Positions 1 to 64,000 of a stretch of 64,000 nucleotides of DNA are shown one piece after another. Source of the DNA: a phage; the NCBI GenBank assembly GCA_021525805.1, contig GCA_021525805.1_3940.1; one strand, given 5' to 3'. The notes below the pieces were generated by a model. The model was not told where the DNA came from and did not search any database. It saw nothing but the letters and a program-made list of their open reading frames with translations. Numbering within the stretch: position 1 is the first letter of the stretch; the number at the start of each line of letters is the position of its first letter. The position numbers and the translations under genes are program-made.

Positions 1-1086
1 TCTTATGAAGGTTTGCGTAGAGGCTTTGACGAAGCTTTAGCAGATGAGTCAATCAAGACTATCGTTCTGCATATTGATTCCGGTGGTGGTGAAGCTTCAG
101 GTTGCTTTGAATTAGCACGTCACATTATGGCTTCAAGAGGCCAAAAGAAAATTATTGCTTATGTAGATGAGTTCGCTTGTTCCGCTGCATATGCTCTTGC
201 ATCTTCTGCTGAAGAAATTATTGCATCACCAGATGCAGATGTTGGTTCTATTGGTGTAATTATGGTTCATCAGGAATTAACTAAGGCATTTGAAAAGAAT
301 GGCGTAACAATTAACGTCATCAAAGCTGGTGAGTTTAAAGGTATGGGTTCACCATTCCAAGCACTCTCAGAAGAAAGCAAAGAAAGACTTCAAAAGAGAA
401 TTAATGATACCTACGCAACCTTTACAGGTTTTGTAGCCGAATCTCGTAATCTCTCTGAAGAAGCTGTAAAGAATACTGAGGCGAATGTTTATTCTGCTCA
501 GGAAGCTCTTGAACTTGGTTTAATTAACTCAATCATGTCTCAAGATGATTTCTTAAATTACTTACAAGGTTCTGAAGAGGCTCCTGTAAGTTTAAACGTT
601 AACAATTCAGGTGAAGAAATGACTGAACAAGAAAAGCAAGAACTAGAAGCTTTGCGTCTTCAGGTTGCTCAAATGAAAGCTAAAGAACAGGAAGCTGCTT
701 TGTCAGATTTGACTAATAAGATTTCTGCTTCTGCTGAAGCTTTTGGATTTGATGCAAAAGAAGCTGCAACGACTATTTTAGGTGATGGTCTTGATAACCC
801 TCTGAGTGTTCTGTTTATGAATGCTATGGAAGGTGCTAACCAGAAACTTAATGAAACTATCGCGTCCCATGCTTCTGCAATGGAAGAAAAAGAATCAGAA
901 ATTACCAAGTTGAAAGAGACTGCTGGTGCTGTTCTTGAACATTCCAACGCTATGGAAGAAATGGGTAATGACGGCGAAGCTGATTTGGTTGAAGAAGAAA
1001 AAGAACCAGCTAAGAATGCTTCCGAAGACACCGCTGAACAACGCAAACTGGCTCTCCAGAATGCTCTAAAATCTCTTATCAAATAA
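1..1086 (+). CDS. Prohead protease (ClpP/S49-like) with acidic coiled-coil scaffold-like C-terminus; 5' end probably outside window
   Basis: Frame open to window edge; track start at 13 is TTG. N-terminal S49/ClpP-like region (HIDSGGGEASG ... ACSAAY); C-terminal E/K/A-rich coiled coil; sits immediately upstream of capsid gene. Confidence 0.55.
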   Translation, partial: SYEGLRRGFDEALADESIKTIVLHIDSGGGEASGCFELARHIMASRGQKKIIAYVDEFACSAAYALASSAEEIIASPDADVGSIGVIMVHQELTKAFEKNGVTINVIKAGEFKGMGSPFQALSEESKERLQKRINDTYATFTGFVAESRNLSEEAVKNTEANVYSAQEALELGLINSIMSQDDFLNYLQGSEEAPVSLNVNNSGEEMTEQEKQELEALRLQVAQMKAKEQEAALSDLTNKISASAEAFGFDAKEAATTILGDGLDNPLSVLFMNAMEGANQKLNETIASHASAMEEKESEITKLKETAGAVLEHSNAMEEMGNDGEADLVEEEKEPAKNASEDTAEQRKLALQNALKSLIK

Positions 1087-1097
1087 GGAACACAATA

Positions 1098-1475
1098 ATG
1101 GCATATCAAGGTTTTACTAAGTTAGGTAACAGAGAACCTCTGAATGATATCATTCTTTGGGAACAGATTACCCCAACAGGCCACTCTCGCAAAGAGTACA
1201 CTCCACAAGCTTCAACAGAATACCGTGTGGGTGAAGTCCTGAAAGCAGATGGTACTAAAGTTGCAGCAGGAGAAGAGACTCAGGCTGACTCTGTATGTAT
1301 CGTTAACTTCTATGCAGACCTGCAACTGTCTTATCATGGTCAGTTGAAAGTGGTTGGTATCCACCGTGATGCAGAACTGAAAGACATGCTTAAACTTGAA
1401 TCCGGTGTTAATGCTGAGAACGTCAAGAAAGCTCTGGCTGCTAAAGGTATTGATTTCGTACCAACTGGCCTGTAA
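1098..1475 (+). CDS. Hypothetical head protein (decoration/scaffold candidate)
   Basis: ORF with ATG after an AGGAAC-containing stretch, between protease and capsid gene; no recognisable motif. Confidence 0.3.
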   Translation: MAYQGFTKLGNREPLNDIILWEQITPTGHSRKEYTPQASTEYRVGEVLKADGTKVAAGEETQADSVCIVNFYADLQLSYHGQLKVVGIHRDAELKDMLKLESGVNAENVKKALAAKGIDFVPTGL

Positions 1476-1508
1476 TAACAATAATAAGACATTCTGGAGA
1501 ATTTTACA

Positions 1509-2615
1509 ATGTTGACTAATTCTGAAAAAAGCAGATTTTTCCTTGCTGACCTGACTGGTGAAGTCCAGTCTATCCCAAATACTTATGGGTATATTTCCAA
1601 CTTAGGTCTGTTCCGTTCAGCGCCAATCACCCAAACCACTTTCCTTATGGACTTGACTGATTGGGATGTTAGCTTGCTTGATGCGGTAGACCGTGATAGC
1701 CGTAAAGCAGAGACTAGCGCACCTGAGCGTGTTCGTCAAATCAGCTTCCCAATGATGTACTTCAAAGAAGTTGAAAGCATTACTCCTGATGAGATTCAGG
1801 GTGTACGTCAGCCAGGCACTGCAAACGAACTGACTACTGAAGCTGTAGTACGTGCTAAGAAGCTGATGAAGATTCGTACCAAGTTCGATATTACTCGTGA
1901 GTTCCTGTTTATGCAAGCTCTGAAGGGTAAAGTTGTTGATGCTCGTGGTACTCTGTACGCTGACCTGTACAAGCAGTTCGACGTTGAGAAGAAGACTGTT
2001 TACTTCGACCTTGCCAACCCTAATGCTGACATCGACGCTTCTATCGAAGAACTGCGTATGCACATGGAAGACGAAGCTAAGACTGGCACTGTAATCAACG
2101 GCGAAGAAATTCACGTAGTTGTTGACCGTGTATTCTTCAGCAAACTGGTTAAGCATCCTAAGATTCGTGACGCTTATCTTGCACAGCAGACTCCGCTGGC
2201 TTGGCAACAGATTACTGGTTCTCTGAGAACTGGTGGTACTGACGGCGTTCAGGCTCATATGAACACCTTCTACTACGGTGGTGTTAAGTTTGTCCAGTAC
2301 AACGGTAAGTTCAAAGACAAGCGTGGTAAGGTTCACACTCTGGTGGGCATTGATGATGTAGCAGCAACTGTTGGTGTTGGTCATGCCTTCCCTAACGTAT
2401 CTATGCTGGGTGAAGCTAACAACATCTTCGAAGTGGCATATGGCCCATGTCCTAAGATGGGTTATGCAAATACACTTGGTCAGGAACTGTACGTATTTGA
2501 ATACGAAAAAGACCGTGACGAAGGTATTGACTTCGAAGCTCACTCTTACATGCTGCCATACTGTACTCGTCCTCAGTTGCTGGTAGATGTTCGCGCTGAC
2601 GCTCAAGGTGGCTAA
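1509..2615 (+). CDS. Major capsid protein
   Basis: 368 aa ORF with GGAG RBS directly after protease/scaffold; even codon usage typical of a highly expressed structural gene; call is by position and size. Confidence 0.6.
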   Translation: MLTNSEKSRFFLADLTGEVQSIPNTYGYISNLGLFRSAPITQTTFLMDLTDWDVSLLDAVDRDSRKAETSAPERVRQISFPMMYFKEVESITPDEIQGVRQPGTANELTTEAVVRAKKLMKIRTKFDITREFLFMQALKGKVVDARGTLYADLYKQFDVEKKTVYFDLANPNADIDASIEELRMHMEDEAKTGTVINGEEIHVVVDRVFFSKLVKHPKIRDAYLAQQTPLAWQQITGSLRTGGTDGVQAHMNTFYYGGVKFVQYNGKFKDKRGKVHTLVGIDDVAATVGVGHAFPNVSMLGEANNIFEVAYGPCPKMGYANTLGQELYVFEYEKDRDEGIDFEAHSYMLPYCTRPQLLVDVRADAQGG

Positions 2616-2635
2616 TAAACTTAGGAGGGTTATAA

Positions 2636-3085
2636 ATGTGTTATACAGGCGACCCAGCCAATAACCCTCTTGATAGAGTAAGAATCCTCTGCACAGACAC
2701 TAATAATGATGAAATTCTTATTGAGCAGTCTGTGCTAGAGTGGTTCTATCTAGAATCTGGAAAGGATGAAAAGAAAGCAGCCATCAAAGCTCTTAAATAT
2801 TTACTCTTTCAAGTAGCCAAGATGGGAGATGAGAAGGTTGGTGGTGTTTATTTACGTAACTCTTCCAGATTCAAATCTCTGAAAGCTGTTTATGACGACC
2901 TTGTTAAAAGCTCTGTTTCAGGACTACCCTATGCAGGTGGTATTAATCAGTGCGACATTGATATGCGTCGTCAAAATCCTTGCTCTGTCAAGAAATACAC
3001 AGAATATGGTGATGCTGCCAGATACGAAGGCAGAGATTACTGCAACCGTGTTAATGGCGTATTTATTATCAAGCGAGATGAATAA
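2636..3085 (+). CDS. Hypothetical head-tail joining protein
   Basis: ORF with AGGAGGG RBS in structural operon. Confidence 0.3.
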   Translation: MCYTGDPANNPLDRVRILCTDTNNDEILIEQSVLEWFYLESGKDEKKAAIKALKYLLFQVAKMGDEKVGGVYLRNSSRFKSLKAVYDDLVKSSVSGLPYAGGINQCDIDMRRQNPCSVKKYTEYGDAARYEGRDYCNRVNGVFIIKRDE

Positions 3086-3567
3086 TGGTTAAAAGGGTTA
3101 TTCACCCCGCGAGAGCAAAATTAGTCGGGGCTATGAAGAACTTGCAAACGGCTAATGCTCAAGTTGGGTATTTTCAAGAACAAGGTCAACATAGCTCTGG
3201 TTTTTCTTATCCTGCTTTAATGTATTTACAAGAAGTTATTGGGGTTCCTTCAGCTTCTGGTAAAGTATATCGTAGGTTGTTTGAAATCACTATGATGCTA
3301 AACAAACAGGCCTTGTTAGAGCAGACTAAGAAGAATCTATATAAGCAACTTAGCAGTCTCAACACAGACCCTTCAAATACCTTAGAAGCATTTGCAAAGA
3401 ATGCTCAAAAGGCAATTAAAAGGGGTTTTGGTAACTCTGCTATCCTCCCTCCTAACGCACCTTCCACAGTCAAGAAAAAAGGCTTTAACGCACCTCTTGT
3501 TGAGACAGGTGACTTAAGAGATAACCTTGCTTATAAAATTTCTACTAAGAAGGGTATTAAGAAATGA
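3085..3567 (+). CDS. Hypothetical head-tail connector/completion protein
   Basis: Tightly coupled ORF (ATG overlaps previous stop) in structural operon. Confidence 0.3.
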   Translation: MVKRVIHPARAKLVGAMKNLQTANAQVGYFQEQGQHSSGFSYPALMYLQEVIGVPSASGKVYRRLFEITMMLNKQALLEQTKKNLYKQLSSLNTDPSNTLEAFAKNAQKAIKRGFGNSAILPPNAPSTVKKKGFNAPLVETGDLRDNLAYKISTKKGIKK

Positions 3568-3965
3568 GACTCTTAAACAGACACAGCTTTGTAGTAAAGC
3601 GTAAAGTCTCTGAAGACGGTTATTATAATGATGATGGTGATTGGGTAGCTTCACAAGATATTGTAGAGGTTAACTGTAAAGGTAATATCCAGCCATATAT
3701 CAAAGGTTCTGTAAAGAATGGTACACAGATTGCTTTACCGGAAGGTATCAGGCTTACCGATACAAGAATCCTGTATACTACATATAAACTTAGGACTTCA
3801 GATGATGTAGAGTGGAATGAGTCTGATATTGTTATGATTGATGGTCATGAGTATGAAGTATTTATGACTATGGATTGGTCACAGCAATTAGCCCATACGT
3901 CCCATTATGAATATATCATTATTAGAAGGGATAAAATGAATGCAGTTAGAAACAGCAGAACTTGA
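3564..3965 (+). CDS. Hypothetical head-tail connector/completion protein
   Basis: Overlapping start/stop coupling; position between capsid and sheath. Confidence 0.3.
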   Translation: MRLLNRHSFVVKRKVSEDGYYNDDGDWVASQDIVEVNCKGNIQPYIKGSVKNGTQIALPEGIRLTDTRILYTTYKLRTSDDVEWNESDIVMIDGHEYEVFMTMDWSQQLAHTSHYEYIIIRRDKMNAVRNSRT

Positions 3966-4539
3966 AAAAGGTCTAGTTAGAACCTTAGTGGGTGTTATTG
4001 GTCACAGACTAGCTCGTGATAAAAATAATAGACCAAATGTAATTAGAGCTTACCCTTCTGATAACTCAAATGACAAAGGTTTAAAACCTGACCAACCATT
4101 TATTACCGTATATTGTCAAGATGCTGCAACCCCTTATGGTTGGGTTCTTGATAAGTTTGTTGAGGATGATGTAGTTTGCTACAGAATTGCTTTTCAGATT
4201 CCTGTACTAATTACGGTGAATGGTAAAGGTGCTCACAGCATCATGCTTGAGCTTAAACAACGATTAGAGATGAGTTCAGTCAGAGATTTAATTCTTGAAG
4301 AGACAGGAGCTACAGTTCTAGATACTGGAGCTATCCCAAATGACTATACTTATCTTAATACAGATTTCGAAAATTCTGCACCTCTTGTTGTAACTCTTGT
4401 AAAAAATTCAGTCCTGAAAGATGAACGTGGAAGTATTATTGAGCGTGTCATTGTTGATGGTGAATTGGTTTACGAAGAAGGACAAGAGCCACCAGAATAT
4501 ACTATCCATCTAGATGTAGACTCCAAAGGGGTAAAATAA
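3940..4539 (+). CDS. Hypothetical tail completion protein
   Basis: ORF in structural operon immediately upstream of sheath gene. Confidence 0.3.
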   Translation: MQLETAELEKGLVRTLVGVIGHRLARDKNNRPNVIRAYPSDNSNDKGLKPDQPFITVYCQDAATPYGWVLDKFVEDDVVCYRIAFQIPVLITVNGKGAHSIMLELKQRLEMSSVRDLILEETGATVLDTGAIPNDYTYLNTDFENSAPLVVTLVKNSVLKDERGSIIERVIVDGELVYEEGQEPPEYTIHLDVDSKGVK

Positions 4540-5892
4540 ATGTGGAATCCAATTGTTAATGTAGATATTACATTGAACACCGCAGGAACTACAAGAGAAG
4601 GTTTTGGGCTGCCACTATTTTTAGCTTCAACAGATAATTTTGAAGAAAGGGTGCGTGGCTACACTTCCTTAACTGAAGTTGCTGAAGATTTCGATGAAAG
4701 GTCTGCTGCATATAAGGCTGCTAAACAACTTTGGAGTCAGACTCCTAAAGTAACTCAGCTTTATATTGGGAGACGCGCTATGCAGTACACTGTATCAATT
4801 CCTGATGAGGTTACTGAGAGCACAGATTATTCTTTAACTGTAGCTGTGAGCGGTGGAGTTTCTCAACCATTCCAGTATACAGCACAGACATCAGATACCG
4901 CTGAGAAAGTGCTACAGCAGTTCAAAACACAGATTGAAGCTGACCCAACAATTAAAGATAAGGTCACTGTGAATGTAACTGGTAGTGCTGGTTCTGCCAC
5001 AATGATTATTACCAAAGCTGGTGATAATGACTTTGTGAAAGTAACAACCACAGCACAGACTGTATATATTGCAAGTACAACTGCCGATACAGCATCAACT
5101 GCTCTGGCAGCCATTGAAGCTTATTCTACTGACTGGTATTTCATTGCAGCAGAAGATAGGACTCAACAGTTTGTCTTAGCAATGGCTTCTGAGATTCAGG
5201 CTCGCAAGAAAATCTTCTTTACAGCTAACTCCGATGTAACAGCCCTGCAAGGTACAGAATTAGCCAGTGCAAATGATGTTCCAGCACAGCTTGCTAAGAA
5301 TATGTACACTCGTACAATTTGCTTGTGGCATCACACAGCAGCAGAAGATTACCCAGAGATGGCATACATTGCTTATGGTGCTCCATATGATGCAGGTTCA
5401 ATTGCTTGGGGTAATGCTCAGCTAACTGGTGTAGCAGCTTCTCTACAACCATCTAATAAGAGACCTCTGACAAGTATCCAGAAGTCAGCTTTAGATGCAC
5501 GTCACTGTAACTTTATTGACCTTGATGGTGGTGTTCCAGTGGTTCGTAGAGGGATTACTTCTGGTGGGGAATGGATTGATATCGTCCGTGGTGTTGACTG
5601 GTTAGAATCAGACCTGAAAACTTCTCTGAGAGACTTGCTAATTAACCAGAAGGGTGGTAAGATTACTTATGATGATACTGGTATTACCCGTATTCGTCAA
5701 GTCATTGAAACCTCTCTGCAAAGAGCAGTCAACAGAAACTTCCTGTCATCTTACACAGTTAATGTTCCTAAAGCCTCTCAAGTTGCTTTAGCAGACAAGA
5801 AAGCTCGTATCCTGAAAGACGTTACCTTCGCAGGTATCTTAGCAGGTGCTATCTTGGATGTTGACTTGAAAGGTACAGTGGCTTACGAATAA
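4540..5892 (+). CDS. Tail sheath protein (candidate)
   Basis: 450 aa ORF directly upstream of a ~150 aa tube-sized ORF, chaperone pair and tape measure; call by synteny. Confidence 0.5.
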   Translation: MWNPIVNVDITLNTAGTTREGFGLPLFLASTDNFEERVRGYTSLTEVAEDFDERSAAYKAAKQLWSQTPKVTQLYIGRRAMQYTVSIPDEVTESTDYSLTVAVSGGVSQPFQYTAQTSDTAEKVLQQFKTQIEADPTIKDKVTVNVTGSAGSATMIITKAGDNDFVKVTTTAQTVYIASTTADTASTALAAIEAYSTDWYFIAAEDRTQQFVLAMASEIQARKKIFFTANSDVTALQGTELASANDVPAQLAKNMYTRTICLWHHTAAEDYPEMAYIAYGAPYDAGSIAWGNAQLTGVAASLQPSNKRPLTSIQKSALDARHCNFIDLDGGVPVVRRGITSGGEWIDIVRGVDWLESDLKTSLRDLLINQKGGKITYDDTGITRIRQVIETSLQRAVNRNFLSSYTVNVPKASQVALADKKARILKDVTFAGILAGAILDVDLKGTVAYE

Positions 5893-5907
5893 TAGAGGTA
5901 AATTGGA

Positions 5908-6354
5908 ATGGCTATGTATCAGCAATATTCCCCTAAAGACGTTGTATGTAGCTGGAACGGCATTGCTATTGAAGGCTTTGCCCCAGACTCATTCTTGCGT
6001 CTACAGAGAACATCACCACTTATTACACCAGTTGTTGGTGCAGGTGGTCAAGTTGCTCTGACAAGAAATGCAGACAAGACAGGTACTATTGAGATTGAGC
6101 TAATGCAGACTTCTCTCTCTAACCAGATGCTTTCTGCAATTCAAGCTAAACAAGACAATATGGAACTTGAAGAAGATATCTCTTCTAACTTCGTAATCTA
6201 CGACCCATCAGGCTCTGTTCTGGCAACTGGTATTAACGCTTGGTTGCAGGAGTTACCACAGATTGAACTTGGTCGTGACCAGAACTCTAAAACTTGGATT
6301 TTTGGTTGTGAGAAGTTAGACTACACTTCTACAATTCCAGCGTCAAGTGTTTAA
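5908..6354 (+). CDS. Tail tube protein (candidate)
   Basis: 148 aa ORF between sheath candidate and chaperones; followed by strong terminator. Confidence 0.5.
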   Translation: MAMYQQYSPKDVVCSWNGIAIEGFAPDSFLRLQRTSPLITPVVGAGGQVALTRNADKTGTIEIELMQTSLSNQMLSAIQAKQDNMELEEDISSNFVIYDPSGSVLATGINAWLQELPQIELGRDQNSKTWIFGCEKLDYTSTIPASSV

Positions 6355-6366
6355 TAAATCCTATAA

Positions 6367-6407
6367 GGGGGAGACTTTAAAAGGTCTTCCCCTTTTTTGT
6401 TTCTTTT
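6367..6407 (+). terminator. Rho-independent terminator after tail tube gene
   Basis: 9 bp stem gggggagac/gtcttcccc followed by TTTTTTGTTTCTTTT. Confidence 0.65.
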
Positions 6408-6427
6408 AAAAGTATTAAGGAATCACA

Positions 6428-6826
6428 ATGAAAACAGAATCTAGAGTAATTAATGGTAAGAAAGTAAATATCATTCTGCTTGGGGCAAGAGACGGTATTA
6501 AGATGTCTATGAAGTTGGGTAAAATTGTTGTCCCAACTTTTGCACAGATGCTGTCAAGTCTGACTGATAAAGATAAGAAAGAGGCTCCAATGGTTCCATT
6601 TAAAGAGCTTGTTGAAGCTTGTTTTGACAGAATTGAAGAAATTAACCTTGAAGAGATGGCTACCTTATTATTTCAAGGGGCAACTGTTGACGACTTCCCA
6701 CTTAATATTGATACGTACTTCCAAGCAAACTACGGTGAGTTTGTTGATTACTTAGTATTTGCGCTGGAGGCAAACTTCGGAAGTTTTTTCGAAGCAAGCA
6801 TTTTCAAAAGCCTAACTTCTCAGTAA
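6428..6826 (+). CDS. Tail assembly chaperone (G-like)
   Basis: Small acidic ORF directly upstream of tape measure; contains T_TTT_TTC slippery heptamer near its 3' end. Confidence 0.5.
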   Translation: MKTESRVINGKKVNIILLGARDGIKMSMKLGKIVVPTFAQMLSSLTDKDKKEAPMVPFKELVEACFDRIEEINLEEMATLLFQGATVDDFPLNIDTYFQANYGEFVDYLVFALEANFGSFFEASIFKSLTSQ

Positions 6827-6828
6827 AC

Positions 6829-7067
6829 ATGGGTAACACTCTACAGACACCACTAACTGATGCTGCTGTAGAGGCAACCTATGAAGAAGCAGACGAGATG
6901 AAATTTGTGCTTGCTATTTATGGTATGGAAGGGTGTAAAGAAACACTTGACCAACTCTTTGCTATGACATTCTCTGATTTATTATCATTGAGACAATTTC
7001 TTGAAATTCAGAGGTCGTATAAAGAGGAAATTGCTTACAACGAACTTAGAAGAGCAGGAAAAATGTA

Positions 7068-7068
<1 letters not shown>
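6829..7068 (+). CDS. Tail assembly chaperone frameshift extension (GT-like)
   Basis: -1 frame is open from the slippery site at 6784 through this ORF; immediately upstream of tape measure. Confidence 0.4.
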
Positions 7069-15066
<7,998 letters not shown>

Positions 15067-15068
15067 TA

Positions 15069-16235
15069 ATGGCAGTAGGTGAAATTCAAATTAGTGCCTT
15101 GCCTCAAGCAGCCTTACCAATTGACCTTAGTGATATCTTCCATCTTAAGCAGGGTATTGAGGATAAGAGATGTACTCTTGAGCAACTACTTGCTCCACAC
15201 TCAAGCCTAAGAAATAACCCTCATGGTGTTACTAAGACACAAATTGGTTTAGATAACGTTATTAATGCTCTCCAGTTAGTTGCTGAAAATAACTTATCAG
15301 ATATTGTTAATGTAGCTGAGGCAAGAGCAAATCTACAGATTATGTCTTCAGAAGAGGTTAATAATCTTATCCAACAACATATTAATGATAAGAGTAACCC
15401 ACACAATACAACTAAGGCGCAGGTTGGTTTAAGTAATGTCCAGAACTGGACAACATCTAACCTTTATAATGAAGATGCAGATAAGTATGCTACAGCAAGA
15501 GCAGTAAATAACTTGTACAAGGCTGTTCAGGCTTCTTATCCAGTAGGTACTATCCATCTCTCTATGAATCCTGCAAACCCCTCTACATATTTAATTTGTG
15601 GAGGTACTTGGGAGTTAGTTTCAAAAGGAAGAGCACTTGTAGGTTATGATAGTGCTTCTAGGCCAGTTGGTTCAACGTTTGGTTCGCAGACTACTGCACT
15701 GACAGTTAACAACATTCCTGCACATACTCACTCAGTATACGTCACTGGTGGTGGTCACACACATGGTGCAACAATGTCTATTAGTTCCTTTGATTATGGT
15801 ACTAAGACAACATCTAGCTTTGACTATGGAACTAAAACCACTAACACGACTGGTGCTCACACCCACTCAGTGAGTGGCTCAACGAACACAACGGGTGCAC
15901 ATACACATGGTTATATTACTGGTTATCAATCAACAGGTGCATCTGGAGATTGGGACAGGGATGGTCACAGAAATACCGTACAAACGGATAGTGCTGGGAA
16001 TCACTCACACTCAGTAAGTGGTACTGCTGCATCAAATGGTGACCATGCTCACACTTTAAATATTGGTTCACACACCCATGTAATTAATATTGGTTCACAC
16101 ACTCACAGTGGCAGTGTGAGTATTTCAACAACAGAGCACTCACACTCTGGTACAACTGGTTCTACAGGTTCTGGACAAGCATTCAGTATTGAACAACCGT
16201 CCTTTGTCCTGTATGTATGGCAGAGAACAGCTTAA
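15069..16235 (+). CDS. Tail fibre protein (short) with His-rich HxH tip
   Basis: C-terminal HTHS/HTHG/HSHS/HAHT motifs; tip region shares two near-identical DNA blocks with the long fibre gene. Confidence 0.6.
   Translation: MAVGEIQISALPQAALPIDLSDIFHLKQGIEDKRCTLEQLLAPHSSLRNNPHGVTKTQIGLDNVINALQLVAENNLSDIVNVAEARANLQIMSSEEVNNLIQQHINDKSNPHNTTKAQVGLSNVQNWTTSNLYNEDADKYATARAVNNLYKAVQASYPVGTIHLSMNPANPSTYLICGGTWELVSKGRALVGYDSASRPVGSTFGSQTTALTVNNIPAHTHSVYVTGGGHTHGATMSISSFDYGTKTTSSFDYGTKTTNTTGAHTHSVSGSTNTTGAHTHGYITGYQSTGASGDWDRDGHRNTVQTDSAGNHSHSVSGTAASNGDHAHTLNIGSHTHVINIGSHTHSGSVSISTTEHSHSGTTGSTGSGQAFSIEQPSFVLYVWQRTA
15839..16053 (+). repeat. Fibre-tip duplication, copy 1
   Basis: Blocks 15839-15915 and 15948-16053 are near-identical to 18474-18550 and 18583-18688; the ~30 nt between them differs. 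Confidence 0.7.
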
Positions 16236-16245
16236 TTTCTTTACA

Positions 16246-16266
16246 GGGGCTTTATAGCCCCTTTTA
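16246..16266 (+). terminator. Rho-independent terminator between the two fibre genes
   Basis: ggggct-ttat-agcccc then TTTT; preceded by TTTACA as in the early cassettes. Confidence 0.5.
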
Positions 16267-16281
16267 AGAGGAAAATTTATA

Positions 16282-18810
16282 ATGGCAGATTACAAGTTGA
16301 GTGAATTAAACTCAATCGATACAGTTCGTTCAGACGACCTTCTTCATATCAGGGTTAAAAAGAGACCTGAAATGCTTGGTGATGAAGACCGCCGAATGAC
16401 CTATCAAGATTTCTTAGCATCTTTTAAACTAGAAAGGTTTGTTCAGATTGCTGGTAGCACTATGACGGGTGACTTAGGAATTGTTAAGTTACTTTATGGT
16501 GGCAAGGTAGTCTTTGACCCTACAGGCTCTTCTGAGATTACTATGGGGGATGTTTTAAAGACTTTTAAAATTAATGCAAATGGTCTTAAACTAACTATTG
16601 CAGATGCTTCAAGGTCTGCAACTGTTTATCATACTCTTAATAAGCCAAGTCCTAATGAGCTTGGAATGAGAACCAATGAAGAGAACGATGCAAGATATGC
16701 AAGGCTTGCTGTAACAAACACATTCTCTAGAAATCAGCACATTCAAAGTGATGGTAACGCACTTCGCCTTAGAAACCAGATTGCAAATAATGCACAATAC
16801 ATTGAGGGTGTAAACCTAGATGGCTCAGCTAGATGGTGGGTTGGTATTGGTAGCAATGGCGATGATGCAGTAAGCTTGTATAACAACAAATACAACTCAG
16901 CAGTGACTGTTGCAAGCAATATCTCTGTTAATAAGTCTTTAGCAATTACTGGTCAAGTTCAGCCTTCTGACTTCTCTAACTTAGATGCTAGATACTTTAC
17001 TCAGACAGCAGCTAATCAGAGATTTGCGCAGCTAGTTGGTAATAACACCTTCAGTGGTTTAAACACATTCAGTAATAATGTCAATGTGAACTCTGATGGT
17101 GCTGCTATCATTCTAAAAAATAAAACGGTCAATGAGACTCTGTTCATCCTAGCAAAGGACAGTGAAAACAATAATTTGTGGTATATTGGTAAAGGTGATG
17201 TAACCTCTAATATCACAATTTATGATTACAAGGGGGACACTTCCATTAAATTAAACGCGTCTGGTGTAACATTTAGTAAGACTGTCAAAATCACTGGTCA
17301 AGTACAACCTTCTGACTGGACTAACATTGATTCTAGATACATTCCAGCAGCTACTTTGAATAATCTTCCTAAACTTAATGTGTCTAATACTTTCACAAAT
17401 ACACAGACTATTGTTGCTAACAATGAAGGGTTGATTGTTAAGAATTTGACACAAAATCAACCTTTGTATATCCGTGGCGTGGATACTGCGAATGTGTCTA
17501 GGTGGTGGTTAGGTGTAGGTGGCCCAGATTCTACTGATGTATCCTTAAACAACAGTTTCTCTGGGACTCAAATTACTCTTTCAAGGTCATTAATTACGGC
17601 TAACAAGAACTTTGCTATTACTGGTCAAGTTCAACCTTCTGATTGGTCTAACATCGATGAGAGATACTATAACAAATCATCCGCTGATAACCGGTATCTG
17701 AGAGTAAGGAGCACTGGATTCAATACTGGTGGTGCTGGTAAATGGGCTAAGATTGCTACTGTCAGTATGCCGCAAGCCACATCAACAGCGGTGATTGAAC
17801 TTTTTGGGGGGGCTGGATTTAACTTTGGCTCAGTTGACCAAGCCTGTAAAACAGAAATTGTTCTTAGGACAGGGAATGGTGACCCAAAAGGCTTAAATGT
17901 TGTTGCATGGAAAAACTCACCGAATACTGTTGTAAGTCAAATTGGGTATGTTAATACCTCTGGTGATAACTATGACATCTATTGCGCAGTTGGCAACTAT
18001 CAAAACGCTACGACAGCTAGGGTTCAGTCATCATCTAATGCAACAGTACAACTGTTTGAGTTTCCAGAGACATCTGACAACGCCCCATCTGATTATGTTG
18101 CTGGCACAATTGCTTACTATTACACTAGTCTCTTGAAGCCAAGCCCTTCAGATATTGGTGCATACACTAAAGCAGAAACTGACCAGAAGATTGCACAGGC
18201 AGTAAGTGACTCTACAGACCTTAATAAAATCTACCCAGTAGGTATTGTAACGTGGTTTAACAGTAATGTTAACCCTAATACAGCACTGCCTGGTCTAACT
18301 TGGACGTATCTGAACAACGGTGTTGGTAGAACTATCAGAATTGCAGCAGCAAATGGTTCAGATGTTGCTACAACTGGTGGTTCAGATTCTGTGACGTTAG
18401 CTGTTGGGAACTTGCCTTCACACACTCACAGTTTTTCTGCTACCACTTCATCTTTTGACTACGGAACAAAAAACACTAACACGACTGGTGCTCACACCCA
18501 CTCAGTGAGTGGCTCAACGAACACAACGGGTGCACATACACATGGTTATACTACTGGTGCGCAACCAAGTGGTACAAGGGGTGATTGGGACAGGGATGGT
18601 CACAGAAATACCGTACAAACGGATAGTGCTGGGAATCACTCACACTCAGTAAGTGGTACTGCTGCATCAAATGGTGACCATGCTCACAGTGTTGGTATTG
18701 GTGCTCACAGCCATACAGTGAGTGGTAACACTGGAAGTACAGGTTCTGGTTCAGCATTTAGTGTAACTAACCAGTTCTATAAGTTAATGGCTTGGGTGAG
18801 AACTGCTTAA
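16282..18810 (+). CDS. Tail fibre protein (long) with three internal repeats and His-rich HxH tip
   Basis: 842 aa; three ITGQVQPSDW(S/T)N(I/L)D.RY repeats; C-terminal HxH tip duplicated from/with short fibre. Confidence 0.65.
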   Translation: MADYKLSELNSIDTVRSDDLLHIRVKKRPEMLGDEDRRMTYQDFLASFKLERFVQIAGSTMTGDLGIVKLLYGGKVVFDPTGSSEITMGDVLKTFKINANGLKLTIADASRSATVYHTLNKPSPNELGMRTNEENDARYARLAVTNTFSRNQHIQSDGNALRLRNQIANNAQYIEGVNLDGSARWWVGIGSNGDDAVSLYNNKYNSAVTVASNISVNKSLAITGQVQPSDFSNLDARYFTQTAANQRFAQLVGNNTFSGLNTFSNNVNVNSDGAAIILKNKTVNETLFILAKDSENNNLWYIGKGDVTSNITIYDYKGDTSIKLNASGVTFSKTVKITGQVQPSDWTNIDSRYIPAATLNNLPKLNVSNTFTNTQTIVANNEGLIVKNLTQNQPLYIRGVDTANVSRWWLGVGGPDSTDVSLNNSFSGTQITLSRSLITANKNFAITGQVQPSDWSNIDERYYNKSSADNRYLRVRSTGFNTGGAGKWAKIATVSMPQATSTAVIELFGGAGFNFGSVDQACKTEIVLRTGNGDPKGLNVVAWKNSPNTVVSQIGYVNTSGDNYDIYCAVGNYQNATTARVQSSSNATVQLFEFPETSDNAPSDYVAGTIAYYYTSLLKPSPSDIGAYTKAETDQKIAQAVSDSTDLNKIYPVGIVTWFNSNVNPNTALPGLTWTYLNNGVGRTIRIAAANGSDVATTGGSDSVTLAVGNLPSHTHSFSATTSSFDYGTKNTNTTGAHTHSVSGSTNTTGAHTHGYTTGAQPSGTRGDWDRDGHRNTVQTDSAGNHSHSVSGTAASNGDHAHSVGIGAHSHTVSGNTGSTGSGSAFSVTNQFYKLMAWVRTA
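18474..18688 (+). repeat. Fibre-tip duplication, copy 2
   Basis: See copy 1. Confidence 0.7.
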
Positions 18811-18889
18811 TCCCTTATTGACTGATTGTTAAGATGGTGTTAATATTCTTTATGGGTATTCTCACCATCTTGGCTGATGAGGTGATTAA

Positions 18890-19084
18890 ATGCCTACAAT
18901 CCTAGCAATTCTTCTAAAAAATCTAGGTAGCTTCTTCTGGAAACTCATTTTATCCCTTCTAAGTGAATACATGATTGAGAAAGTGTTCTTTAGGCTTGCA
19001 AGATACCTTGCGAGTAAAACAGACACACCTATTGATGATGAGTTCGTAGATAACTTAGAAAAAGCTTTTAAGGGGGAGAAATAA
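18890..19084 (+). CDS. Small membrane protein (holin-like or fibre-associated; uncertain)
   Basis: 64 aa with hydrophobic N-terminus; sits after fibre genes. Confidence 0.3.
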   Translation: MPTILAILLKNLGSFFWKLILSLLSEYMIEKVFFRLARYLASKTDTPIDDEFVDNLEKAFKGEK

Positions 19085-19456
19085 ATGAAGTGGCTAGAGG
19101 AAGCTTTTAAAAATAATATTGGTGCAATTGTAGTTGGTATTTTTAGTGTTATTGGGATGTATACCACGATGCAAGTTTCAAGTGGTAAACAAGAAGTGTC
19201 TGTCACAACAAAGTTACAGCAGCTAGATAATTATTCCAAAAGTAACTATTCAGCTATTCGTGATTTACAGTCTGACATGAGGCTGCTTCAGCTAGGGATG
19301 GAGAACCAGAAAGTCCAGTTAGAGAATGTTAAGGGTGAAAACGCAAAACTTACCAAAACTCTTGATAAATTCTCTGACAGTGTGAATAATCTGGCTCAAT
19401 CAGTATCAGCCCTCCAAGCTATTACTGAGAAGAACACAAAGAATACTGAAAAATAA
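19085..19456 (+). CDS. Membrane-anchored coiled-coil protein
   Basis: N-terminal TM segment (IGAIVVGIFSVIGMY) then Q/L-rich coiled coil; followed by bidirectional terminator. Confidence 0.3.
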   Translation: MKWLEEAFKNNIGAIVVGIFSVIGMYTTMQVSSGKQEVSVTTKLQQLDNYSKSNYSAIRDLQSDMRLLQLGMENQKVQLENVKGENAKLTKTLDKFSDSVNNLAQSVSALQAITEKNTKNTEK

Positions 19457-19462
19457 AATTTT

Positions 19463-19495
19463 AAGGCTCCCGTCAAAAGGAGCCTTTTTTGTTTT
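19463..19495. terminator. Bidirectional terminator at convergent junction
   Basis: ggctcc-cgtcaaaa-ggagcc followed by TTTTTTGTTTT on +, A/T-rich on -; lies between the + strand structural module and the - strand thyA. Confidence 0.6.
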
Positions 19496-20393
19496 ATTTA
19501 CCTACTGACAAAGGTGCTTCAATCTTTCCTGCATGTTGGTAGTTGTTAATGCCACCAATAAAATCACTTGCAGTAAGATGTTTAAGGTCACTTAGAGTGT
19601 TAAGCTGTACACCAATCTCAAAAGTAGGTGCATGGAACTCTTCATTATTCATCAGTTCATAAACCTGCTTCATATGGTTCTGATAAATCTGAGTATCTCC
19701 AAAGACACCTATCAAGTATCGTGGAGTGTATCCAGTCATCTTGCAAAGAACTTCCAGAATAAAACCATAAGATGCAATATTAAACGGAAGTCCTAAAAAG
19801 GTGTCTACTGAACGCTGATACCATTGCAAGTCAACTTCACCCTCATTGGTGATATAAATCTGAAACATAACATGGCAAGGCGCTAAAGCCATTGAGTTAG
19901 CTGCAATATCTGCTGCGTTCCAAGCATTAACAAGCATGTATCGGTCTGTGATATCACCCTTCATTTTTGTTACTAGAGTCTCTAACTGGTCTACAACACA
20001 ACCATTATGACCTTCAAAGTTTCTCCACTGAACTCCGTAGATTCTCCCACCTGCATCCTCTAACCAATCTTGTTCAGAAGAATAATTAGAGCTTAACCAG
20101 CGTTTAAAATCATCTGACCAGATTGTCCAACGTTCTCCGTCATTTTCACCCCAAGTACGATAACGGAGTTCACCAAGCTTATTCTCACCGTTCAGGAACC
20201 ATAAAGCTTCCCCAATAACTTGCCGTGTAAACACCTGTTTAGATGTTAAGAGAGGGAAACCAGTTCGCATATCAAAACGAAACTGAGGTGGAGCAAATGC
20301 AGAGATAACATCTCCAGTTCGTGTAGTACGCAGTTCACCAACGGATAAAACATGGTTCAGGATATTTTTGTAACTTGAATCTGCTTGTGACAT
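19494..20393 (-). CDS. thyA: Thymidylate synthase
   Basis: 299 aa; catalytic-site context ALAPCHVMFQIY (P-C-H) and typical ThyA length. Confidence 0.85.
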   Translation of the reverse strand: MSQADSSYKNILNHVLSVGELRTTRTGDVISAFAPPQFRFDMRTGFPLLTSKQVFTRQVIGEALWFLNGENKLGELRYRTWGENDGERWTIWSDDFKRWLSSNYSSEQDWLEDAGGRIYGVQWRNFEGHNGCVVDQLETLVTKMKGDITDRYMLVNAWNAADIAANSMALAPCHVMFQIYITNEGEVDLQWYQRSVDTFLGLPFNIASYGFILEVLCKMTGYTPRYLIGVFGDTQIYQNHMKQVYELMNNEEFHAPTFEIGVQLNTLSDLKHLTASDFIGGINNYQHAGKIEAPLSVGK

Positions 20394-20394
20394 A

Positions 20395-20940
20395 TCAAAA
20401 GTGTCCTTTTACTTGTGGAACATAAATTTCAAAAGTTGCTTTACCATCCTCTGATGGTTTTGACTGTACCTTTGTAAACACACGGTTATCATACAGCTTC
20501 TCAAAGAAGTTTTCAAAAGGTAAATGCACAGTGGCCTCTTCAGTAACTTTATGGAAAACAGTATGGAACACCACACTAGCATACGGTAAAGCATTGACAA
20601 GGATACCTGCACCACCAATTACAAAGACATCTTCATCAATAGAGCTATCAAGATACTTCAAAAATGCTCCAAATGACTCTTTACTGGCTTTAGCATACAT
20701 TACATCATCTTTGCCAAAGTCTATGCCTAAGTATGGTACAGAATTTGTTAAGACGAGGTTTGCACGTTCTGGTAAAGGCTTACACCCCAGAGTCTTGAAA
20801 GTCTCATTACCCATCACTACTAAGTTATTTTTAGTGAGTCTCTTAAACTCTTGCATGTCCTGTTTATGTCGAGGCCACGGCATACCAGTTGGAGTACCAA
20901 ACTCCCCATTTTCACCACTTGCAAAGATTAATTTAATCAT
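20395..20940 (-). CDS. folA: Dihydrofolate reductase
   Basis: 181 aa; GMPW and VVMGNETFKTLG motifs; adjacent to thyA. Confidence 0.8.
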   Translation of the reverse strand: MIKLIFASGENGEFGTPTGMPWPRHKQDMQEFKRLTKNNLVVMGNETFKTLGCKPLPERANLVLTNSVPYLGIDFGKDDVMYAKASKESFGAFLKYLDSSIDEDVFVIGGAGILVNALPYASVVFHTVFHKVTEEATVHLPFENFFEKLYDNRVFTKVQSKPSEDGKATFEIYVPQVKGHF

Positions 20941-21197
20941 TTTGTAAATCCTTTCTTAATGAACCAGTTGACGACACTCTTCACAACTTTACTACGATGG
21001 TAGATAAAATGTGGAGATGGTTGGTATGAACCATAAGCCCAGAAAGCGATAATTTCATTACACCCTGTGCATCGGGTACTTTCTTCAGCAATATGACCGT
21101 TGGCTATTTCACTTACCTCGCCTTGTAAGTCTGTACACCCACAATGTGGACATCGGATAGGTGTTCCATCAGACTCATAGCAGTGTTCAATTTTCAT
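20937..21197 (-). CDS. Small zinc-ribbon protein
   Basis: CPHCGC ... CTGC cysteine pairs. Confidence 0.4.
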   Translation of the reverse strand: MKIEHCYESDGTPIRCPHCGCTDLQGEVSEIANGHIAEESTRCTGCNEIIAFWAYGSYQPSPHFIYHRSKVVKSVVNWFIKKGFTK

Positions 21198-21713
21198 TTA
21201 TTTAACCTCAAAAACTGGCTCAAGAACCAATATAAAATCTACACAGTCATCTTCTTCATCCAGAATACCATCAAAGTTCTTAGGAACGAAGTCGAAGAGG
21301 CTCATCACAAAACAGTCAGAAGTAACCCTGATAGTTCCTCCAATGTTCTCTACAGTCAACACTGTACGACTTTCTTTCACCTCCCGAAGAAGATTACTCA
21401 CAAAGTCATCTAAGAAGTACTTCATCAGCGACTTGAAACCTTTAGGGTAATCTGTACCAGAGTATGTTTCAATCTGAGGGACAAGCTTAACATTTATGCT
21501 AGTCTTTGTTAAGAATGCACTAGAGAACATACTATCAGGTAACTTACAAACAGTCTTTCCAGTACCTTCATGTTCAATCTCAACAAAACCAGCTTCATCG
21601 CCACATGTAACTATTTTAAAAGATGCTTCATTCTCATACTGTGAAGCCATAAACTTTTTGAGCATCTCTTTAAGGAAATCTGCATGAGCATCTTGTAAGA
21701 AGATATCAATCAT
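21198..21713 (-). CDS. Hypothetical protein
   Basis: 171 aa ORF coupled in leftward operon. Confidence 0.4.
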   Translation of the reverse strand: MIDIFLQDAHADFLKEMLKKFMASQYENEASFKIVTCGDEAGFVEIEHEGTGKTVCKLPDSMFSSAFLTKTSINVKLVPQIETYSGTDYPKGFKSLMKYFLDDFVSNLLREVKESRTVLTVENIGGTIRVTSDCFVMSLFDFVPKNFDGILDEEDDCVDFILVLEPVFEVK

Positions 21714-21726
21714 AGTTAATCACCTA

Positions 21727-22086
21727 TTATGGAAACAGACACTTGATGTCATCGTTTTTGAAAACGAAACTCGTGTAGTTGTGACCATCAACATCCAGCC
21801 AAACAGCCTGAACATCTACACCATCAAGGTTGTGGTAAAGCTCTTTGATGAAGTGGTCTTTCACAACCTGACTGCTAGTTGTTTCCAGCTTAATGTTCGA
21901 GATTGCTGAACCTACAGCCATATAGCCCATGACACGTTTCTTCTCAGTATGCTTAATCTTACCATCTTTGTAAGCCATAATGAGATTGGAGAGAATCTTC
22001 ACACCATAATACTTTTCAAGGTGAGTAGGTACACCATAAAAACCTAATGCGAAGTTTTCAGAGTGGATAATGTTTTCACGTTTCAT
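21727..22086 (-). CDS. Hypothetical protein
   Basis: 119 aa ORF in leftward operon. Confidence 0.4.
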   Translation of the reverse strand: MKRENIIHSENFALGFYGVPTHLEKYYGVKILSNLIMAYKDGKIKHTEKKRVMGYMAVGSAISNIKLETTSSQVVKDHFIKELYHNLDGVDVQAVWLDVDGHNYTSFVFKNDDIKCLFP

Positions 22087-22087
22087 A

Positions 22088-22417
22088 TTAATCTGCCAAC
22101 CTTAAATTGAAATTAACACCAAATTTTTCACATACTTCCAACATATACTCAAGGGAGACATTCCCAGTGAGGTGGATTATGTTGGATATACGAGCTTGAG
22201 AGATACCACAAATTTTAGCAACTTGCTCTTGAGAAAGACCTCTGGATTTAATCTCTCTCTTAAAACGATGTGCAACGAAATCTCTCATTTCGTCTACATC
22301 CATTGGACAAATATAACTCTCCATTTCAGCCTCTCTATCAGCCTCCCAATCATCTTGTGGAGCATAAGGGTCAAAAACCTCATTCATCTTTCTTCTTCCG
22401 TTTACGTGAAGTATCAA
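22088..22417 (-). CDS. Helix-turn-helix DNA-binding protein
   Basis: C-terminal HTH-like segment (LSQEQVAKICGISQARISNI). Confidence 0.45.
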   Translation of the reverse strand: MILHVNGRRKMNEVFDPYAPQDDWEADREAEMESYICPMDVDEMRDFVAHRFKREIKSRGLSQEQVAKICGISQARISNIIHLTGNVSLEYMLEVCEKFGVNFNLRLAD

Positions 22418-22592
22418 TTAATGAGTCTATGTTTGTAGCTCTGACCTTTTCACGTTCATCATTAAGATAATCGTCAAGAGCCTTTTCAATCTGTGAATCA
22501 TCTTGACAGATGACTGTAAAGACTGTAAAGCCGTCTGTATCGTCAATTATCTTACCATAACCGCTTCTGGGATGTAACTTTTTAAGAGCCAT
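22380..22592 (-). CDS. Hypothetical small protein
   Basis: 70 aa ORF overlapping neighbours; basic C-terminus. Confidence 0.3.
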   Translation of the reverse strand: MALKKLHPRSGYGKIIDDTDGFTVFTVICQDDSQIEKALDDYLNDEREKVRATNIDSLIDTSRKRKKKDE

Positions 22593-22593
22593 A

Positions 22594-22977
22594 TCAAATA
22601 CCTGTGCAGCTTCTGTTTTCTAAGAAATACTCAACACCATACATAGCTTTTTGCATCAAATCTTCTTTAAACTGGATACGGTGGTTGAGCATCGCCTGTA
22701 CATCAATATCGTCATGGTGTTTCTCTTTAATGTTTGCAGATTGCAGGAAATACTCTGCAAGAACACGATACTGGTAGTCAGTCACCTTATCAGTCATCTC
22801 TGTCAAAGACTCTTCAGAGATTGGTTTCAGTAGCTCACCATTAGCTAGAGCAACACCTTTTACAATCTGGCAAGTGTCTTCTGGAACACCTGATAAGTCC
22901 ACATTTGGAAGTTCTGTTGCATTGACTGGTAAATTCATTGCCATAACCATTGCAGCAGCTAATAAAATCTTTTTCAT
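22594..22977 (-). CDS. Secreted/periplasmic protein with signal peptide
   Basis: N-terminal MKKILLAAAMVMAMNLPVNA signal-peptide-like sequence. Confidence 0.45.
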   Translation of the reverse strand: MKKILLAAAMVMAMNLPVNATELPNVDLSGVPEDTCQIVKGVALANGELLKPISEESLTEMTDKVTDYQYRVLAEYFLQSANIKEKHHDDIDVQAMLNHRIQFKEDLMQKAMYGVEYFLENRSCTGI

Positions 22978-23087
22978 AATGACCCCAAAGTTATATTAAA
23001 TTTTGTATTACATTGAGTATAAAAATAAGCTATAACACCTGACTTGTCAACAGATTTTATAGCTTATTTGGCAGATTTTTTATAAGG

Positions 23088-23350
23088 CTACTGCCATCCT
23101 TCCATACCTCACCACGCAAGACCAAACCATGCCGTACTCCACTTCACAGGACCAAGCATCACTTAAAAATCCTCTTAGAAAGACTCTTAAGTGATGTAAT
23201 CGAATTTTTATGTAGCTCCGATTAACTACCCATACCTCACCTTACCACGCCGAACAGCACCGGACTATACCAGGCCATGCCGAACATTGCCGAGCCTCAT
23301 TAAAAGACCCTCTTAAAGACCTTTTAAAAAGGAGCCTCCGAGGAGGCTAC
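23088..23350. repeat. Non-coding island A: two units (23088-23196, 23226-23350) of pentamer-tract plus stem-loop
   Basis: Tandem NNACC pentamers on + strand (atacc, tcacc, ttacc, aaacc, atgcc ...), very G-poor; unit 1 ends in palindrome catcacttaa...ttaagtgatg; unit 2 ends in cattaaaagaccctcttaaagaccttttaaaaagg plus GC hairpin. Confidence 0.7.
23322..23350 (-). terminator. Rho-independent terminator (minus strand)
   Basis: On minus strand: hairpin agcctcctcggaggct followed by a T-run, directly after stop of gene 23360-23806. Confidence 0.5.
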
Positions 23351-23359
23351 CTAGCCAAC

Positions 23360-24408
<1,049 letters not shown>

Positions 24409-24484
24409 TTAGTTGATTGTTAAGTTGTTTGTAAAGAACCCTCAACAGAAGACTCTTTAGAAACTTGGTAGATTTTTAACGTGG

Positions 24485-24769
24485 CTACTACCATCCACCC
24501 ATACCATACCGAACCTTACCTTACCAAACCAGACCGCGCCTTACCAAACCAGACCAAACATTACTTTACCCTACCTCATTAAAAAACCCTCTTAAAGACC
24601 TTTTAAAAAGGTAAGTCTCATTTTAATGTAGATGAGACTAACTACCCATACTGTACCGCACCTGACCCGACCTGACCAGACCTAGCATTACCGTGCCACA
24701 CCGTACCGAACAGAACACTACCATACCTCACATCACTTAAAAACCCTCTTAGAAGACTCTTAAGTGATG
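24485..24769. repeat. Non-coding island B: two units (24485-24640, 24641-24769) of pentamer-tract plus stem-loop
   Basis: ~17 tandem NNACC pentamers (atacc atacc gaacc ttacc ttacc aaacc agacc ...); hairpin agtctcat/atgagact; unit 2 ends in same catcacttaa...ttaagtgatg palindrome as island A. Confidence 0.7.
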
Positions 24770-24984
24770 CTGGTGAGTACCCGTTGGTTTATGCTGCTCA
24801 GTATACTCACCAAATTTTCTATGTCAACAACTTTTTATAAAAAAGTTCTGATAGCTATATGTGTCACGAAACAAAAGATTGTAAACAAGACACCCATTGC
24901 AAAAGATGTGTCCAAAAGCTTACTTGCAACGTATGACAATACAAAGACAACCAGTATAAACAGAATGACTGTACTGAACATAGT

Positions 24985-26124
24985 TTATTCATAATCCCTA
25001 ATAACTAACCCAACAGGGAACTGTAAAGAACCTTTACGAGTCATCTTCTGGAACTGAACCGTCAAAGGTTTCCCGATAAACTCTTCAGGATGTTCAGCAA
25101 GATACTGTTTCTTCTCATGAGTAGTCTTCCATGAGACATCTACAAAGACGTTAGGAAGAGTCTCTACAACGAACTTGCCATGACCACGTTTATCAGTCTT
25201 TACACCAGTCACTTTAAACTCTTCAGTGTGCATCTTCTTGTGCTTAATCAAGAAGTATGAACGGTGACAACACTCATAGAAGGAGTCTTCAGAGATTGAA
25301 CGGTACATTGCACCTTCAAACTTAGCTTCAACCCACTTATCATGAGCTTCATCAAACTCTTCCCAAGAATTTACACGACGAGACTTAACAGGGACAACTT
25401 TACAGCCGTCTCTAAAGTCATTCAATGGTGAAGTCTCAATAATATCTCTACGCTCAGGCCACGTTTTAGTACTGTCACAGATATCATACCAGTAGAACTT
25501 AAGTAAGTGTCTGTCAGGATTGTCTTCATTTTTAATCATGGAGACAATATCTTCTAAGTCCCACCCATGAGCATAAATCTCTCCATCAAATTCATCAACA
25601 TCTTTGTGGAGCCTTAACATTGCCATAATGTCAGGTATTAGTTCAGTAGGGATTTTGTAAACAGTATTCTCACGAGAATATGCTGTAAATACACTGCCAA
25701 TACTTAAGTGTCTTGAAATTCTACAACGTACACCATCAAGTTTTGGTTGAGCATCAGCAGGGAACTTCAGATACTTTGCATGACTAACCTTTGCAGCATC
25801 ATGAGCAAGCTGTACACCTACCTTTTCAGTATTCTGTGCAGACTCTTTTGTGTAAGCATAACCTTTACGGTCAACTTGCTTTTTATACTTAGCAGCAACT
25901 TCAAAGAGAGCTTGCTGTTCAGCGTTACGCTCATTCTTTTTACCGATGTTTTTAGGTTCTGCTGTGTACTCTTCAAACATCATCTTGCCATTTTCTTTAC
26001 CGTAGGTTGTAATAACTTTGTCACCTACAGCAACGCATGACCAAACGTTAAAAGAGCCGTCTTTATTTTGTTTGTACAGAATTGTCATTTTTAACCTCTG
26101 AGTGATACCAAGTATTGCAAGCAT
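24985..26124 (-). CDS. ATP-dependent DNA ligase (candidate)
   Basis: Nucleotidyltransferase motifs: KLDGVR (I), FDGEIY (III), EGAMYRS (IV), LIKHKK (V). Confidence 0.6.
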   Translation of the reverse strand: MLAILGITQRLKMTILYKQNKDGSFNVWSCVAVGDKVITTYGKENGKMMFEEYTAEPKNIGKKNERNAEQQALFEVAAKYKKQVDRKGYAYTKESAQNTEKVGVQLAHDAAKVSHAKYLKFPADAQPKLDGVRCRISRHLSIGSVFTAYSRENTVYKIPTELIPDIMAMLRLHKDVDEFDGEIYAHGWDLEDIVSMIKNEDNPDRHLLKFYWYDICDSTKTWPERRDIIETSPLNDFRDGCKVVPVKSRRVNSWEEFDEAHDKWVEAKFEGAMYRSISEDSFYECCHRSYFLIKHKKMHTEEFKVTGVKTDKRGHGKFVVETLPNVFVDVSWKTTHEKKQYLAEHPEEFIGKPLTVQFQKMTRKGSLQFPVGLVIRDYE

Positions 26125-26281
26125 TACATGCGTAAAGCTCTAAGTCATTTTTATCTGGTTTATGGAAACAGTTTGACCCACAACGACACCGGAATAGTTT
26201 ACCATCAACACGAAGAATGAATGTTTCAAGCTCACCATCTTCTGTAAGAACTGCGTTATTAAATTTATCTTCTACAGTCAT
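26063..26281 (-). CDS. Small zinc-ribbon protein
   Basis: CRCGSNC ... CNACN cysteine pairs. Confidence 0.35.
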   Translation of the reverse strand: MTVEDKFNNAVLTEDGELETFILRVDGKLFRCRCGSNCFHKPDKNDLELYACNACNTWYHSEVKNDNSVQTK

Positions 26282-26583
26282 TTTCTCTTACCGCCAATCT
26301 CTACGTCAATAACTTGAACATCACCAGCAACATCAAACTTATGAATGATGCTTTCCACAGTGTAAGTCCAACCATCAATGCGAACCAGCTCACCTTCTCG
26401 TGGAACTATTGGATTACGTTGAGCTACGGTTGTAGTGGAGTGAACAACATCATAACAGTAGATATAGTTTACTAGGACTTCCATCGTGAAAACCTCACTC
26501 AATAACCGTAGTATGTGATTCCCCATTTTTGCCATAGCTGTAAGATGTTGTTGTTTGAGAGTTTGGGCATCTGACAACAACAA
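26278..26583 (-). CDS. Hypothetical protein
   Basis: 101 aa coupled ORF. Confidence 0.35.
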   Translation of the reverse strand: MLLSDAQTLKQQHLTAMAKMGNHILRLLSEVFTMEVLVNYIYCYDVVHSTTTVAQRNPIVPREGELVRIDGWTYTVESIIHKFDVAGDVQVIDVEIGGKRK

Positions 26584-26752
26584 TATCTCTGCTTATAGCA
26601 TCACCATGTAACTTGTATACTCTGCAATCTTGCATCTCTGGTGGGAGGCTGTAAGAAGCATTTTTATCTTCATAAGAAGGGTTGCAGCCAGATAGAAAAA
26701 TTACTCCAAGTGCAACCATTGCTTTCACACAACTCTTAACCTTATTGTTCAC
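26495..26752 (-). CDS. Putative lipoprotein
   Basis: Signal sequence with lipobox-like FLSGC; overlaps neighbouring ORF in another frame. Confidence 0.3.
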   Translation of the reverse strand: MNNKVKSCVKAMVALGVIFLSGCNPSYEDKNASYSLPPEMQDCRVYKLHGDAISRDIVVVRCPNSQTTTSYSYGKNGESHTTVIE

Positions 26753-26884
26753 GATAGTCTACCTCTCTGTATGTTTTTAAATAGTGAGTGATGAGTTCTG
26801 GTAATTCACTACGTTTAACGTTTGAACGAAGAAGTGTCCAGTCAAAACCTTTACCAACCCTTCCCCAGAGACTGTACATTTTCT

Positions 26885-27118
26885 TCATAGCAACTCCAGA
26901 ATATCAATACGTTCACCATTAAGAACACCTGTACGGTCTCTTGCAATCTTACCATCAACGATAAGGATATGCGCGACCTTTAAAGCCTCACGATTAAAAC
27001 CTTTTAAGAACTTGCTAGGCATCACTACAATGGACATCTCCTGAATCAACTCTGGAGTATAGCAATTGTCGTGAAGTTGCTGAATAACGTCTGCAAGTGT
27101 CATTTTTGATGTCTCCAA
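26885..27118 (-). CDS. Hypothetical protein
   Basis: 77 aa ORF. Confidence 0.3.
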   Translation of the reverse strand: METSKMTLADVIQQLHDNCYTPELIQEMSIVVMPSKFLKGFNREALKVAHILIVDGKIARDRTGVLNGERIDILELL

Positions 27119-27309
27119 TACTCAATATCAATAAGTTCTTGTGCAATGCTTTTCAGATTACCTTTCAAGAAAACCTTCTCAGAACCTGAAAGAGATGAAT
27201 TGTCAATTAACCTGTTCATTCTCTCAAACAACTTCTGCTTACGATTCTTGATAGTTTCCTTTGAAGCACCTTTCATCATCGCTGCATGGGTTCTTCCACG
27301 GTGACTCAT
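27100..27309 (-). CDS. Hypothetical small basic protein
   Basis: 69 aa ORF. Confidence 0.3.
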   Translation of the reverse strand: MSHRGRTHAAMMKGASKETIKNRKQKLFERMNRLIDNSSLSGSEKVFLKGNLKSIAQELIDIEYWRHQK

Positions 27310-27360
27310 AAGTCCTCCTATACAAGATATAGTATAAGGTACTCTTCCCTGAGCACCTTG

Positions 27361-27894
27361 TCAACTTAGTTTTGCAAACTCTCCGTGGAGTTTGATAGCA
27401 GCTTCACAGTAAGCTTTATGGGCTTCTTCAGGGGTGTCATGGTGACCTAAAAACATCTTCTTACCTTTATAACTTATCTGTGCGACCCACTTACCAGACT
27501 CCTTCTTAAGACTTACACCCTTGTACCCAGATTTATTGGTGACTGGTTTACCTTTATTCCAAGCACTTTGAAAGTCATCTGCTTCCCTTAAGTTTACAAT
27601 CCTGTTGTCAAGTGAGTCTCCGTTGATATGGTCAATGATACCTTTTGGCATCTTGCCATACACGTAAAGCCATGCGAGTCTGTGTGCTTTATGTGCTTTC
27701 TTGCCAAAATAGATACTAATCTGTTTATGACCACTTGAATCAGTCTGGATATTACCTGCCACCTTTCCTGCATAATTACTGTTAAAAACACTAACAGCTC
27801 TTGATTTACCTTCTCTACGAAGCCAAGTAAAGACCCCTGTTTCGGGGTCATAGTGCAGCAGCTCCTTTAAACGTTTTTGTAAAATTAAATCCAT
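27361..27894 (-). CDS. HNH homing endonuclease (paralog 1)
   Basis: HNH-type motif IDHINGDSLDNRIVNLR; paralogous to 37489-37980 with shared YDPETGVFTW segment; inserted between other genes. Confidence 0.6.
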   Translation of the reverse strand: MDLILQKRLKELLHYDPETGVFTWLRREGKSRAVSVFNSNYAGKVAGNIQTDSSGHKQISIYFGKKAHKAHRLAWLYVYGKMPKGIIDHINGDSLDNRIVNLREADDFQSAWNKGKPVTNKSGYKGVSLKKESGKWVAQISYKGKKMFLGHHDTPEEAHKAYCEAAIKLHGEFAKLS

Positions 27895-27897
27895 TAA

Positions 27898-30597
27898 TCA
27901 ATGTACCTCCAACCAGCTCTTGCCAACCTTTGCTGTACCAGTTACAAGTGTTTCTTTCCTCAAACCTAAGTTTTTTGAAGCTTGTCCATACATCCAGTCA
28001 GCAATTGCTTTCATATCCTGTGTCATACCCTCTGGACATTCCCAACTATTTTCATCGTGATATGCCAGAAGTAACCTTGCTCCGATAGCTGGTTTTCGAG
28101 CATTCAGTTTTGTCAGGCCATCTTCACAGGCTTTTCTTGCTGCTAGGTTGATGGCCTCATTCTGAATCTGTGCTTCCGAACTCATCAGGAGGTAGTTCAG
28201 TAGTTTATGTGGAGATTTGCACCATATCCATGCTCCAGCGACCCTGATATAACCACCTTTAGCAATTGAAGAATTCTTCCCAAAAACCTCTTCCAGAGCC
28301 TTTTTAGACGCCTTAAAATCGGCTTCTAAGCTATCAAGTAACTTCTTAATCTTTGGCAGACGCATATAGTAAGTTTGTTTAGTCAATGCACCCTCTTCCG
28401 TAGATGATGCCTTGATAGTTTTTGCAAACTTCTCGTCTCCGGCTCCAAATAACAGGGCGTAGATGCCATTTTTGCTCTTCTTACGACCTTTTGTAATCTC
28501 GTGAAGAAGTTCCTCATCCTGTGTCTCCCTGCAACGAACAATATCCTCTTCTTTGTTAAGACCAAAGTAAATACTGTTCAGTGTATGCGCATCAGTCCCT
28601 GTGTAGACTTCATAGAGGTCATTTTCAGCATCATAACGCAGATACTTGTCAGTTTCTGGGTTAAGATACTTGTCAAGATGTTTACAGTAGTATCTACCAT
28701 CATCTTGCTTAGTGAACTCCACTGACTCTTTACCCTCAGTTACCGCTTTAGTGAAGTCTTCATCACCCATAAAGTTACAAAGGAGAACTAGCTGGGCTGA
28801 GTTTTGGTCAACAGAAACAATGTTAGTCCCCTCTTCACAAATCCACACTGCCCTCATAGGTGCTCCGTAGACAGCAGCACCAGACGGTACGTTTACAATA
28901 CCATACTGTGTCATACGTCCAGTTGAAGTACCAAACACCATTGCACCAGCACTAAGGCGACCATCAGGACGAATCTGGTTCAACCAACCTTTTTCATCAT
29001 CCTTTGAGTTCTCAATAGTTCTGCGTCGGTGCATCAAAGTATAGTATTTAGCAATCTTCTGTCCAAGCTCACCTTCAATTGTATCATAAGATGATTCAGT
29101 AAGCTTTGGTGAAGTACGGATTAAGCAAGGCTCAAGCAAATCTGTGTATTTCTTCACAGACCAGTTATGCTCAATGTACTGTACACCTTCATGCTCAACA
29201 TAGCTCAAACCACACCGCTCAACCATTTCCTGCCACTTAGGATGCTTTGTAATCATCTTTTTATTGTCTTTGAAACGACAAACCTTAACAGGACGACCAT
29301 CTGAGTCTTTCTTGTAGTTCCAGTCATCTGGAATCCAACCAACTGATTTCAAGTAGTCTTTAACAACTGCTACCTGAGTCATACGAGAAACTTCGAACTC
29401 AATTGGTGTATATGGTGCATCAATCAAACCTGTGTAGCGACTTGACTCAAGTTCAAAGTGATTGACAACGTGACTGTTATAGTACTTCACAGTCTTGACT
29501 GTTTTTACTGGTTTCCAGTCTTTGCATTTTTTGCCAATCTTTGCATTCAACTCGTTGCAGATTGCACGAGCATCCTTCATTGCTACAAAGCCTTCCTTGT
29601 ATTCTTCACCAGTTACAGTGTTGGTTGGCGTATAGCAATTCCTTTTTTCAATGTTAAAAATCTTTGTAGTTGGCTTACCAAATGGCTTGATTTCATATGT
29701 CTGCATCTCACCGTTACGTACCTGCTGACGATACTTTGTCTTAGGGTACTTGGTAATTCTTTTCAGTCCATCTGCATGACCGAATGTTTCAACATACTCA
29801 TTCCAAGCTTTTGCAAACTCTTCTCCAGTGACTTTACCTTTGGTCTTAATAGTTGGAGGTAGATGTGGTTCAACCTCTGAAGCAAGCTCATTAGTCAACT
29901 TGTCAAGTTCCTTTACATGGAACTCCATAAGCTCTTTATCAGCTTTCCAGCCATTGATAGCTTGTTGACTCATCCAGAAAGATGTTTCTTTAGCTCGCAT
30001 GTAGGTTTCATAAGTGTCTATGCCACACTTCTTAAGCTTGAGATATTCATTATCAAGTGCCCGTTTAGTTTTGGCGTTAATACGGATATCTTCTACAACA
30101 CGAGTGAAGATTTCTGCATTCCACACACCCCAATGTTCAATCTCTGGTTTACGAACACCAACACGAGCACCCCATGCAGCCAAACCATGAGCACCTTTAT
30201 AACCCTTTGGAGTTGGTCTATCCATCCACTGAACACGAGACTGGATAAGAGAATCCTGAAAGAAATTACTCCACGGTTTACACTTTGGATTATCAAAGTT
30301 CCATAAATCAGGTGCAATGTGATTGAAAACCCACCAGTCATAACCGAGGCCGTTATGGATGCAAAGTCGTTTTGCCTTTAACGCAAACTCAACACCTTCA
30401 CGTAAACCACCCTTGATGTACTTAGTGTACTTGTGACCGAGGATAGGCTCATCTGTAAAGACCCATACAGGTGGCTCTTCATCGTCAGATTTATAATCTG
30501 CGAAAGCCATTACGTGCACTTTAGTGAACTCAAGGAGTAAACCATCAGTTTCTGTATCACCAACTAAATGTAAGTTTTTAAAATCTACGTTTTCCAT
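27898..30597 (-). CDS. DNA polymerase, family A (Pol I-like) with 3'-5' exonuclease domain
   Basis: Exo I motif GDTETDGL; family A motif A-like VSVDQNSAQL, motif B-like RKKSKNGIYALLFG, motif C-like YHDE. Start at 30597 (ATG after AGGGAG) preferred over track start 30627. Confidence 0.8.
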   Translation of the reverse strand: MENVDFKNLHLVGDTETDGLLLEFTKVHVMAFADYKSDDEEPPVWVFTDEPILGHKYTKYIKGGLREGVEFALKAKRLCIHNGLGYDWWVFNHIAPDLWNFDNPKCKPWSNFFQDSLIQSRVQWMDRPTPKGYKGAHGLAAWGARVGVRKPEIEHWGVWNAEIFTRVVEDIRINAKTKRALDNEYLKLKKCGIDTYETYMRAKETSFWMSQQAINGWKADKELMEFHVKELDKLTNELASEVEPHLPPTIKTKGKVTGEEFAKAWNEYVETFGHADGLKRITKYPKTKYRQQVRNGEMQTYEIKPFGKPTTKIFNIEKRNCYTPTNTVTGEEYKEGFVAMKDARAICNELNAKIGKKCKDWKPVKTVKTVKYYNSHVVNHFELESSRYTGLIDAPYTPIEFEVSRMTQVAVVKDYLKSVGWIPDDWNYKKDSDGRPVKVCRFKDNKKMITKHPKWQEMVERCGLSYVEHEGVQYIEHNWSVKKYTDLLEPCLIRTSPKLTESSYDTIEGELGQKIAKYYTLMHRRRTIENSKDDEKGWLNQIRPDGRLSAGAMVFGTSTGRMTQYGIVNVPSGAAVYGAPMRAVWICEEGTNIVSVDQNSAQLVLLCNFMGDEDFTKAVTEGKESVEFTKQDDGRYYCKHLDKYLNPETDKYLRYDAENDLYEVYTGTDAHTLNSIYFGLNKEEDIVRCRETQDEELLHEITKGRKKSKNGIYALLFGAGDEKFAKTIKASSTEEGALTKQTYYMRLPKIKKLLDSLEADFKASKKALEEVFGKNSSIAKGGYIRVAGAWIWCKSPHKLLNYLLMSSEAQIQNEAINLAARKACEDGLTKLNARKPAIGARLLLAYHDENSWECPEGMTQDMKAIADWMYGQASKNLGLRKETLVTGTAKVGKSWLEVH

Positions 30598-30657
30598 TTT
30601 TACTCCCTCTAAAATCATTAACCTCATACATTACTGCAAAAAATTATAAAAAGCAAG

Positions 30658-30686
30658 TTGACAATGCACTTGACAAGGTGTTAATC
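30658..30686 (+). promoter_or_regulatory. Candidate sigma70-like promoter in divergent intergenic region
   Basis: TTGACA, 17 bp spacer, TTAATC; weak -10. Confidence 0.25.
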
Positions 30687-30854
30687 TTTGCGAAGTGGGT
30701 TTTTACTTAAAAGGTTACTTAACAGTTTAACTATACAGATACTTTAAAACTCTTAAAAGATTATTTAATAGCTTTTAAAAAGCTTTAAAGTATAACGTAT
30801 AGAATACGTTAAGATAAAAGATTAAAACTTAATAGTTACTTAAAAGAGGCTTAC

Positions 30855-31277
30855 ATGCAGAAAATGTTTGTTCACCCAGACATAGCTGACTTTGTTAGAG
30901 CTTTGCAGAAGTTGGAAGAACTTGACATTGCTGCTCAACGGGAATATGCTCACCATCACAGGAGAATGGTTGATATACAACATGAAATAGAGTTGTCTGA
31001 AAACTATGAAGATGACTTAAAATGCTCTGTATTTGAGCATATGAAAGATGTTGCTACAGCGAGACGTAAAGCTAAAGACACAGTTGCTTTACTAGATTCT
31101 CTTAAAAAGAGGTTGCAAAGTGGTACAGACCTGTGTAATCTAGCGTCACTGATTAACGATGTTGAAACTTCTTGTGATAGGCACTATTATCCACGTTCTG
31201 AAAAGACACTTGACTTTTCTTCATCCGAAAACTTAAAATGTTCTAGAAAGAAACTCAACCAACTGAGAGAGAAATAA
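30855..31277 (+). CDS. Hypothetical protein
   Basis: 140 aa ORF opening rightward operon. Confidence 0.4.
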   Translation: MQKMFVHPDIADFVRALQKLEELDIAAQREYAHHHRRMVDIQHEIELSENYEDDLKCSVFEHMKDVATARRKAKDTVALLDSLKKRLQSGTDLCNLASLINDVETSCDRHYYPRSEKTLDFSSSENLKCSRKKLNQLREK

Positions 31278-31278
31278 T

Positions 31279-32079
31279 ATGAATATCAATGTAGAAAAGA
31301 TGCTTGAAGAAAAAGGTATTGACGAAGCGTTCTTAATCAATGCCGTAGAAAGCATGGCTATGATTCTTCGTGGCAACAACTACACAGAACAGTTTATGCC
31401 TGCAAGCTATAACTTGCCTGAAGACAAGTCTGATAACGGTGCTTTTGCAGAACAGGTCAACATGATGCTTTGCGACAAAACACTTGCTTTAGCATCTATC
31501 GTTGTAGGTGTTGATGCTCTTGCAGAGTTCATTTTTTATGAGATGCAGAAAAATGACTATATTGCCATGACCACTGAAGAAAAAGACTTGCTACTACTCG
31601 CAGGTAATGATGAACTAATTGACCTGTTAATTTCATCAACTAGTGCTGTTATGGCTGCTCTTGAGAAGCGCATGGAAGAGAAACTTTCACGATATGAAAA
31701 ACTTGATTGGGGTGTAGAAGAATTAAACCCACGAATCAAAGAGATTATCCAGCAAACTAAAGAGTCTTTGGAAGAAGCTGTTGAGAATGACTCTGTAGCT
31801 GACATCGAACCACTTCAGGTGAAAGTTGCACTGATGATTCCAGCTATCTCTACGATGATGAATATCGTTGCGCTAGTCCAACTGTCACAGATGATGAGTG
31901 TGAGTATTGAGTTCATTGAGGAGATGACTGGTGGTGTCAGTATGCAAGCAATCAACGATGTTTTGGTGAACATTGGTGCTTCCATCATTGAAGAGAAACT
32001 ACGCATTAACTTCGGTGATGATTTTGTGAAGCAACTTTCAGCTATGGCTGAAAAAGAGTCTGCTGAGCAACTGCACTAA
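31279..32079 (+). CDS. Hypothetical acidic protein
   Basis: 266 aa ORF followed by terminator. Confidence 0.4.
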   Translation: MNINVEKMLEEKGIDEAFLINAVESMAMILRGNNYTEQFMPASYNLPEDKSDNGAFAEQVNMMLCDKTLALASIVVGVDALAEFIFYEMQKNDYIAMTTEEKDLLLLAGNDELIDLLISSTSAVMAALEKRMEEKLSRYEKLDWGVEELNPRIKEIIQQTKESLEEAVENDSVADIEPLQVKVALMIPAISTMMNIVALVQLSQMMSVSIEFIEEMTGGVSMQAINDVLVNIGASIIEEKLRINFGDDFVKQLSAMAEKESAEQLH

Positions 32080-32097
32080 GTCTTTATAAATTTTACA

Positions 32098-32122
32098 AGC
32101 CTCCTTAGTTGGGGGCTTTTTA
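32098..32122 (+). terminator. Rho-independent terminator
   Basis: Hairpin agcctcc/gggggct followed by T-run. Confidence 0.5.
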
Positions 32123-32140
32123 GTAATTAAGGGAGTTAAA

Positions 32141-32884
32141 ATGAGTAATATTATTGCATTTACTGGAAAGGCACGTTCTGGAAAAGACACCTCGTGTTCT
32201 ATTGTGAAGAATATCTTAGAGGATGAGTACGGCTACAATGTTGCAGTAATGGCCTTTGCAGACAACCTTAAACTATCTGCATCAAAGATATTTGACCTGA
32301 CTTGGAATGACCTGTATGGTGAAACTAAAGAGACTCCACAGGTATTTGACTTATCATATCCTGAACTGATGTTTAAAGTTACGGAAGCTATGGAGTTCAC
32401 CTTCAGAGATGAACGTTACCATATGGACTTCAAGCTTATGTCAGAGTTAACCGGACGATTAATCATGGAGCTTAAGAAGGTTGCTAAACCGACTCTATTG
32501 ACACGTCTGGGTTTTAGCAAAAAGTATAAATTCTCATCAAGACAAATTCAACAGATTTGGGGCACTGAAGTTATCCGTAAAGTTATGGGTGACAAGTTCT
32601 GGTCTAAAGACCTTGAAAAAAGAATGGTTAGATTCCATGAAAGTTGTTCACTTAGAAATCAATATGGTTTTGTCTTAATCAGTGATTTAAGATTTGACTC
32701 TGAAGTTGAGTGGCTGAGTAGATTTGCACACCAAACCATTGAAGTAAAAAGAGACAATGTTGGCAAAGTTTCATCACATGTTTCAGAAAATGGGATTTCT
32801 ACCAAATATGCGCGTGACATTATCCATAATAATGGTACTCTTATAGACCTTGAGAACAAGCTAAGAGCCATCATTAAAGTTTAA
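32141..32884 (+). CDS. Deoxynucleoside monophosphate kinase-like P-loop protein
   Basis: N-terminal GKARSGKDT P-loop, as in phage dNMP kinases. Confidence 0.5.
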   Translation: MSNIIAFTGKARSGKDTSCSIVKNILEDEYGYNVAVMAFADNLKLSASKIFDLTWNDLYGETKETPQVFDLSYPELMFKVTEAMEFTFRDERYHMDFKLMSELTGRLIMELKKVAKPTLLTRLGFSKKYKFSSRQIQQIWGTEVIRKVMGDKFWSKDLEKRMVRFHESCSLRNQYGFVLISDLRFDSEVEWLSRFAHQTIEVKRDNVGKVSSHVSENGISTKYARDIIHNNGTLIDLENKLRAIIKV

Positions 32885-32892
32885 AAGAGAGA

Positions 32893-33093
32893 ATGAAGAT
32901 GAGAGTAAAAGACAATTTTAAAGTTATTGACTACCGTTTAGTGGAACTCTCATCTCTTTCCGATGAGGTGATGATTGAACGCCTTAAGAGAGTTGAATCA
33001 CGAAGGAAAGAGATTGCAGATGAAATTCATGAACTGGACAAGATTGAAAATGGATTGAAGGCAGAACTACAACGAAGAGGTGCTAATGTCTAA
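32893..33093 (+). CDS. Small coiled-coil protein
   Basis: 66 aa ORF. Confidence 0.3.
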   Translation: MKMRVKDNFKVIDYRLVELSSLSDEVMIERLKRVESRRKEIADEIHELDKIENGLKAELQRRGANV

Positions 33094-35071
33094 AGGTCGT
33101 AAATTGAAAGAGGCTGGTCAGTTTATTGGTCATTGTGCATGTCCACGTTGTGGTTCATCAGATGCTGGTTCAATCTATCATCATGACGATGATTCTTATT
33201 CTATGACTTGCTTTAGCTGTAACAAAGGTTTCCCAGAGTGGGATTTTGATAAAGGACAAATCGTGAGCACTTATTCTACTGGTTCAGATAACAAAAACCG
33301 TACTTTCCGTGGAATGGATTTAGACGATGTAAAAGAAAACCTAGAAGCAATGGACTTGAAAGATAGGAAGATTCCTGCAAAAGTCCTTGAACGCTTAGGT
33401 ATCAAGGTTGACATTGACAGTGACGGTGAAATTGATGCACATTTCTACCCAACTTACAAACGCAATGAAGATGGTAAGCTAGAGCATGTTGGCTACCGTG
33501 TTCGTCACCGTTATCCCGAAGACCATCCAAAAGAACACCTACGTGGTAAGCTAAAAGACTTCTCAGGTGGTGTTGGAGACATTAAAGGTGAACTGGCAAT
33601 GTTCGGTTCATGGATTGCTCCAGAAGGTGGTAACCGTCTATTCATCTGGGAAGGTGAGATGGAATGTGCGACAGCAATCTATATGACTTCTCTTGCGATT
33701 AAGGACAAGTCTCGTCGTAAGAATTACTGTCACGTATCTGTCCCATCAGGTGCAAACATTAAGTCTATCAAAGACAACTATCAGTACATCACATCATTTG
33801 ATGAGATTTACTTGTGCTTTGATAATGATGAAGCAGGTGCTAAAGCCACTAAAGAGGCTGCTGGCATTCTCCCTATCGAGAAGGTTCGTTTATTCCAGTA
33901 TCCAGAGGGTGTGAAAGACCTTAACGAGTGGTGGACAAAGTTCTATAAAGAGAAAGATACAGTTCTGGAAGGATTTAAGCAGCGTATCTACAACGCACCT
34001 CGTTACTGCCCTGCTGGTATCAAGAACTTTGCAGACGGTTTTGAGGCAATGAAGAATCGTGGTCAGATTCCATTGATTCCTTTCCCAGAATCTTTCGGGG
34101 ATTTGAACAGACTGACTTATGGTGGTTACGGTTTAGGTGAGATTACAACTCTGGCAGCACCATCCTCAGTAGGTAAATCAGCTTACACCCGTGAAATGAT
34201 TTACACTGCTTGGAAAGAAACTGATTATAATATTGGTGTAATTCCTGTAGAAGATACCTATGAAGAGTTGATGGAGATGCTCTGTGCAATCCACCTTAGC
34301 AAGCAGATTTCTGAGATTCCTTATGATGAACGTGATTGGGATGAATTGAAGGAGGCACACGCAGAACTGTCTAAAGGTCGTCGTATCCACATCGTTGACC
34401 ATCAAGGGGCAATTGACCAAGATAACTTGCTGGAATTTGTTGACTATCTTGTTAATAGTTTAGACTGTAAGATTATTATTCTTGACCCTATTACGTTGGC
34501 TCTGTCACGTTCAGATACGGATGAAGAGGAAGTTTTGTCTGAGCTATTGCGTCGTTGTAAACGCTACCAGTATGCACAGGTTAACGTCTGTCACGTTCGT
34601 AAGAGTGCAGGTGGTCAGAAGGCTAACTCTGAAGGTGGGGATATCTCTGAAGAGGATATTAAAGGTTCTGGTGCGTATTTCCAGATTTCTATGAACAACA
34701 TCCTGTTAATGCGTAACAAGGTTGACCCAGACCCTGTTAAGAAAAACTTGACAAAAATCAAGCTAACTAAATGTCGTCGTCACGGTAAGTCAACGGGTAT
34801 TGCTGGCCATACTTGGTACAATCCAGACACAGGACGTCTTATCAAAGCATCGGGTTGTGGAGTTGACATTGATGGTGCAGCAGAAAATATTCGTCAACAG
34901 TTTGGTATTGGTGAAGCTGAAGACCATTATGATGACTCTTTGCCTCATTATGAGGATGAAGTGTTTGACCGTGAAACTGGTGAAGTCTATACTGATGAGC
35001 AGCGTCAAAGCTCAACGATTCCACCTGTATTAAGTGAGGATGCAGATGACTGCCCGTTCGAAACTGAGTGA
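33080..35071 (+). CDS. Primase-helicase (zinc-ribbon primase, TOPRIM, DnaB-like helicase)
   Basis: N-terminal CxxC...CxxC zinc ribbon (CACPRCG ... CFSCNKG); Walker A-like SSVGKSAY in C-terminal helicase half; T7 gp4-like architecture. Confidence 0.75.
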   Translation: MLMSKGRKLKEAGQFIGHCACPRCGSSDAGSIYHHDDDSYSMTCFSCNKGFPEWDFDKGQIVSTYSTGSDNKNRTFRGMDLDDVKENLEAMDLKDRKIPAKVLERLGIKVDIDSDGEIDAHFYPTYKRNEDGKLEHVGYRVRHRYPEDHPKEHLRGKLKDFSGGVGDIKGELAMFGSWIAPEGGNRLFIWEGEMECATAIYMTSLAIKDKSRRKNYCHVSVPSGANIKSIKDNYQYITSFDEIYLCFDNDEAGAKATKEAAGILPIEKVRLFQYPEGVKDLNEWWTKFYKEKDTVLEGFKQRIYNAPRYCPAGIKNFADGFEAMKNRGQIPLIPFPESFGDLNRLTYGGYGLGEITTLAAPSSVGKSAYTREMIYTAWKETDYNIGVIPVEDTYEELMEMLCAIHLSKQISEIPYDERDWDELKEAHAELSKGRRIHIVDHQGAIDQDNLLEFVDYLVNSLDCKIIILDPITLALSRSDTDEEEVLSELLRRCKRYQYAQVNVCHVRKSAGGQKANSEGGDISEEDIKGSGAYFQISMNNILLMRNKVDPDPVKKNLTKIKLTKCRRHGKSTGIAGHTWYNPDTGRLIKASGCGVDIDGAAENIRQQFGIGEAEDHYDDSLPHYEDEVFDRETGEVYTDEQRQSSTIPPVLSEDADDCPFETE

Positions 35072-35323
35072 TAGCTATAAAAGAGAGGGGTTCATACCCT
35101 TCTTTGAAGAAAAAAGTTTAAATAAATTTCAGGAAGAGTGTTTGACAAAGGTTGATAGGTTCTATAGAATGCTCTACATGAAATGTGATGGGGGTGTCGA
35201 AGTAGAGAAAAAGTACTATCACAATACTGTCACAGTCATCATCACTATACCTGAACATAATATTGGTTGGCTGTTTGTAATAAAAGAAAATGTGTTTGAA
35301 TATCAAGTATATCGGAGAATATC

Positions 35324-35473
35324 ATGAAACACTCTAAAGCATTTGAAAAAGTTTTTGGGGATTCCTTAAAAGCCACTGCTGGAAAACCAGCAAAATACTA
35401 TGAAGAGAAGCGTGTAAGAACTGGAAAAACTGCACGTAAAGCAGCTTCTAAAGATAAGCACAACTTCCAGTAA
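35324..35473 (+). CDS. Small basic protein (49 aa; not in ORF track)
   Basis: ATG at 35324 with GGAG 6 nt upstream; reads MKHSKAFEKVFGDSLKATAGKPAKYYEEKRVRTGKTARKAASKDKHNFQ. Confidence 0.3.
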   Translation: MKHSKAFEKVFGDSLKATAGKPAKYYEEKRVRTGKTARKAASKDKHNFQ

Positions 35474-35480
35474 TTAATGT

Positions 35481-35509
35481 TTGACAATAGAGTATCAACA
35501 AATTAGAAT
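35481..35509 (+). promoter_or_regulatory. Sigma70-like promoter
   Basis: TTGACA, 17 bp spacer, TAGAAT upstream of SSB-like gene. Confidence 0.5.
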
Positions 35510-35545
35510 TGGTACTCTTCATAAATTGAGATAGAGGTTTAAATA

Positions 35546-36403
35546 ATGTCTAAAGTTGTTAAAATGAAAGCTCCGGTAGAGAAGTACAACGGTACTGAAC
35601 GTCAAACTCTGCGTTACCTTCTGAAAGATGTCTGGTTTTATTACCTGAACACTTCACCACGTCCGGGAAAAGGTAAGTCTATTGATAAGAAATTTCCAGG
35701 CAAAGATTGTAACTACAGCGTATCAATTCTGGCAGAAGACGGTAACAAACTGTTTAAAGAGTTTACTAAGTCTAAGAAAAATCCAGAAGGCTGGGATAAA
35801 GTCACTACTGAAGCAGTTGATGCAGACGACTTTGAAGAGAAGTTTGGTTGTAAACCACCTTTTGAAGCAGACACTTACTACATCTTGAAAGTAAGTCGTG
35901 CAGCAGCTTATAAAGATGGTGCTGTATGGACAGCTAAACAGTCATTCCCTGTAATGCTGATTGAAGAAGTAAATGGTAAGCGTGTAGCTGTTAAGCAGCC
36001 GATGAAGAAAATCAAAGCTCAAGCATCTGACAAACACGAAGATGACAAGAACTATGATGTAATTCATCCAGATATTGCAGTTGGTAACGGTTCTTTTGGT
36101 AGTGTGATTCTTTCTACTCACTTCTACACTTTTGAGAACAATGTTCTGACAAAACCTATTCAGGAACAGTTTATCATTGATACTCTTGTACCTTACACTG
36201 GTGGTAACGGTGCTAATGGTGAACCTGAACTGGATGAAGATGAACTAGCTATGCTTGGTCTTGATGGTGTTGAAGATAACGGTGAAATCACTGAAGAAGA
36301 CGCAACAGACCATAAATCTTCGAATGATTCTGATGATGGTGATGATGAAGACTTGCCAGACCCAGATGACGAAGAAGATGAAGACTTCGATACAGAAGAT
36401 TAA
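35546..36403 (+). CDS. Single-stranded DNA-binding protein (candidate) with acidic C-terminal tail
   Basis: C-terminus DDGDDEDLPDPDDEEDEDFDTED resembles acidic tails of phage SSBs; sits in replication module. Confidence 0.45.
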   Translation: MSKVVKMKAPVEKYNGTERQTLRYLLKDVWFYYLNTSPRPGKGKSIDKKFPGKDCNYSVSILAEDGNKLFKEFTKSKKNPEGWDKVTTEAVDADDFEEKFGCKPPFEADTYYILKVSRAAAYKDGAVWTAKQSFPVMLIEEVNGKRVAVKQPMKKIKAQASDKHEDDKNYDVIHPDIAVGNGSFGSVILSTHFYTFENNVLTKPIQEQFIIDTLVPYTGGNGANGEPELDEDELAMLGLDGVEDNGEITEEDATDHKSSNDSDDGDDEDLPDPDDEEDEDFDTED

Positions 36404-36420
36404 TCTCTAAAGTTACTTTA

Positions 36421-36449
36421 AAGCCCTGTACTCCGTATGGGGCTTTTTC
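36421..36449 (+). terminator. Rho-independent terminator
   Basis: Hairpin aagccc/gggctt followed by TTTTT. Confidence 0.5.
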
Positions 36450-36464
36450 ATATGGAGAGCCATA

Positions 36465-37511
36465 ATGGAGAAGTACACATTAACAAAACTTCCCGATTCA
36501 GTTACACATGTTTTTATTGACTCTGACAGTATTGCCTATAAAGGTGCTTGTGTAGTTGAGAAAGCAAAGTATAAATATGTCAATAAACTCACAGCAGAAG
36601 AGTCTGAACCATTTGATAATGCGAAAGATGCTGCAAGATGGTTAGCAGACCAGAGAATCCTTGTGGAAGAGCTTGGCCTGACATTTGATGAAGATGAATG
36701 GGAAAGACAGACTTGGAAAGAAGCTAAGAGTGAAAAAGAAGCTATCATGGCTACTCAACAGGTGCTTCAGGAATGGCTTAAGGTTGTTGGTAAAGAAAGA
36801 ACTTGGGTAGGTTATTTAACAGAGAAGGGTGTGCATAAACATAAAGACATTAAAGGTCTTGAGCACCAATATCAAGGTAATCGTAAAGATGCTGTCACAC
36901 CAACACACTTAGTTGCTTGTCGTGAGTATCTTCTGTCAAGACCAGAGTTCAAATTGATTCTTGATGGATTTGAAGCTGACTCTATCGTAATTGCTAAAGC
37001 TGAAAAGATGGGTAAAAAGGCTGCCTTAATGAGTATTGATAAAGACCTTCGACAAGCTGAAGGGACTTACTGTATTGATATGACTTATGAAAAGTCGCCT
37101 TTGATTTTCATTGCTGATAACAACGTTGGTGAAATTTGGGATTGTCCAATAAAATCGACACCAAAAGCTAAGAAGACAGTTGGGGTAGGTTTTAAATTTC
37201 TTTGTTACCAAGCTGTGGCTGGTGATAATGCGGATAACTATTTTGGTTTAAAGGGCGTTGGTAAGGCTGCTGTAATGAAAGCCCTTGAAGGTAAAACTAC
37301 TTACAAAGAGTGTCTTGATGCTATCTATGAACTTTATGCTAAGAAAGAGTCATACACTTATGTCTCGTGGGATGGTCAAACAATTACCAGAACACCTTTA
37401 GAGTTAATGCAGCAACACTTTTTCTTAGCTTATCAGGAAAGAAACAAGAAAGACGATTTTACTTTTGATAAGTATGGGTGGACACCAAATGTTAACTCAA
37501 CAAACTCTTAA
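36465..37511 (+). CDS. 5'-3' exonuclease / flap endonuclease (RNase H-like)
   Basis: N-terminal acidic cluster VFIDSDSIAY; helix-hairpin-helix-like GLKGVGKAAV. Confidence 0.55.
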   Translation: MEKYTLTKLPDSVTHVFIDSDSIAYKGACVVEKAKYKYVNKLTAEESEPFDNAKDAARWLADQRILVEELGLTFDEDEWERQTWKEAKSEKEAIMATQQVLQEWLKVVGKERTWVGYLTEKGVHKHKDIKGLEHQYQGNRKDAVTPTHLVACREYLLSRPEFKLILDGFEADSIVIAKAEKMGKKAALMSIDKDLRQAEGTYCIDMTYEKSPLIFIADNNVGEIWDCPIKSTPKAKKTVGVGFKFLCYQAVAGDNADNYFGLKGVGKAAVMKALEGKTTYKECLDAIYELYAKKESYTYVSWDGQTITRTPLELMQQHFFLAYQERNKKDDFTFDKYGWTPNVNSTNS

Positions 37512-37980
37512 AGAGTACCTACATTATGACCCCGAAACAGGGGTCTTTACTTGGATTAAGAAGTCTGCTAGACACACAAAAATTGGCTCTGTTGCAGGTA
37601 CAAATTTAAAAGGTTACACCAGAATTTATTTGTTTGGTAAGGGCTATTATGCACATACACTAGCTGTTCTGTATATGGATGGTTACCTCCCTGAGTGTGT
37701 TGACCATAAAAATCATGTAACACTAGATAACCGCTGGGTAAATCTTAGAGCATGTACGTTATCAGAGAACCAATGTAATAGATTGCTCAATAAGAACAAT
37801 AAATCAGGTGTTAAAGGTGTGTACTACAAAAAACAGTATGGTAAGTGGTCTACACAGATAACTTTTAAGAAGAGGGTCTACTTCTTCGGCAACTATGACA
37901 CTATTGATGAAGCAGCAGAGGTTGTAAATAGGGAACGTCAACGTTTACACAAAGAGTTTGCTAATAAAGGTGATGAATGA
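37489..37980 (+). CDS. HNH homing endonuclease (paralog 2)
   Basis: HNH-type motif VDHKNHVTLDNRWVNLR; shares a 30-nt identical stretch with paralog 1; track start 37465 is TTG. Confidence 0.6.
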   Translation: MLTQQTLKEYLHYDPETGVFTWIKKSARHTKIGSVAGTNLKGYTRIYLFGKGYYAHTLAVLYMDGYLPECVDHKNHVTLDNRWVNLRACTLSENQCNRLLNKNNKSGVKGVYYKKQYGKWSTQITFKKRVYFFGNYDTIDEAAEVVNRERQRLHKEFANKGDE

Positions 37981-38477
37981 GAAAAATAAAAGGTTTTGGC
38001 AATTGCCCTGAATATGGACATTGGGTTTCACTATGTGGTGAAGTTGACCCAGCAAAGCACTTTGGTTTTGTCTACCTAGTGTACTGCAAAAAGACTGGAC
38101 AGTACTATTTGGGTAAGAAACAGTTTAATAGCGTGACCAAAAGAAAAGTTGCTGGTAAGACTCGGAAGAAGGTAGTCACTAAGGAGAGTGATTGGATGAC
38201 TTATGAGACTTCTTCTGAGTATATTAAAAAAGATATTGAGAGCTTTGGAAAAGAATTTTTTGACTTTTACATTATCCAGACCTACTACACAAAAGGTGGC
38301 CTAGTCTATGGTGAAGCAAACCTTCAACATAAATTCGATGTAATGACAAAAAGGATTGACTCGAAGCTCAGACTCTTCTACAATGCCAATATTGCAGCAA
38401 TTAAGTTTATTACTAAAGAAACTTATGAAGATGCTGAAAAAAGAATCCATAAGGTAATGAAAGCAAATCGTGCTTGA
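37977..38477 (+). CDS. GIY-YIG endonuclease-like protein (candidate)
   Basis: GFVYLVYCKKTGQYYLGKK resembles GIY...YIG motif spacing. Confidence 0.4.
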   Translation: MRKIKGFGNCPEYGHWVSLCGEVDPAKHFGFVYLVYCKKTGQYYLGKKQFNSVTKRKVAGKTRKKVVTKESDWMTYETSSEYIKKDIESFGKEFFDFYIIQTYYTKGGLVYGEANLQHKFDVMTKRIDSKLRLFYNANIAAIKFITKETYEDAEKRIHKVMKANRA

Positions 38478-38483
38478 TAACTA

Positions 38484-38747
38484 TTGAGAGAGAATAAAAT
38501 GTTTAACAAAAGTAAAGCTGTGAGCCATGTAGCAAAAGTTGACAGCAAGATTGAAGAACTTGAGCGCATTCTTGCAAATGCTAAAGAGTCAATAATTAAA
38601 GAAGTTGAAGCTGTTGAATCTCAAATGCAGCACCTAATGCTTAAACGTCAAGAGCTACGTGAGCATCTAGAATATATTGAAACACGAGAGCTAAAGGTTA
38701 ACAAATATTTTAAGGAGTCCGAATGTTTAACTCAAGAGAATCAGTAA
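38484..38747 (+). CDS. Small coiled-coil protein
   Basis: 87 aa ORF. Confidence 0.3.
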   Translation: MRENKMFNKSKAVSHVAKVDSKIEELERILANAKESIIKEVEAVESQMQHLMLKRQELREHLEYIETRELKVNKYFKESECLTQENQ

Positions 38748-39478
38748 AAAACTGGAACCTTCGTTGTGGAAACACTCAAAAGCAACCTTACAGTGATGAG
38801 TATTGGGAATCTTTAAAATCTCAATCTCTGTGTATGCTTGAAGAAGCAAAAGAGCTTGTAAAAGCAATTGAAGAGAAAGACCCCATTGAGACACTGGATG
38901 CTCAGGCGGATTTGCAATATGTTCTTGACGGTTTGATTTATCTGTCACAACATGACCATAACGGCGCTATGAAAGCTGTTTGCCATAATAATGACCTGAA
39001 GTACACAGATGACTATGAAGAAGCTTTAAAACGTCTTGCAGACATTGAAAAGCGTACTGGTCAAGAGTGTATTATCAGAATGTCAGCAGTTGATGGTAAA
39101 GAGTGGTATGCGATTGTTCGTGCAGCCGATGGGAAGATTATGAAGCAATCAAATCTCCCTAAAGTACAGCTTGGTGAATACATTGTAGAGCTTGAAAGCC
39201 AAGAACTTTTTGTGGTAGTATCTGAGACATGCGTTATCTGCAAAGGTATTGTAGGTAGCTTAAAGGATTTGGGTGTAGATGGTTTTGTAGAAGTTAATCC
39301 AATTACCTCTAAAGCAGATAAAGACTTCTGTAAAGAGAACGGACTATGGATTGCAGATATTGTCTACTATGATGGTGAGCAGTTCCATGTAACCTCATAC
39401 CCGAAACTGAATTATGATGCTAATAACCTGAAGTGCTGGTTAAAAGGGGTTGGTTATAATGGATTCACAGAACATTAA
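38723..39478 (+). CDS. Hypothetical protein (possible MazG-like NTP pyrophosphohydrolase N-terminus)
   Basis: N-terminal EEAKELVKAIEE ... DLQYVLDGL pattern; weak. Confidence 0.3.
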   Translation: MFNSRESVKNWNLRCGNTQKQPYSDEYWESLKSQSLCMLEEAKELVKAIEEKDPIETLDAQADLQYVLDGLIYLSQHDHNGAMKAVCHNNDLKYTDDYEEALKRLADIEKRTGQECIIRMSAVDGKEWYAIVRAADGKIMKQSNLPKVQLGEYIVELESQELFVVVSETCVICKGIVGSLKDLGVDGFVEVNPITSKADKDFCKENGLWIADIVYYDGEQFHVTSYPKLNYDANNLKCWLKGVGYNGFTEH

Positions 39479-39782
39479 TAAAGAGGGTGTGGCTCAGAAG
39501 AGCCACTTCTCAAACTACAATATTTCTATGACGGTGTTTATGAATGACCCGTTACTAGAAAAATATGGTGAGACTCCAGATACACTTCTGGACAATGAAC
39601 AAGTTTTAAAAGCAGTCCTGTACAAATACGGGATTGATATTGAGAAAGAGTATTCCTTTGAAATCTGCCAACACAGGAATACTTTCGGTAAAGTTGTGAT
39701 GGCTCCACTCTTTATGGGTGTAGAAAGGACTGACTATGGTTGGTTGTATCTAAAAAGAAACTTGGAGAAATACCGTGTCTAA
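39450..39782 (+). CDS. Hypothetical protein
   Basis: 110 aa ORF. Confidence 0.3.
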   Translation: MVIMDSQNINKEGVAQKSHFSNYNISMTVFMNDPLLEKYGETPDTLLDNEQVLKAVLYKYGIDIEKEYSFEICQHRNTFGKVVMAPLFMGVERTDYGWLYLKRNLEKYRV

Positions 39783-40113
39783 AGCAAAAAAGCTATCTTA
39801 TGATGACATTATCTCAGGTGTTAAGCTAGGTGTTGACAGCATCGGACAAGACGTTAAGCACGGAGACACAGTTATGTACTGTGATGACCGAAGAGGTAGA
39901 AGTGCAATCTTGTTTGGAAGAGTTGTCTGCAAGATGCGAGGTAATTACGTTGTTGCAGACATGGATGTGAACGTTACACAAAAACTTGAAACAATTATGG
40001 ATGATAATACATCATCATGGTTCTCCCTGAATTGTATGCACACTTCTTCAGTCACAAAGGTAAGTGATAAGTTTTACGATATGTGGCAGAATGAGCAAAT
40101 TTTCAAGATTTAA
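39775..40113 (+). CDS. Hypothetical protein
   Basis: 112 aa ORF followed by terminator. Confidence 0.3.
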   Translation: MSKAKKLSYDDIISGVKLGVDSIGQDVKHGDTVMYCDDRRGRSAILFGRVVCKMRGNYVVADMDVNVTQKLETIMDDNTSSWFSLNCMHTSSVTKVSDKFYDMWQNEQIFKI

Positions 40114-40118
40114 ACTAG

Positions 40119-40142
40119 GGAGCCTCTTCGGAGGCTCTTTTC
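40119..40142 (+). terminator. Rho-independent terminator (UUCG tetraloop)
   Basis: gagcctc-ttcg-gaggctc followed by T-run. Confidence 0.6.
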
Positions 40143-40159
40143 ATCTGTAGGATTCAAAA

Positions 40160-42394
40160 ATGATTAAGACAATTAAAAAATCAAATGGTACAGTAGTAAG
40201 CTTTGACCCAGAAAGACTGAATAAATGGGCATCATGGGCAGATAAGCGTGGAATTATCTGGTCAGAAGTCACTATGGAAGCCATGAAACGTGTCTATGAG
40301 GGTTGCACTACAAAAGAGATGCACCAAGCCATGATTGATGTTTGTGTTGATAAACAAACTCAAGAGTACTCAGATATGGCTGGACGACTGCTTTTGGGTA
40401 TTATCTACAAAGAAGCCTTTGGGGGCTTTACTAAGGTTCCTACGCTGGTTACCTTCGTTAAAAACATGGAGAGGGCGGGACTTTGGGAGAAGATGGACTA
40501 TTCACAGGAAGAGCTTGAATACCTGCAAGGTTACATCGTACACTCAAAAGATATCTCTTACGGTTATGCAGTCTTGAAACAGTTCAGAGACAAGTATGGT
40601 ATCCGTGATATTAAAACGGGAAGACTTTTTGAGTCGCCGCAATTTATGTTTATGGGTATGGCTATGAAAGCCTTTGAGAAGCAACCAAAGCACCGTAGAC
40701 TACAAGATGTTATCAAGCTGTACACTTATCTATCTGACCTGAAGATTAACGCTCCTACGCCTTATCTGAATGGTTTACGTGCTACCAAGTCAGGTTATGC
40801 GTCATGCTGTTTGATTAAGGCAAATGATACTGCTGAATCTCTTGGCATTGCTGCAAAGGTTGCTTATGATATGACTACAAAGCAAGCTGGTATTGGTATG
40901 CTGATGGAGACTCGCACTATTGGTGATGGCATCCGTCAAAATACTATTGAGCACATGGGTAAGCTGCCTTATTACAAGCTTGTACGTTCATCTGTAGAGG
41001 CAAACAAACAGAAGAGCCGTGGTGGTTCAGCTAACAACTTCTACACCGCTCTAGACCCACAGATTGAAGATTTACTGCGTTTGAAGCACCCTACAACGGT
41101 TCCTTCTAAACGTATTAATGAGATGGACTACTCATTCGGTACAAACGATTATTTCTGGCAGTGTGTTCAGTATGATACAGATTGGTTGTTATTCTCTTAC
41201 AAAGATGCACCAAAACTCTATGACATGTTCTACACAGCATCTGCTGATGAGTTTGCTATGGCAGTTGGTCACGCAGTACATTCTGGTGTTAAACACAGAC
41301 GAGTAAAGGCTCGTGAAATTGCTAAACTGTTTATCCAGCAGCGTTATGCAACAGGTCGTGTGTACCCATTCTTCACGAACAATGCAAACACACATACACC
41401 ATTTAAAGAACCTTTGAAGATGTCAAATCTTTGTATGGAGATTGTGTTGCCAGTGTACGGCTTTGAGAAGGAGACAGACCTTTACAGAGATGATGCTGTG
41501 AAAGAGGATGGTGAGGTAGCTCTTTGCTTCCTAGCTAGTTTGGTTGCAGGGAGAATTTCAGAAGATGAATACGCTGACGTTGCTTATTATGCTCTTGCAA
41601 TGGTTGACTCCGTTATTGACCTTATGGATTATCCGTATCCGTCGATGCGCAACCATGTTCAGAAGCGTCGCTCTGTTGGTATTGGCCTTACAAATGTGGC
41701 TCATTACCTTGCGAAAAACTATGTGAACTACTCTTCAAGAGCAGGTAAGACAAAGCTTCACGAACTTGCAGAGATGCACTCTTACTATCTGCATGAAGCT
41801 TCTTTAAGACTTGCTAAAGAACGTGGTGTACCTGAATACATGAAGTTCACTAAGTATCCTGAAGGTTGGGTTCCTCCGAAGACAGCTAACAAGAAGATTG
41901 ATGAGAAGCATGATGCAAAACTAAGATATGATTGGGATGACTTAGCACAACGTATCAAAGAAAATGGTGGCATCCGCAACTCTGTATTAGAAGCTTACAT
42001 GCCTAATGAGAGTTCTTCACTGGCAACTAATACGACAAATGGCTTGTATCCAATTCGTGACTTTATTTTAACTAAAAAGTCTGCAACTGGTAACGTACTG
42101 TTTATTGTTCCAGATTACGAAGAGTTGAAGTATGTCTATGAAATTGCTTGGGATATTGACACCTTTGACCTGATTGATTGTTATGCAATTGTTCAAAAGT
42201 TCACTGGTCAAGCTATCTCTTCAGATTTCTATGTTGACTACGCAAAAGCGAAGAAGGTATCATTGGCTCAAGCTTTGAAGTATATGATTTATGCCAACTC
42301 AGTAGGTATGAAAACCATGTACTACCTTAACAGTCGCATTGGTGTAGGTAAATCTGCACTACAAGATGCTTATTGCGAGGGTTGTGGTGTTTAG
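40160..42394 (+). CDS. nrdA: Ribonucleotide reductase class Ia large subunit
   Basis: 744 aa; N-terminal ATP-cone-like region; adjacent to nrdB and a glutaredoxin. Confidence 0.8.
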   Translation: MIKTIKKSNGTVVSFDPERLNKWASWADKRGIIWSEVTMEAMKRVYEGCTTKEMHQAMIDVCVDKQTQEYSDMAGRLLLGIIYKEAFGGFTKVPTLVTFVKNMERAGLWEKMDYSQEELEYLQGYIVHSKDISYGYAVLKQFRDKYGIRDIKTGRLFESPQFMFMGMAMKAFEKQPKHRRLQDVIKLYTYLSDLKINAPTPYLNGLRATKSGYASCCLIKANDTAESLGIAAKVAYDMTTKQAGIGMLMETRTIGDGIRQNTIEHMGKLPYYKLVRSSVEANKQKSRGGSANNFYTALDPQIEDLLRLKHPTTVPSKRINEMDYSFGTNDYFWQCVQYDTDWLLFSYKDAPKLYDMFYTASADEFAMAVGHAVHSGVKHRRVKAREIAKLFIQQRYATGRVYPFFTNNANTHTPFKEPLKMSNLCMEIVLPVYGFEKETDLYRDDAVKEDGEVALCFLASLVAGRISEDEYADVAYYALAMVDSVIDLMDYPYPSMRNHVQKRRSVGIGLTNVAHYLAKNYVNYSSRAGKTKLHELAEMHSYYLHEASLRLAKERGVPEYMKFTKYPEGWVPPKTANKKIDEKHDAKLRYDWDDLAQRIKENGGIRNSVLEAYMPNESSSLATNTTNGLYPIRDFILTKKSATGNVLFIVPDYEELKYVYEIAWDIDTFDLIDCYAIVQKFTGQAISSDFYVDYAKAKKVSLAQALKYMIYANSVGMKTMYYLNSRIGVGKSALQDAYCEGCGV

Positions 42395-42449
42395 TTTTAA
42401 TAACTATGAGGGTCGTAAAAGACCCTCTAAAATTAACTTTGGAGAGACT

Positions 42450-42707
42450 ATGAAAGACTTAATAGAAAAACATGAGCGGCCTATATACTTGCTCCACAAG
42501 CCTCGGAAAACGATGTACTATGTGAGTAGCACAGATATGATGATAAAACAAAATGATGACTCATGGGTTGCTGGTATCTCTTACATCTCTACAGCAGATG
42601 GTAAAATCTACGCAAGACCTTATGAGATGTTTAACAAAGAAAACTGGGAAGTTTTAGACAGAAAACAAGCCCTAGAAATGATAAAGAAAGGAGAAATCAC
42701 GCTATGA
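42450..42707 (+). CDS. Hypothetical protein
   Basis: ATG at 42450 with GGAGAG upstream; track start 42366 overlaps nrdA. Confidence 0.3.
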   Translation: MKDLIEKHERPIYLLHKPRKTMYYVSSTDMMIKQNDDSWVAGISYISTADGKIYARPYEMFNKENWEVLDRKQALEMIKKGEITL

Positions 42708-43777
42708 TTAACCAGCACCCAATCTTTTTAGGTGGTGAGAGAAAAACTTTTGACTCACTTAATAAACACTACCCAAAAATCTTTGAACTTTATAAACAAC
42801 AAAAAGCACAAGACTGGTCAGAAGATGAGTTCCCTTTTGAACAATCACGTCTTGATTTTGAGAGTGTCCCAGCATCAATGTCAGGTGTAATGCTTGAGAT
42901 TCTTAAGTGGCAATGGGAAGCAGACACTCAAGTTGCTAAGAGCTTGGCATTTGCCTTTGCACCTTTTATCTCTGATGACATCTATGCAACTGCAATTATG
43001 AAGCAGTCTGAGATTGAAAACCTACATGCTCTTACTTACTCAGAGATTGTAAGGCAATGTATTAAAAACCCTGAAACAATCTTAGATGAGATTAACCAGA
43101 ATGTTGCTGTGCAAGACCGATTAAAAACTGTGAATCGTGTTCTTGAAGAATTACTGGATGAAGGTATAAACTATCGTCTGAGTTATGTTCGTGATTCACT
43201 TCTGGACAAAGACCCTTTACACTTCCATAAAGTGATTCTGAAAGGGCTGTTTGCAGTGACTGCACTTGAAGGTATATCTTTTATGGCATCATTTGCATGT
43301 ACTTTTGCACTTGATGCTCAAGATAAATTTCAGGGTATTGCTCAAGCGGTACAGAAAATTATGCTTGACGAAATCCTTCACACTAAAATTGATATTGAAG
43401 TTTTAAAAGAAACTTTAAGAGATGATGAGTGGCAGAAAGCTTTTCAACAAATTCTTCCAGAGATTAAAGTAATCTTAGATGAAGTAGTTGAAAGTGAAGA
43501 GAAATGGTCGTATTATATCTTCTCCGAAGGACGTGCTGTAGTTGGCCTAAATACAAAGCTTCTTCATGAGTGGGTTTACTATAATGCTGCCCCACTGTAT
43601 GATATGTTTGGCATTCCCAGAGATTTTGTAGCTCCTAAAGAACCACCTTTGAAGTACATGATTAAGAAGATGGAAATTGATAAAGAGCAGAATGCTAATC
43701 AGGAGCAACAGAACGGTGCGTACCTGTTGAATACTGTTGTAGATGATTTGAATAGTGGATTTTTAGAGGTTCCTTAA
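42704..43777 (+). CDS. nrdB: Ribonucleotide reductase class Ia small subunit
   Basis: 357 aa, coupled downstream of nrdA; size and position. Confidence 0.7.
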   Translation: MINQHPIFLGGERKTFDSLNKHYPKIFELYKQQKAQDWSEDEFPFEQSRLDFESVPASMSGVMLEILKWQWEADTQVAKSLAFAFAPFISDDIYATAIMKQSEIENLHALTYSEIVRQCIKNPETILDEINQNVAVQDRLKTVNRVLEELLDEGINYRLSYVRDSLLDKDPLHFHKVILKGLFAVTALEGISFMASFACTFALDAQDKFQGIAQAVQKIMLDEILHTKIDIEVLKETLRDDEWQKAFQQILPEIKVILDEVVESEEKWSYYIFSEGRAVVGLNTKLLHEWVYYNAAPLYDMFGIPRDFVAPKEPPLKYMIKKMEIDKEQNANQEQQNGAYLLNTVVDDLNSGFLEVP

Positions 43778-44019
43778 TGACTTATGTAATTTACTCCAAA
43801 ACTGGATGCCCTCAGTGTGATACTGCAAAGAATTTTGCAAAAGCTCGTGGTATTGACCATGTTGTGAGAATGTTAGGGCAGGACTATGAGCTATCAGACC
43901 TGATGGATATTGCACAGATGCCAGTTCGTCAGATGCCATTCATCATGAAAACTGATGGACAAAACCTAAAGCCTGTTGGGACGCTACAGAATTTTATGGC
44001 AGAGGTGAATAATGCTTAA
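43777..44019 (+). CDS. Glutaredoxin/NrdH-like redoxin
   Basis: CPQC active-site motif near N-terminus; 80 aa; coupled to nrdB. Confidence 0.6.
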   Translation: MTYVIYSKTGCPQCDTAKNFAKARGIDHVVRMLGQDYELSDLMDIAQMPVRQMPFIMKTDGQNLKPVGTLQNFMAEVNNA

Positions 44020-44218
44020 ACGCCTTTGGGAAGGTTTGGTTGTTGATGCACCAGCTATTGTGATTGGTATGCTTATTGTTAACCTATTTACTGACTTTGA
44101 ACAAGGTTCATTGTTTGGAGCTATGTTACTATGGGTTATCTTTGAAATATTAGAGATACAGTTAGGTATAACTGAAAAACTAAGAGAACTCTTTTCGAAG
44201 TTTTCTAAAAAGATTTAA
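44012..44218 (+). CDS. Small membrane protein
   Basis: Hydrophobic 68 aa ORF. Confidence 0.3.
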   Translation: MLKRLWEGLVVDAPAIVIGMLIVNLFTDFEQGSLFGAMLLWVIFEILEIQLGITEKLRELFSKFSKKI

Positions 44219-44225
44219 AATGAAA

Positions 44226-44248
44226 GGGTCTCTTCGGAGACCTTTTTA
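44226..44248 (+). terminator. Rho-independent terminator (UUCG tetraloop)
   Basis: ggtctc-ttcg-gagacc followed by TTTTT. Confidence 0.6.
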
Positions 44249-44266
44249 GCATGTAAAGGGGCAATA

Positions 44267-45463
44267 ATGAACAAAGTACAGATTATTAAAAAGAATGGCT
44301 CACTCGAAGAACCTGATATCAAAAAAGTTTTAGCAGCAGTCACAAAGTCAGCTAATAGGGTTGGGTATAAAGAACTTCCACCAGATGTTACCCAAGCTCT
44401 TGAGTCAGCATTTATGAGAATTCTGGTAAAGTCCACTAAGCAGAATAATTTGCTAATTTCTGTAAATGATATTCACAGTATTGTTGAGGGTGCTTTGGCA
44501 GAAGTCAATCACGAGATTTATGAGTCTTACTCAACATATAGAAATTACCGTAAAGAAGTTGCTCAAAATTGGGATGAACTCTACCAGAAGACCAAAGATA
44601 CACTCTTCTTAGGTGACAGAGAGAATGCTAACTTTGACAGCAGTTTAATTTCTACAAAAGGTTCAATTATTCGTGGTTATCTGACTAAAGAAATCTTTAA
44701 ACAGTACCACTTAACACCAGAGGAACTTGAAGCCATTGAAAAAGGGTTTATCTATATCCATGATTTAAGAGACCTAATTTTTGGTGGTATCAACTGTTGC
44801 CTGTTTGACATTGGTAAAGTCCTGAAAGGTGGCTTTGAAATGTCTGGCATTGAATATTGTGAACCGAAGTCTGTACTATCAGCCTTACAGGTTATTGGTG
44901 ACGTAGTTCTTTCAGCAACTGCACAGCAATTTGGTGGCTTTACTTTAGCAGAGATTGATAAGGTACTTGTGCCGTATGCTAAGAAGTCTCTACGCTATCA
45001 TGCTGAGAAAGCAGCATCTTACGGTATTCCTAAAGAACATTACCACAATTATGTCATGGAGCAGCTACAGATTGAACTGACTCAAGGTTTCCAGTCACTT
45101 GAAATGAAACTAAACACTGTACCTTGTAGTCGTGGGGATTTTGCATTTACAACTTTGACATTCGGGTTACTTGACTCAGATATGTCCAATGAAGATAACC
45201 GACTACAATACATGATTGCAAGCACTCTCCTAGATGTTCGTATGAATGGACAAGGTAAGAGCAAGAAACCTGTTGTATTCCCTAAACTGGTTTATATTTA
45301 TGACCAGAAGAGACACGATGAGAATATCTGTCAAGGACACCTGTACAGTAAAGCTATAGAGTGTTGCTCTAAAGCGATGTATCCAGATTTCTTAAGTGTA
45401 TCTGGTCATGGTGCTGTAGCAGAGGCTTTTGAGCGTTCTGGCAAGGTAATTTCGCCGATGGGT
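44267..45463 (+). CDS. nrdD: Anaerobic ribonucleotide reductase, exon 1
   Basis: N-terminal ATP-cone-like segment; exon ends ...ISPMG at GGT (U at -1), then in-frame TAA that begins the intron. Confidence 0.7.
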
Positions 45464-46205
45464 TAACAAACTCTATAGCTCATCTAAAACGTGCCTAAAC
45501 AGGGAAACTCTACAGATGTAGACAATCCTGTGCTAAATGATGTAAGATGTAAGAAACTATATAACATAGGAGTATTACATGCCAAATTATCATGTTACTG
45601 AAGACGGAAGAGTCTTTAGAGAAAATGGTGTAGAGCTTACACAGTGGAAATCCAACACTGGGTATATGAAAGTAAAGTTTTACGGTAAGAAGAATCGTGA
45701 CATGTATGTCCATAGGTTAGTTGCTGAGAAATATGTACCTAACCCAAACAATCTTCCAATTGTAAAACACAAAGATGATAACAAACTGAACAACCATGCT
45801 TCTAACTTAGAATGGGGAACTCATTCTGAGAATGTTAAAGAAGGCTATGAGAATGGTTGCTACAAGTTTTGTAAGCGTTCATATGCTGTGAAGGCCACAC
45901 ACAAAGTGACAAAAGAAGTTATTGCTGCCAAGTCAATACGAGAGTTATCCAATATACTCGGATATAATCGCAAGACTATCTCTTCAATATTGAAGGGTGT
46001 AAAAGAGCATAATAACTTTGAACATGAATTTGAATACATCTAAACGCCGAACGACTAACCGTGATGAATGTAGCGGTGTAGGGTCAAGCGACTCGAAATG
46101 GTACGCTACTTAGAAATAAGTAGAAGATATAGTCTGGACTTACTGGCGACAGTAAGCAGCTTGAATAAAGCGGGGTAAGCTTAGCGAACTTACCTGAACA
46201 ACAAG
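45464..46205 (+). mobile_element. Group I intron in nrdD carrying an HNH endonuclease ORF
   Basis: 742 nt interruption; boundaries GGT|taa... and ...aag|TGT (omega G) restore ISPMG-CRAFL across the junction. Confidence 0.6.
45579..46043 (+). CDS. Intron-encoded HNH homing endonuclease
   Basis: HNH-like segment (HKDDNKLNNHASNLEWGTHSEN); ATG with GGAG RBS inside the intron. Confidence 0.6.
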   Translation: MPNYHVTEDGRVFRENGVELTQWKSNTGYMKVKFYGKKNRDMYVHRLVAEKYVPNPNNLPIVKHKDDNKLNNHASNLEWGTHSENVKEGYENGCYKFCKRSYAVKATHKVTKEVIAAKSIRELSNILGYNRKTISSILKGVKEHNNFEHEFEYI

Positions 46206-47153
46206 TGTAGAGCATTTTTATCACCATACCATAACGAATATGGTGAAGAGTTTTATGTCGGTCGTGCTAACATTGGTGCTGTATCTTTGAACTTACCAAT
46301 GATTTACCAGTATTCTAAAGAGAATGGTTTAGATTTCTGGAAAGAGCTTGATAAGTACCTAGAGATGATTCGCAGCTTCCACAAGAAACGTTACGAAATG
46401 ATTGCTAATATGCCAGCAAGTTCTAACCCTCTTGCATTCACACAAGGTGGTCTGTACAAAGGGAATAAGAAACCTACTGACAAGGTTGGCTGGGATATCG
46501 TGAAGTCCTTCACAGCTTCTTTTGGGGTTACTGCGCTTGATGAGCTATCTGTTCTTGCTGAAGGTAAACGACTTCATGAAGTTGGAAGCTGTAGTTTTGC
46601 ATATGATGTTCTGGAATATATCAACATGAAGACTGAAGAGTTTAAAAATGAAGACGGTTTCTTATATGCAGTCTATGGCACTCCAGCAGAATCACTTTGT
46701 GGAACTCAGCTAAAACAGTTCAGAGATATGTTTGGCGTTATCAAAGGTGTTTCTGATAAGGAATACTTTACAAACAGCTTCCATATGAATGTTGCAGCAG
46801 ACATTACACCATTTGAGAAGCAGGACTTAGAAGAACCCTTCTTCCATATCTGTAGAGGTGGTAGAATCCAGTATGTAAGAGTAGCTAACCCAGAAAACTT
46901 ATCAGCACTTAAAAGTTGTATTACAAGAGGGATGTTGAAAGGTTTTTATCAGGGACTTAACTTTGACTTAGCAATCTGTGAACATTGTGGTAACAGACCA
47001 AAGGCTGATGTTGAAGAATGTGAGGTTTGTCATTCACACGATATCTCTGTGATTAACAGGGTGTGCGGGTACTTGTCATTCACAAAAATTAAAGGTCAGT
47101 CTCGAATGAATGACGCAAAAATCGCTGAGATTCGTGACAGGATTTCTATGTAA
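46206..47153 (+). CDS. nrdD: Anaerobic ribonucleotide reductase, exon 2
   Basis: Begins CRAFLSPYHNEYGEEFYVGRANIGAVSLNLP; C-terminal glycyl-radical motif RVCGYLSF. Confidence 0.65.
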   Translation, partial: CRAFLSPYHNEYGEEFYVGRANIGAVSLNLPMIYQYSKENGLDFWKELDKYLEMIRSFHKKRYEMIANMPASSNPLAFTQGGLYKGNKKPTDKVGWDIVKSFTASFGVTALDELSVLAEGKRLHEVGSCSFAYDVLEYINMKTEEFKNEDGFLYAVYGTPAESLCGTQLKQFRDMFGVIKGVSDKEYFTNSFHMNVAADITPFEKQDLEEPFFHICRGGRIQYVRVANPENLSALKSCITRGMLKGFYQGLNFDLAICEHCGNRPKADVEECEVCHSHDISVINRVCGYLSFTKIKGQSRMNDAKIAEIRDRISM

Positions 47154-47164
47154 AACTTGACAAG

Positions 47165-47551
47165 GTGGTGTGGGTCTTGATAGGCTTACATCACCTTTTT
47201 ATTTGGAGTTACATTATGGACTTGTGGCTTTATGTAGCAGTTTGTGGGATTGTATGTCTGATAATCTTATTTATTCTTGGGATAATGCGATTTAGAGACA
47301 TCATACAGTCAGATTTTTTGCCTGAGTTTGCCATGATAGTTGGAGTTATTGCACTTTGTGTCTTGGCGGTGTTCTATTCATACAAGACTGTGATATGGAT
47401 GAAGGCAAACAATTGTGTAAAAACTCATCAACATCGTGAGGTTACTTATTTTGTGAGTGTACTTAGTGGGAATACCACTGTACTTGTCCCACAAACTTCT
47501 GTAGAGTATCTTTACACATGTGATAATGGTAAAACTATATGGTGGAATTAA
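47165..47551 (+). CDS. Membrane protein
   Basis: Two hydrophobic helices; real start may be ATG at 47216. Confidence 0.3.
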   Translation: MVWVLIGLHHLFIWSYIMDLWLYVAVCGIVCLIILFILGIMRFRDIIQSDFLPEFAMIVGVIALCVLAVFYSYKTVIWMKANNCVKTHQHREVTYFVSVLSGNTTVLVPQTSVEYLYTCDNGKTIWWN

Positions 47552-47754
47552 CAATGGCAACGCTCTTAAAGGTATTGACACCCATACTACACATAGCAAT
47601 CTTCTTCTTTGGTGTTAGTGTTATGGTGTGGGGTTTCTCAGACCCACAATGGAGTCTCTCATATCATGGTCAGATGGATTTATGGTCATGCTTCAAACCA
47701 TTTTTAGGGTTAGCTATAGCATTCAGTACATTACCAACTAAGGTGAAATTATGA
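47539..47754 (+). CDS. Small membrane protein
   Basis: Hydrophobic 71 aa ORF. Confidence 0.3.
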   Translation: MVELTMATLLKVLTPILHIAIFFFGVSVMVWGFSDPQWSLSYHGQMDLWSCFKPFLGLAIAFSTLPTKVKL

Positions 47755-48146
47755 TTAAGTTGAACAAAAAACAATTAGAGTGGATTAAAGATTACGCCTC
47801 AGAGTGTGGCTCTTGCGAAAAGAATCACGTAAGATACTCAACATTCCATACGGCCTTCACACTGTATATTGGTGACAATGTTCTAAGTGATTCTGTGGAA
47901 GATGGTGTAGCATTACCTAATGAATTACTTGATAAACTAGCTGTAGTTTCTGGAACTTGGTCTGAAGAAGATGGTCACGAACTCTCTGATGATGTTGTAT
48001 TCTACACCCTTGAAAACATCATGAATCCAGAGTACATTATGCTAATGACTTGCGCACAAGATTGTGTACCATTACAAAACTTCATTAAAGAGCACTGTGA
48101 AGAATTTATTACTAAACAGGTTCCTTGTCAGGTGGTGTTTGAATGA
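47751..48146 (+). CDS. Hypothetical protein
   Basis: 131 aa coupled ORF. Confidence 0.35.
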   Translation: MIKLNKKQLEWIKDYASECGSCEKNHVRYSTFHTAFTLYIGDNVLSDSVEDGVALPNELLDKLAVVSGTWSEEDGHELSDDVVFYTLENIMNPEYIMLMTCAQDCVPLQNFIKEHCEEFITKQVPCQVVFE

Positions 48147-48442
48147 GTAAAACAATTCGAAGAAAAGGTTTAAAGAACGTTCATGGGCTTTATGAGTGGA
48201 GAAATGAGGTACGTAACAGAGAAAACGCTTCAGATGTCTACTTCCATTCTGATATGATGTCCAGAAAAGGTGGCTCTTATGACTTTACAAGTCAGCCTTG
48301 TAGAGAGATTAAGCAGGCTACTAAACGTCTTACAAGGACACAAATAAGGCAGCTTTCTAAGACATCCTTCTTAGATGAAGACTTTGACATTGATAGTAAG
48401 TCCCCAAAGAAAGCTGCTAAGAATACTTATATGTATTGGTGA
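48143..48442 (+). CDS. Hypothetical basic protein
   Basis: 99 aa coupled ORF. Confidence 0.35.
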   Translation: MSKTIRRKGLKNVHGLYEWRNEVRNRENASDVYFHSDMMSRKGGSYDFTSQPCREIKQATKRLTRTQIRQLSKTSFLDEDFDIDSKSPKKAAKNTYMYW

Positions 48443-48451
48443 GGTAACTAG

Positions 48452-48937
48452 ATGAATTACATGGAGATTAGACCATTTGACACAGCTAATGGTGAAGGGG
48501 TTCGTGTAAGCCTCTTCGTAGCTGGTTGTAAGCATCACTGTGAAGGCTGCTTTAACAGGGAGTCTTGGAAGTTTAATGCTGGTAAAGAGTTTACTTATGC
48601 AAACCTCTACGGAATCATCCAACTAATGGGTGATAATGCTGTCAGTGGTTTGTCAATACTTGGTGGAGAACCTCTGGATGATAGAAATATTCAAGAGGTT
48701 ACCAATATATGTAAACGTATTAAAACTGTTTACCCAGAGAAGTCTATCTGGCTCTGGACAGGTTTTCAGTTACACGAAAAGATTCACTTAGATGTGATGA
48801 AATATGTTGACGTGGTGATTGATGGTAAGTATGATTCATCTAAACCAACAGTTAAACCGTATCGTGGTTCTGATAACCAAAACCTCTGGAGAAAAGAGTA
48901 TGGGTGGCAAGGTGATTGTCAGTGGAGAGCCGAGTAA
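48452..48937 (+). CDS. nrdG: Anaerobic RNR activating protein (radical SAM)
   Basis: CKHHCEGC cysteine cluster near N-terminus; ~160 aa; near nrdD. Confidence 0.7.
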   Translation: MNYMEIRPFDTANGEGVRVSLFVAGCKHHCEGCFNRESWKFNAGKEFTYANLYGIIQLMGDNAVSGLSILGGEPLDDRNIQEVTNICKRIKTVYPEKSIWLWTGFQLHEKIHLDVMKYVDVVIDGKYDSSKPTVKPYRGSDNQNLWRKEYGWQGDCQWRAE

Positions 48938-49060
48938 GTCTCGTCGTAAAGTAGGTTATCGGTAAAGGACACTTTACAATGTTCTACAGAACAAACTTAG
49001 CCGTTTGTGTCACTGAAAAGAACTTAAAACATTTTGTGAAAAGATTGAGAGAGATACGAA

Positions 49061-49324
49061 ATGGGACTCTGGAACAGTTTTAAATCAAAAGTAAAAGCAG
49101 CACTAGCTTCATTAGGTATGCTCACTGGGGTTGATGTGGCTCATCTTATGCAGAACTTTAAGATGGATGAGAAGCTGGCTAATGAGATTATGAAAAGTAT
49201 CTATGTAGGTCGTGGCAAAGGTGGTAAGAAACAAGCCCACCGTCCGTCTGGTGCAGCAGCTATTAAACGAGCAGCTAAGAAAGCTCGTAACCGTAAACGT
49301 AATAAGAAGGCTAAATATTCATGA
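49061..49324 (+). CDS. Hypothetical protein with basic C-terminus
   Basis: 87 aa; KKARNRKRNKKAK tail. Confidence 0.3.
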   Translation: MGLWNSFKSKVKAALASLGMLTGVDVAHLMQNFKMDEKLANEIMKSIYVGRGKGGKKQAHRPSGAAAIKRAAKKARNRKRNKKAKYS

Positions 49325-49641
49325 GCAAAGTTTATAACACTCGCAAATTACAGATTTTCGTACTGTGCCAGTTTATGGCTAAAGAATATAACTTCTACTA
49401 TTGTGGTACAGGTTTTATTAGCGATGATGATGGCTCATACCTACCATTCAAAGAAGCTGTAAAACTCTTTAATGAAGAGAAAAGCTCTAAGAAAGATATT
49501 GAAAAGGTTAAACTAACCTACAGCAAGAAAGATAAGAAGATTATCTGCCTAGATAACTTTGTAAAAGTTACTGGGGAAGCAAAAGAGTTTATGGATGAGA
49601 GTGAGATTTCATTCACAAGCATCTTGAAAGTAGCTCAGTAA
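49321..49641 (+). CDS. Hypothetical protein
   Basis: 106 aa coupled ORF followed by terminator. Confidence 0.3.
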   Translation: MSKVYNTRKLQIFVLCQFMAKEYNFYYCGTGFISDDDGSYLPFKEAVKLFNEEKSSKKDIEKVKLTYSKKDKKIICLDNFVKVTGEAKEFMDESEISFTSILKVAQ

Positions 49642-49653
49642 ACAGATACTATA

Positions 49654-49682
49654 GGGGAACTGTAAAGGTTCCCTTTTTTATT
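49654..49682 (+). terminator. Rho-independent terminator
   Basis: ggggaac/gttccc hairpin followed by TTTTTT. Confidence 0.55.
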
Positions 49683-49769
49683 TTGGAGATAATATGTATC
49701 TGTCAAACCTGAAACGTTCTGCTGCAATATCAGTAACAAACGTAACCTTTGATTAAGAGAGAGAAAACT

Positions 49770-50651
49770 ATGAAAACATCTATCCGTGTTACAGTTCATT
49801 CACCAACTAAAGGGACTCATGAAGAAGAGTTTAACATTATCCAATTTCCTTCTGGTGAGATTGGTGGACACTTTTCACAAGAGCTTGTTGATTTTACTGC
49901 TTATGCAGCATCATCCATCAACAACGTGATTATGATTGTAAAAGGCTATGATAAAGACACACTGTTTGCTGTAGCACTTGCTAAAGAGGCAATTGATAAT
50001 TTAGTTCCTCATAAGTATGCTATGAAGACTGTCATCTTTTACTATCTGCCAAACGCACGATACGACCGTCACATGTTTAAAGGTGATGCAGCAGCTTTGA
50101 AAGTGTTTGCACAACAGGTTAATGCAATGGGTTTTGATGCAGTCTGTGCAGTTGACCCTCATAGTTACGTTCCAGATAACCTGTTTAACTGCTTCCAGAG
50201 TATTCCTCAAAAGGAAATTGCAGTCCACTATGCAAATGACCCACTGGTTGATTACTTAGTAGCCCCAGATGCAGGTGCTTCTAAGAAGATTGCAGAGACT
50301 GCTAAAGAGGTGGATAAACCATACATCACAATGTCTAAAGTGCGTAACCTTAAGACTGGTGAAATTACTGGTATGCGAATCCTTGATGATGTTGATTTGA
50401 CAGATAAAACCGTCATGATTCTTGATGATATCTGTGATGGTGGCCGAACCTTCGTAGAAGCAGCAAAACATCTTCGTGAAGCAGGTGCAAAACGTGTGGA
50501 ACTCTATGTAACACATGGTATCTTCTCTAAAGATGTTGAAAACCTTCTTGACAATGGCATTGACCACATCTACACTACAAACTCTTTAGGGGAAGCTAAA
50601 GACCGTGGCTTAACACATTATGGTCAAGTTACTGTAGCAAACCTTGATTGA
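49770..50651 (+). CDS. Ribose-phosphate pyrophosphokinase-like (PRPP synthetase family) protein
   Basis: Type I PRTase motif VMILDDICDGGRTF; ~300 aa; directly upstream of NAMPT-like gene. Track start 49749 is TTG. Confidence 0.6.
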   Translation: MKTSIRVTVHSPTKGTHEEEFNIIQFPSGEIGGHFSQELVDFTAYAASSINNVIMIVKGYDKDTLFAVALAKEAIDNLVPHKYAMKTVIFYYLPNARYDRHMFKGDAAALKVFAQQVNAMGFDAVCAVDPHSYVPDNLFNCFQSIPQKEIAVHYANDPLVDYLVAPDAGASKKIAETAKEVDKPYITMSKVRNLKTGEITGMRILDDVDLTDKTVMILDDICDGGRTFVEAAKHLREAGAKRVELYVTHGIFSKDVENLLDNGIDHIYTTNSLGEAKDRGLTHYGQVTVANLD

Positions 50652-50660
50652 AAGTTCATA

Positions 50661-50681
50661 GGGGCTTAAAAGCCCCATTTT
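50661..50681 (+). terminator. Hairpin, weak terminator
   Basis: ggggctt-aaa-agcccc then ATTTTG. Confidence 0.35.
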
Positions 50682-50696
50682 GAGAGAGATTAAAAG

Positions 50697-52478
50697 ATGA
50701 CTAAATCACTTTATGCAGTACCAGCAGGTCTTAATGCAGATGCTTACAAGGCATCACATATATATCAGTATCCAGATGCTACACAATATCTTATGTTGAA
50801 CCTGACACCACGTAGTGATAAATGGTTTAACAGCCCTTTGGCAATTGACGGTGTAGTGGCTTTTGGTATTCAACGTTTCGTTAAAGATTACTTGATAGAC
50901 CACTGGAACGCCACTTTCTTTGAACGTGACAAAAAAGAAGCAATTGATGAAATCTTAGAAGTCATGAACGGTGTTCTGGGTAAAGATGCTATCGGTCGAG
51001 AGCATTGGGGAGCACTTCACGACTTAGGTTATCTACCAGTTGAAGTATACGCTGTAGAAGAAGGTACAGTTGTCCCTATGCGTGTTCCAATGATTGTCTT
51101 CCAGAACACTGTTTCAGGTTTCCATTGGGTAGCAGGTTATCTGGAAGATGCTTTCTCTGCTGAGATTTGGAAGGCTTGCACCATTGCAACTATTGCATTG
51201 CACTACAAACGTATCTGTAAGAAGTGGGCTGACCTTACTTGCGACAACGACTTACATTTACCTTATCAGTGCCATGACTTTGCTATGCGTGGTATGTCCG
51301 GCTTTACCGATGACGCATTTAATGCTGTAGGTCACTTAACCAGCTTTAAAGGAACTGATAGCTTCCCTGCTGTATACACGGCTAAACGCATCTATGGACA
51401 GTCTTACCCAATTTCTGATATTGGTAGTTCTGTACCAGCCACTGAGCACTCTGTAATGTGTGCAAACATTGCTTGGGAAGGTGGTAATGAATTGATTGAA
51501 GAGGAAAGACGCTTTAAAGGTGAATTACAAACCTTCCGTCGCTTCTTAACAGAAACTTACCCAACTGGTATTGCAAGTGTTGTTTCAGATACTTATAACT
51601 TCTGGAGAACTGTATCAGTTATATTACCAGAACTTCGTAAAGAGATTATGGAACGTGATGGTAAACTGGTAATTCGTCCTGACTCTGGAGACCCTGTACA
51701 TATTGTCACAGGATACAAAGCAATCCATTTAGAGTGTGCTAAAAAGGCTTATTACGAACACCTAAGTAAGCTGGAAGCCAGCGACACAATGTTGAATGCT
51801 GTTCTGAACATGAAGCTTGAAAACATCAATTATGGTATTGCTGGATGGCTACTGTCAGAAGGCTACGAAATGGTTGTTGACAGAGAAGACTTTGAAGTTG
51901 CTGATACAGTGCTGTTGAAAAATGCTTATATGGTTGGTTCTGCAAACGTTGTAACACGTCCTGTAGCAGAGATTGATGGGGCTATTAAGACCCTGTATAA
52001 CATCTTTGGAGGGACTATCAACTCTAAAGGTTTTAAGGTACTGGATGAACACATTGGCCTTATTTATGGTGACTCTATCACGTTGGAACGTGCAAACGAA
52101 ATCCTGAAGCGTTTGTATGAAATGGGTTTTGCAAGCTCTAACGTAGTGTTTGGTGTGGGTTCTTACACTTACCAGTACATGACTCGTGATACCTTTGCAT
52201 TTGCTGTCAAAGCAACTCTTGCAAGCATTGGTGGTAAAGAGGTTATGCTTGCAAAAGACCCTAAAACAGATAGCGGTGTTAAGAAGTCTGCTTTTGGTGG
52301 TGTAGCACCTATGTGGGATGGTGATAAGCTGAAAGCTGTAGATGGCTATGGATTCCAGAGCTTTGCAGATGTGCTAGAGCATCCAGCTTGCGCTTTACGT
52401 TTAGTCTTTAGCGACTCTGAGCAGTTTGGTTACACAACTCTTGGTGATATTCGAAATAATATTGACAAGCAGCTTTAA
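50697..52478 (+). CDS. Nicotinamide phosphoribosyltransferase-like protein
   Basis: 593 aa, NAMPT-family size and architecture; paired with Prs-like gene. Confidence 0.65.
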   Translation: MTKSLYAVPAGLNADAYKASHIYQYPDATQYLMLNLTPRSDKWFNSPLAIDGVVAFGIQRFVKDYLIDHWNATFFERDKKEAIDEILEVMNGVLGKDAIGREHWGALHDLGYLPVEVYAVEEGTVVPMRVPMIVFQNTVSGFHWVAGYLEDAFSAEIWKACTIATIALHYKRICKKWADLTCDNDLHLPYQCHDFAMRGMSGFTDDAFNAVGHLTSFKGTDSFPAVYTAKRIYGQSYPISDIGSSVPATEHSVMCANIAWEGGNELIEEERRFKGELQTFRRFLTETYPTGIASVVSDTYNFWRTVSVILPELRKEIMERDGKLVIRPDSGDPVHIVTGYKAIHLECAKKAYYEHLSKLEASDTMLNAVLNMKLENINYGIAGWLLSEGYEMVVDREDFEVADTVLLKNAYMVGSANVVTRPVAEIDGAIKTLYNIFGGTINSKGFKVLDEHIGLIYGDSITLERANEILKRLYEMGFASSNVVFGVGSYTYQYMTRDTFAFAVKATLASIGGKEVMLAKDPKTDSGVKKSAFGGVAPMWDGDKLKAVDGYGFQSFADVLEHPACALRLVFSDSEQFGYTTLGDIRNNIDKQL

Positions 52479-52492
52479 AAGTATATGATAAG

Positions 52493-52515
52493 AGGCTCCT
52501 ACGGGAGCCTTTTTA
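52493..52515 (+). terminator. Rho-independent terminator
   Basis: aggctcc-tacg-ggagcct followed by TTTTT. Confidence 0.6.
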
Positions 52516-52531
52516 ATTTCTGGAGAAGATT

Positions 52532-52867
52532 ATGAAAATCAAAGAGATGAACATCAACATCGTCTTAGAGGAACGTTGGGAGAACATCAAGAAACCCGAA
52601 AATGGTCATAAGTTCCTTAACAAAATTTTAGTAGCAGCTAAAGAAGAACTGACTGGTAAGATTGCAGCAGCAATCACAATAAAGGTCTGTGTAAAAGGTC
52701 TTCCAGACAATCACCAATTTGCACTTGACGAGTTTAAAGAAAGCTTCTACAATCCAAATAAACAGATGCTTGAAAGTAACTTTGCAGTATCTACAAGTAT
52801 CGTCCATGACAGAAGCTTTATCCTTTACAAGAATATGAGGGGTGAGTCATGCAAGCATATTGGATAG
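52532..52867 (+). CDS. Hypothetical protein
   Basis: 111 aa ORF. Confidence 0.3.
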   Translation: MKIKEMNINIVLEERWENIKKPENGHKFLNKILVAAKEELTGKIAAAITIKVCVKGLPDNHQFALDEFKESFYNPNKQMLESNFAVSTSIVHDRSFILYKNMRGESCKHIG

Positions 52868-53025
52868 AAATTTTACTGTCACTCGGTAGTGTAGCAGTCC
52901 TTGTTTATCTTCTTTGTAAGTACTTTGCAGAACACAAGAAGTGTGACTACTGTAACGGAGAAGGGTATACAAGAGCAGGTTGTTGCCCTATGTGTGGTGG
53001 TTCTGGTAAAATGTTTAATAAGTAA
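52849..53025 (+). CDS. Small membrane-anchored zinc-finger protein (58 aa; not in ORF track)
   Basis: N-terminal hydrophobic helix then CDYCNGEGYTRAGCCPMCGGSG (two CxxCxGxG-like units). Confidence 0.35.
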   Translation: MQAYWIEILLSLGSVAVLVYLLCKYFAEHKKCDYCNGEGYTRAGCCPMCGGSGKMFNK

Positions 53026-53053
53026 TTTAACAGTAAACTAAGAGGAAAGTGTT

Positions 53054-55420
53054 ATGCGCATGGTAAATGACCACGCAGAAGTGATTAAGAGTTCAACTTC
53101 TTTAGAGACGTCTCAAGCACAGATTACAATGACACCTGAGATGTTCAGCCTTTTGAGTTCTGGTGTATATACCTTTAAAGAAAGGGCAGTGATTCGTGAA
53201 CTGTCATGTAACGCAGTAGATGCTCAGAAAGAAGCTGGAAAAGAGAACATCCCATTCCATGTGCATTTACCTACTCGTTTTGAGCCTTACTTCGAAGTTC
53301 GTGATTTTGGAACTGGATTGACTCATGATAAAGTTATGAGTTTGTACCTAAACTATGGAGCTTCTACGAAGAATGACTCTAATGACTACATTGGTGCAAT
53401 GGGTATCGGCTCAAAGTCACCATTTGCAATTGCTCAGTCATTCACAGTATCTAGCTATGTTGATGGTGTTGTTAATAAGTACTCTGTTTATCTTGAGAAT
53501 GGTATCCCTCAAGTAACTAAGCTGACAACTAACCCAACAAAAGAACCTAATGGTTTAGCTGTACGTGTGGCGGTTGCTGACCACCGTATCTCAAAGTTCT
53601 TTGAAGAAGCTGGGAATGTGTACTCATACTTCACTGTAAAACCAGAAAGTAATATTGAGTACGACGATGTATTAGCAGATATGGACGTCATTGCTCGTGA
53701 AGAAGGTGTTTATGATGCCATGATTCATAAGCACAGCTGGCGTTCTAGTGATAACAGGACAGAGTTTAATGTGGTGATGGGTAACATTGCCTACCCTGTT
53801 AATATGGAAGCATTACTTGGCGATGATTTCTTCAAAGTATTGCCAGAATTTTTCCGTAGGAGCGTAGACCTTGTAAACATCTACATGCCTATTGGTTCAG
53901 TTGCTATTGCAGCTTCTCGTGAAGCATTACAGATGAATGACACGACAAAAAATGTTATCATTGAGGCTACTAAAAAGATAACTGAAGCAATTACAAAGGA
54001 TGTTATCAAGAAAGTTAACAGTCAACCTACACTCATGGATGCTGCACAGGCTTATGCTGAGTTACGTTTGAACTCACGAGAGATGTTTAATGCTGTGTGT
54101 CCAAAGCTAGAGTGGGGAGGCGTTAAGCTTGATTCTCTGGAAGAAGAATTGCTAAACATTCGTCGTGGAATTATCTACGCAGAAGACGGCTCAGTCATCT
54201 ATGAACGTGATGGTAAGGGTAATATTAAGGTTGACAGGAACGGAAACAATATCCCTAAAGTAGATTATCTTTATGACCCAGTTGCTTATGTTAAGTTTAA
54301 CTCTTTAGAAAGTAAGATTCGTGCAACAGCACTTTCCTACACTCAAGAGGCAAGTATGTTCAATATCTTTGGTGCAATGCGTAAAAGCCAAATTGAACAG
54401 TTTTTGTTCGTGATTAATGACCGTCGCAATAAAAACGGTACTGAGAAGACTGTAGGACGAAATCAAATCTTGCGTGGTGCATGTCGAGACTACGCTAACG
54501 AGTCAGGCCTGTTCCATAGATACAATGGTATTGTGTTTGTATTCTCGACTGAAAAAGAGTTAGATGATTTAATCAATCTACACAAACTTGATAAAAGCTT
54601 GTTAAAGATTGTGAAAATGTCTGATAAGGAGCATCATTATCAGCGTAAAGAGGCTGTGAGAGGTGTTGTAAAACTATGGAAAGCTGTTCCAGCAGAATCT
54701 GTAGCTTCATACAAAGAGGTGTCAGAAGACTTAGACACAATTGAAGAACCTCAGCTTTATATTAAGGCAGTTGGTGACACAGTTGATGGTAGATGTTTTT
54801 GCTCATCTCCAGAAGATGTAGCTAAGTCAGTTGCTAATGTTACAGGTAAGACAGTCTATGTTTTCCGAAAAGCAAATTGGAAAAAGATACCAGAAGATTG
54901 GATTGAAGTAGATGAGAAACTCTTGAACGACAGCTTAACTGATGTTCATTGGATTAATCATAACAGGTATATGACACGCATATACATGAATGGTGTTCTT
55001 GACCTTACAAGTAGCTGGATTATTGCCAGAAACTTCACATTCAATAACAGGAAGATTTCTCGTGGTTATTGCTATTCACGGGATACAAACAAAACTATCT
55101 TCCTAGAAGGTAATGAAGAGGCTGTGGAGGCAATGTTCGGTAAAATACAATACGTTGCTGCACCGTTTGCATACACTTACACTGTTAGTAGATTGCAAAC
55201 TTTGAAAGAATGCCTTGACAACGATACAAAACTGTACAATAAAATTAAGAAAGCTGGTGACCGTATGGTCATTAAGGTGACAAACTACCTTTCAAAAAGA
55301 AAACAAGAAAACTTCTTGCTTTCCCATTTAGATTGGAATAAAGTGTCACCTATTGAAGTGAGTAAGTTTTTAGGCTTTAATGTAAAATGTGTTCCAGAAG
55401 GTACAACAGTTTACGATTAA
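53054..55420 (+). CDS. rIIA: rIIA-like protein (GHKL ATPase fold N-terminus)
   Basis: N-box-like RELSCNAVDA and G1-like DFGTGL; ~790 aa; followed by rIIB-sized gene. Confidence 0.55.
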   Translation: MRMVNDHAEVIKSSTSLETSQAQITMTPEMFSLLSSGVYTFKERAVIRELSCNAVDAQKEAGKENIPFHVHLPTRFEPYFEVRDFGTGLTHDKVMSLYLNYGASTKNDSNDYIGAMGIGSKSPFAIAQSFTVSSYVDGVVNKYSVYLENGIPQVTKLTTNPTKEPNGLAVRVAVADHRISKFFEEAGNVYSYFTVKPESNIEYDDVLADMDVIAREEGVYDAMIHKHSWRSSDNRTEFNVVMGNIAYPVNMEALLGDDFFKVLPEFFRRSVDLVNIYMPIGSVAIAASREALQMNDTTKNVIIEATKKITEAITKDVIKKVNSQPTLMDAAQAYAELRLNSREMFNAVCPKLEWGGVKLDSLEEELLNIRRGIIYAEDGSVIYERDGKGNIKVDRNGNNIPKVDYLYDPVAYVKFNSLESKIRATALSYTQEASMFNIFGAMRKSQIEQFLFVINDRRNKNGTEKTVGRNQILRGACRDYANESGLFHRYNGIVFVFSTEKELDDLINLHKLDKSLLKIVKMSDKEHHYQRKEAVRGVVKLWKAVPAESVASYKEVSEDLDTIEEPQLYIKAVGDTVDGRCFCSSPEDVAKSVANVTGKTVYVFRKANWKKIPEDWIEVDEKLLNDSLTDVHWINHNRYMTRIYMNGVLDLTSSWIIARNFTFNNRKISRGYCYSRDTNKTIFLEGNEEAVEAMFGKIQYVAAPFAYTYTVSRLQTLKECLDNDTKLYNKIKKAGDRMVIKVTNYLSKRKQENFLLSHLDWNKVSPIEVSKFLGFNVKCVPEGTTVYD

Positions 55421-55425
55421 AGTGT

Positions 55426-55455
55426 TTGACAAGGGGCTTTGAAGCCCCTTAGAAT
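55426..55455 (+). promoter_or_regulatory. Sigma70-like promoter with hairpin in spacer
   Basis: TTGACA, 18 bp spacer containing ggggc-tttgaa-gcccc, TAGAAT. Confidence 0.45.
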
Positions 55456-55499
55456 AACCTCACAAAATGATTTATTAACTAACAAGAGAGAGTAATAAG

Positions 55500-56609
55500 A
55501 TGACTACTAAAACTAAAGCACAGATTGACGCAGAAATTTACAAACTGGTTAAAGAGGGCAAGCTGACTAAAACAGCTATTGCACAGAAATTTAACACCTC
55601 AACCCGTTCAGTCGGTCGTGCTGTAGAGCGTCATGAAGCAACCTTAAAAGGACATAAAAAGGCAACTTCTACACCAACTACGAAGACTTTAAAGCAAGTT
55701 GCTAAGACCTTTAAAAAGAAAGCTGACAAGCCAGTTAAAAAGGCTGTTAAAGAGGGTGTACAGAAAGCTCCGGTAAATAAACTGCATGAAGCTATGCAGA
55801 ATGGCAACCAGATTGAGTACATGATTACTGGCGACTCTGTTATCATGACTTTCGGTGCAGATTCTGAAATCGTTGAATCTACCCATCCGAACTACAAAGA
55901 AATCGTGATGGCTGTTGTATCCGGTGAGTATAAGAAAGCTTTCGAACTGATGAACATTCGTAAGTCTATCGAAAACTTCACTCAGGGTGCTATCACCATC
56001 AAAGGTGACAAGTTATTCTACGGTGCTGTTGAGATGCGTTCTACTCTGGTTGACCGTATTCTTCACATGATGAAGACTGGCGATAAAGGTTTTGAACGAC
56101 TTGTAATGTTCTTCGAAAAACTGATGGAAAACCCATCTAAAGATTCTGTAGAACAACTTTGGGGATTTGTATCTCACCTTGATGTTGAAATTGATGAAGA
56201 AGGCTACATCATTGGTTGGAAGAAAGTCTCTACTCGTGAAGGCAAGCTGGTTGACTCTCACACCTACAAAGTGCCTAATGATTTGGGTAACATTGTAGAA
56301 ATGCCACGTTGGATGGTTGATAATAACCGTAACGTAACTTGCTCTCAAGGTCTTCATGTTGGTGCTTGGGATTATGTTCGTTGCTTCTCAGGTGATACAA
56401 TCCTGAAGGTTCGTGTCCATCCACGAGATGTTGTATCTGTTCCAACTGATTACAACGATATGAAGATGCGTTCCTCTCGTTATGAAGTTGCAGCAATCGT
56501 TGATAATCAACGTAAAGTGCTGGAAGCATGGGACGGTAAGACTGAAGCTTTGCATGTCATCGTTGGCACTGCTGGTGAACTCATCTCTCAACGTAAACGT
56601 GAAATCTAA
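55500..56609 (+). CDS. rIIB-like protein
   Basis: 369 aa immediately downstream of rIIA-like gene; N-terminal HTH-like segment; call by synteny. Confidence 0.4.
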   Translation: MTTKTKAQIDAEIYKLVKEGKLTKTAIAQKFNTSTRSVGRAVERHEATLKGHKKATSTPTTKTLKQVAKTFKKKADKPVKKAVKEGVQKAPVNKLHEAMQNGNQIEYMITGDSVIMTFGADSEIVESTHPNYKEIVMAVVSGEYKKAFELMNIRKSIENFTQGAITIKGDKLFYGAVEMRSTLVDRILHMMKTGDKGFERLVMFFEKLMENPSKDSVEQLWGFVSHLDVEIDEEGYIIGWKKVSTREGKLVDSHTYKVPNDLGNIVEMPRWMVDNNRNVTCSQGLHVGAWDYVRCFSGDTILKVRVHPRDVVSVPTDYNDMKMRSSRYEVAAIVDNQRKVLEAWDGKTEALHVIVGTAGELISQRKREI

Positions 56610-56626
56610 TAAGTAATTTCTTAAAA

Positions 56627-56650
56627 GGCTGCTTCGGCGGCCTTTTTTAT
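56627..56650 (+). terminator. Rho-independent terminator (UUCG tetraloop)
   Basis: ggctgc-ttcg-gcggcc followed by TTTTTT. Confidence 0.6.
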
Positions 56651-56678
56651 TTGTATTTTGTGCAGAGTGCTGTATAAT
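56651..56678 (+). promoter_or_regulatory. Candidate promoter
   Basis: TTGTAT, ~16 bp spacer, TATAAT upstream of 56710 gene. Confidence 0.35.
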
Positions 56679-56709
56679 TGTTGTCATGATAAACTAAACA
56701 GGAGAACCA

Positions 56710-57258
56710 ATGAAGAAGTTGATTCTAGGTTTGTGCTTAATGTTTACAGCACACTTATCTTATGCAGTTGACTGCCCAGAGCTATCAATTAGTCAAAAAG
56801 TAAACATGTTAAAAGCTTACCAGTATGGTGAGAATAATATGGGTAAAGGTTGGGGTATCACTCTAGCTGCTATAGCCTTACAAGAGTCAGAGTTAGGTCT
56901 GAAGGTAGAGAATAAAAAGACACATGATTATGGTATTTTCCAGAATCACTTGAAGACTGTTGTAAAGCGTAACAAAATCAGTCCTAATGTGGCTAAAAAG
57001 AAACTCTTAAAAGACTTTGACTATGCTGCAAAGGAAACGCACAAAGAGCTTGAGTTTTGGACGAAGGTACATGGTCAACCAAAGTCAAAGAAGACTTTAC
57101 AAAAAGTTTTAGCATCATATAATGCTGGGTATTCGTACAAAATCCCTAAAGCTAAGAAATACTCTCAAGATGTCTATAACAATATGAAAGTTATCGCTCA
57201 ATGTGAATTTGCAACAAACATTTCTAAGGTAAATCATGAAAAAATTAAGAAAGTCTGA
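56710..57258 (+). CDS. Secreted lytic transglycosylase-like protein (endolysin candidate)
   Basis: Signal peptide MKKLILGLCLMFTAHLSYA; SLT-like ALQESELG ... YGIFQ ... SYNAG. Confidence 0.45.
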   Translation: MKKLILGLCLMFTAHLSYAVDCPELSISQKVNMLKAYQYGENNMGKGWGITLAAIALQESELGLKVENKKTHDYGIFQNHLKTVVKRNKISPNVAKKKLLKDFDYAAKETHKELEFWTKVHGQPKSKKTLQKVLASYNAGYSYKIPKAKKYSQDVYNNMKVIAQCEFATNISKVNHEKIKKV

Positions 57259-57931
57259 TGAAGTACTGTGCCATGCTTACGACTTGCATCCTCATGAGTT
57301 AGGTCTTGATTCCTGTGTATGGACGACAGAACAGTGCAGGGATTTTGAAGATACTGCAAGAGAAGTTGTATGTTCACTTGAAGAGTTCCACACATCAGAA
57401 CCAATTGTGAACGTTGTGGACAAAGAGACTGGACAAACTGTAGGGGTAAGACGTGACAGTTTAGTCATAGTCAATAAAGACCTTGTAGAAAAAGGTAACC
57501 TTATCTTAGCAGATATTGATGGAGTTCTTACAAATTTTAATCACGAAGATTGTTCAACAGAATTGACTGATGGTTCATTTTCACAGTACACTAATCTCCT
57601 TGACTCTGTAAGAGCAAAACCAACGTATGTTTTCAATATCATTGATGCAATTGCTAATCATGCTGCTGTTGGACTCTTGACAGCCAGAGGTGATTCTCAG
57701 AGAATACCTACTGAGATGTTTTTAAGGCATAACATAGAGCATGACTACATGCTTTTTATGCGTGGTTTTGGGACTAACTCTATAAGTGCAGAAAGTTTGA
57801 AAGTGAGGATGATTCAGTCTTGCATTCTGCCTTACTTTAATATAATATGTTTTATAGAAGATACAGAGAAGAATGTGCAGAAGGTGAACAGAATCCTTCC
57901 ACACATCAAAACCATGTTAGTTAAACATTGA
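57236..57931 (+). CDS. Hypothetical protein
   Basis: 231 aa ORF. Confidence 0.3.
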   Translation: MKKLRKSDEVLCHAYDLHPHELGLDSCVWTTEQCRDFEDTAREVVCSLEEFHTSEPIVNVVDKETGQTVGVRRDSLVIVNKDLVEKGNLILADIDGVLTNFNHEDCSTELTDGSFSQYTNLLDSVRAKPTYVFNIIDAIANHAAVGLLTARGDSQRIPTEMFLRHNIEHDYMLFMRGFGTNSISAESLKVRMIQSCILPYFNIICFIEDTEKNVQKVNRILPHIKTMLVKH

Positions 57932-57941
57932 GAGAAAACTT

Positions 57942-58406
57942 ATGAACAATATCATTACGGTAGCACTGGACGTTACGGCAAACAAATCTGAAGTAGTTCG
58001 TAACATTATCAAAAGCAACTTTGAGGGTAAAATCTTCCGTGCTGTCAATGTAAAAGCAGATGGCAGCATTCGTGAATATCGTGCATTGTTGAACGTCAAA
58101 AAGCACGTAAAAGGTGCTGGTTCAACGACTGCACACAAAGAAAACCTGATGACTATCTATGATATGGGTATGGCTTCAGAGTTAGGTGCTGAAGGTATCG
58201 TTAAAGAAGGTGCTCCGTATCGCTCTTTCAATCTGGAAACTGCTCTTATGCTTTCCTTTACAAGTGGTTCTAAAACAACTACTTATCTCTTTACTGATGC
58301 TGCAACGGTATCTGCTATCAAGGATAGCACCGTCAAAGCTGGGGTAGCTGCTGCTGCAAAAGCTTCTTCGATGGCTGCAAATGTCCTTGCTAAAGTCCTC
58401 GGTTAA
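57942..58406 (+). CDS. Hypothetical protein
   Basis: 154 aa ORF followed by terminator. Confidence 0.35.
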   Translation: MNNIITVALDVTANKSEVVRNIIKSNFEGKIFRAVNVKADGSIREYRALLNVKKHVKGAGSTTAHKENLMTIYDMGMASELGAEGIVKEGAPYRSFNLETALMLSFTSGSKTTTYLFTDAATVSAIKDSTVKAGVAAAAKASSMAANVLAKVLG

Positions 58407-58417
58407 GGTTAAGATAC

Positions 58418-58440
58418 AGGCTCCTTCGGGAGCCTTTTTC
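58418..58440 (+). terminator. Rho-independent terminator (UUCG tetraloop)
   Basis: ggctcc-ttcg-ggagcc followed by TTTTT. Confidence 0.6.
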
Positions 58441-58458
58441 ATTTCAGGAGATTGTTAA

Positions 58459-58806
58459 ATGACATTTAAAGAGTTCTGCCAAGCTACTTTCATAATTGTT
58501 TTCTTAGTTGGGGCAGGTGTCTGGGGAGGATACTCTTATAGAGACTATCAAGTTGCTGAAGCTGAGCTAAACAATGAGAAACTAATCAGTGTGGCTAAAG
58601 ATGCTTATCAGGAAGGTTTAGCCACACTGAGCACCAATTACAAAAATGATTTGAAAGATGTGCTTGCTAAGAATAAGCATACAAAAGAGGTATTAACATA
58701 TGAAAAAACTAAGCCAGAATTTTATAATGTTTGTGTTACTGATAACTATGTCAGGGTGTTCAACGAACAAAGTGAACAGTACATTCAAAAACTCCCAAGT
58801 AAGTGA
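58459..58806 (+). CDS. Inner-membrane spanin (Rz-like) candidate
   Basis: N-terminal TM helix then coiled-coil periplasmic domain; lipoprotein ORF embedded in its 3' end. Confidence 0.4.
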   Translation: MTFKEFCQATFIIVFLVGAGVWGGYSYRDYQVAEAELNNEKLISVAKDAYQEGLATLSTNYKNDLKDVLAKNKHTKEVLTYEKTKPEFYNVCVTDNYVRVFNEQSEQYIQKLPSK

Positions 58807-58969
58807 GGGTGACAAGTACACTCAAGAAGAATCAAGATTCACTGTCAAAGGTAATACTGGCAGTGATGTGGCAGCAGCCCTTGAGTTTTATCGTGATGGT
58901 TTTTACCAGTGCACTATAAAAGCTAATAACCTTATTGATATGATTTTATTAGGGAATAAGCAGCAATGA
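58700..58969 (+). CDS. Outer-membrane lipoprotein spanin (Rz1-like) candidate
   Basis: Signal peptide with lipobox-like ITMSGC; starts within 58459-58806 in a different frame. Confidence 0.4.
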   Translation: MKKLSQNFIMFVLLITMSGCSTNKVNSTFKNSQVSEGDKYTQEESRFTVKGNTGSDVAAALEFYRDGFYQCTIKANNLIDMILLGNKQQ

Positions 58970-59235
58970 CAGAGAATCAAGATACTTTCTATGTAGAAGG
59001 TTACTTACTGTTGCCACGACCAAAAGAAACTTATATGCGAATTGATTTCTCACCAACCATTATGGATAATGTGATGTGCCATGTCTTTATGCAAGGTGTC
59101 ACAGCACAGCTTAAGCATGTTGGTAAAGAGTGCAAAATAAATGTTGACACTCATCCAGAAATCAAAGAGAATCACTACACATGGTTCTTACCAGACTCTA
59201 AAGAAATCTTAGCAGTTCTAAAAACGAGGAAGTAA
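58966..59235 (+). CDS. Hypothetical protein
   Basis: 89 aa coupled ORF. Confidence 0.3.
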   Translation: MTENQDTFYVEGYLLLPRPKETYMRIDFSPTIMDNVMCHVFMQGVTAQLKHVGKECKINVDTHPEIKENHYTWFLPDSKEILAVLKTRK

Positions 59236-59237
59236 CT

Positions 59238-59564
59238 ATGCAGATTAATGGAAGAGACTTTGTAGCCGTTTACTACGAGAAAGATAAAGAAGTTGGCGTA
59301 GCACAAGTGTCTTATGGCAATGGTAAGTGGTTATATGGAACAATCGCAGTAGTTGGAACAAGAAGTGATACAAAAACTTTTAAAGATTGTGTTGACCTTC
59401 TTGAAGAATCCATCCACAATCATTGGTGTCTGATATGGATGACTGACAACGAAGTGATAGAACGCTTCAAAAAGATTGGTATCAACATTGATAGTATTGA
59501 GCATGTTGATTTATATGAACTAACTGAGAAGGTAAACTATGAAAGTAATACTAGCCAGAGATAA
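59238..59564 (+). CDS. Hypothetical protein
   Basis: 108 aa ORF. Confidence 0.3.
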   Translation: MQINGRDFVAVYYEKDKEVGVAQVSYGNGKWLYGTIAVVGTRSDTKTFKDCVDLLEESIHNHWCLIWMTDNEVIERFKKIGINIDSIEHVDLYELTEKVNYESNTSQR

Positions 59565-59766
59565 AAAGACACGTAAAATTATCCGGTCAGCAGTATTCAT
59601 TGGAAGAAATGAAGTGATTCCTTTTACAGCAAATGATGTGATAATCTACAGGAAAAAATTAGCATTCAGTTATTGCTTACGTGGCTTTATCTCCCAGCCA
59701 TTGGAAGACTTTAAAAGTCGTTGTGGTAAAGGTATCATCATTCAAGAGGCAATTATCAATGGCTGA
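59539..59766 (+). CDS. Hypothetical protein
   Basis: 75 aa ORF. Confidence 0.25.
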   Translation: MKVILARDKKTRKIIRSAVFIGRNEVIPFTANDVIIYRKKLAFSYCLRGFISQPLEDFKSRCGKGIIIQEAIING

Positions 59767-59959
59767 CTTCTGCAAAGGCTGTTCTATCGAAATGTTCGGA
59801 CGTGATACAGGTGACTTAAAAGGTCTCATCACTGAAGATGACTTTAAAGCTGGTTATGCAATGCCAGTAATCTGTGAAGGCTGTGGGTGTATCTGGGTAG
59901 ACCACGAAGGGCAACGTGTAAAACCTTCTGAAGACAAAGAATCTTGGGAGAGATGTTAA
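59759..59959 (+). CDS. Small zinc-ribbon protein
   Basis: CKGCS ... CEGCGC; ATG at 59759 inside track ORF 59681-59959. Confidence 0.3.
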   Translation: MADFCKGCSIEMFGRDTGDLKGLITEDDFKAGYAMPVICEGCGCIWVDHEGQRVKPSEDKESWERC

Positions 59960-59960
59960 G

Positions 59961-60746
59961 ATGGGTATTGTAAAAATCATCAATGGTGATATCTTTGCTG
60001 CATTTGATAAAGGTAAGTTTGACATCATTGGTCACGGTTGTAATTGTATGAATTTAATGGGTGCAGGTATCGCTAACAAGATTTCTAAACTTTACCCAAA
60101 AGCATATGATACCGATACAGAAGTTTACCTATATGCAGGTGGCATAGGTCACAAACCCTGTGAAAATTTACTGGGTAATTTCTCTGTAGCACGTTTAGAA
60201 CAAGGCCGTATAGCTAACCTTTACACTCAGCTTAAGACTGGTAAAGATGCCCGATACAGTGCTTTAGAGTCATCTTTGAAGCAGCTTAACAGATACTGTG
60301 AAGTCAATCAGTTGAAGAAAGTCGGGTTACCTATGATTGGTGCAGGTATTGGTGGGCTAGACCCTCAAGCCGTCACAGTTATCATTAATCAGGTGATGAA
60401 GAGTGTAGATGTTTATCTGTATGTCTACGAAGGAGAGATGTACCACAAGTTATGCTCAGGTTGGAATAACTACTGTGAACCAGAATACTTTGCAGGTGTA
60501 GTTGTGTTCACAGATAATGCAGTTACCCTCTTCAGACGAAGAAAAGGTAAGATACATCAGAGTAACCCTCCGGTTGAAAAGATGTCTCTAAGTAACGCTC
60601 TAGTTACCCACCTGTCGAAGAGCAATCACAGGATTGCAGTAACATTTGGTAGTGATGCAGACACTTATATCTATGCAAGAACTGATGAGGATATCGAGAC
60701 AGTTTTCTCTTCTCCAGAAGTTACCTTCTTAGACGCAAAGAACTAA
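59961..60746 (+). CDS. Macro-domain-like protein with C-terminal extension (candidate)
   Basis: N-terminal GDIFAAF...DIIGHGCNCMNLMGAGIANKI and later GLPMIGAGIGGLDP, resembling macro-domain ADP-ribose-binding glycine-rich loops. Confidence 0.4.
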   Translation: MGIVKIINGDIFAAFDKGKFDIIGHGCNCMNLMGAGIANKISKLYPKAYDTDTEVYLYAGGIGHKPCENLLGNFSVARLEQGRIANLYTQLKTGKDARYSALESSLKQLNRYCEVNQLKKVGLPMIGAGIGGLDPQAVTVIINQVMKSVDVYLYVYEGEMYHKLCSGWNNYCEPEYFAGVVVFTDNAVTLFRRRKGKIHQSNPPVEKMSLSNALVTHLSKSNHRIAVTFGSDADTYIYARTDEDIETVFSSPEVTFLDAKN

Positions 60747-60796
60747 GAAACTCTGTAGTATATTCACAATAGACTAAGCCTTTCTTATCTGGTAAA

Positions 60797-61020
60797 TTTT
60801 TCAGGTAAGGAGGGCTTTTTCATTTCAGATTTGTGCAGGTAGAGTTCTGTAGAGAAATCTATAGAGAAAATTTTGAACTCCAAAGAGAAAATTCATTTTC
60901 AAACTGTGCAGGTAATCTCCAAAGAGCTTTTTCATTTTCAAAACGTGCAGACCCCGCTCAGGTCGGGCAAGAAAAATCATTTTAGAATTGTGCAGGTAGG
61001 TGGGTGTAGGTGGGGATGTC
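60797..61020. repeat. Iteron-like array of short direct repeats in non-coding region
   Basis: Four copies of TCATTT(T)CAAANYGTGCAGGTA-like 22-mer, three AGAGAAA(A/T) copies, two CTCCAAAGAG copies, two GTAGGTGGG copies. Confidence 0.6.
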
Positions 61021-61178
61021 GCCATTTCTCACAAGGCTACCACATCTGAAAATAAAAGTCAACAGAAAAATTTGTAGCGGATTGAAAAATTATTCTTGAT
61101 TGTAGTTCTGTTTTGTGGTAGTCGCGCGCACACCCGTTCATTTCCCAACCTTACAAAAAAAATATTTAATAAAAACCG

Positions 61179-61207
61179 TTGACACGCCAAACAAGTTGAC
61201 GTACTAT
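61179..61207 (+). promoter_or_regulatory. Sigma70-like early promoter
   Basis: TTGACA, 17 bp, TACTAT preceded by A/T-rich tract; drives first small gene. Confidence 0.6.
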
Positions 61208-61256
61208 CTGCATCAGACGGGCAAGCAAGCCCACTTCCTAAACTGGAGAATCGAAA

Positions 61257-61463
61257 ATGCTTTATAGTCGTGAATTGATGGTTACAACTAACGTTAACAC
61301 AAAGGTAAAACGTTTTTACATGCAAGTATGTGGCGCATGGTCCAGAATATCAGAAGCTGACTACTGCAACTATGTAGAAACGGCTATTAATTCTAATTGC
61401 TACCTTACAAGAAATACAAGAAAGCACATAAGACAGACAGCAATTTACTACTACGATAGATAA
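61257..61463 (+). CDS. Small early protein
   Basis: 68 aa; conserved leader ctaaactggaga...aaaatg upstream. Confidence 0.4.
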   Translation: MLYSRELMVTTNVNTKVKRFYMQVCGAWSRISEADYCNYVETAINSNCYLTRNTRKHIRQTAIYYYDR

Positions 61464-61468
61464 AGTAC

Positions 61469-61504
61469 TTTACAAGGGGCTTATAGTTCGATAAAGTAAG
61501 CCCC
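61469..61504 (+). promoter_or_regulatory. Promoter-hairpin cassette R1
   Basis: TTTACA, 17 bp, TAAAGT overlapping hairpin ggggctta/taagcccc, then conserved leader and RBS. Confidence 0.5.
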
Positions 61505-61549
61505 AGATAAAGAGCTTTACTAACTAACCTTAAACTAGGAGATTCAAAA

Positions 61550-61930
61550 ATGGCTTATCGTGCACCTAAATTCATCAACAAAGGCAACTTTCGCAACGCA
61601 CTGGAGAAGTCACTTGATGAAAATTTTAAAGGTAATATTATCGTTGTTCACGCATTCAATTTTAAGTATGATGTAAACGGGAATAGAATCAACCATTACA
61701 CGGCAACCATGTTAGATGGTACTCTTTCAAGTGAAAAAGCCGTACTGAATGCACTGGCAGGACGCGGAAAAGTATTAGTAAGATGCGATAAGAGACGTTA
61801 TCAGGGCGGCGCATATGGTTACGATGATGCTGTTTACCATCTTGAAAATATGGGCTATTCAGTGGAAAAAGCTGGAGTGTCTCAAATAATCGGCAGTGAC
61901 GGCTATGTGACAATTTTCAAAATTAACTGA
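61550..61930 (+). CDS. Small early protein
   Basis: 126 aa behind cassette R1. Confidence 0.4.
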   Translation: MAYRAPKFINKGNFRNALEKSLDENFKGNIIVVHAFNFKYDVNGNRINHYTATMLDGTLSSEKAVLNALAGRGKVLVRCDKRRYQGGAYGYDDAVYHLENMGYSVEKAGVSQIIGSDGYVTIFKIN

Positions 61931-61938
61931 TAAAGTAC

Positions 61939-61974
61939 TTTACAAGGGGCTTATAGTTCGATAAAGTAAGCCCC
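61939..61974 (+). promoter_or_regulatory. Promoter-hairpin cassette R2
   Basis: Near-identical to R1. Confidence 0.5.
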
Positions 61975-62018
61975 AGATAAAGAGCTTTACCACTCAATCC
62001 TAAATTGGAGATTCAAAA

Positions 62019-62276
62019 ATGGCTATTATCAAAAACGTTGTAGTTCCTGCAAAAACTCGTGATGACGCTCGCATCATGGCGAAAAAGGTAGGTGGGAAAG
62101 TGATTGACAATGGAAAACAATCTGCTGTAAGATGGGGCGTGAAGGCTGATAAACAACTAACCTTAAAACGCAGTTCAGACAATCTTTTTAAAGGTGTAAA
62201 ATCACTCGGTAAAGTTAACGTCTTTACCAAAAAAGGCTATAAAATGCACTTATCATTAACTGGCAATTTAATCTGA
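62019..62276 (+). CDS. Small early protein
   Basis: 85 aa behind cassette R2. Confidence 0.4.
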   Translation: MAIIKNVVVPAKTRDDARIMAKKVGGKVIDNGKQSAVRWGVKADKQLTLKRSSDNLFKGVKSLGKVNVFTKKGYKMHLSLTGNLI

Positions 62277-62284
62277 TAAAGTAC

Positions 62285-62320
62285 TTTACAGGGGGCTTAA
62301 AAGCTGATATCTTAAGCCCC
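62285..62320 (+). promoter_or_regulatory. Promoter-hairpin cassette R3
   Basis: TTTACA, 17 bp, TATCTT; hairpin ggggcttaa/ttaagcccc with a different loop. Confidence 0.5.
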
Positions 62321-62364
62321 AGATAAAGAGCTTTACCACTAAATCCTAAATTGGAGATTCAAAA

Positions 62365-62877
62365 ATGAAAACTGTAGATGCTACCTTTGAAGTTGTAAAA
62401 GAAAAATTCACTATTATTTATGAAGCTGTCAATTGCTTTGAAGCAAGCCATAATCTTGATAATTGGGAGTTTACAGATAACCATCAAGGCGGTGTGACGA
62501 TTAAAAATCCTAACTGTCAGCGCAATGATTTTAAATATGCAATCCCTTTAAATTATAGCCTTAAGCAGCTTTCTAGTGACTATGCAAAACAAGGCCGGGA
62601 AAACCCATCAAAAGAGGCTTACATCAGCTTACAAAAAGAACTAGAAAGGGATTTAGAGGCTTCAGAATACAGCCTTGCCGCGAAAGTTATCGATGCAAAC
62701 GGTAGCACGGTTTTAGAAAGTTTTTATATTGGTTATGCTTTCGATTGGCACTATAGTGACGGCGATGATTTAGATGATAGACTAAAAGAAGAGGTGAGCA
62801 ATTCAGGCGCAGAAACTGAAGTACTAGAACGCTTGGAATCATTAAAAGATTCAGTGCTGAATATCTTTAAAAACTAA
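62365..62877 (+). CDS. Early protein
   Basis: 170 aa behind cassette R3. Confidence 0.4.
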   Translation: MKTVDATFEVVKEKFTIIYEAVNCFEASHNLDNWEFTDNHQGGVTIKNPNCQRNDFKYAIPLNYSLKQLSSDYAKQGRENPSKEAYISLQKELERDLEASEYSLAAKVIDANGSTVLESFYIGYAFDWHYSDGDDLDDRLKEEVSNSGAETEVLERLESLKDSVLNIFKN

Positions 62878-62886
62878 ATAGATTTC

Positions 62887-62921
62887 TTCACACGGGGTTA
62901 TCAAGCTGATAAGATAGCCCC
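62887..62921 (+). promoter_or_regulatory. Promoter-hairpin cassette R4
   Basis: TTCACA, 17 bp, TAAGAT; hairpin ggggttatc/gatagcccc keeps pairing via a G-U position. Confidence 0.45.
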
Positions 62922-62969
62922 AGATAAAGAGCTTTATTCAAATCAACCCTTAAACTAGGAGATTCAAAA

Positions 62970-63266
62970 ATGAAATTATCAAATAAAGTTAGGGAAAATC
63001 TAAGCAAGTTACTTAACAAAATTGATTTTATCGAGACATCAAGAAATACTCATGAGGTTATGGAATGGTTACACGGGAAAATAAATGGCCGTCGTGTAGT
63101 GATTTGTTTATGGAATAGTTGCAGGGAGTATAAAAAACCTGTATTACAAATTAATGTTTATGACGATACTTTTAAAAGTCCAGTAAAGTCTAAAAGCGAT
63201 TTATTAGAATCTTATGAGATATCTGTAAATGGTAAAATCTCACAAAAAGAGGCAATACCATGTTGA
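62970..63266 (+). CDS. Small early protein
   Basis: 98 aa behind cassette R4. Confidence 0.4.
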   Translation: MKLSNKVRENLSKLLNKIDFIETSRNTHEVMEWLHGKINGRRVVICLWNSCREYKKPVLQINVYDDTFKSPVKSKSDLLESYEISVNGKISQKEAIPC

Positions 63267-63592
63267 TGACTGGTGTCACCGCAATTATAGCCATTTTCGC
63301 GCTTTATAAGGCATATAAAGCCTATAATCTAGCAGATAAGGCAATCACACAACAGGTTAGCAATAGCCTTGTAGAGAGCTTTCTAGGGCGTTTAAGTGAT
63401 GAACAAATAAAACGGTTAGAAATGAGCTTCAGATTTCAATCAAAAACTTATCAAATCAGCGACATTTTCAAAGATGATTTTCAGCTTGTCGATGATTATA
63501 ACTCTCTGATAAATGCTTTAAATATCAGTGACTTAAAAGATTACTACGCTGTAATTGTTCAAGAAATGAGCAAACGAAAACAAAGTGCTTGA
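63260..63592 (+). CDS. Small early protein
   Basis: 110 aa, coupled to previous ORF, no cassette of its own. Confidence 0.35.
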   Translation: MLMTGVTAIIAIFALYKAYKAYNLADKAITQQVSNSLVESFLGRLSDEQIKRLEMSFRFQSKTYQISDIFKDDFQLVDDYNSLINALNISDLKDYYAVIVQEMSKRKQSA

Positions 63593-63626
63593 CACTGGTT
63601 TTTAGATAAATTAAATTACACATCAA

Positions 63627-63680
63627 CGGGGAGGCAATAACCTCCCCACTAAATAAAGTCCTAAACTGGAGATTCTGAAA
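63627..63680 (+). promoter_or_regulatory. Hairpin-leader cassette R5 (divergent hairpin sequence)
   Basis: Hairpin ggggagg/cctcccc in the same position; conserved leader ctaaactggagattctgaaaatg. Confidence 0.4.
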
Positions 63681-63953
63681 ATGTATACTACTAACAACGG
63701 TCGTACTTTAAATGCCACTCTACGTCACTATGTAGACGGTGTGATGCACTTTGAGGATTTACGGGCTGAACAACATATCTTAGATTGGCAAGTCGCAGGA
63801 CTCCAAAAAACTGTTACGGGATACGGTAAAAAGATTCCAACCAGTTGGAAAGTTCACTACAAAGGCCGTTTGCGCAGAATTTATCAGGATGTTTACAGTA
63901 ATAGCGCATCAAGTTACATCATGGTAAAAGGTAAAAAGCTGCATTTAATGTAA
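63681..63953 (+). CDS. Small early protein
   Basis: 90 aa behind cassette R5. Confidence 0.4.
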   Translation: MYTTNNGRTLNATLRHYVDGVMHFEDLRAEQHILDWQVAGLQKTVTGYGKKIPTSWKVHYKGRLRRIYQDVYSNSASSYIMVKGKKLHLM

Positions 63954-63958
63954 AGTAC

Positions 63959-64000
63959 TTTACAAGGGGCTTATAGTTCGATATAGTAAGCCCCAGATAA
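63959..64000 (+). promoter_or_regulatory. Promoter-hairpin cassette R6 (cut by window end)
   Basis: Same sequence as R1/R2 with one loop substitution. Confidence 0.45.

What the first reader, a model, noticed from the sequence alone, without database searches (positions are those of the whole stretch)
6784..6829. Candidate programmed -1 frameshift joining the two tail chaperone ORFs
Heptamer T_TTT_TTC (6784-6790) lies in the zero frame near the end of the 132 aa chaperone ORF. The -1 frame is open from there through the downstream 79 aa ORF. This matches the conserved G/GT chaperone frameshift of tailed phages, positioned directly before the tape measure gene.
Basis: partly seen in the sequence, partly recalled or inferred. 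Interest (0 to 1): 0.45.

Follow-up and report, generated by a model that had tools for sequence, protein, structure and literature searches.

The report
Known tail-chaperone frameshift of FelixO1-like phages
This is the usual programmed -1 ribosomal frameshift that lets a tailed phage make a short and a long tail-assembly chaperone from one start codon; it is real on comparative evidence, but it is already annotated and published for phages of this same group.

Summary
The window is a FelixO1-like myophage (Felixounavirus, about 98% identical to many E. coli and Salmonella phages). T_TTT_TTC (6784-6790) is in phase in the 132-aa chaperone ORF (6428-6826, Pfam Phage_TAC_15). The -1 frame is open from 6790 to 7068, giving a predicted 213-aa fusion that ends on the tape-measure start codon.

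Comparative evidence is strong:
- 69 of 71 sources carry an in-phase T_TTT_TTY with a 78-99-codon open -1 frame. This includes relatives at 27-44% identity that were retrieved without using the slip region.
- Third-codon-position identity peaks at 0.95 over the site, against 0.35-0.55 elsewhere.
- The ORF2 ATG has no Shine-Dalgarno sequence and is not conserved.
- Of 72 in-phase heptamers in the window, only this one extends a product.

Two possible stimulators exist: GGAGG 14-15 nt upstream, and a 121-nt structure starting 4 nt downstream (z -3.7). Both are lineage-limited and lack covariation support.

The frameshift is already annotated in GenBank (phages Meda and Michonne) and stated in the Moogle and Mijalis genome papers. 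I found no experimental proof in this subfamily. Verdict: supported, already known, low interest.

The parts
4540..5892 (+). Tail sheath gene (context)
   Evidence: phrog_205 tail sheath E=8e-124 and Pfam DUF3383. Annotated as tail sheath in VpaE1, FelixO1 and Michonne.
5908..6354 (+). Presumed tail tube gene, annotated 'virion structural protein' (context)
   Evidence: Pfam KPP10_Orf10 and phrog_280. It sits between sheath and chaperone as in other myophages. The tube assignment is inferred from position.
6365..6394 (+). Intrinsic terminator between the tube gene and the chaperone gene
   Evidence: 13-bp stem with 6 G-C pairs followed by a T-run. Annotated as a terminator in the Meda and Michonne records.
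6428..6826 (+). Short tail assembly chaperone (G-like), 132 aa, product of standard decoding
   Evidence: Pfam PF21822 Phage_TAC_15 E=1.2e-18, 68.3 bits against a cut-off of 22. phrog_1613 E=5e-48.
6766..6770 (+). Shine-Dalgarno-like GGAGG, candidate upstream stimulator
   Evidence: [quoted passage not shown] 2014. Present in Felixouna-, Susp- and Mooglevirus and in Pectobacterium phage Arno18. Absent in the Erwinia, Hafnia and Yersinia relatives, which use synonymous Leu-Glu-Ala codons. Function not shown.
6784..6790 (+). Slippery heptamer T_TTT_TTC (P-site UUU, A-site UUC, both tRNA-Phe)
   Evidence: In phase. Conserved as T_TTT_TTY in 69 of 71 sources. The slippage annotated in Michonne at record position 47149 converts to locus position 1854, inside that locus's heptamer at 1851-1857.
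6790..7068 (+). -1 frame extension (T-like part): 92 codons plus stop. It contains the listed 79-aa ORF 6829-7068.
   Evidence: Open -1 frame. phrog_4963 tail assembly chaperone E=3e-55. Predicted fusion = join(6428..6790, 6790..7068) = 213 aa, the same length as the joined CDS Meda_064.
6794..6914 (+). Candidate downstream stimulatory structure: a 121-nt domain closed by a long-range stem (6794-6806 pairs with 6899-6903 and 6907-6914)
   Evidence: MFE -36.3 kcal/mol, z -3.67, 0 of 200 shuffles fold as well. It meets the Sharma-2014 hairpin rules. The 3' arm and nearly all of the 5' arm were invariant in 32 unique sequences of three genera, so there is no covariation. The 3' arm is absent in the Erwinia, Hafnia, Yersinia and Pectobacterium relatives. 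Function not shown.
7068..9275 (+). Tape measure protein gene; its ATG overlaps the fusion stop (TAATG)
   Evidence: Pfam TMP_3 E=9e-17 and phrog_4036 E=0. The overlap is visible.

Best explanation
Most ribosomes translating the chaperone mRNA from ATG 6428 terminate at TAA 6824-6826 and make the 132-aa G-like chaperone. A minority slip when UUU (6785-6787) is in the P site and UUC (6788-6790) is in the A site. Both tRNA-Phe molecules re-pair one base back on UUU UUU, and C6790 is read again as the first base of CGA. Translation then continues in the -1 frame to TAA 7066-7068. The result is a 213-aa fusion: 121 residues shared with the short form plus a 92-residue T-like extension. By analogy with lambda gpG/gpGT and P2 E/E+E', the shared part would bind the tape measure protein. 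The extension would recruit the tube protein, so that tube and sheath assemble around the tape measure at a fixed short-to-long ratio. Shown here: the sequence anatomy, the family assignment and the deep conservation. Inferred: that slippage occurs, its efficiency, any role for the upstream GGAGG or the downstream structure, and the assembly function.
For: - Anatomy: the phase of the heptamer and the open -1 frame are confirmed.
- Family and gene order: ORF1 is Phage_TAC_15, ORF2 is phrog_4963, TMP follows immediately, and sheath and tube lie upstream.
- Non-circular conservation: loci fetched using only ORF1 residues 1-109 all carry the arrangement. This covers 31 of 31 IMG/VR loci and 17 of 17 examined metagenomic loci at 27-77% identity. 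The total is 69 of 71 sources.
- Third-codon-position identity among 11 diverse fusions is 0.95 at GSFFRSK and FRSKHFQ, against 0.35-0.55 elsewhere. By blastn, the Erwinia phages match the 673-nt query only at window 6773-6813.
- The Ser codon is AGT and the Phe-Phe codons are TTT TTC in the relatives aligned. Across all 69 sources the heptamer is T_TTT_TTC in 64 and T_TTT_TTT in 5.
- The ORF2 ATG is not conserved. The first Met of the extension is at codon 57 in Erwinia phages and 37 in Hafnia phages, and one Felixounavirus contig has ATA in its place. No Shine-Dalgarno sequence precedes ATG 6829.
- This is the only one of 72 in-phase heptamers in the window that extends a product.
- U_UU.C is the second most shift-prone tetramer in E. 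coli, and UUN A-site codons with an all-pyrimidine heptamer are favoured (PMC4066793).
- P2, another contractile-tail phage, shifts at TTTTTTG (PMC3091744).
- The same join is annotated in Meda and Michonne and stated for Moogle and Mijalis.
Against: - I found no protein-level evidence for the fusion in any Ounavirinae phage.
- No stimulatory element is conserved across the subfamily. RNAalifold gives -1.4 kcal/mol for the consensus, and the local 40-nt fold is no better than shuffles.
- The phase of the T-run is fixed by the conserved Ser-Phe-Phe, so sequence alone cannot fully separate ribosomal from transcriptional slippage.
- Part of the nucleotide conservation 3' of the heptamer is explained by double coding rather than by a signal.
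Confidence: 0.87

Rival explanations
1. The frame change is made by RNA polymerase, not the ribosome. Slippage on the T6 run adds one extra U to a fraction of transcripts, and standard translation of those transcripts gives the same fusion.
For: One extra T puts the two ORFs in frame, as the T7 sequence of phage CL1 shows. A weak terminator-like hairpin (6764-6780) sits directly before the T-run. Nascent-RNA hairpins can stimulate polymerase slippage (review PMC5009743).
Against: From general knowledge, not tested here: efficient slippage by bacterial RNA polymerase needs longer homopolymer runs, around 8-9 or more. The hairpin has only 6 pairs, two of them G-U, and does not appear to be kept in the Erwinia, Hafnia and Yersinia relatives (my reading of the alignment; not folded). 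The run is kept at exactly six T followed by C in 64 of 69 sources rather than lengthening, although C is also forced by the -1 codon CGA, since TGA would be a stop. The heptamer is a good ribosomal motif in E. coli.
Confidence: 0.05
2. There is no recoding. The 79-aa ORF is translated independently from ATG 6829 as a separate small chaperone, and the heptamer is just the codons for a conserved Ser-Phe-Phe.
For: An ATG exists at 6829 in this window and in most Felixounavirus genomes. Most GenBank records annotate two separate genes.
Against: No Shine-Dalgarno sequence lies upstream of 6829. The ATG is lost or displaced in Mooglevirus, Erwinia, Hafnia, Yersinia and Pectobacterium relatives and in one Felixounavirus contig, yet the -1 frame stays open back to the heptamer in all of them. 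The -1 peptide RSKHFQKP upstream of the ATG is conserved. The synonymous choices AGT, TTT and TTC are fixed.
Confidence: 0.04
3. The shift happens in the same overlap but at another site. One candidate is the in-phase U_UUC tetramer at 6802-6805 (ATT TTC), by A-site-only slippage.
For: The tetramer is in phase inside the window of roughly 6748-6826 where a -1 shift would be productive. U_UU.C is the second-best tetramer in E. coli.
Against: Tetramers without a strong stimulator are barely above background in E. coli: 0.147% against 0.112%. This tetramer is not kept in the Pectobacterium-like cluster (ATC CTG) or in the more distant relatives, whereas the heptamer is.
Confidence: 0.03

Closest known systems
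Annotated tape-measure-chaperone frameshift of FelixO1-like phages: Salmonella phage Meda MH586731 (Meda_064), Citrobacter phage Michonne NC_028247, and the genome papers for Citrobacter phages Moogle and Mijalis
   Same: It is the same locus in the same subfamily; the Meda region is 96.9% identical to the window. The joined CDS has the same length (213 aa). The slippage position given for Michonne falls inside the same TTTTTTC.
   Different: Nothing substantive. Those annotations are also predictions. Most other records of the genus, including FelixO1 itself, still list two separate genes.
Bacteriophage lambda gpG/gpGT -1 frameshift (Levin 1993; Xu, Hendrix and Duda 2004, 2013, 2014, as summarised in PMC5009743)
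   Same: Both have two overlapping ORFs just before the tape measure gene and a -1 shift near the end of the first ORF. In both, the short and long products share an N-terminus. For lambda, neither product is found in the virion.
   Different: Lambda is a siphophage, and from my own knowledge its heptamer is G_GGA_AAG. I did not compare the sequences directly; ORF1 falls in Pfam Phage_TAC_15, whose relation to lambda gpG I did not check. In this phage the partner of the extension would be a tube inside a contractile sheath.
Bacteriophage P2 E / E+E' frameshift (Christie et al. 2002, as described in PMC3091744)
   Same: Both are contractile-tail phages with the order sheath, tube, chaperone, extension, tape measure. 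Both have a T6-based heptamer (TTTTTTG in P2) and a -1 shift. No hairpin is required in P2.
   Different: The last base differs: G in P2, so the A-site codon is UUG (Leu), against C here, giving UUC (Phe). The P2 products are smaller (91 and 142 aa against 132 and 213 aa). Sequence relatedness was not tested here.
E. coli dnaX and IS911 tripartite -1 frameshift signals (upstream Shine-Dalgarno-like sequence, heptamer, downstream structure)
   Same: The window has all three kinds of element in positions that satisfy the published search rules.
   Different: Neither flanking element is conserved across the subfamily or supported by covariation. The structure starts only 3 nt after the motif and is closed by a long-range stem, unlike the compact dnaX hairpin.

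Membership tests
G/GT-type tail assembly chaperone frameshift of tailed phages (Xu, Hendrix and Duda 2004) | Two overlapping ORFs located between the major tail or tube gene and the tape measure gene | tested here: met
   Sheath 4540-5892, tube 5908-6354, ORF1 6428-6826, ORF2 6829-7068, TMP 7068-9275.
G/GT-type tail assembly chaperone frameshift of tailed phages (Xu, Hendrix and Duda 2004) | The upstream ORF belongs to a tail assembly chaperone family | tested here: met
   Pfam Phage_TAC_15 at 68.3 bits against a cut-off of 22; phrog_1613.
G/GT-type tail assembly chaperone frameshift of tailed phages (Xu, Hendrix and Duda 2004) | [quoted passage not shown] | tested here: met
   T_TTT_TTC at 6784-6790, 11 codons before the stop; the -1 frame is open for 92 codons.
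G/GT-type tail assembly chaperone frameshift of tailed phages (Xu, Hendrix and Duda 2004) | The slippery site and the frame arrangement are conserved in relatives | tested here: met
   69 of 71 sources, down to 27% identity, retrieved without using the slip region. The two exceptions are homopolymer-length variants in CL1 and in an UNVERIFIED record.
G/GT-type tail assembly chaperone frameshift of tailed phages (Xu, Hendrix and Duda 2004) | The downstream ORF lacks its own conserved translation start | tested here: met
   No Shine-Dalgarno sequence before ATG 6829. The ATG is absent or displaced in other genera, and is ATA in one Felixounavirus contig.
G/GT-type tail assembly chaperone frameshift of tailed phages (Xu, Hendrix and Duda 2004) | Two proteins with a common N-terminus are produced at a fixed ratio, and both are needed for tail assembly | not testable with these tools
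   This needs a western blot, mass spectrometry or genetics. No such data were found for Ounavirinae.
Canonical bacterial -1 programmed ribosomal frameshift signal | An X_XXY_YYZ heptamer that allows both tRNAs to re-pair in the -1 frame | tested here: met
   UUU and UUC re-pair on UUU UUU. A-site re-pairing from ZZN to ZZZ and an all-pyrimidine motif are the favoured classes in E. coli.
Canonical bacterial -1 programmed ribosomal frameshift signal | [quoted passage not shown] | tested here: inconclusive
   GGAGG at 6766-6770 fits the rule in the window and in four lineages. It is missing in the Erwinia, Hafnia and Yersinia relatives.
Canonical bacterial -1 programmed ribosomal frameshift signal | A downstream stimulatory structure 4-10 nt after the motif | tested here: inconclusive
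   The 121-nt domain 6794-6914 has z -3.67. The arms are essentially invariant, so there is no covariation. It is not conserved in distant relatives, and RNAalifold finds nothing.

The most novel reading that the evidence does not exclude
In the Felixouna-, Susp- and Mooglevirus clade, the chaperone frameshift may be driven by a dnaX-like tripartite signal. Its parts would be GGAGG 14 nt upstream and an unusually long-range 13-bp stem closing a 121-nt domain that starts 3 nt after the heptamer. Sister lineages (Erwinia, Hafnia, Yersinia and Pectobacterium phages) keep the heptamer but have lost or replaced the stimulators. If so, frameshift efficiency, and hence the short-to-long chaperone ratio, would be tuned by lineage.
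Probability: 0.2. Interest if true: 0.3.

Novelty: already known. Interest (0 to 1): 0.12.

Why it matters
Practically, it is an annotation point. Most Felixounavirus records, including FelixO1 and the structurally solved Bas63, list two separate 'chaperone' genes, where a joined CDS with ribosomal slippage is better supported. Biologically, it adds one more well-conserved example to a long-established rule and opens no new question. The one mildly new observation is how deeply the T_TTT_TTY site is kept in this chaperone family, down to about 27% protein identity. The possible flanking stimulators are lineage-specific and could be tested quickly with reporters.

Tried and rejected
- A compact hairpin or pseudoknot right after the heptamer: the 40-nt and 67-nt folds are no better than shuffles (z 0.0 and +1.3).
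- A structure conserved across the subfamily: the RNAalifold consensus is -1.4 kcal/mol and pairs only distant columns.
- The 8-bp hairpin at about 6838-6872: it is not kept in Mooglevirus.
- A hairpin CUUCGGAA/UUUCGAAG that encloses the slippery run itself: it would be melted by the ribosome, and I judge it a by-product of the Asn-Phe ... Phe-Glu codons.
- Rfam: no family matches near threshold in 6600-7100.
- PDB sequence search with the fusion: nothing relevant, best E = 0.88.
- The nucleotide block conserved 3' of the heptamer (6791-6815) read as an RNA signal: I rejected this as the main explanation. The 0-frame tail E-A-[S/A]-I-[F/L]-K stays conserved as protein in the Pectobacterium-like cluster where the nucleotides differ, and the block is absent in more distant relatives that keep the heptamer. 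Double coding is enough to explain it.
- Literature search for protein-level evidence of the fusion in Ounavirinae, including the Bas63 cryo-EM and PhageMaP papers: none found.
- Phage-encoded tRNA-Phe: there are no tRNA genes in the window.
- Structure prediction and the large protein-database searches were not run, because the Pfam and PHROG assignments already settle family membership.

Full report
**Identity of the window.** The region 5900-7300 is 98% identical over its full length to many FelixO1-like myophages of E. coli, Salmonella and Shigella (genus Felixounavirus, subfamily Ounavirinae). About 300 phage records match in total, including Suspvirus, Mooglevirus, Kolesnikvirus (Erwinia), Hafnia, Yersinia and Pectobacterium phages.

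**Check of the observation.**
- The sequence reads ...GGA AGT TTT TTC GAA GCA..., with T6784-T6789 and C6790.
- ORF1 (6428-6826, 132 aa) has codons TTT at 6785-6787 and TTC at 6788-6790. T_TTT_TTC is therefore in the X_XXY_YYZ phase, 121 codons into the ORF.
- ORF2 (6829-7068, 79 aa) is in the -1 frame. Re-reading C6790 gives CGA AGC AAG CAT TTT CAA AAG CCT ..., open for 92 codons to TAA 7066-7068.
- That stop overlaps the ATG of the next gene at 7068 (TAATG).
- The predicted fusion is 213 aa.
- The heptamer by itself is not remarkable: 72 in-phase X_XXY_YYZ heptamers occur in ORFs of at least 100 aa in this 39%-GC window. Only this one gives a -1 product extending more than 30 codons beyond the 0-frame stop.

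**What the genes are.**
- ORF1 matches Pfam PF21822 Phage_TAC_15 (tail assembly chaperone): E = 1.2e-18, 68.3 bits against a cut-off of 22. It also matches phrog_1613.
- ORF2 matches phrog_4963 (tail assembly chaperone) and no Pfam family.
- The gene at 7068-9275 is the tape measure protein (Pfam TMP_3; phrog_4036).
- Upstream lie the presumed tube gene (5908-6354) and the sheath gene (4540-5892).
- A strong intrinsic terminator (6365-6394) separates tube from chaperone. It is annotated as a terminator in related records.
- This is the canonical myophage order: sheath, tube, G-like, T-like, tape measure.

**Conservation, tested without circularity.**
- I aligned only the N-terminal 105-114 residues of ORF1 from seven diverse relatives, stopping before the ALEANFGSFF region. 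I used that alignment to fetch loci from IMG/VR and from metagenomes.
- All 31 IMG/VR loci carry an in-phase TTTTTTC. The -1 frame is open for 92-94 codons in 30 of them, and the remaining locus (L039) is cut short by its contig end.
- All 17 examined metagenomic loci, at 27-77% identity to ORF1, carry an in-phase T_TTT_TTC or T_TTT_TTT at the homologous place, with 78-99 open -1 codons.
- Over everything fetched, 69 of 71 sources have the arrangement. Some sources are duplicate copies of the same phage.
- The two exceptions are homopolymer-length variants. Phage CL1 has T7, which fuses the ORFs and is annotated as one 213-aa gene. Its record has a second homopolymer indel within the 2.6 kb aligned. 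The UNVERIFIED record GE_vB_B3 has T5 plus other small deletions. Both are most simply sequencing errors.

**Nucleotide-level signal.**
- In a codon alignment of 11 diverse fusions, pairwise identity at third codon positions is 0.35-0.55 along the whole protein. It rises to 0.95 in the 7-codon windows GSFFRSK and FRSKHFQ.
- By blastn, the Erwinia phages (43% protein identity) match the 673-nt query only at window 6773-6813, at 92.7% identity.
- AGTTTTTTCGA is invariant in nine lineages, so the synonymous choices AGT, TTT and TTC are fixed.
- C at the last position is also forced by the -1 codon CGA, because TGA would be a stop.
- The block conserved 3' of the heptamer (6791-6815) is doubly coded. 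The 0-frame tail E-A-[S/A]-I-[F/L]-K stays conserved as protein in the Pectobacterium-like cluster even where the nucleotides differ. More distant relatives keep the heptamer without the block. I therefore attribute the block mainly to double coding, not to an RNA signal.

**The 79-aa ORF is not an independent gene.**
- No Shine-Dalgarno sequence precedes ATG 6829 (CCTAACTTCTCAGTAAACATG).
- The ATG is not conserved. The first Met of the extension is at codon 57 in Erwinia phages and at codon 37 in Hafnia phages. It is displaced in Mooglevirus, and one Felixounavirus contig has ATA.
- In every case the -1 frame remains open back to the heptamer, and the peptide RSKHFQKP upstream of the ATG is conserved.

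**Stimulatory elements.**
- There is no compact hairpin just downstream: the 40-nt fold is -2.3 kcal/mol with z = 0.
- I applied the published search rules of Sharma et al. 2014 (PMC4066793) and found two candidates.
[quoted passage not shown] It is present in Felixouna-, Susp- and Mooglevirus and in Pectobacterium phage Arno18. It is replaced by synonymous non-Shine-Dalgarno codons in the Erwinia, Hafnia and Yersinia relatives.
- Candidate (b) is a 121-nt domain at 6794-6914, closed by a 13-bp long-range stem. The stem pairs GCAAGCAU (6794-6801) with GUGCUUGC (6907-6914), and UUUCA (6802-6806) with UGAAA (6899-6903).
- Its MFE is -36.3 kcal/mol with z = -3.67, and 0 of 200 shuffles fold as well. 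The corresponding values are z -4.25 in SUSP1 and z -2.86 in Michonne.
- The outer 8 bp can also form in a fourth metagenomic lineage, L052.
- Among 32 unique sequences of three genera, 6776-6823 has one variable column and the 3' arm region 6895-6914 has none. Elsewhere roughly every third base varies.
- That pattern is suggestive, but because the arms barely vary there is no covariation.
- The 3' arm is absent in the Erwinia, Hafnia, Yersinia and Pectobacterium relatives. RNAalifold over all lineages finds nothing. The spacer is only 3 nt.
- The stimulators are therefore possible, lineage-limited and unproven. Lambda and P2 do without such structures, so their absence elsewhere does not weaken the frameshift itself.

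**Mechanism.**
- The likeliest mechanism is tandem -1 slippage of two tRNA-Phe molecules from UUU UUC to U UUU UU, followed by decoding of CGA.
- In E. coli, U_UU.C is the second most shift-prone tetramer after A_AA.G. UUN A-site codons and all-pyrimidine heptamers are favoured, and cognate A-site re-pairing from ZZN to ZZZ is the main rule (PMC4066793).
- P2, also contractile-tailed, shifts at TTTTTTG to make E and E+E' (PMC3091744).
- By analogy with lambda (PMC5009743), the shared part would bind the tape measure protein. The extension would recruit the tube protein, with neither product expected in the virion.
- These functional steps are inferred, not shown.

**Rivals.**
- Transcriptional slippage on T6 would give the same product, as the CL1 T7 frame shows, and a weak hairpin precedes the run. 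From general knowledge, six T is short for bacterial RNA polymerase slippage, and the hairpin does not appear to be conserved.
- Independent initiation at ATG 6829 is contradicted by the start-codon evidence above.
- A shift at the in-phase U_UUC tetramer (6802-6805) is possible but far less favourable and is not conserved.

**Comparison with what is known.**
- The feature is already on record. Salmonella phage Meda (same genus, 96.9% identical here) has a joined CDS labelled 'Tape measure chaperone frameshift product', with the same 213-aa length.
- Citrobacter phage Michonne has a joined CDS with 'ribosomal slippage (47149)'. That position converts to locus position 1854, inside that locus's heptamer at 1851-1857.
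[quoted passage not shown] 2004.
- Most other records, including FelixO1, VpaE1 and SUSP1, still annotate two genes.
- I found no experimental demonstration in Ounavirinae. The Bas63 cryo-EM paper and the PhageMaP essentiality study do not address it.

**Verdict.** The feature is an ordinary, already known member of the conserved tail-chaperone frameshift, so interest is low. The small residual novelty lies in the depth of conservation of T_TTT_TTY in this chaperone family and in the untested, lineage-specific flanking elements.

Noticed in passing
window 6365-6394: A strong intrinsic terminator (13-bp stem, 6 G-C pairs, T-run) lies between the tube gene and the chaperone gene. It is annotated as a terminator in the Meda and Michonne records. 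It probably lowers expression of the chaperone and tape measure relative to sheath and tube.
   Followed up: partly
L010 (Escherichia phage CL1, OK040806) 1357-1363; L070 (GE_vB_B3, MG969406) about 648-670: CL1 has T7 instead of T6 at the slip site, so the two ORFs are fused and annotated as one 213-aa chaperone. The record has another homopolymer indel within the 2.6 kb aligned. The UNVERIFIED record GE_vB_B3 has T5 plus other small deletions. Both are probably homopolymer sequencing errors.
   Followed up: partly
L029 (IMGVR_UViG_3300045988_004167), position equivalent to window 6829-6831: The ATG of the 79-aa ORF reads ATA in this otherwise typical Felixounavirus contig, which is consistent with the ORF not needing its own start codon.
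   Followed up: partly
GenBank MG065664.1 ('Campylobacter phage A132') and GU169904.1 ('Staphylococcus phage SA1'): Both records carry a FelixO1-like chaperone region 96-97% identical to the window. Given the named hosts, this suggests contaminated or chimeric assemblies.
   Followed up: no
window 7066-7070: The fusion's stop codon and the tape measure start codon overlap as TAATG. This suggests translational coupling of the tape measure to ribosomes finishing the long form.
   Followed up: no
window 6764-6780: A weak terminator-like hairpin (6 pairs, two of them G-U) lies directly before the T6 run. Together with the run it matches the simple terminator pattern. It does not appear to be conserved in Erwinia, Hafnia or Yersinia relatives (read from the alignment, not folded), and it overlaps the GGAGG motif.
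   Followed up: partly
L064 and L066-L069 (metagenomic and viral contigs; three of them are 87-94 kb): Distant relatives (27-31% identity to ORF1) use T_TTT_TTT rather than T_TTT_TTC at the homologous site. L064 has several in-phase heptamers (TTTAAAG, TTTTTTT, GGGAAAG) that all open into the same -1 frame.
   Followed up: partly
GenBank LR597663.1 (Escherichia phage VpaE1_ev78) 43159-43831: The features listed under the chaperone region are named head closure, tail completion and tail sheath. The annotation in that record therefore seems offset or mislabelled.
   Followed up: no

Follow-up and report, generated by a model that had tools for sequence, protein, structure and literature searches.

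The two tail fibre genes of the window phage end in homologous tips that are mosaic at the DNA level. Taken as a whole, the locus is very probably the product of recent gene conversion between the paralogous fibre tips, in which the apex expected to contact the receptor was spared. The window is the whole stretch of 64,000 nucleotides analysed here and belongs to a Felixounavirus, a Felix O1-like myophage with a backbone approximately 95% identical to Felixounavirus genomes. Fibre loci related to those of the window phage number 240, and the tips were compared across 37 related genomes. The features of the locus are listed in Table 1.

Both genes encode tail fibres, as the preliminary description of this DNA had it. 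The short fibre matches PHROG 2097, a tail fibre family (E 5e-139), and Pfam Gp10_C (E 5e-17), with Phage_fiber also above the cut-off, and its gene is labelled as a tail fibre in the annotation of relatives. The long fibre matches PHROG 4277 over its full length and has three gp37_trimer repeats (Pfam, E 6e-70), again with Phage_fiber above the cut-off. The two proteins are likely to be the baseplate fibres of the phage. In the available portions of the Bas63 and Sf14 reports (PMC12609058, PMC11821841), the orthologous genes follow the baseplate wedge genes in an identical order, and the wedge proteins are of 489 and 285 aa, as in the window phage. Unlike T4 and the lambda-type fibres, the window phage has no gp38 or tail fibre assembly gene downstream. 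Pfam and PHROG searches of the downstream ORFs (18890-19084 and 19085-19456) found no chaperone of the gp38 or Tfa type and no TAP/gp38 family, and these ORFs match only PHROGs of unknown function. In the same portions of these reports, a chaperone homologue is likewise given as absent from Sf14.

Both fibres appear from their sequences to end in a tip of the T4 gp37 type, with a collar, a needle of HxH motifs and a head. The structure of the T4 gp37 long tail fibre receptor-binding tip was reportedly determined by Bartual et al. in 2010 (PDB 2XGF). In phmmer comparisons with this entry, residues 146-355 of the short fibre match residues 18-223 of the chain (E 4.3e-26) and residues 712-822 of the long fibre match residues 105-219 (E 1.1e-18). 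Collar, needle, head and return strand follow in the same order as in T4, with HxH motifs on both strands, and the sequences SSFDYGTK...GxHxH and GNHSH...VGIGAHxHTV are recognisably the same. The short-fibre collar has a Foldseek match to 2fkk with a probability of 0.99, and the collars of the two fibres share just 13-47% amino acid identity. The window-phage head differs in being approximately 4 residues shorter than that of T4 and unrelated to it except for Y, T/S-G and G, and the C-termini end in YVWQRTA and MAWVRTA, where T4 has NYIVRLA. In addition, this tip is on two different fibres of one phage, unlike in T4.

The HxH motifs quoted in the preliminary description are all present. Nine are found in the short fibre, four descending (15723, 15756, 15858, 15900) and five ascending (16002, 16044, 16071, 16098, 16137), and six in the long fibre, three descending (18421, 18493, 18535) and three ascending (18637, 18679, 18706), against seven in T4. 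A 27-nt tandem duplication in the short fibre (16059-16078 / 16086-16105) adds one rung. The resemblance to T4 fibre tips that had been proposed is borne out by homology, and the HxH motifs of the T4 gp37 tip bind iron. The motifs on both strands of the window-phage needles are predicted metal-binding sites along the trimer axis, and by analogy with T4 and Bas63 each rung of a homotrimer would hold octahedral Fe(II) by six histidines.

The gp37-type tip on both fibres has already been published for Bas63 and Sf14, and the Bas63 cryo-EM structure has collar, HxH needle and head on both fibres, with a chain that doubles back at the distal head to make the needle of the trimer six-stranded (PMC12609058, PMC11821841, as far as available). 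In each window-phage tip the chain would likewise run from the collar down the needle, turn in a small head and go back up. The 261-nt repeat would then encode the distal end of the tip, comprising the head with the last two rungs before it and the first two after it. Because the chain turns at the head and returns, the identical blocks would correspond to the final rungs of the needle and the two sides of the head. The C-terminus had been taken for the tip; as the chain doubles back, the tip would instead be the middle of the repeat. In an AlphaFold2 monomer model of the short fibre (pLDDT 70.7), short strands flank a low-confidence turn at residues 285-295, and the apex has the lowest confidence, below 50. 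A Foldseek search with this model recovered the collar and no match to the needle. As the model is mediocre, the surface exposure of the apex is argued from homology and the published orthologue cryo-EM.

Table 1. Features of the two tail fibre genes and their tips in the window.
Feature	Position	Strand	Remarks
Short tail fibre gene	15069-16235	+	388 aa; orthologue of Bas63 gp26 / Sf14 gp52
Short-fibre collar (T4 gp10 C-domain-like)	15528-15722	+	Pfam Gp10_C from residue 154
Short-fibre needle	15723-16145	+	9 HxH motifs
Repeat copy, short fibre	15819-16079	+	Residues 251-337; head between two descending and two to three ascending HxH rungs
Block 1, short-fibre copy (TNTTGAHTHSVSGSTNTTGAHTHGY)	15839-15915	+	Descending needle strand, two His boxes
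Apex, short-fibre allele	15916-15947	+	Y-I-T-G-Y-Q-S-T-G-A-S-G, residues 282-293
Block 2, short-fibre copy (DWDRDGHRNTVQTDSAGNHSHSVSGTAASNGDHAH)	15948-16053	+	Remaining head; ascending strand, two His boxes
Short-fibre-specific return strand and C-terminus	16054-16235	+
Long tail fibre gene	16282-18810	+	842 aa; orthologue of Bas63 gp27 / Sf14 gp53
Long-fibre collar	18223-18420	+	Weak Pfam Gp10_C, residues 648-769, below curated cut-off; alignment to short fibre
Long-fibre needle	18421-18714	+	6 HxH motifs
Repeat copy, long fibre	18454-18714	+	Residues 725-811
Block 1, long-fibre copy	18474-18550	+	77/77 with short-fibre copy
Apex, long-fibre allele	18551-18582	+	Y-T-T-G-A-Q-P-S-G-T-R-G, residues 756-767
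Block 2, long-fibre copy	18583-18688	+	106/106 with short-fibre copy; short-fibre-type states
Long-fibre-specific return strand and C-terminus	18689-18810	+	35/35 diagnostic sites long-fibre type

The tips, which are 2.6 kb apart, were found by the repeat finder as direct repeats of 261 nt with 91% identity. The two blocks within this repeat, previously described as nearly identical, are exact by direct count, giving 183 nt of identical DNA between the tips, and they are the sole exact runs of at least 12 nt at their offset between the fibre genes. The segment between them and the extreme C-termini differ, as had been noted, with 20/32 nt of the segment matching. The 12 mismatches make six codons nonsynonymous and one synonymous, with 11 of the 12 changes in nonsynonymous codons and six amino acids changed. 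Upstream of the repeat, nucleotide identity of the aligned tip modules is only 33-62%, well below that of the blocks. Third codon positions are 100% identical in the blocks, as against 27-60% in the upstream aligned tip modules (40-50% just upstream), where the peptide SSFDYGTK is the same in both fibres with different codons. When 12 mismatches were placed at random in 215 nt, none of 2,000,000 trials had all of them within 32 nt. The low upstream identity, the third positions and these trials place the blocks far beyond chance. The mosaic pattern of the preliminary description is one of recombination rather than plain conservation.

Gene conversion as the source of this identity is indicated by the identical silent sites, by private variants common to both copies and by short-fibre states in the long-fibre flank. 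Orthologues differ by 4-16 nt in block 1 and 2-20 nt in block 2 (means of 4.8-10.6 in the blocks), whereas the paralogues of the window phage have no differences. Counted over block 1, apex and block 2, paralogue differences are 0/12/0 in the window phage, 1/12/6 in L038, 5/12/7 in mio, 8/15/20 in L039, 9/14/25 in JH2 and 10/13/24 in HK3. With the lowest paralogue divergence seen elsewhere, 183 nt without a difference would have a probability of no more than 4e-6. Both window-phage copies have four private variants in common, at 15893 and 15899 in block 1 and 15959 and 16041 in block 2. The paralogues of L038 have 0-1 differences across block 1 and the region before it, and the paralogue pairs of L038 and the window phage differ from one another concordantly. 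Elsewhere, the longest exact paralogue matches are 102 nt in L038, 113 nt in L014, 65 nt in mio and 66 nt in A132. A second head family is also common to both fibres, and in L014 the identical 113 nt include the whole head.

The 100%-identical blocks would have arisen through recent non-reciprocal homologous recombination between the paralogues. Where S is the short-fibre and L the long-fibre type, the diagnostic sites along the window-phage long fibre read one S, 11 L, five S and 35 L. At the five S sites together (equivalents of 15956-15988), the long fibres of mio, JH2 and HK3 have the other state. Block 2 of the long fibre has 0-4 nt differences to the short-fibre copies of the window phage, mio and A132, and 8-13 nt to other long fibres. 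On the ascending side, conversion probably ran from the short fibre to the long, with 18583-18688 as the likely recipient, a direction read from just six diagnostic sites and small clades; block 1 gives no direction. Two flanking tracts would leave the same picture as one long tract with a short patch of long-fibre apex put back afterwards. Repeated conversion in the lineage of the window phage has led the two tips to evolve in concert. A recombination scaffold had been envisaged, yet the near-identity is lineage-specific, with 34 differences in the same 183 nt in JH2 and HK3. This argues against a scaffold of standing design.

The apex seems to hold two old, fibre-specific alleles six residues apart. 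These differences are I/T, Y/A, S/P, T/S, A/T and S/R, at positions 283-292 of the short fibre. The alleles are strictly fibre-specific in 6/6 genomes with the head type of the window phage in both fibres. Orthologous apices are 0-2 nt apart in most cases, with extremes of approximately 5 nt in one long-fibre allele and 9 nt between two short-fibre clades. The short-fibre apex is identical in the short fibres of mio, A132, L038 and L039; the long-fibre apex is identical in the long fibres of mio and HK3, and that of JH2 differs by 1 nt. A Mu-like prophage fibre also has the long-fibre apex peptide, although silent sites have diverged and just 106/165 nt of the DNA are identical. Isolates with this head type are of E. 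coli origin, except for one UNVERIFIED record, which as regards host range is a correlation only.

The apex aligns with Y932-G943 of T4 gp37, in an alignment of the head that contains indels and for which phmmer gap placement differs by approximately 2 residues between the paralogues. In T4, W936, G938, T939, V941 and G943 control receptor use, according to host-range mutations and recognition of LPS and OmpC. By this homology the apex is likely to be the receptor-contacting surface. Most likely, it was spared because selection removes recombinants with the same apex on both fibres; the dense mismatches may also block heteroduplex formation. More tentatively, and with some doubt, the sparing could reflect selection for two fibres with an interchangeable distal scaffold that read two receptor epitopes through six residues. 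The apex would then be a natural minimal specificity determinant for Felix O1-like recognition of the LPS core, portable to a Mu-like prophage fibre. If this is true, a six-residue swap should retarget either fibre, and the loss of one apex allele should narrow the host range.

Between phages, T4 and a Mu-like prophage among them, it is the whole head with its neighbouring rungs that moves, approximately 90-210 nt rather than the 32-nt apex. At least 12 unrelated heads lie between the conserved FDYGTK..TGxHxH and HxHxVGIGAHxHTV in the 37 genomes. Identity profiles of five phage pairs are 80-100% in one flank, 20-50% in the head and 96-100% in the other flank. The long-fibre head of AYO145A has 90% nucleotide identity to T4 gene 37. 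In their history the heads are at odds with their flanks or the phage backbone: head types also reassort between fibres, and A132 and JLBYU28 have a common long-fibre head with short fibres from different clades. The exchanged heads appear to be bounded by the conserved His-box motifs, with true breakpoints placed only as precisely as the informative sites are spaced. In the window phage, L014, L038 and mio, the ends of the longest exact paralogue matches coincide with His-box codons or are a few nt away from them, and in A132 the match stops just before such a codon. In most other genomes the sole 14-27-mers common to both fibres are the His-box codons. Across the genus, the conserved His-box coding sequence would let phages exchange whole heads.

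The preliminary description saw the short segment as a swappable specificity unit. Its alignment with the T4 head apex and host-range residues agrees with a role in specificity, but a swap of the 32 nt was never seen. A related, unlikely explanation is that the blocks are homology arms and the apex of approximately 30 nt the exchanged unit, so that the long tip is a copy of the short tip patched with a long-fibre apex, for example from a co-infecting phage. Apex and flanks do have different histories, the long-fibre apex being that of mio and HK3 and the flanks those of the phage's own short fibre, and exchanges in T-even adhesins take place at or near conserved motifs flanking short hypervariable segments, as in the GRM/HVS design of gp38 (PMC3157838). 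However, none of 8 genomes with this head type has a wrong-fibre apex or a combination of flanks that would require a patch, and the replaced unit between phages is much larger. L038 repeats the pattern of near-identical flanks and different apices with private variants of its own, which repeated flank conversion fits better. In the window phage, the flanks moved and were homogenised between paralogues.

An assembly artefact, with identical tips produced by repeat collapse or a chimeric consensus, is very improbable. Repeats within 2.6 kb can mislead short-read assemblers, but a typical read is longer than either block, a segment with 12 mismatches has been retained between the two, and independent assemblies (L038, L014 and the isolate genomes mio and A132) are alike with their own variants. 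Extreme structural constraint on the HxH needle, with no recombination, is hardly credible. Across 59 homologues the HxH residues do not vary, nor do several glycines, and all fibres have a highly conserved needle peptide, yet silent positions are 100% identical in the window phage alone (partly in L038). Orthologues and the paralogues of other genomes encode the same peptide in DNA that differs by 4-16 and 2-26 nt, and the SSFDYGTK codons differ. An RNA structure or regulatory site conserved as DNA in both genes would explain perfect identity at silent sites, but is equally implausible: orthologues vary freely at these sites, most genomes lack long paralogue matches, nothing at the short-fibre copy corresponds to the sole minus-strand ORF (18551-18757), and no covariation or conservation of such an element was seen across the genus. 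A diversity-generating retroelement or other programmed diversification, with the copies as template and variable repeats, can be set aside almost entirely: two near-identical repeats of approximately 100-250 nt with differences at the receptor-binding end are superficially alike, but only 3/12 (short-fibre copy) or 2/12 (long-fibre copy) mismatches are at adenines, both copies are read in frame within structural genes that are complete and conserved, and the two apex alleles are fixed rather than variable from genome to genome. The feature lists of the 95%-identical genomes contain no reverse transcriptase gene. Being direct, the repeats do not fit an invertase switch like that of Mu G, and the best inverted repeat in 12000-21000 is not a long one (31 nt, 74%).

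Gene conversion with a spared apex has parallels in known systems. Tetart et al. reportedly described recombination at 'His boxes' in T-even gp37 in 1996 and 1998, and the exact paralogue matches of Felixounavirus fibres are likewise nearly always on His-box codons. The T-even exchanges are between phages, or are duplications within one gene, whereas in the window phage they are between paralogous genes of one genome, homogenising the flanks and sparing the apex. As in other concerted evolution of tandem paralogues, the copies in one genome resemble each other more than they do their orthologues, with homogenised silent sites, derived variants common to both copies and sharp tract ends. The tracts here are unlike those in being very short (approximately 80-110 nt) and broken by a 32-nt island that resists homogenisation. 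Repeated sequence also varies the receptor-binding end of the fibre in DGRs (Mtd of Bordetella phage BPP-1) and in invertible segments (Mu G, P1 C); in the window phage, by contrast, the mismatches are not adenine-specific, the repeats are direct rather than inverted and both copies are expressed genes. The Bas63 and Sf14 papers (PMC12609058, PMC11821841), in their available portions, find divergence concentrated at the distal fibre tip; these portions deal with architecture only, with no mention found of within-genome tip DNA identity, gene conversion or fibre-specific apex alleles. The locus is a neat and modestly new case of a known kind of system, and not a new kind.

Felix O1-like phages are used for the typing and biocontrol of Salmonella and E. 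coli, and their host recognition is still described as elusive. With this locus, the likely determinants of specificity in both fibres come down to an apex of 12 residues on a common scaffold. The needle-coding His boxes appear to serve as the homology for exchange, whether in one genome, among members of the genus or with T4-like and Mu-like phages. Together, this apex and the His-box homology suggest small, concrete chimeras for host-range engineering. The locus is also a clean, small-scale case of concerted evolution broken by a probably selected island.

The two adjacent tail fibre genes carry in-frame copies of a 261 nt repeat with 91% identity, as reported by the repeat finder (coordinates are given in the table below). 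The preliminary description had proposed two near-identical blocks separated by about 30 nt of differing sequence, and this proved exact on direct counting: block 1 matches at 77/77 nt and block 2 at 106/106 nt, against 20/32 nt in the segment between them, here called the apex. In a codon-aware alignment of the C-terminal modules, nucleotide identity upstream of the repeat is 33–62% and third-position identity 27–60%, both are 100% inside the blocks, and identity drops again towards the stop codons. Pairwise alignment of the genes, the check that had been proposed, therefore places block identity far above the rest of the modules. Directly upstream, the peptide SSFDYGTK is common to both genes, with different codons. 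When 12 mismatches were scattered in 215 nt by simulation, they fell within a 32 nt span in 0 of 2,000,000 trials. The pattern of identical blocks is neither chance nor simple protein conservation.

Features of the fibre locus and of related sequences
Feature	Coordinates	Strand	Size or identity
ORF preceding short fibre gene	14764–15066		100 aa
Short fibre gene	15069–16235	+	388 aa
Tandem duplication, TTSSFDYGTK	15783–15836		
Repeat, short and long fibre copies	15819–16079; 18454–18714		261 nt
Block 1, short and long fibre copies	15839–15915; 18474–18550		
Apex, short and long fibre copies	15916–15947; 18551–18582		32 nt
Block 2, short and long fibre copies	15948–16053; 18583–18688		
Tandem duplication, NIGSHTH	16059–16105		
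Long fibre gene	16282–18810	+	842 aa
Core copies in long fibre gene	16929–17016; 17274–17361; 17601–17688		88 nt
Antisense ORF	18551–18757		
Two small ORFs following long fibre gene	18890–19456		
Mu-like prophage tail fibre	L041:3123–3971		Logan contig ERR930250_368, protein P0120
Long fibre head/needle, phage AYO145A	L002:7720–7960		
Split long fibre genes, two IMG/VR genomes	L008:5723–8093; L015:5718–8061		

Matches to the fibre locus come from 240 phage records, almost all for Felix O1-like phages of Escherichia and Salmonella, and a 24 kb stretch of the replication module is approximately 95% identical to many Felixounavirus genomes; the window is therefore from a Felixounavirus. The short fibre matches PHROG 2097 (tail fibre) and the Pfam families Gp10_C and Phage_fiber, and the long fibre has a full-length match to PHROG 4277 together with three gp37_trimer repeats and a Phage_fiber match. 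Both also hit 2XGF, the crystal structure of the receptor-binding tip of T4 gp37 (E values 4.3e-26 for the short fibre and 1.1e-18 for the long). The genes upstream of the fibres encode 489 and 285 aa, the sizes of the Bas63 wedge proteins. From the gene matches and these sizes, the short fibre is thus the orthologue of Bas63 gp26 and the long fibre that of gp27. The long fibre gene also contains three diverged copies (68–74%) of a core sequence, spaced 345 and 327 nt apart, which correspond to the three gp37_trimer shaft domains. The ORF just before the short fibre, at the position of the Bas63 fibre-platform gene, matches PHROG 4141 (unknown function), and those following the long fibre match only PHROGs of unknown function, one being annotated as a holin in relatives. 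Pfam and PHROG searches of the neighbouring genes revealed no evident fibre chaperone gene adjoining the fibre genes.

For comparison, both fibre genes were gathered from 29 IMG/VR Felixounavirus genomes, five GenBank phages with the same head type (mio, A132, JH2, JLBYU28, and HK3), and two metagenomic contigs (L038 and L039), the head being the distal domain of the fibre. Six genomes have the head type of the window in both fibres.

Nucleotide differences between the two fibre copies in genomes with the head type of the window in both
Genome	Block 1	Apex	Block 2
Window	0	12	0
L038	1	12	6
mio	5	12	7
L039	8	15	20
JH2	9	14	25
HK3	10	13	24

While the blocks of the two window copies do not differ, orthologues differ at 4–16 sites in block 1 and 2–20 in block 2. 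Under a paralogue divergence of 6.6%, the lowest found in another genome (mio), the probability of no differences in 183 nt is 4e-6. At diagnostic sites, those separating the short fibre clade from the long fibre clade in other phages, the window's long fibre has in order one short-clade state, 11 long-clade states (the apex), five short-clade states, and 35 long-clade states. Four variants (15893, 15899, 15959, and 16041) are private to both window copies. The close relative L038 has homogenised flanks of its own, with 102 and approximately 86 identical nt, and its pair of copies differs concordantly from the window pair at several block 1 sites, a pattern of concerted evolution. From these comparisons it is concluded that the block identity probably results from recent, recurrent gene conversion between the two fibre tips. 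The direction appears to have been from the short fibre to the long, and can be read on the ascending side only, not for block 1.

The needle of each fibre is made up of HxH rungs, of which the short fibre has nine (four before the head and five after) and the long fibre six (three before and three after). The repeat spans two descending rungs (AHTHS and AHTHG), the head, and the first two ascending rungs (NHSHS and DHAH), the third ascending rung falling at its divergent 3' end. Two small in-gene tandem duplications in the short fibre, one containing TTSSFDYGTK twice and the other NIGSHTH twice (27 nt period, 95% identical), lengthen the needle or add rungs, giving the higher HxH count. Tandem Repeats Finder reported no repeats in 15000–18900, despite these being visible to the repeat finder. 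The Bas63 and Sf14 papers (the pair PMC12609058 and PMC11821841) describe, respectively, a chain that doubles back at the head, and much the same architecture with divergence concentrated at the distal tip. The tip architecture had thus been described before. With the chain doubling back, the C-terminal ends would lie near the collar that precedes the needle, not at the tip, and the distal tip would be the middle of the repeat.

In a phmmer alignment, short fibre residues Y282–G293 (YITGYQSTGASG) pair with T4 Y932–G943 (YIEAWNGTGVGG). At T4 positions 934, 936, 938, 939, 941, 943, 949, 953, 955, and 964 the residues are those named in the T4 papers, which confirms the numbering. Six residues differ between the short and long apex (I/T, Y/A, S/P, T/S, A/T, and S/R) and align with T4 positions 933, 936, 938, 939, 941, and 942, in a head alignment that contains indels and in which the long fibre gaps are placed about two residues differently from those of the short fibre. 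In T4, LPS binding requires T939, at the top of the head; host range is altered by G938V, and OmpC-dependent adsorption is lost with V941E and with G943S, both on the lateral surface. W936 and G938 are the tip residues least tolerant of mutation. An AF2 monomer model of the short fibre tip (59-sequence alignment) reached a pLDDT of only 70.7, its sole stretch below 50 being residues 285–295, the apex, and is too weak to establish exposure. A Foldseek search of the PDB with this model gave nothing at E ≤ 0.001. Resemblance to the T4 gp10 C-domain was confined to the collar, and the needle hairpin attracted spurious matches to hairpins of pore toxins.

Apex alleles split strictly by fibre type, with 12–15 paralogue differences in every one of the six genomes with the head in both fibres. 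The short fibre apex is identical among the window, mio, A132, L038, and L039, and the long fibre apex among the window, mio, and HK3; inside a fibre class the apex hardly varies, in contrast to the drifting flanks. Eleven of the 12 window differences lie in the six nonsynonymous codons and one is silent. With two substitutions, the peptide of the long fibre apex and head (GYTTGAQPSGTRGDWDSDG.RNTVQT) is also found in the fibre of a Mu-like prophage, which has homologues of Mu gp45–48 upstream and a Caudo_TAP tail-fibre assembly gene downstream. This fibre and the long fibre are identical at 106/165 nt, with many silent differences. The nonsynonymous bias, the invariance within classes, and the Mu-like recurrence therefore suggest that the apex is an old module under purifying selection. 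On the simplest reading, conversions that overwrite the apex would be removed by selection, since they would cost the phage one of its two specificities. There may also be a mechanical share, as heteroduplexes would form less readily across 32 nt with 12 mismatches. The model of the preliminary description, taken literally, would amount to a single long conversion followed by reinsertion of a short patch of long fibre apex; this is possible, but no genome has an apex in the wrong fibre. Sparing of the apex is not obligatory, as shown by L014, a related genome whose head belongs to another family: there the two fibres share 113 identical nt that take in the whole head.

An assembly artefact is an unlikely source of the identical blocks: typical reads are longer than either block, a divergent core was retained between them, and the pattern recurs, with variants of its own each time, in independent assemblies and in isolate genomes. 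Protein constraint alone as the cause of the identity is contradicted by the silent-site data, and a nucleotide-level functional element in both genes by silent sites that vary freely in orthologues. Also rejected were a DGR (only 2–3 of 12 mismatches are at adenines), an invertible segment (the repeats are in direct orientation), the antisense ORF (no counterpart in the other repeat copy), and recent duplication of the whole gene (the rest of the genes have at most 50–60% nucleotide identity and both are orthologously present across the Ounavirinae).

In the 37 genomes compared, the head is bounded by the conserved motifs FDYGTK..TGxHxH and HxHxVGIGAHxHTV and is itself hypervariable: 12 or more unrelated sequences of 31–67 residues occur there, and head types reassort independently in the short and long fibres. 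Similar long fibre pairs have 80–100% identity, then 20–50% over approximately 90–210 nt, then 96–100% to the stop codon. A132, the closest overall relative of the fibre locus, has a different long fibre head, common to JLBYU28. For most genomes, exact matches between the two fibre genes are limited to 14–27-mers encoding the His boxes, a term reportedly from the 1996 and 1998 work of Tetart et al. Exact paralogue matches of at least 60 nt were found only in L014, the window, L038, A132, and mio, in a survey that left out L002, L005, and L026 because their ORF boundaries overlapped the short fibre gene. In Escherichia phage vB_EcoM_AYO145A (KR014248) the long fibre head and needle are 90% identical to T4 gene 37 over 230 nt, which looks like cross-family exchange between Felixounavirus and Tequatrovirus. 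A T4-type head similar to this is present in L005.

Six related genomes (L007, L008, L010, L020, L023, and L026) have a larger long fibre head type, with 67 residues between the flanking HxH motifs and the last FDYG followed by only three HxH motifs, which points to a distinct and bulkier distal domain carried on a shorter needle. In two genomes a frameshift, stop codon, or sequencing error divides the long fibre gene into two ORFs. The UNVERIFIED record MG065664, 'Campylobacter phage A132' (L034), is an Ounavirinae genome with a fibre locus 90% identical to the window, and its Campylobacter host label looks doubtful. Four predicted proteins from E. coli assemblies (P0065, P0084, P0091, and P0102) each have gp37/Stf-type tips fused to unrelated N-terminal parts such as DUF1441 or ClpP-like, according to precomputed Pfam labels, and are probably prophage remnants or gene-calling artefacts.

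By sequence and motif the window tips belong to the T4 gp37-type family, although they depart from T4 gp37 in the number of rungs, the head sequence, and the C-terminus, and no chaperone gene lies next to them. The exchange mechanism would work like the T-even conserved-motif model (Tetart 1996, 1998, as summarised in PMC3157838). Literature searches gave nothing relevant on gene conversion between the paralogous fibres of Felixounavirus. Concerted evolution of the distal needle between two fibres of one Felixounavirus genome, and a 12-residue apex that stays fibre-specific, were found in none of the papers searched. The case extends known principles modestly and does not amount to a new kind of system. 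In practical terms, it singles out the six apex residues as candidate specificity determinants in a phage group in which receptor recognition is poorly understood.

Follow-up and report, generated by a model that had tools for sequence, protein, structure and literature searches.

Nucleotide-level constraint on a hairpin within HNH_3-AP2 homing endonuclease genes of Felix O1-like phages, and its candidate role as an internal attenuator

Two diverged HNH homing endonuclease genes of a Felix O1-like phage (a Felixounavirus, the source of the 64,000-nt window, that is, the whole stretch of DNA analysed here) share an exact 30-mer, which encodes a family-invariant peptide motif and contains an inverted repeat. 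Comparison of alleles shows the arms of the resulting hairpin to be under nucleotide-level constraint in the Ounavirinae, since four rare codons are fixed at both loci while the remainder of the gene drifts, as do the loop and the flanking wobble positions. As to function, we infer with about even confidence that the hairpin is most likely a weak internal terminator, which would throttle a selfish gene.

Two mobile HNH genes and their shared 30-mer

The two genes, HNH1 (27361–27894, minus strand, 177 aa) and HNH2 (37489–37980, plus strand, 163 aa), have in common the domain architecture of the HNH_3-AP2 family (PF13392 plus PF00847; PHROG 99). HNH1 matches HNH_3 (PF13392) with E = 9e-15 (54.5 bits; cutoff 24.8) and, in its C-terminal part, AP2 (PF00847) with E = 5e-12 (46.3 bits, above the cutoff of 33.3); it is assigned to phrog_99 and also matches the plant ERF AP2 structures 7wq5 and 5wx9. 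HNH2 matches HNH_3 (PF13392) with E = 1.3e-11 (44.4 bits; cutoff 24.8), and its AP2 match (PF00847; 21 bits, E = 4e-4), under the curated cutoff of 33.3, aligns the same region as in HNH1. No further HNH paralog was found within the window by tblastn or with a degenerate pattern. Homing endonucleases of this kind were first noted in Felix O1, RB49, cyanobacteria and ciliates, so that Felix O1 is an original example (PMC5318435).

Both genes follow a co-oriented neighbor. HNH1 starts 3 nt past the stop codon of the essential family A DNA polymerase gene (27898–30627, minus strand; Pfam DNA_pol_A and ULIM9 annotation), within the end of which lies its ribosome-binding site, GGAGGT; HNH2 overlaps the final 23 nt of the 5'-3' exonuclease gene (36465–37511, plus strand), identified from the annotation of relatives and a weak Pfam 5_3_exonuc match. 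Directly downstream of HNH2, next to which the original prediction had placed a GIY-YIG-like ORF, there is indeed a SegE-like GIY-YIG homing endonuclease gene (37977–38477, plus strand; PF19835, E = 2.7e-27). Phages Sf14 and Moogle are without the entire HNH1, as a clean indel at approximately 27366–27910, and Sf13 and SUSP2 are without the entire HNH2, their exonuclease gene abutting the GIY-YIG gene at clean junctions. Genome comparison and domain content thus show HNH1 and HNH2 to be free-standing, mobile HNH_3-AP2 homing endonuclease genes (HEGs) of the presence/absence type; site-specific cleavage or nicking of HEG-less genomes and homing in co-infection would go with membership in this family.

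Match search and translation confirmed that an exact 30-mer containing an inverted repeat, TATGACCCCGAAACAGGGGTCTTTACTTGG, encodes YDPETGVFTW in both genes. It occurs at exactly two sites in the window, 27823–27852 on the minus strand (codons 15–24 of HNH1) and 37525–37554 on the plus strand (codons 13–22 of HNH2); allowing as many as 3 mismatches adds no further site, and 100 shuffles gave no match. Over most of their length the genes are diverged, as originally proposed: the proteins are 42% identical and, outside the motif, DNA identity is 52% across 151 aligned codons. Among identical degenerate residues the same codon is used at 9/9 positions inside the motif versus 24/59 outside it. A recent whole-gene duplication, which would have left the flanks as similar as the 30-mer, is ruled out by this 52% flanking identity and by the low share of common synonymous codons.

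Constraint on the stem codons

The 30-mer encodes the family-invariant N-terminal motif Y-D-P-x-x-G-V, whose D-P and G-V codons are nearly reverse complements of each other (GAY CCN/GGN GTN). The synonymous choices GAC, CCC, GGG and GTC make the motif a perfect GC-rich stem of 6 bp with a 6-nt loop, GACCCC-GAAACA-GGGGTC. All four codons are disfavored in this phage (CCC, 3.2% of Pro; GGG, 7.8% of Gly; GTC, 11% of Val; GAC, 38% of Asp), and their joint probability under the codon usage of the 31 long ORFs of the window is 1e-4. The non-stem codons of the motif, TAT, GAA, ACA, TTT and ACT, are the ones that the phage prefers. With the same codon-usage reference, ten identical codons in the HNH1/HNH2 pair have a probability of P = 6e-4, and a match at all five non-stem codons one of P = 0.018. 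Chance or codon bias was accordingly rejected as the source of the identity, the pair probability being low and the stem codons the rarest of the phage. Nor is the hairpin inherent to the peptide throughout the family: the peptide recurs in hundreds of unrelated viral contigs, and at the 120 or more IMG/VR loci that encode YDPETGxFTW, a codon-blind sample, the codons are scrambled. One unrelated family agrees in its non-stem codons, has CCA, GGA/GGG and GTG at stem positions, and forms no hairpin.

Across the Ounavirinae, the four wobble bases that perfect the stem are invariant in every allele type examined at both loci. The arms GACCCC/GGGGTC are kept in seven diverged groups at the two loci and in an Erwinia phage, and the pattern recurs in Omen, FZ14 and Ss1. 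In a sample of 14 representative alleles, taken from the 7 groups (which are 34–58% identical to one another in amino acids), only GAC, CCC, GGG and GTC stand in the D, P, G and V columns, versus 2–4 different codons at 21 of the 22 other invariant residue columns. Codon identity between groups is complete for the stem (84/84), 78% for the other motif codons (59/76) and 45% for the rest of the gene (444/993), counts that overstate the number of evolutionary events because the lineages behind the allele types are not entirely independent. Around the intact arms the loop varies, with some non-synonymous changes (GAAACA, GATACA, GAAATA, GACAAA, TTAACA, TTAACG and GTCACA), as do the flanking wobble positions (TAT/TAC, TTT/TTC/TTA/TTG and ACT/ACG/ACA); in Felix O1 ORF218 the loop and both flanks differ, leaving the arms alone in common with other alleles.

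The same contrast is seen in the phage database, where the consensus 30-mer, sought in other phage genes as the original prediction had proposed, is present at 111 places. Its synonymous stem variants GAT, CCT and GTT have 0, 0 and 0 occurrences there, and non-stem variants are found 21 times for TAC, 21 times for ACG and 5 times for the loop variant GAT. The earlier suggestion of nucleotide-level selection on the segment is therefore borne out for its stem, whose wobble bases are invariant while the loop, flanks and other synonymous sites vary.

The family is defined on protein, whereas the nucleotide-level hairpin is lineage-specific, being found in the Ounavirinae, a Jedunavirus and phage Ss1 and missing from most HNH_3-AP2 members. 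All six Watson-Crick pairs are present at 13/13 Ounavirinae loci versus 0 of about 64 others in a protein-based sample, in which the other loci are more GC-rich. When G-U pairs are included, full pairing is found in 2 of the approximately 64 non-Ounavirinae homologs, with 4–5 expected by chance on a rough, unscripted estimate from wobble-base frequencies. The hairpin form of the motif had no match in bacterial genomes or prophages among 185,579 species representatives; a metagenome scan added Ounavirinae-like and FZ14-like copies and a few GC-rich contigs where the stem codons are common.

A candidate internal attenuator and competing readings

In the HNH1 mRNA the stem-loop (27832–27849, minus strand) lies 45 nt past the ATG and is followed by TTTACTTGG (27831–27823); in the HNH2 mRNA it lies 39 nt past the ATG (37528–37545, plus strand), with the same TTTACTTGG behind it (37546–37554). 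With a calculated energy of −11.4 kcal/mol (z = −3.5), it is part of the minimum free energy fold in either native context, at base-pair probabilities of at least 0.98. Among allele 5' regions it is predicted in 17/17 with a probability of at least 0.91, beginning 39–51 nt past the likely start codon. Of the 9 terminator-like sites listed for the 26.8–39.0 kb region, the two hairpins, both on the sense strand, come first, and no other CCCC-N3-9-GGGG motif exists in the 64 kb. The tail 3' of the stem reads UUUACUU, and the window copies, UUUACUUG, with 5 U in 8, pass a simple terminator scan. The tails of other alleles have 3–4 U in 8, the poor U tracts of Felix O1 ORF218 (TTCTACAA) and Omen (TTCACATG) having 3 U in 8; among alleles, then, the stem is conserved and the tail is not. 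No hairpin is present at the empty sites of the HEG-less Sf14, Moogle, Sf13 and SUSP2, and a search with the Rfam 15 covariance models gave no match at E ≤ 1 in 27300–28000 or 37400–38100. The Felix O1 genome paper, which lists intergenic terminators only, neither reports nor excludes the hairpin.

The closest likeness is to T4 mobE, a promoterless gene with a promoter in its 3' end, whose hairpin, 27 nt past the AUG and followed by a short U tract, terminates about 30–50% of transcripts and is absent from mobE-less phages; an internal terminator has been reported for T4 segF too (PMC2988022, PMC2790892). As in mobE, a free-standing HNH HEG without an obvious promoter of its own comes right after a co-oriented essential gene; a GC-rich stem-loop follows soon after the AUG (here at 39–51 nt) and precedes a short U tract, which here is poor in some alleles; phages that bear the HEG keep the element and those without it lack it; and a promoter, or here a promoter-like element, lies at the 3' border of the HEG. 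MobE, however, belongs to a different HNH lineage, and its stem has 9 bp and its loop 4 nt, versus 6 and 6 here. Also unlike that of mobE, the present hairpin is superimposed on an invariant peptide motif and is common to many diverged paralogs at two loci and in at least three phage lineages. Finally, termination has been measured for mobE, whereas here we infer it purely from the shape of the element.

By analogy, the mRNA stem-loop and its UUUACUU tail, 39–51 nt inside an apparently promoterless HEG, would act as a weak intrinsic terminator, or attenuator. Some of the transcription reading through from the essential gene upstream would stop at the hairpin, keeping expression of the endonuclease low and giving the upstream message a structured 3' end, while downstream genes would be supplied by the remaining read-through or by a promoter at the 3' border of the HEG. 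The 30/30 identity of the two copies would then reflect conservation of the peptide, constraint on the stem and use of preferred codons elsewhere, perhaps with some gene conversion.

The promoter context was scanned for sigma-70-like elements, and no such element lies directly upstream of HNH1; for HNH2 there is one weak promoter-like site (9/12) about 260 nt upstream, inside the exonuclease gene. At the other end of HNH1, a promoter-like TTGACA-17 nt-TACCTT (27336–27364, minus strand), read from the sequence, has its −35 box overlapping the stop codon. This block is nearly invariant among the window, Sf14 and Moogle, and is kept in HEG-less relatives; its −10 box agrees at 3/6 positions and the element is under the threshold of the promoter scan. 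Transcription of the genes downstream could start anew from it. For such a promoter there is no obvious space in Cronobacter phage Ss1, where the ligase gene that comes next overlaps the HNH gene.

Variants of the stem with G-U pairs were not seen in the phage database, though an RNA helix should tolerate them. This absence is compatible with a DNA-level reading of the element, or with so short a stem having to be as stable as possible.

A different origin for the identity would be recombination, the 30-mer being kept by, and serving as, a homology patch for the exchange of HNH alleles between loci and co-infecting phages; any role in RNA would then be secondary or lacking. This is unlikely overall, although the alleles are mosaic. 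The last 79 nt of HNH1 (27361–27439, minus strand; ...TPEEAHKAYCEAAIKLHGEFAKLS), delimited by blastn, an identity profile and protein alignment, are 91–100% identical among locus-1 allele types whose cores are otherwise saturated (94–99% by blastn at gene positions 456–534), a 3' module that marks mosaic, cassette-like alleles. Locus-2 types, in turn, have a common 5' end through the 30-mer, and identity between the window HNH2 and Felix O1 ORF257 falls from 79–100% to 33% directly past it; this drop, however, coincides with a variable region of the protein family-wide and need not correspond to a crossover. Exchange would also suit the non-stem motif codons, which are more alike than the rest of the gene, and the Klebsiella FZ14 and Cronobacter Ss1 genes, whose cores are closest to hairpin-less homologs and yet carry the hairpin, as expected of an exchanged N-terminal module.

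A precedent is given by the PeSL (promoter-early stem-loop) cassettes of T4-like phages, which are documented points of genetic exchange (PMC4122927). Like these, the present element is a short, conserved and repeated stem-loop; it may border variable or replaced segments, and it might offer micro-homology for modular shuffling. PeSLs, however, are intergenic promoter-terminator composites, whereas the element here is inside an ORF, has no adjoining promoter hexamers and is constrained by the peptide. Conversion, moreover, homogenizes whole tracts, whereas the arms are invariant next to a loop with non-synonymous changes and to variable flanking wobble sites, down to the arms-only resemblance of ORF218. 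No inversion between the inverted 30-mer copies was seen, the 218 records being colinear over the 11.6-kb interval. Gene conversion, one of the explanations initially offered for the shared segment, hence does not by itself predict a pattern limited to the stem, and is retained as a possible contributor at the five non-stem codons. With the stem fixed in rare codons and the loop and flanks variable, neither simple conversion nor chance explains the pattern.

An RNA hairpin could also act otherwise than by termination, as a barrier to 3' exonucleases, as an RNase E entry or processing site on which the half-life of the upstream polymerase or exonuclease message would depend, or as an early elongation pause for ribosomes in the endonuclease ORF. 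Such a role, which we consider rather unlikely, draws on the same structural and conservation evidence as the terminator, and it would fit a stem that is better conserved than the U tract; RNase E is known to process the T4 segB and segG and the Aeh1 mobE transcripts (PMC2988022). The hairpin nevertheless lies, at 39–51 nt past the start, outside the initiation footprint, and stems of 6 bp are easily unwound by elongating ribosomes.

Quite unlikely, in our judgement, is that the CCCC/GGGG palindrome acts as DNA, as a candidate operator for the HNH-AP2 protein (through autorepression or a roadblock), as a site for another phage or host factor, or as the site of a rival endonuclease. Strictly invariant arms, a variable spacer and no variants of the G-U type are what a dimeric DNA site predicts, and the isolation of the two CCCC-N3-9-GGGG motifs in the window is in keeping with it. 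The AP2 domain of a cyanobacterial HNH-AP2 protein reportedly binds poly(dG)/poly(dC). A preference of AP2 domains for GC-rich targets is on record (PMC10448857, citing Magnani 2004). That an endonuclease can bind close to the gene encoding it is known from autorepression by I-TevI, whose operator is likewise a cis element that limits expression (PMC2988022); that operator, however, is a mimic of the homing site and lies upstream of the ORF, overlapping a late promoter, whereas a perfect palindrome within the ORF is found here. Against a DNA site, orf27 of Cronobacter phage Ss1 has the hairpin and no detectable AP2 domain, allele types with identical arms have strongly diverged AP2 domains, the window abounds in single G4 or C4 tracts (78 + 36), and the element is placed 40 nt into the ORF, away from a promoter.

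A broader version, which we regard as improbable, would make GACCCC-N6-GGGGTC not primarily an RNA terminator but a DNA-level site common to all HNH-AP2 HEGs of enterobacterial virulent phages, read by the AP2 domain, with whose taste for GC-rich DNA the CCCC/GGGG arms would agree, or by the recombination machinery, as a candidate operator and/or entry point. Such a site would explain why alleles are mosaic, why variants with G-U pairs are missing and why the unrelated HNH cores of FZ14 and Ss1 carry the same element. HEG alleles might then repress, target or replace one another, with cassette exchange across loci and genera amounting to "HEG-on-HEG homing".

Two specific DNA sites were set aside. 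A T7-type primase site (GGGTC on both strands) was discarded because GGGTC and GACCC already occur 13 and 38 times in the window, making it needless to conserve one, and a restriction palindrome of the DrdI/AhdI type, read from the sequence, has an unfit spacing. The phage does encode a gp4-like primase/helicase.

It is very improbable that the hairpin has no function and arose from chance, peptide conservation and shared codon bias, from recent duplication, or from template-switch self-correction, by which quasi-palindromes can be perfected: the peptide is invariant across the family and the five phage-preferred non-stem codons coincide in an unrelated family, but the stem codons have a probability of 1e-4 per lineage, the pattern is repeated in seven diverged groups and in Omen, FZ14 and Ss1, the flanks are too different for a recent duplication, and arms of six bp are short for efficient templated correction.

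Implications for the endonuclease family

If the hairpin is an attenuator, these selfish genes would carry their own brake in synonymous positions of the peptide motif that changes least, and the brake would travel with every allele and outlast extensive diversification. The principle known from T4 mobE and segF would thereby hold for HNH_3-AP2 as a second HEG family, a widespread one, and for the Ounavirinae, which are used for typing and biocontrol of Salmonella and E. coli. The motif is a clean natural example of dual coding, with four rare codons held for nucleic-acid structure, and it flags a constraint on synonymous sites that codon-based tests of selection and genome recoding would otherwise misread. 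The 30-mer, finally, provides a short, exact marker of HNH_3-AP2 HEGs in the genomes of enterobacterial phages.

A shared 30-mer in two mobile HNH genes

The 30-mer TATGACCCCGAAACAGGGGTCTTTACTTGG is present as two exact copies in the window, at 27823-27852 (−) and 37525-37554 (+), and no further copy with three or fewer mismatches was found in the window or in shuffled sequence. The copies lie in two genes encoding HNH_3 + AP2 proteins (HNH1, 27361-27894, −; HNH2, 37489-37980, +) and are both translated as YDPETGVFTW, as originally predicted. So too are the genes diverged rather than recently duplicated: their proteins are 42% identical, and their codon-aligned DNA is 52% identical outside the motif. 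Where the two proteins have the same degenerate residue, the codon is shared at 24 of 59 positions outside the motif vs 9/9 inside, and codon usage in the window's 31 long ORFs gives P = 6e-4 for ten identical codons.

The window belongs to a Felixounavirus (Ounavirinae) whose best match is Escherichia phage vB_EcoM_ULIM9 (96% over 11.6 kb), this interval being colinear in 218 records. HNH1 begins 3 nt beyond the end of the family A DNA polymerase gene (27898-30627, −), and HNH2 shares 23 nt with the 3' end of the 5'-3' exonuclease gene (36465-37511, +). The two genes are separate mobile insertions and ordinary members of the HNH_3-AP2 family of free-standing homing endonuclease genes (HEGs), with locus 1 empty in Sf14 and Moogle, locus 2 empty in Sf13 and SUSP2, and clean junctions throughout. 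The alleles at each locus differ strongly between phages and are mosaic (at least seven groups, 34-58% identity between groups). The last 79 nt are common to all locus-1 types at 91-100% identity, while the cores are saturated; this second nucleotide-level conserved module (27361-27439, −, and homologous 3' ends in the relatives' sequences L131, L134 and L135) is a candidate recombination border or regulatory sequence.

The GIY-YIG-like ORF noticed beside HNH2 is a SegE-type endonuclease (37977-38477, +; PF19835, E = 2.7e-27), labelled 'NAD synthetase' in GenBank/RefSeq entries for HY02, VpaE1 and Moogle and in PHROG 447, probably a propagated mis-annotation. Nineteen nucleotides into it lies a near-perfect 10-bp palindrome, GGCAATTGCC (37995-38004, +), conserved in SUSP2, imperfect in Sf13 and too short for a stable hairpin. 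The polymerase gene of the window is intron-less; that of many relatives, such as garuso and those whose records list 'DNA polymerase (x2)', contains a group I intron of ~315 nt (Rfam RF00028, 63.3 bits), located at 1849-2124 in L135 and equivalent in position to ~28452-28457 (−) in the window. The polymerase 3' segment (27806-28452) is 77% identical to garuso vs 93% upstream. By analogy with T4 mobE and I-TevIII, collaborative, or trans, homing is suggested by an intron that lacks an HEG and is closely followed by a free-standing HNH gene.

Other repeats of the window include five copies of a ~50-nt unit, TAAAGTACTTTACAAGGGGCTT...AAGCCCCAGATAAAGAGCTTTA (61448-62367 and 63951-64000; also 55418-55467), which lie 346-470 nt apart, combine a promoter-like TTTACA with a GC hairpin and resemble PeSL promoter/terminator cassettes placed between small genes. 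Repeated ACC/CCA-rich blocks at 23122-23332 and 24513-24754 (59-99 nt, 61-77% identical) each end in ...TTAAAA(G/A)(A/C)CCTCTTA(A/G)A.... A 261-nt direct repeat (15819-16079 vs 18454-18714, 91% identity) and three repeats of 88 nt, spaced by ~330 nt (16929-17688), are probably paralogous or repetitive tail-fibre coding segments.

Conservation of the palindrome arms

Across the Ounavirinae alleles examined, the arms GACCCC and GGGGTC are invariant, while the loop between them varies, non-synonymous changes included: GAAACA (residues ET), GATACA (DT), GAAATA (EI), GACAAA (DK; Felix O1 ORF218), TTAACA (LT; CHB7 gp37) and TTAACG (Erwinia phage Omen). Variation extends to the flanking wobble sites (TAT/TAC, TTT/TTC/TTA/TTG, ACT/ACG/ACA). 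In 14 representative alleles the stem D, P, G and V columns use one codon each; of the 22 other columns with an invariant residue, 21 have 2-4 codons, including five Gly columns with 3-4 each, and a further Pro column has CCC in a single allele. In inter-group comparisons, which are not independent events given the relatedness of allele types, identical codons number 84/84 in the stem, 59/76 elsewhere in the motif and 444/993 in the rest of the gene. Few codons of the phage are rarer than those of the stem (CCC, 3.2% of Pro; GGG, 7.8% of Gly; GTC, 11% of Val), which together with GAC have a joint probability of 1e-4. Searches of the phage database for 30-mer variants, which required exact 28-mers, returned no synonymous C-to-T stem variant (GAT, CCT, GTT); the non-stem variants TAC and ACG were each found 21 times and the non-synonymous loop variant GAT five times. 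The D-P codons (GAY CCN) are nearly the reverse complement of the G-V codons (GGN GTN), and every wobble base of the stem faces a protein-fixed base; four synonymous choices therefore switch on a perfect hairpin.

The YDPETGxFTW peptide is a family feature whose hairpin nucleotide form is not family-wide. Its degenerate pattern matches at least 120 IMG/VR loci, nearly all with other codons among the matches listed. In a sample of 80 homologous loci, codon-blind because chosen by protein, a perfect 6/6 Watson-Crick stem is present at 13/13 Ounavirinae loci (GC 0.38-0.41) and at none of ~64 others, despite their higher contig GC; one unrelated family has all the same non-stem codons but CCA, GGA/GGG and GTG, and hence no hairpin. 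The exact 30-mer occurs at 12 places in IMG/VR and 111 times in 101 phage records, which are all Felix O1-like except two Campylobacter-labelled ones that match this Felixounavirus at ~95% over 11.6 kb, and the hairpin-form motif has no match in 185,579 bacterial and archaeal species genomes. Identity of 95-99% to this Felixounavirus region makes contamination, a chimera or a wrong label likely for the records MG065664/MG065668 ('Campylobacter phage A132/A126') and GU169904 ('Staphylococcus phage SA1'). Identical arms are found in HNH genes of Klebsiella phage FZ14 (Jedunavirus) and Cronobacter phage Ss1, whose HNH protein cores have hairpin-less nearest homologs.

The overall pattern is the one that selection on the stem or palindrome would predict. 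Fixed arms with variable loop and flanks are predicted by none of a gene-conversion tract, chance or recent duplication. Of the two causes originally proposed, nucleotide-level selection is favored by comparison of the alleles; the pattern of a conversion tract was not seen, although some conversion may add to the 30/30 identity of HNH1 and HNH2, which would arise from an invariant peptide, constraint on the stem and the use of favored codons at the five remaining sites (P = 0.018 for these alone, from codon usage). A recombination junction or conversion of the PeSL type (PMC4122927) would fit the mosaic alleles and the raised identity of non-stem motif codons, but not the stem-specific pattern, nor ORF218, which has only the arms in common.

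A putative terminator within the coding sequence

As RNA, the 18-mer has a folding energy of −11.4 kcal/mol (z = −3.5) and is predicted to form in both native contexts. In 17/17 alleles tested it is predicted within the 5' region at a base-pair probability of at least 0.91, starting 39-51 nt past the likely start codon. On the sense strand it is followed by TTTACTTG. The element has a terminator-like shape; both copies top a list of 9 terminator-like sites in 26.8-39.0 kb, and the window has no other CCCC-N3-9-GGGG motif. The hairpin regions match no Rfam family, and the hairpin is absent from the empty sites of HEG-less relatives. No sigma-70-like promoter was found just upstream of HNH1, and upstream of HNH2 there is one weak site ~260 nt away. 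Starting at the HNH1 stop codon, a TTGACA-17-TACCTT block followed by an RBS (27336-27364, −) is nearly invariant between Felixounavirus and Mooglevirus, is kept even in HEG-less phages, and is a candidate promoter for small downstream ORFs.

We infer that the hairpin terminates or otherwise acts on RNA. By analogy with T4, the best-supported reading is that HEGs lacking their own promoter carry a weak intrinsic terminator, or attenuator, at the 5' end. Its weak points are a poor U tract in some alleles (3 U in 8), the lack of G-U stem variants that an RNA helix should tolerate, and the overlap of the Ss1 HNH gene by the downstream gene. Another RNA role, in stability, processing or pausing, is computationally inseparable from termination. 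The strict arms, variable spacer and missing G-U variants would also be compatible with a protein-bound DNA palindrome, and the AP2 domain, which prefers GC-rich DNA (PMC10448857, citing Magnani 2004), might be the binder; however, in Ss1 orf27 the hairpin is present although the protein has no detectable AP2 domain, and AP2 domains are diverged. That the palindrome is a DNA-level site by which one of these endonuclease genes regulates, targets or replaces another is quite improbable. A hairpin without function is disfavored by the codon and conservation statistics (P = 6e-4 and 1e-4; 84/84 stem codons).

The precedent for a terminator is T4 mobE, which is promoterless and co-transcribed with nrdA; 27 nt past its AUG, a stem-loop with a short U tract ends ~30-50% of transcripts, the 3' end of mobE holds a promoter for the downstream gene, and the terminator is missing from mobE-less phages, while segF has a similar 5' terminator (PMC2790892, PMC2988022). 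The Felix O1 genome paper considered intergenic terminators only, and no earlier description of the hairpin element was found in the literature searched. In summary, despite a proposed mode of action like that mapped in T4, the hairpin belongs to a different HEG lineage, overlies an invariant peptide motif, and is common to many diverged alleles and several phage lineages; its proposed effect there is to lessen transcription running on from the essential gene upstream into the endonuclease gene.

Follow-up and report, generated by a model that had tools for sequence, protein, structure and literature searches.

A putative self-splicing and mobile group I intron of the T-even-phage type at the Cys-loop cysteine codon of nrdD in a Felix O1-like phage

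We analyzed a 64,000-nt stretch of phage DNA (GenBank assembly GCA_021525805.1, contig GCA_021525805.1_3940.1), hereafter called the window, which derives from a Felix O1-like phage (Felixounavirus). Its nrdD gene, whose product is the enzyme of anaerobic DNA-precursor synthesis (anaerobic ribonucleotide reductase), is split in two (Table 1). The exon 1 reading frame (44267-45466) runs through ATT TCG CCG ATG GGT (ISPMG) up to 45463 and meets an in-frame TAA at 45464-45466. Exon 2 opens at 46206 with TGT AGA GCA TTT TTA TCA CCA (CRAFLSP). A preliminary description of this DNA had noted the ISPMG end and its TAA, the 742-nt gap, the G that closes it and the resumption at CRAFL, and each lies exactly where it was placed. 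Upstream of nrdD is nrdB (42704-43777), and downstream is nrdG (48452-48937), named after its counterpart in the gene table of UAB_Phi87 (PMC4837284).

Table 1. Coordinates of the split nrdD gene, the intron and its structural elements in the window.
Feature	Position	Strand	Details
nrdD exon 1	44267-45463	+	399 codons; ATP-cone and N-terminal half of NrdD; last codons ATG GGT
P1 5' strand	45457-45463	+	exon GAUGGGU pairs with GCUCAUC 45478-45484; U45463.G45478 is the G.U wobble at the 5' splice site
Group I (IA2-type) intron	45464-46205	+	742 nt; precise insert by comparison with nrdD of Felix O1; partial matches to Rfam RF00028; structure and covariation
Internal guide	45473-45484	+	CUAUA 45473-45477 (P10) and GCUCAUC 45478-45484 (P1 3' strand)
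5' core	45490-45544	+	P3 5' strand 45490-45495; P4 45499-45503/45527-45531; P5 hairpin 45509-45522; P6 45532-45533; P6a 5' strand 45539-45544
Shine-Dalgarno-like AGGAG	45568-45572	+	6 nt ahead of the ORF's ATG; RBS annotated in phage Meda
HNH homing endonuclease ORF	45579-46043	+	154 aa; located within the P6a loop, its 3' end shared with the P6a 3' strand
3' core, first part	from 46035	+	P6a' 46035-46040; P6' 46046-46047; P7 46053-46057/46130-46134; P7.1 46058-46077; P7.2 46081-46094
3' core, second part	to 46194	+	P3' 46100-46105; P8 46106-46123; P9 46139-46156 (GCGA loop); P9.1 46159-46171; P9.2 46174-46194
Terminal guanosine (omega-G) of the intron	46205	+	read from the sequence
nrdD exon 2	46206-47153	+	315 codons and stop; holds the glycyl-radical domain; first codon TGT is the Cys-loop cysteine
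Intron-linked exon 2 tract	46206-46259	+	seven silent third-position sites: +3, +9, +18, +33, +39, +48, +54

The two pieces had been read as one interrupted gene, and alignment of the joined protein bears this out: they are collinear halves of one NrdD, not separate genes. Exon 1 matches positions 1-250 of the Pfam NRDD profile (E 1e-41) in addition to ATP-cone, and exon 2 matches positions 264-560 (E 3e-64) in addition to Gly_radical. Joined, they give a protein of 714 aa in which SPMG|CRAFLS aligns without a gap to the solved NrdD structures 9d3x and T4 1h78, both of which read PMGCRSFL. With an ATP-cone, an NRDD barrel bearing the Cys-loop cysteine and a C-terminal glycyl-radical domain in one collinear protein, the product has the composition of a class III ribonucleotide reductase. 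By residue counting in the 1h78 alignment, the cysteine at the junction corresponds to C290 of T4 NrdD, the catalytic Cys-loop cysteine; a literature search did not find a direct citation for Cys290. Judged by these alignments, the intron adjoins the Cys-loop cysteine codon on its 5' side.

Felix O1 and four other Felixounavirus genomes carry an uninterrupted nrdD of 2145 nt each, the length of the spliced window gene. At the junction all five read ...CCGATGGGT|TGCAGAGC..., i.e. ...ATGGGT|TGC..., and the boundaries drawn in the preliminary description match this junction exactly. A T occurs on both flanks, so at the DNA level the insertion could be shifted 1 nt rightward. We chose 45464-46205 because it is the only option that places a U before the 5' splice site and a G at the last intron position, and it alone fits the intron-less junction and the 3'-terminal G together.

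A group I core flanks the ORF within the insert. The Rfam model Intron_gpI (RF00028) matches on either side of the ORF (35.3 bits, E 4e-7, and 17.5 bits), aligning 45499-45596 to the model's P4-P6 and 46100-46156 to its P8/P7'/P9. No match anywhere in the window reaches the 50-bit gathering threshold of RF00028, the best being 35.3 bits, and this threshold marks a detection limit rather than a structural feature. The low score likely arises because the 465-nt ORF in P6a splits the core and because the model expects a P2. An Rfam scan of the whole window ranked by E-value recovered this intron alone, with no second intron at that sensitivity; a snoRNA-like match inside the ORF (snoR104, E 0.24) was dismissed as chance.

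The helices occur in the canonical order P3-P4-P5-P6-P6a-(ORF)-P7-P7.1-P7.2-P3'-P8-P7'-P9, with P7 forming a pseudoknot with P3. The 3' core contains the S element AAGAUAUAGUC, and a Q-like element, CAAUCCUGUGC, is also present. P2 is absent, and a 5-nt joiner, UAAAA, connects the guide to P3. Unconstrained minimum free energy folding of the ORF-trimmed core recovered 10 of the 13 helices that we had assigned by hand, and a natural ORF-less allele, that of phage EC6, folds at -93 kcal/mol (z = -3.7). Two additional hairpins, P7.1 and P7.2, separate P7 from P3'; these, together with BLAST similarity to the T4 td intron and the T4-type nrdD intron, place the element in subgroup IA2.

Both splice sites have the pairings expected of such an intron. 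The U that ends exon 1 forms a G.U pair with the internal guide and the intron ends in G, in agreement with the guide pairing that the preliminary description had envisaged at the 5' splice site. P1 is retained through compensatory changes in phages A140, phiA047 and JB75. On the 3' side, CUAUA of the guide is complementary to UGUAG at the start of exon 2 (46206-46210), forming P10; intron-less alleles begin exon 2 with UGC, which would cost one P10 pair.

Covariation lends this structure further weight. We aligned a small set of seven related intron cores with MAFFT, two of them near-identical, after swapping the ORF loops for an artificial GAAA; the T4 td row has a P2, which MAFFT aligned poorly to P1. 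The RNAalifold consensus of these seven cores includes P1, P3, P4, P5, P6, P6a, P7.1, P7.2, P8 and P9, and 29 of its 57 pairs show compensatory change. Once the P7 pseudoknot was added, 98.0% of pair cells were paired, against 33–42% in slid controls; double-changed pairs numbered 29 against 1–6, and none of 500 shuffles reached the observed values. Both P7.1 and P7.2 covary, while P7 and P6 are invariant across the set, where covariation is uninformative. These results support the preliminary reading: by sequence comparison, the interruption is a group I intron and falls in the IA2 subgroup together with the T4 introns.

The ORF within the intron had been called free-standing. It is instead embedded in the ribozyme, within the loop of P6a, whose 3' strand is made up of the terminal ORF codons TAC ATC TAA. 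Its identification as an HNH endonuclease stands. The ORF product is homologous over its full length to I-HmuI: residues 3-145 align with that enzyme (PDB 1U3E) at E 1e-9, and the catalytic residues coincide (H of KHKDD, N of NNH..N and N of HSEN). Pfam HNH_3 scores 40.2 bits (cut-off 24.8) and PHROG 59, an HNH endonuclease family, matches at E 9e-44. For a candidate C-terminal DNA-binding module the matches are weaker, to NUMOD1 (16.9 bits, cut-off 22.8) and to the helix-turn-helix family PHROG 3855 (E 1e-3), although the alignment to I-HmuI runs on to residue 145. The protein is 100% identical to that of phage JohannRWettstein, and full-length homologs occupy introns at the same site in phages A140 (47% identity) and F97 (39%). 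By homology, the ORF product is an I-HmuI-like HNH homing endonuclease that would be expected to nick its target.

In T4 introns, the ribosome-binding site and start codon of the endonuclease are sequestered in a hairpin. A putative hairpin over these elements in the window folds no better than shuffled sequence (z = -0.4), and the equivalent hairpins of A140 and F97 are significant (z of about -3). A sigma-70 promoter scan found sites to be rarer than in shuffles and nothing usable.

The same 742-nt insert occurs at the identical nrdD position in UAB_Phi87, Mushroom, Meda, JohannRWettstein, LinBro and other relatives at 94–99% identity, and about 59% of sampled relatives lack it. Relatives thus comprise empty sites, full elements and elements that have lost the ORF with the ribozyme intact. 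The ORF deletions in EC6 (316-nt intron) and RPN213 (292 nt) are different, and both fall wholly within the P6a loop. Substitutions among the cores of four close alleles affect 12 sites: 10 are unpaired, the remaining 2 stay paired as G.U, and every helix is left unbroken. The confinement of the deletions to P6a and the sparing of helices argue for selection on the intron RNA.

These alleles also bear on whether the element still works. One could suppose that the intron is real by descent but splices inefficiently, leaving nrdD effectively a pseudogene while aerobic NrdAB suffices, a view compatible with the sub-threshold Rfam score, the nrdB gene upstream and the frequency of intron-less relatives. 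We consider this very unlikely. All six intron-plus alleles examined (window, EC6, RPN213, JohannRWettstein, Meda and LinBro) retain both exons as open, collinear frames of full length, and the cores contain no helix-breaking substitution. The element retains P1, P10, the G.U wobble and omega-G, together with an intact HNH ORF, whose catalytic H and N residues align with those of I-HmuI.

Another view would dispense with RNA splicing: a homing endonuclease gene has split nrdD into two separately translated polypeptides that reassemble. Most GenBank records do list two separate nrdD coding sequences and an HNH gene, Bardina et al. describe only a split gene with an interrupting homing endonuclease (PMC4837284), and Aeromonas phage Aeh1, where mobE splits nrdA, offers a precedent (PMC3653736). 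Exon 2, however, has neither a start codon nor a ribosome-binding site at the junction. Its first in-frame start, TTG at 46287, lacks a Shine-Dalgarno sequence and would cost 27 residues, including the Cys-loop cysteine aligned to T4 C290. Moreover, the ORF is flanked by roughly 277 nt of non-coding sequence that folds as a covarying group I core, and a functionless RNA would leave the intact core of ORF-deleted alleles unexplained. We judge separate translation to be highly improbable. The chance that the insert is an intein or a group II intron is negligible: ribonucleotide reductase active sites are also intein targets (PMC3653736), but a TAA directly follows exon 1, the exons are not fused through an open frame in the insert, Pfam detects only HNH_3 and NUMOD1 with neither a Hint nor a reverse transcriptase domain, and group I is the sole significant Rfam match in the window, so that the sequence refutes both.

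According to reviews, intron-encoded HNH enzymes nick their targets, homing co-converts flanking exon sequence, and active-site codons are preferred sites (PMC2988022, PMC3984707). Exon 2 carries a candidate trace of homing. In a comparison of ten alleles, seven silent sites at its start are fixed between intron-plus and intron-minus alleles, with none upstream. Within the first 60 nt of exon 2, intron-less alleles depart from the window at 12–14 positions, compared with 0–7 in each of the other 60-nt bins. LinBro is a mosaic in which the nrdD background (-300 to -61) is 75% identical to the window, with an intron core at 97–99% and an exon 2 start at 98%. This exon 2 tract is presumed to be a co-conversion tract, the target region of the endonuclease, or both; selection for P10 pairing or for immunity of the target site could account for part of the cluster.

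Together, these observations make it very probable that the insert at 45464-46205, which interrupts a Felix O1-like nrdD on the 5' side of the catalytic Cys-loop cysteine codon, is a self-splicing and mobile group I intron of the IA2 type known from T-even phages. From its structure and established group I chemistry, we infer the following course of splicing. In the pre-mRNA, P1 would form between the guide segment GCUCAUC and GAUGGGU at the end of exon 1, setting the G.U wobble at U45463, and an exogenous guanosine held in P7 would attack after this U. CUAUA would then bind UGUAG at the start of exon 2 as P10, G46205 would take the place of the cofactor, and the exons would be ligated as GGU|UGU, with the predicted junction ...CCGAUGGGU|UGUAGAGC. 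Ligation would restore a single NrdD of 714 codons, and on unspliced RNA the TAA at 45464 would halt ribosomes. Mobility would depend on the HNH endonuclease. In a mixed infection, an nrdD without the intron would be nicked or cut by this enzyme close to the insertion site, with the side of exon 2 as the most likely place. Recombinational repair, with the intron-plus genome as template, would then bring in the intron together with neighbouring exon 2 sequence, a case of homing with co-conversion.

Related systems are known in phage T4. The T4 nrdD (sunY) intron, which encodes I-TevII, shares with the window intron its host gene, an IA2 architecture without P2 and an identical P7.1 hairpin, and the two cores are 73.5% identical. 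The guide is near-identical (GCUCAUG in the T4-type nrdD intron, GCUCAUC in the window), and the GCUCAUG-UAAAA-P3 layout of the T4-type intron (L004) matches that of the window. The sites differ, however: the T4-type intron lies at window residues 280/281 (QAYE|Y), and the window intron 119 codons downstream at 399/400. The endonucleases differ too, I-TevII being a GIY-YIG enzyme (PMC2988022) encoded after P9, in contrast to the HNH enzyme in P6a. Different sites and endonuclease families rule out orthology with the T4 nrdD intron and I-TevII.

The T4 td intron, which encodes I-TevI, has an IA2 core with P7.1 and P7.2 and is about 71% identical by BLAST over about 160 nt of the 3' core (intron positions 578-737). 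Its endonuclease ORF likewise sits in the P6a loop and extends at its 3' end into the P6a 3' strand; in the td sequence (L006), the CDS (774-1511) falls between P6a strands at 727 and 1494. Unlike the window intron, it interrupts a thymidylate synthase gene, retains P2 and encodes a GIY-YIG endonuclease. The DNA polymerase intron of Bacillus phage SPO1 offers the homologous endonuclease, I-HmuI, again in a phage group I intron within an essential DNA-metabolism gene. Host gene and phage lineage differ there, and nicking, shown for I-HmuI (PMC2988022), would be an extrapolation for the window enzyme.

Introns at the same Gly/Cys codon site occur in nrdD of Vequintavirus A140 (ATGGGT|TGT) and Vibrio phage F97 (ATGGGT|TGC). 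Their IA2 cores are 72–74% identical to that of the window, and they carry homologous HNH ORFs in P6a (39–47%). They belong to other phage families, and their helices diverge in sequence with compensation; in F97, nrdD is interrupted a second time farther upstream, again by an HNH-containing element. Aeh1 nrdA resembles the window locus in that a homing endonuclease gene of the HNH type, mobE, interrupts a ribonucleotide reductase gene (PMC3653736). In Aeh1 there is no intron, and two polypeptides are made, whereas in the window the ORF is enclosed by a complete ribozyme and exon 2 has no start of its own.

A common history for the two nrdD sites is possible, although we advance it only tentatively and think it somewhat doubtful. 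A single IA2 lineage with the guide GCUCAU(C/G) may have reached both sites by ectopic transposition to a position that matches its guide, as by reverse splicing, and independently captured endonucleases adapted to each site; the intron with its HNH gene may then have spread by homing at the catalytic-cysteine codon across three phage groups that are not related, Felixounavirus, Vequintavirus and a Vibrio phage. At the two sites, the upstream exon ends in sequences that differ by a single base (...UAUGAGU| in T4, ...GAUGGGU| in the window).

The intron is already known, since the JohannRWettstein and Meda records annotate the locus as a two-piece joined nrdD CDS. Our literature search for this intron found no experimental evidence of splicing or cleavage and no description of its RNA structure, only mention of a "split nrdD interrupted by a homing endonuclease". 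Its main importance is for correct annotation: in most deposited genomes of Felix O1-like phages, the locus is recorded as two truncated NrdD proteins and an HNH gene, and after splicing it would encode one enzyme of 714 aa. The element is real but ordinary, and it leaves the current view of group I introns unchanged. Its locus is a compact natural series for studying the life cycle of a homing endonuclease in close, easily grown biocontrol phages, offering empty and full sites, two independent elements with the ORF deleted and the ribozyme intact, and a one-sided exon conversion tract. It also gives phage nrdD another intron site, distinct from that of T4 and located exactly at the catalytic cysteine codon, illustrating how mobile introns target the most conserved codons.

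The nrdD gene of this Felix O1-like myovirus is split by a 742-nucleotide (nt) group I intron carrying an HNH endonuclease gene, a reading supported by intron-less alleles, covariation in the group I core, and homology to the endonuclease I-HmuI. Along its entire length, the 2887-nt nrdD region shares 95–96.5% identity with dozens of Felixounavirus genomes, including pSJ21, Mushroom, and UAB_Phi87. A preliminary description from the sequence alone placed the insertion between Gly and Cys codons, and its coordinates are exact. The upstream open reading frame (ORF; 44267–45466) closes ...ATT TCG CCG ATG GGT TAA, the 154-codon HNH ORF lies at 45579–46043 with AGGAG upstream at 45568–45572, and after a G at 46205 the frame resumes with TGT AGA GCA TTT TTA TCA CCA. 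In Pfam, the upstream ORF matches the ATP-cone and positions 1–250 of the NRDD profile, and the frame opening at 46206 matches NRDD positions 264–560 and the glycyl-radical domain. The joined 714-residue protein aligns with solved NrdD structures, gap-free over SPMG|CRAFLS (9d3x, E 3e-77; T4 1h78, E 7e-75); both read PMGCRSFL at the junction. Residue counting in the 1h78 alignment pairs the opening codon of exon 2 with T4 NrdD Cys290, which we take to be the "Cys loop" cysteine that bears the thiyl radical. A general role for this loop in glycyl radical enzymes has been described (PMC13450708).

Terminator-like hairpins bracket nrdD. The 5' hairpin (44225–44245; GGGTCTCTTCGGAGACC plus a T-run) was called on the minus strand, with Ts also following the palindrome on the plus strand, and is annotated as a terminator in phage Meda. 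The 3' hairpin (47162–47197) has a 16-bp stem followed by a T-run.

Parts of this arrangement have been recorded before. In the account of Bardina et al. (2016), nrdD of UAB_Phi87 is a split gene with a putative homing endonuclease inside, and other Felix O1-like phages share this organization (PMC4837284); the GenBank records of Meda and JohannRWettstein give nrdD as a CDS joined from two pieces, between which lies the HNH gene. As an annotation the element is thus known already, and the BASEL paper states that intron boundaries were annotated by comparative genomics (PMC8594841). Our literature search found no paper giving RNA structure, subgroup, Cys-codon position, or splicing or homing tests for the nrdD intron, which is unexceptional within a thoroughly studied class.

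Comparison with intron-less alleles fixes the boundaries. A 600-nt query across the joined exons, taking 300 nt from the end of exon 1 and 300 nt from the start of exon 2, hit 239 phage records; from the complete matches, 58 were sampled at even spacing to count insert classes. No insert interrupted the alignment in 34 of the 58, Felix O1 among them; 15 had an insert of ~742 nt and nine one of ~316 or ~292 nt. The Felix O1 junction reads ...CCGATGGGT|TGCAGAGC..., where the window has ...CCGATGGGT[742 nt]TGTAGAGC..., and spliced window nrdD and five intron-less nrdD genes are all exactly 2145 nt long. At the DNA level the insert could shift one base to the right; we chose 45464–46205, the only placement in which the 5' splice site follows a U and the intron closes with a G, as group I chemistry demands.

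The intron has the helices of a group I ribozyme. No Rfam match in the whole window reaches the 50-bit gathering score, and two Intron_gpI matches fall below it, at 45499–45596 (P4–P6, 17.5 bits) and 45976–46156 (35.3 bits, E 4e-7), the latter with high posterior probability for its P8, J8/7, P7', and P9 portion. With helix assignment guided by T4 introns, an unconstrained minimum free energy (MFE) fold of the ORF-trimmed core recovered 10 of 13 assigned helices; its pseudoknot with P3 puts P7 beyond the reach of such a fold. Phage EC6 has a natural ORF-less allele of 316 nt, which adopts the same helices (−93 kcal/mol, z = −3.7).

Assigned elements of the nrdD intron and genes around nrdD, in window coordinates (gene names from the ORF list and the UAB_Phi87 gene table)
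Feature	Position	Remark
P1	exon GAUGGGU 45457–45463 / guide GCUCAUC 45478–45484	
P10	CUAUA 45473–45477 / exon 2 UGUAG 46206–46210	
P2		absent; UAAAA 5-nt joiner to P3
P3	45490–45495 / 46100–46105	
P4, P5, P6	inside 45499–45533	P6 3' strand 46046–46047
P6a	45539–45544 / 46035–46040	loop holds ORF
P7	46053–46057 / 46130–46134	pseudoknot with P3
P7.1 hairpin	46058–46077	
P7.2 hairpin	46081–46094	
P8	46106–46112 / 46117–46123	
P9	46139–46145 / 46150–46156	GCGA tetraloop
P9.1 hairpin	46159–46171	
P9.2 hairpin	46174–46194	
omega-G	46205	
nrdB, 357 aa	within 42704–44019	RNR cluster around nrdD
glutaredoxin-like ORF, 80 aa	within 42704–44019	directly 3' of nrdB
nrdG activase, 161 aa	48452–48937	~1.3 kb past nrdD

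Related introns preserve these helices through sequence change. A BLAST search with the intron turned up related cores in T4 td, the T4-type nrdD intron of phage JB75, a Vequintavirus record labeled Campylobacter phage A140, Vibrio phage F97, Aeromonas phage phiA047, and phiKZ-like Pseudomonas phages. A check by code found that all listed helix strands pair in six of six introns, mostly with differing sequences; P3, for example, is CGUGCC/GGUACG in the window, CCGGUC/GGCCGG in JB75, UCUAUC/GAUAGA in td, UCCGUC/GGCGGA in phiA047, and CAUCCU/GGGAUG in F97. Independently of the hand assignments, RNAalifold on a MAFFT alignment of seven ORF-trimmed cores gave a consensus containing P1, P3, P4, P5, P6, P6a, P7.1, P7.2, P8, and P9, with compensatory changes in 29 of 57 pairs. 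For controls, RNAalifold's small hairpin over the S element was swapped for the P7 pseudoknot. Standard pairs then filled 98.0% of cells versus 33–42% with partners slid by 1–3 columns, double-changed pairs numbered 29 versus 1–6, and none of 500 shuffles reached the observed value on any measure. P6 and P7 are uninformative here because they are invariant in the seven cores. Twelve distinct core sites vary among four close Felixounavirus intron alleles, ten of them unpaired and two in P9.2 retaining G·U; none of the 12 carries a helix-breaking substitution. A decayed intron that no longer splices is accordingly very improbable, and an intein or a group II intron is no likelier.

Two of these relatives lie among CDSs annotated as hypothetical proteins. 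In phiA047 (record L008, OM033136.1), an unannotated, related 264-nt ORF-less group I intron at 1922–2185 separates two "hypothetical protein" CDSs; joined at ...CAATTGATGGCT|GAAGAAGTT..., they form a single 731-aa ORF in which Pfam TMP_3 (tape measure protein, E 3.5e-21) spans the junction. The phiKZ-like Pseudomonas phage PhiPizzaParty (record L009) has two tandem IA2-like intron 3' cores (~1840–2160 and ~2380–2760) within 700 nt, with an S element AGATATAGTC, P7.2, and a P9 identical to that of T4 td. Only short hypothetical proteins are annotated there, on both strands; these are probably mis-called ORFs over introns.

Several lines of evidence identify the intron ORF as an HNH endonuclease gene. 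Its Pfam HNH_3 score exceeds the cut-off, NUMOD1 matches it weakly, and it falls in PHROG 59 "HNH endonuclease"; the window contains no other paralog at E < 0.01. Residues 3–145 align to I-HmuI (1U3E, E 1e-9) with catalytic His and Asn residues conserved. I-HmuI is an HNH endonuclease encoded within an intron of Bacillus phage SPO1; like I-HmuII, it is reported to nick one strand (PMC2988022). The ORF's last codons, TAC ATC TAA, form the 3' strand of P6a, an arrangement shared by T4 td, where the I-TevI CDS (774–1511) lies between P6a strands at 727 and 1494 (record L006). The HNH protein (45579–46040) is 100% identical to that of JohannRWettstein while the 2887-nt nrdD region (exons plus intron) is only 95.8% identical, a pattern consistent with recent exchange of the element.

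Natural ORF deletions bear on whether splicing occurs at all. EC6 keeps a 12-codon remnant, ATGCCAAAT...AACTTCGAATATGAGTTTGAATACATCTAA, and RPN213 carries a different deletion that also removes the ribosome-binding site and start. Both deletions lie wholly within the P6a loop and leave the ribozyme 96–97% identical. Loss of the ORF with retention of the ribozyme is expected if nrdD function needs splicing, and argues against a split gene with no need for the RNA. That alternative, although it fits the split-gene description, is highly unlikely.

The window intron resembles the T4 nrdD (sunY) intron in its near-identical guide sequence, identical P7.1, lack of P2, and 73.5% core identity. However, the T4 intron lies 119 codons upstream, interrupting the protein at window residues 280/281, and encodes after P9 a GIY-YIG enzyme, I-TevII (PMC2988022). 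We therefore rejected identity with the T4 element, since insertion site and endonuclease family both differ. The A140 and F97 introns, in contrast, occupy the same Gly/Cys site (ATGGGT|TGT and ATGGGT|TGC) and hold full-length homologs of the window HNH ORF in P6a (47% and 39% identity). By sequence comparison, the intron–HNH composite at the NrdD catalytic-cysteine site is present in at least three phage lineages, which suggests an old unit specialized for that site.

These records have further features. F97 nrdD (record L005, OZ195764.1, 1–3700) has at least three exons and two HNH-endonuclease-containing interruptions, the second at the Gly|Cys site, and its last part is annotated as two abutting CDSs (2644–3303 and 3304–3684). 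The HNH Shine-Dalgarno region lies in a significantly stable hairpin (z about −3) in A140 (record L007, 1468–1545) and F97 (record L005, 1952–2040), reminiscent of translational control of T4 intron endonucleases; the window's equivalent has no significant stability (z = −0.4). "Campylobacter phage A140" (MG065674.1, UNVERIFIED), "Campylobacter phage A132" (MG065664.1), and "Staphylococcus phage SA1" (GU169904.1) carry Vequintavirus or Felixounavirus nrdD sequence 94–97% identical to enterobacterial phages, and their host labels or assemblies look unreliable.

Flanking exons retain a possible trace of homing. We counted mismatches to the window in 60-nt bins across five intron-plus and five intron-minus nrdD alleles, numbering positions from the insertion site (positive in exon 2). 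Within the first 60-nt bin of exon 2, intron-less alleles have 12–14 mismatches versus 2–4 in intron-plus alleles; all other bins have 0–7 for intron-less alleles and 0–9 overall. Seven sites separate the classes perfectly (+3, +9, +18, +33, +39, +48, and +54), all third codon positions, and none lies in exon 1. Phage LinBro combines a diverged nrdD background with a near-identical element: its identity to the window is 75% in exon 1 (−300 to −61), 96.5–98.8% in the intron core, and 98.3% over the first 60 nt of exon 2. We read both patterns as a putative co-conversion tract traveling with the intron, co-conversion being a documented general feature of homing (PMC2988022; PMC3984707). The HNH endonuclease most likely binds and cuts on the exon 2 side, where the tract sits, and the silent differences may in addition shield DNA with the intron from being cut again; the one at +3 (TGC to TGT) further completes P10. 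We are somewhat less sure that the HNH still acts in homing today than that the intron reading is right. The intron-less phages VpaE1 (record L014, 2178–2400) and humlepung (record L015, 2105–2400) have a free-standing gene adjoining the nrdD 3' end, annotated "MobE-like HNH homing endonuclease" and "putative homing endonuclease", respectively; their locus holds a mobile element distinct from the intron.

The nrdD locus offers a neat textbook example, and its annotation is usefully corrected. One evolutionary angle is mildly interesting: a single intron lineage occupies two guide-matching sites in nrdD and carries two endonuclease families.
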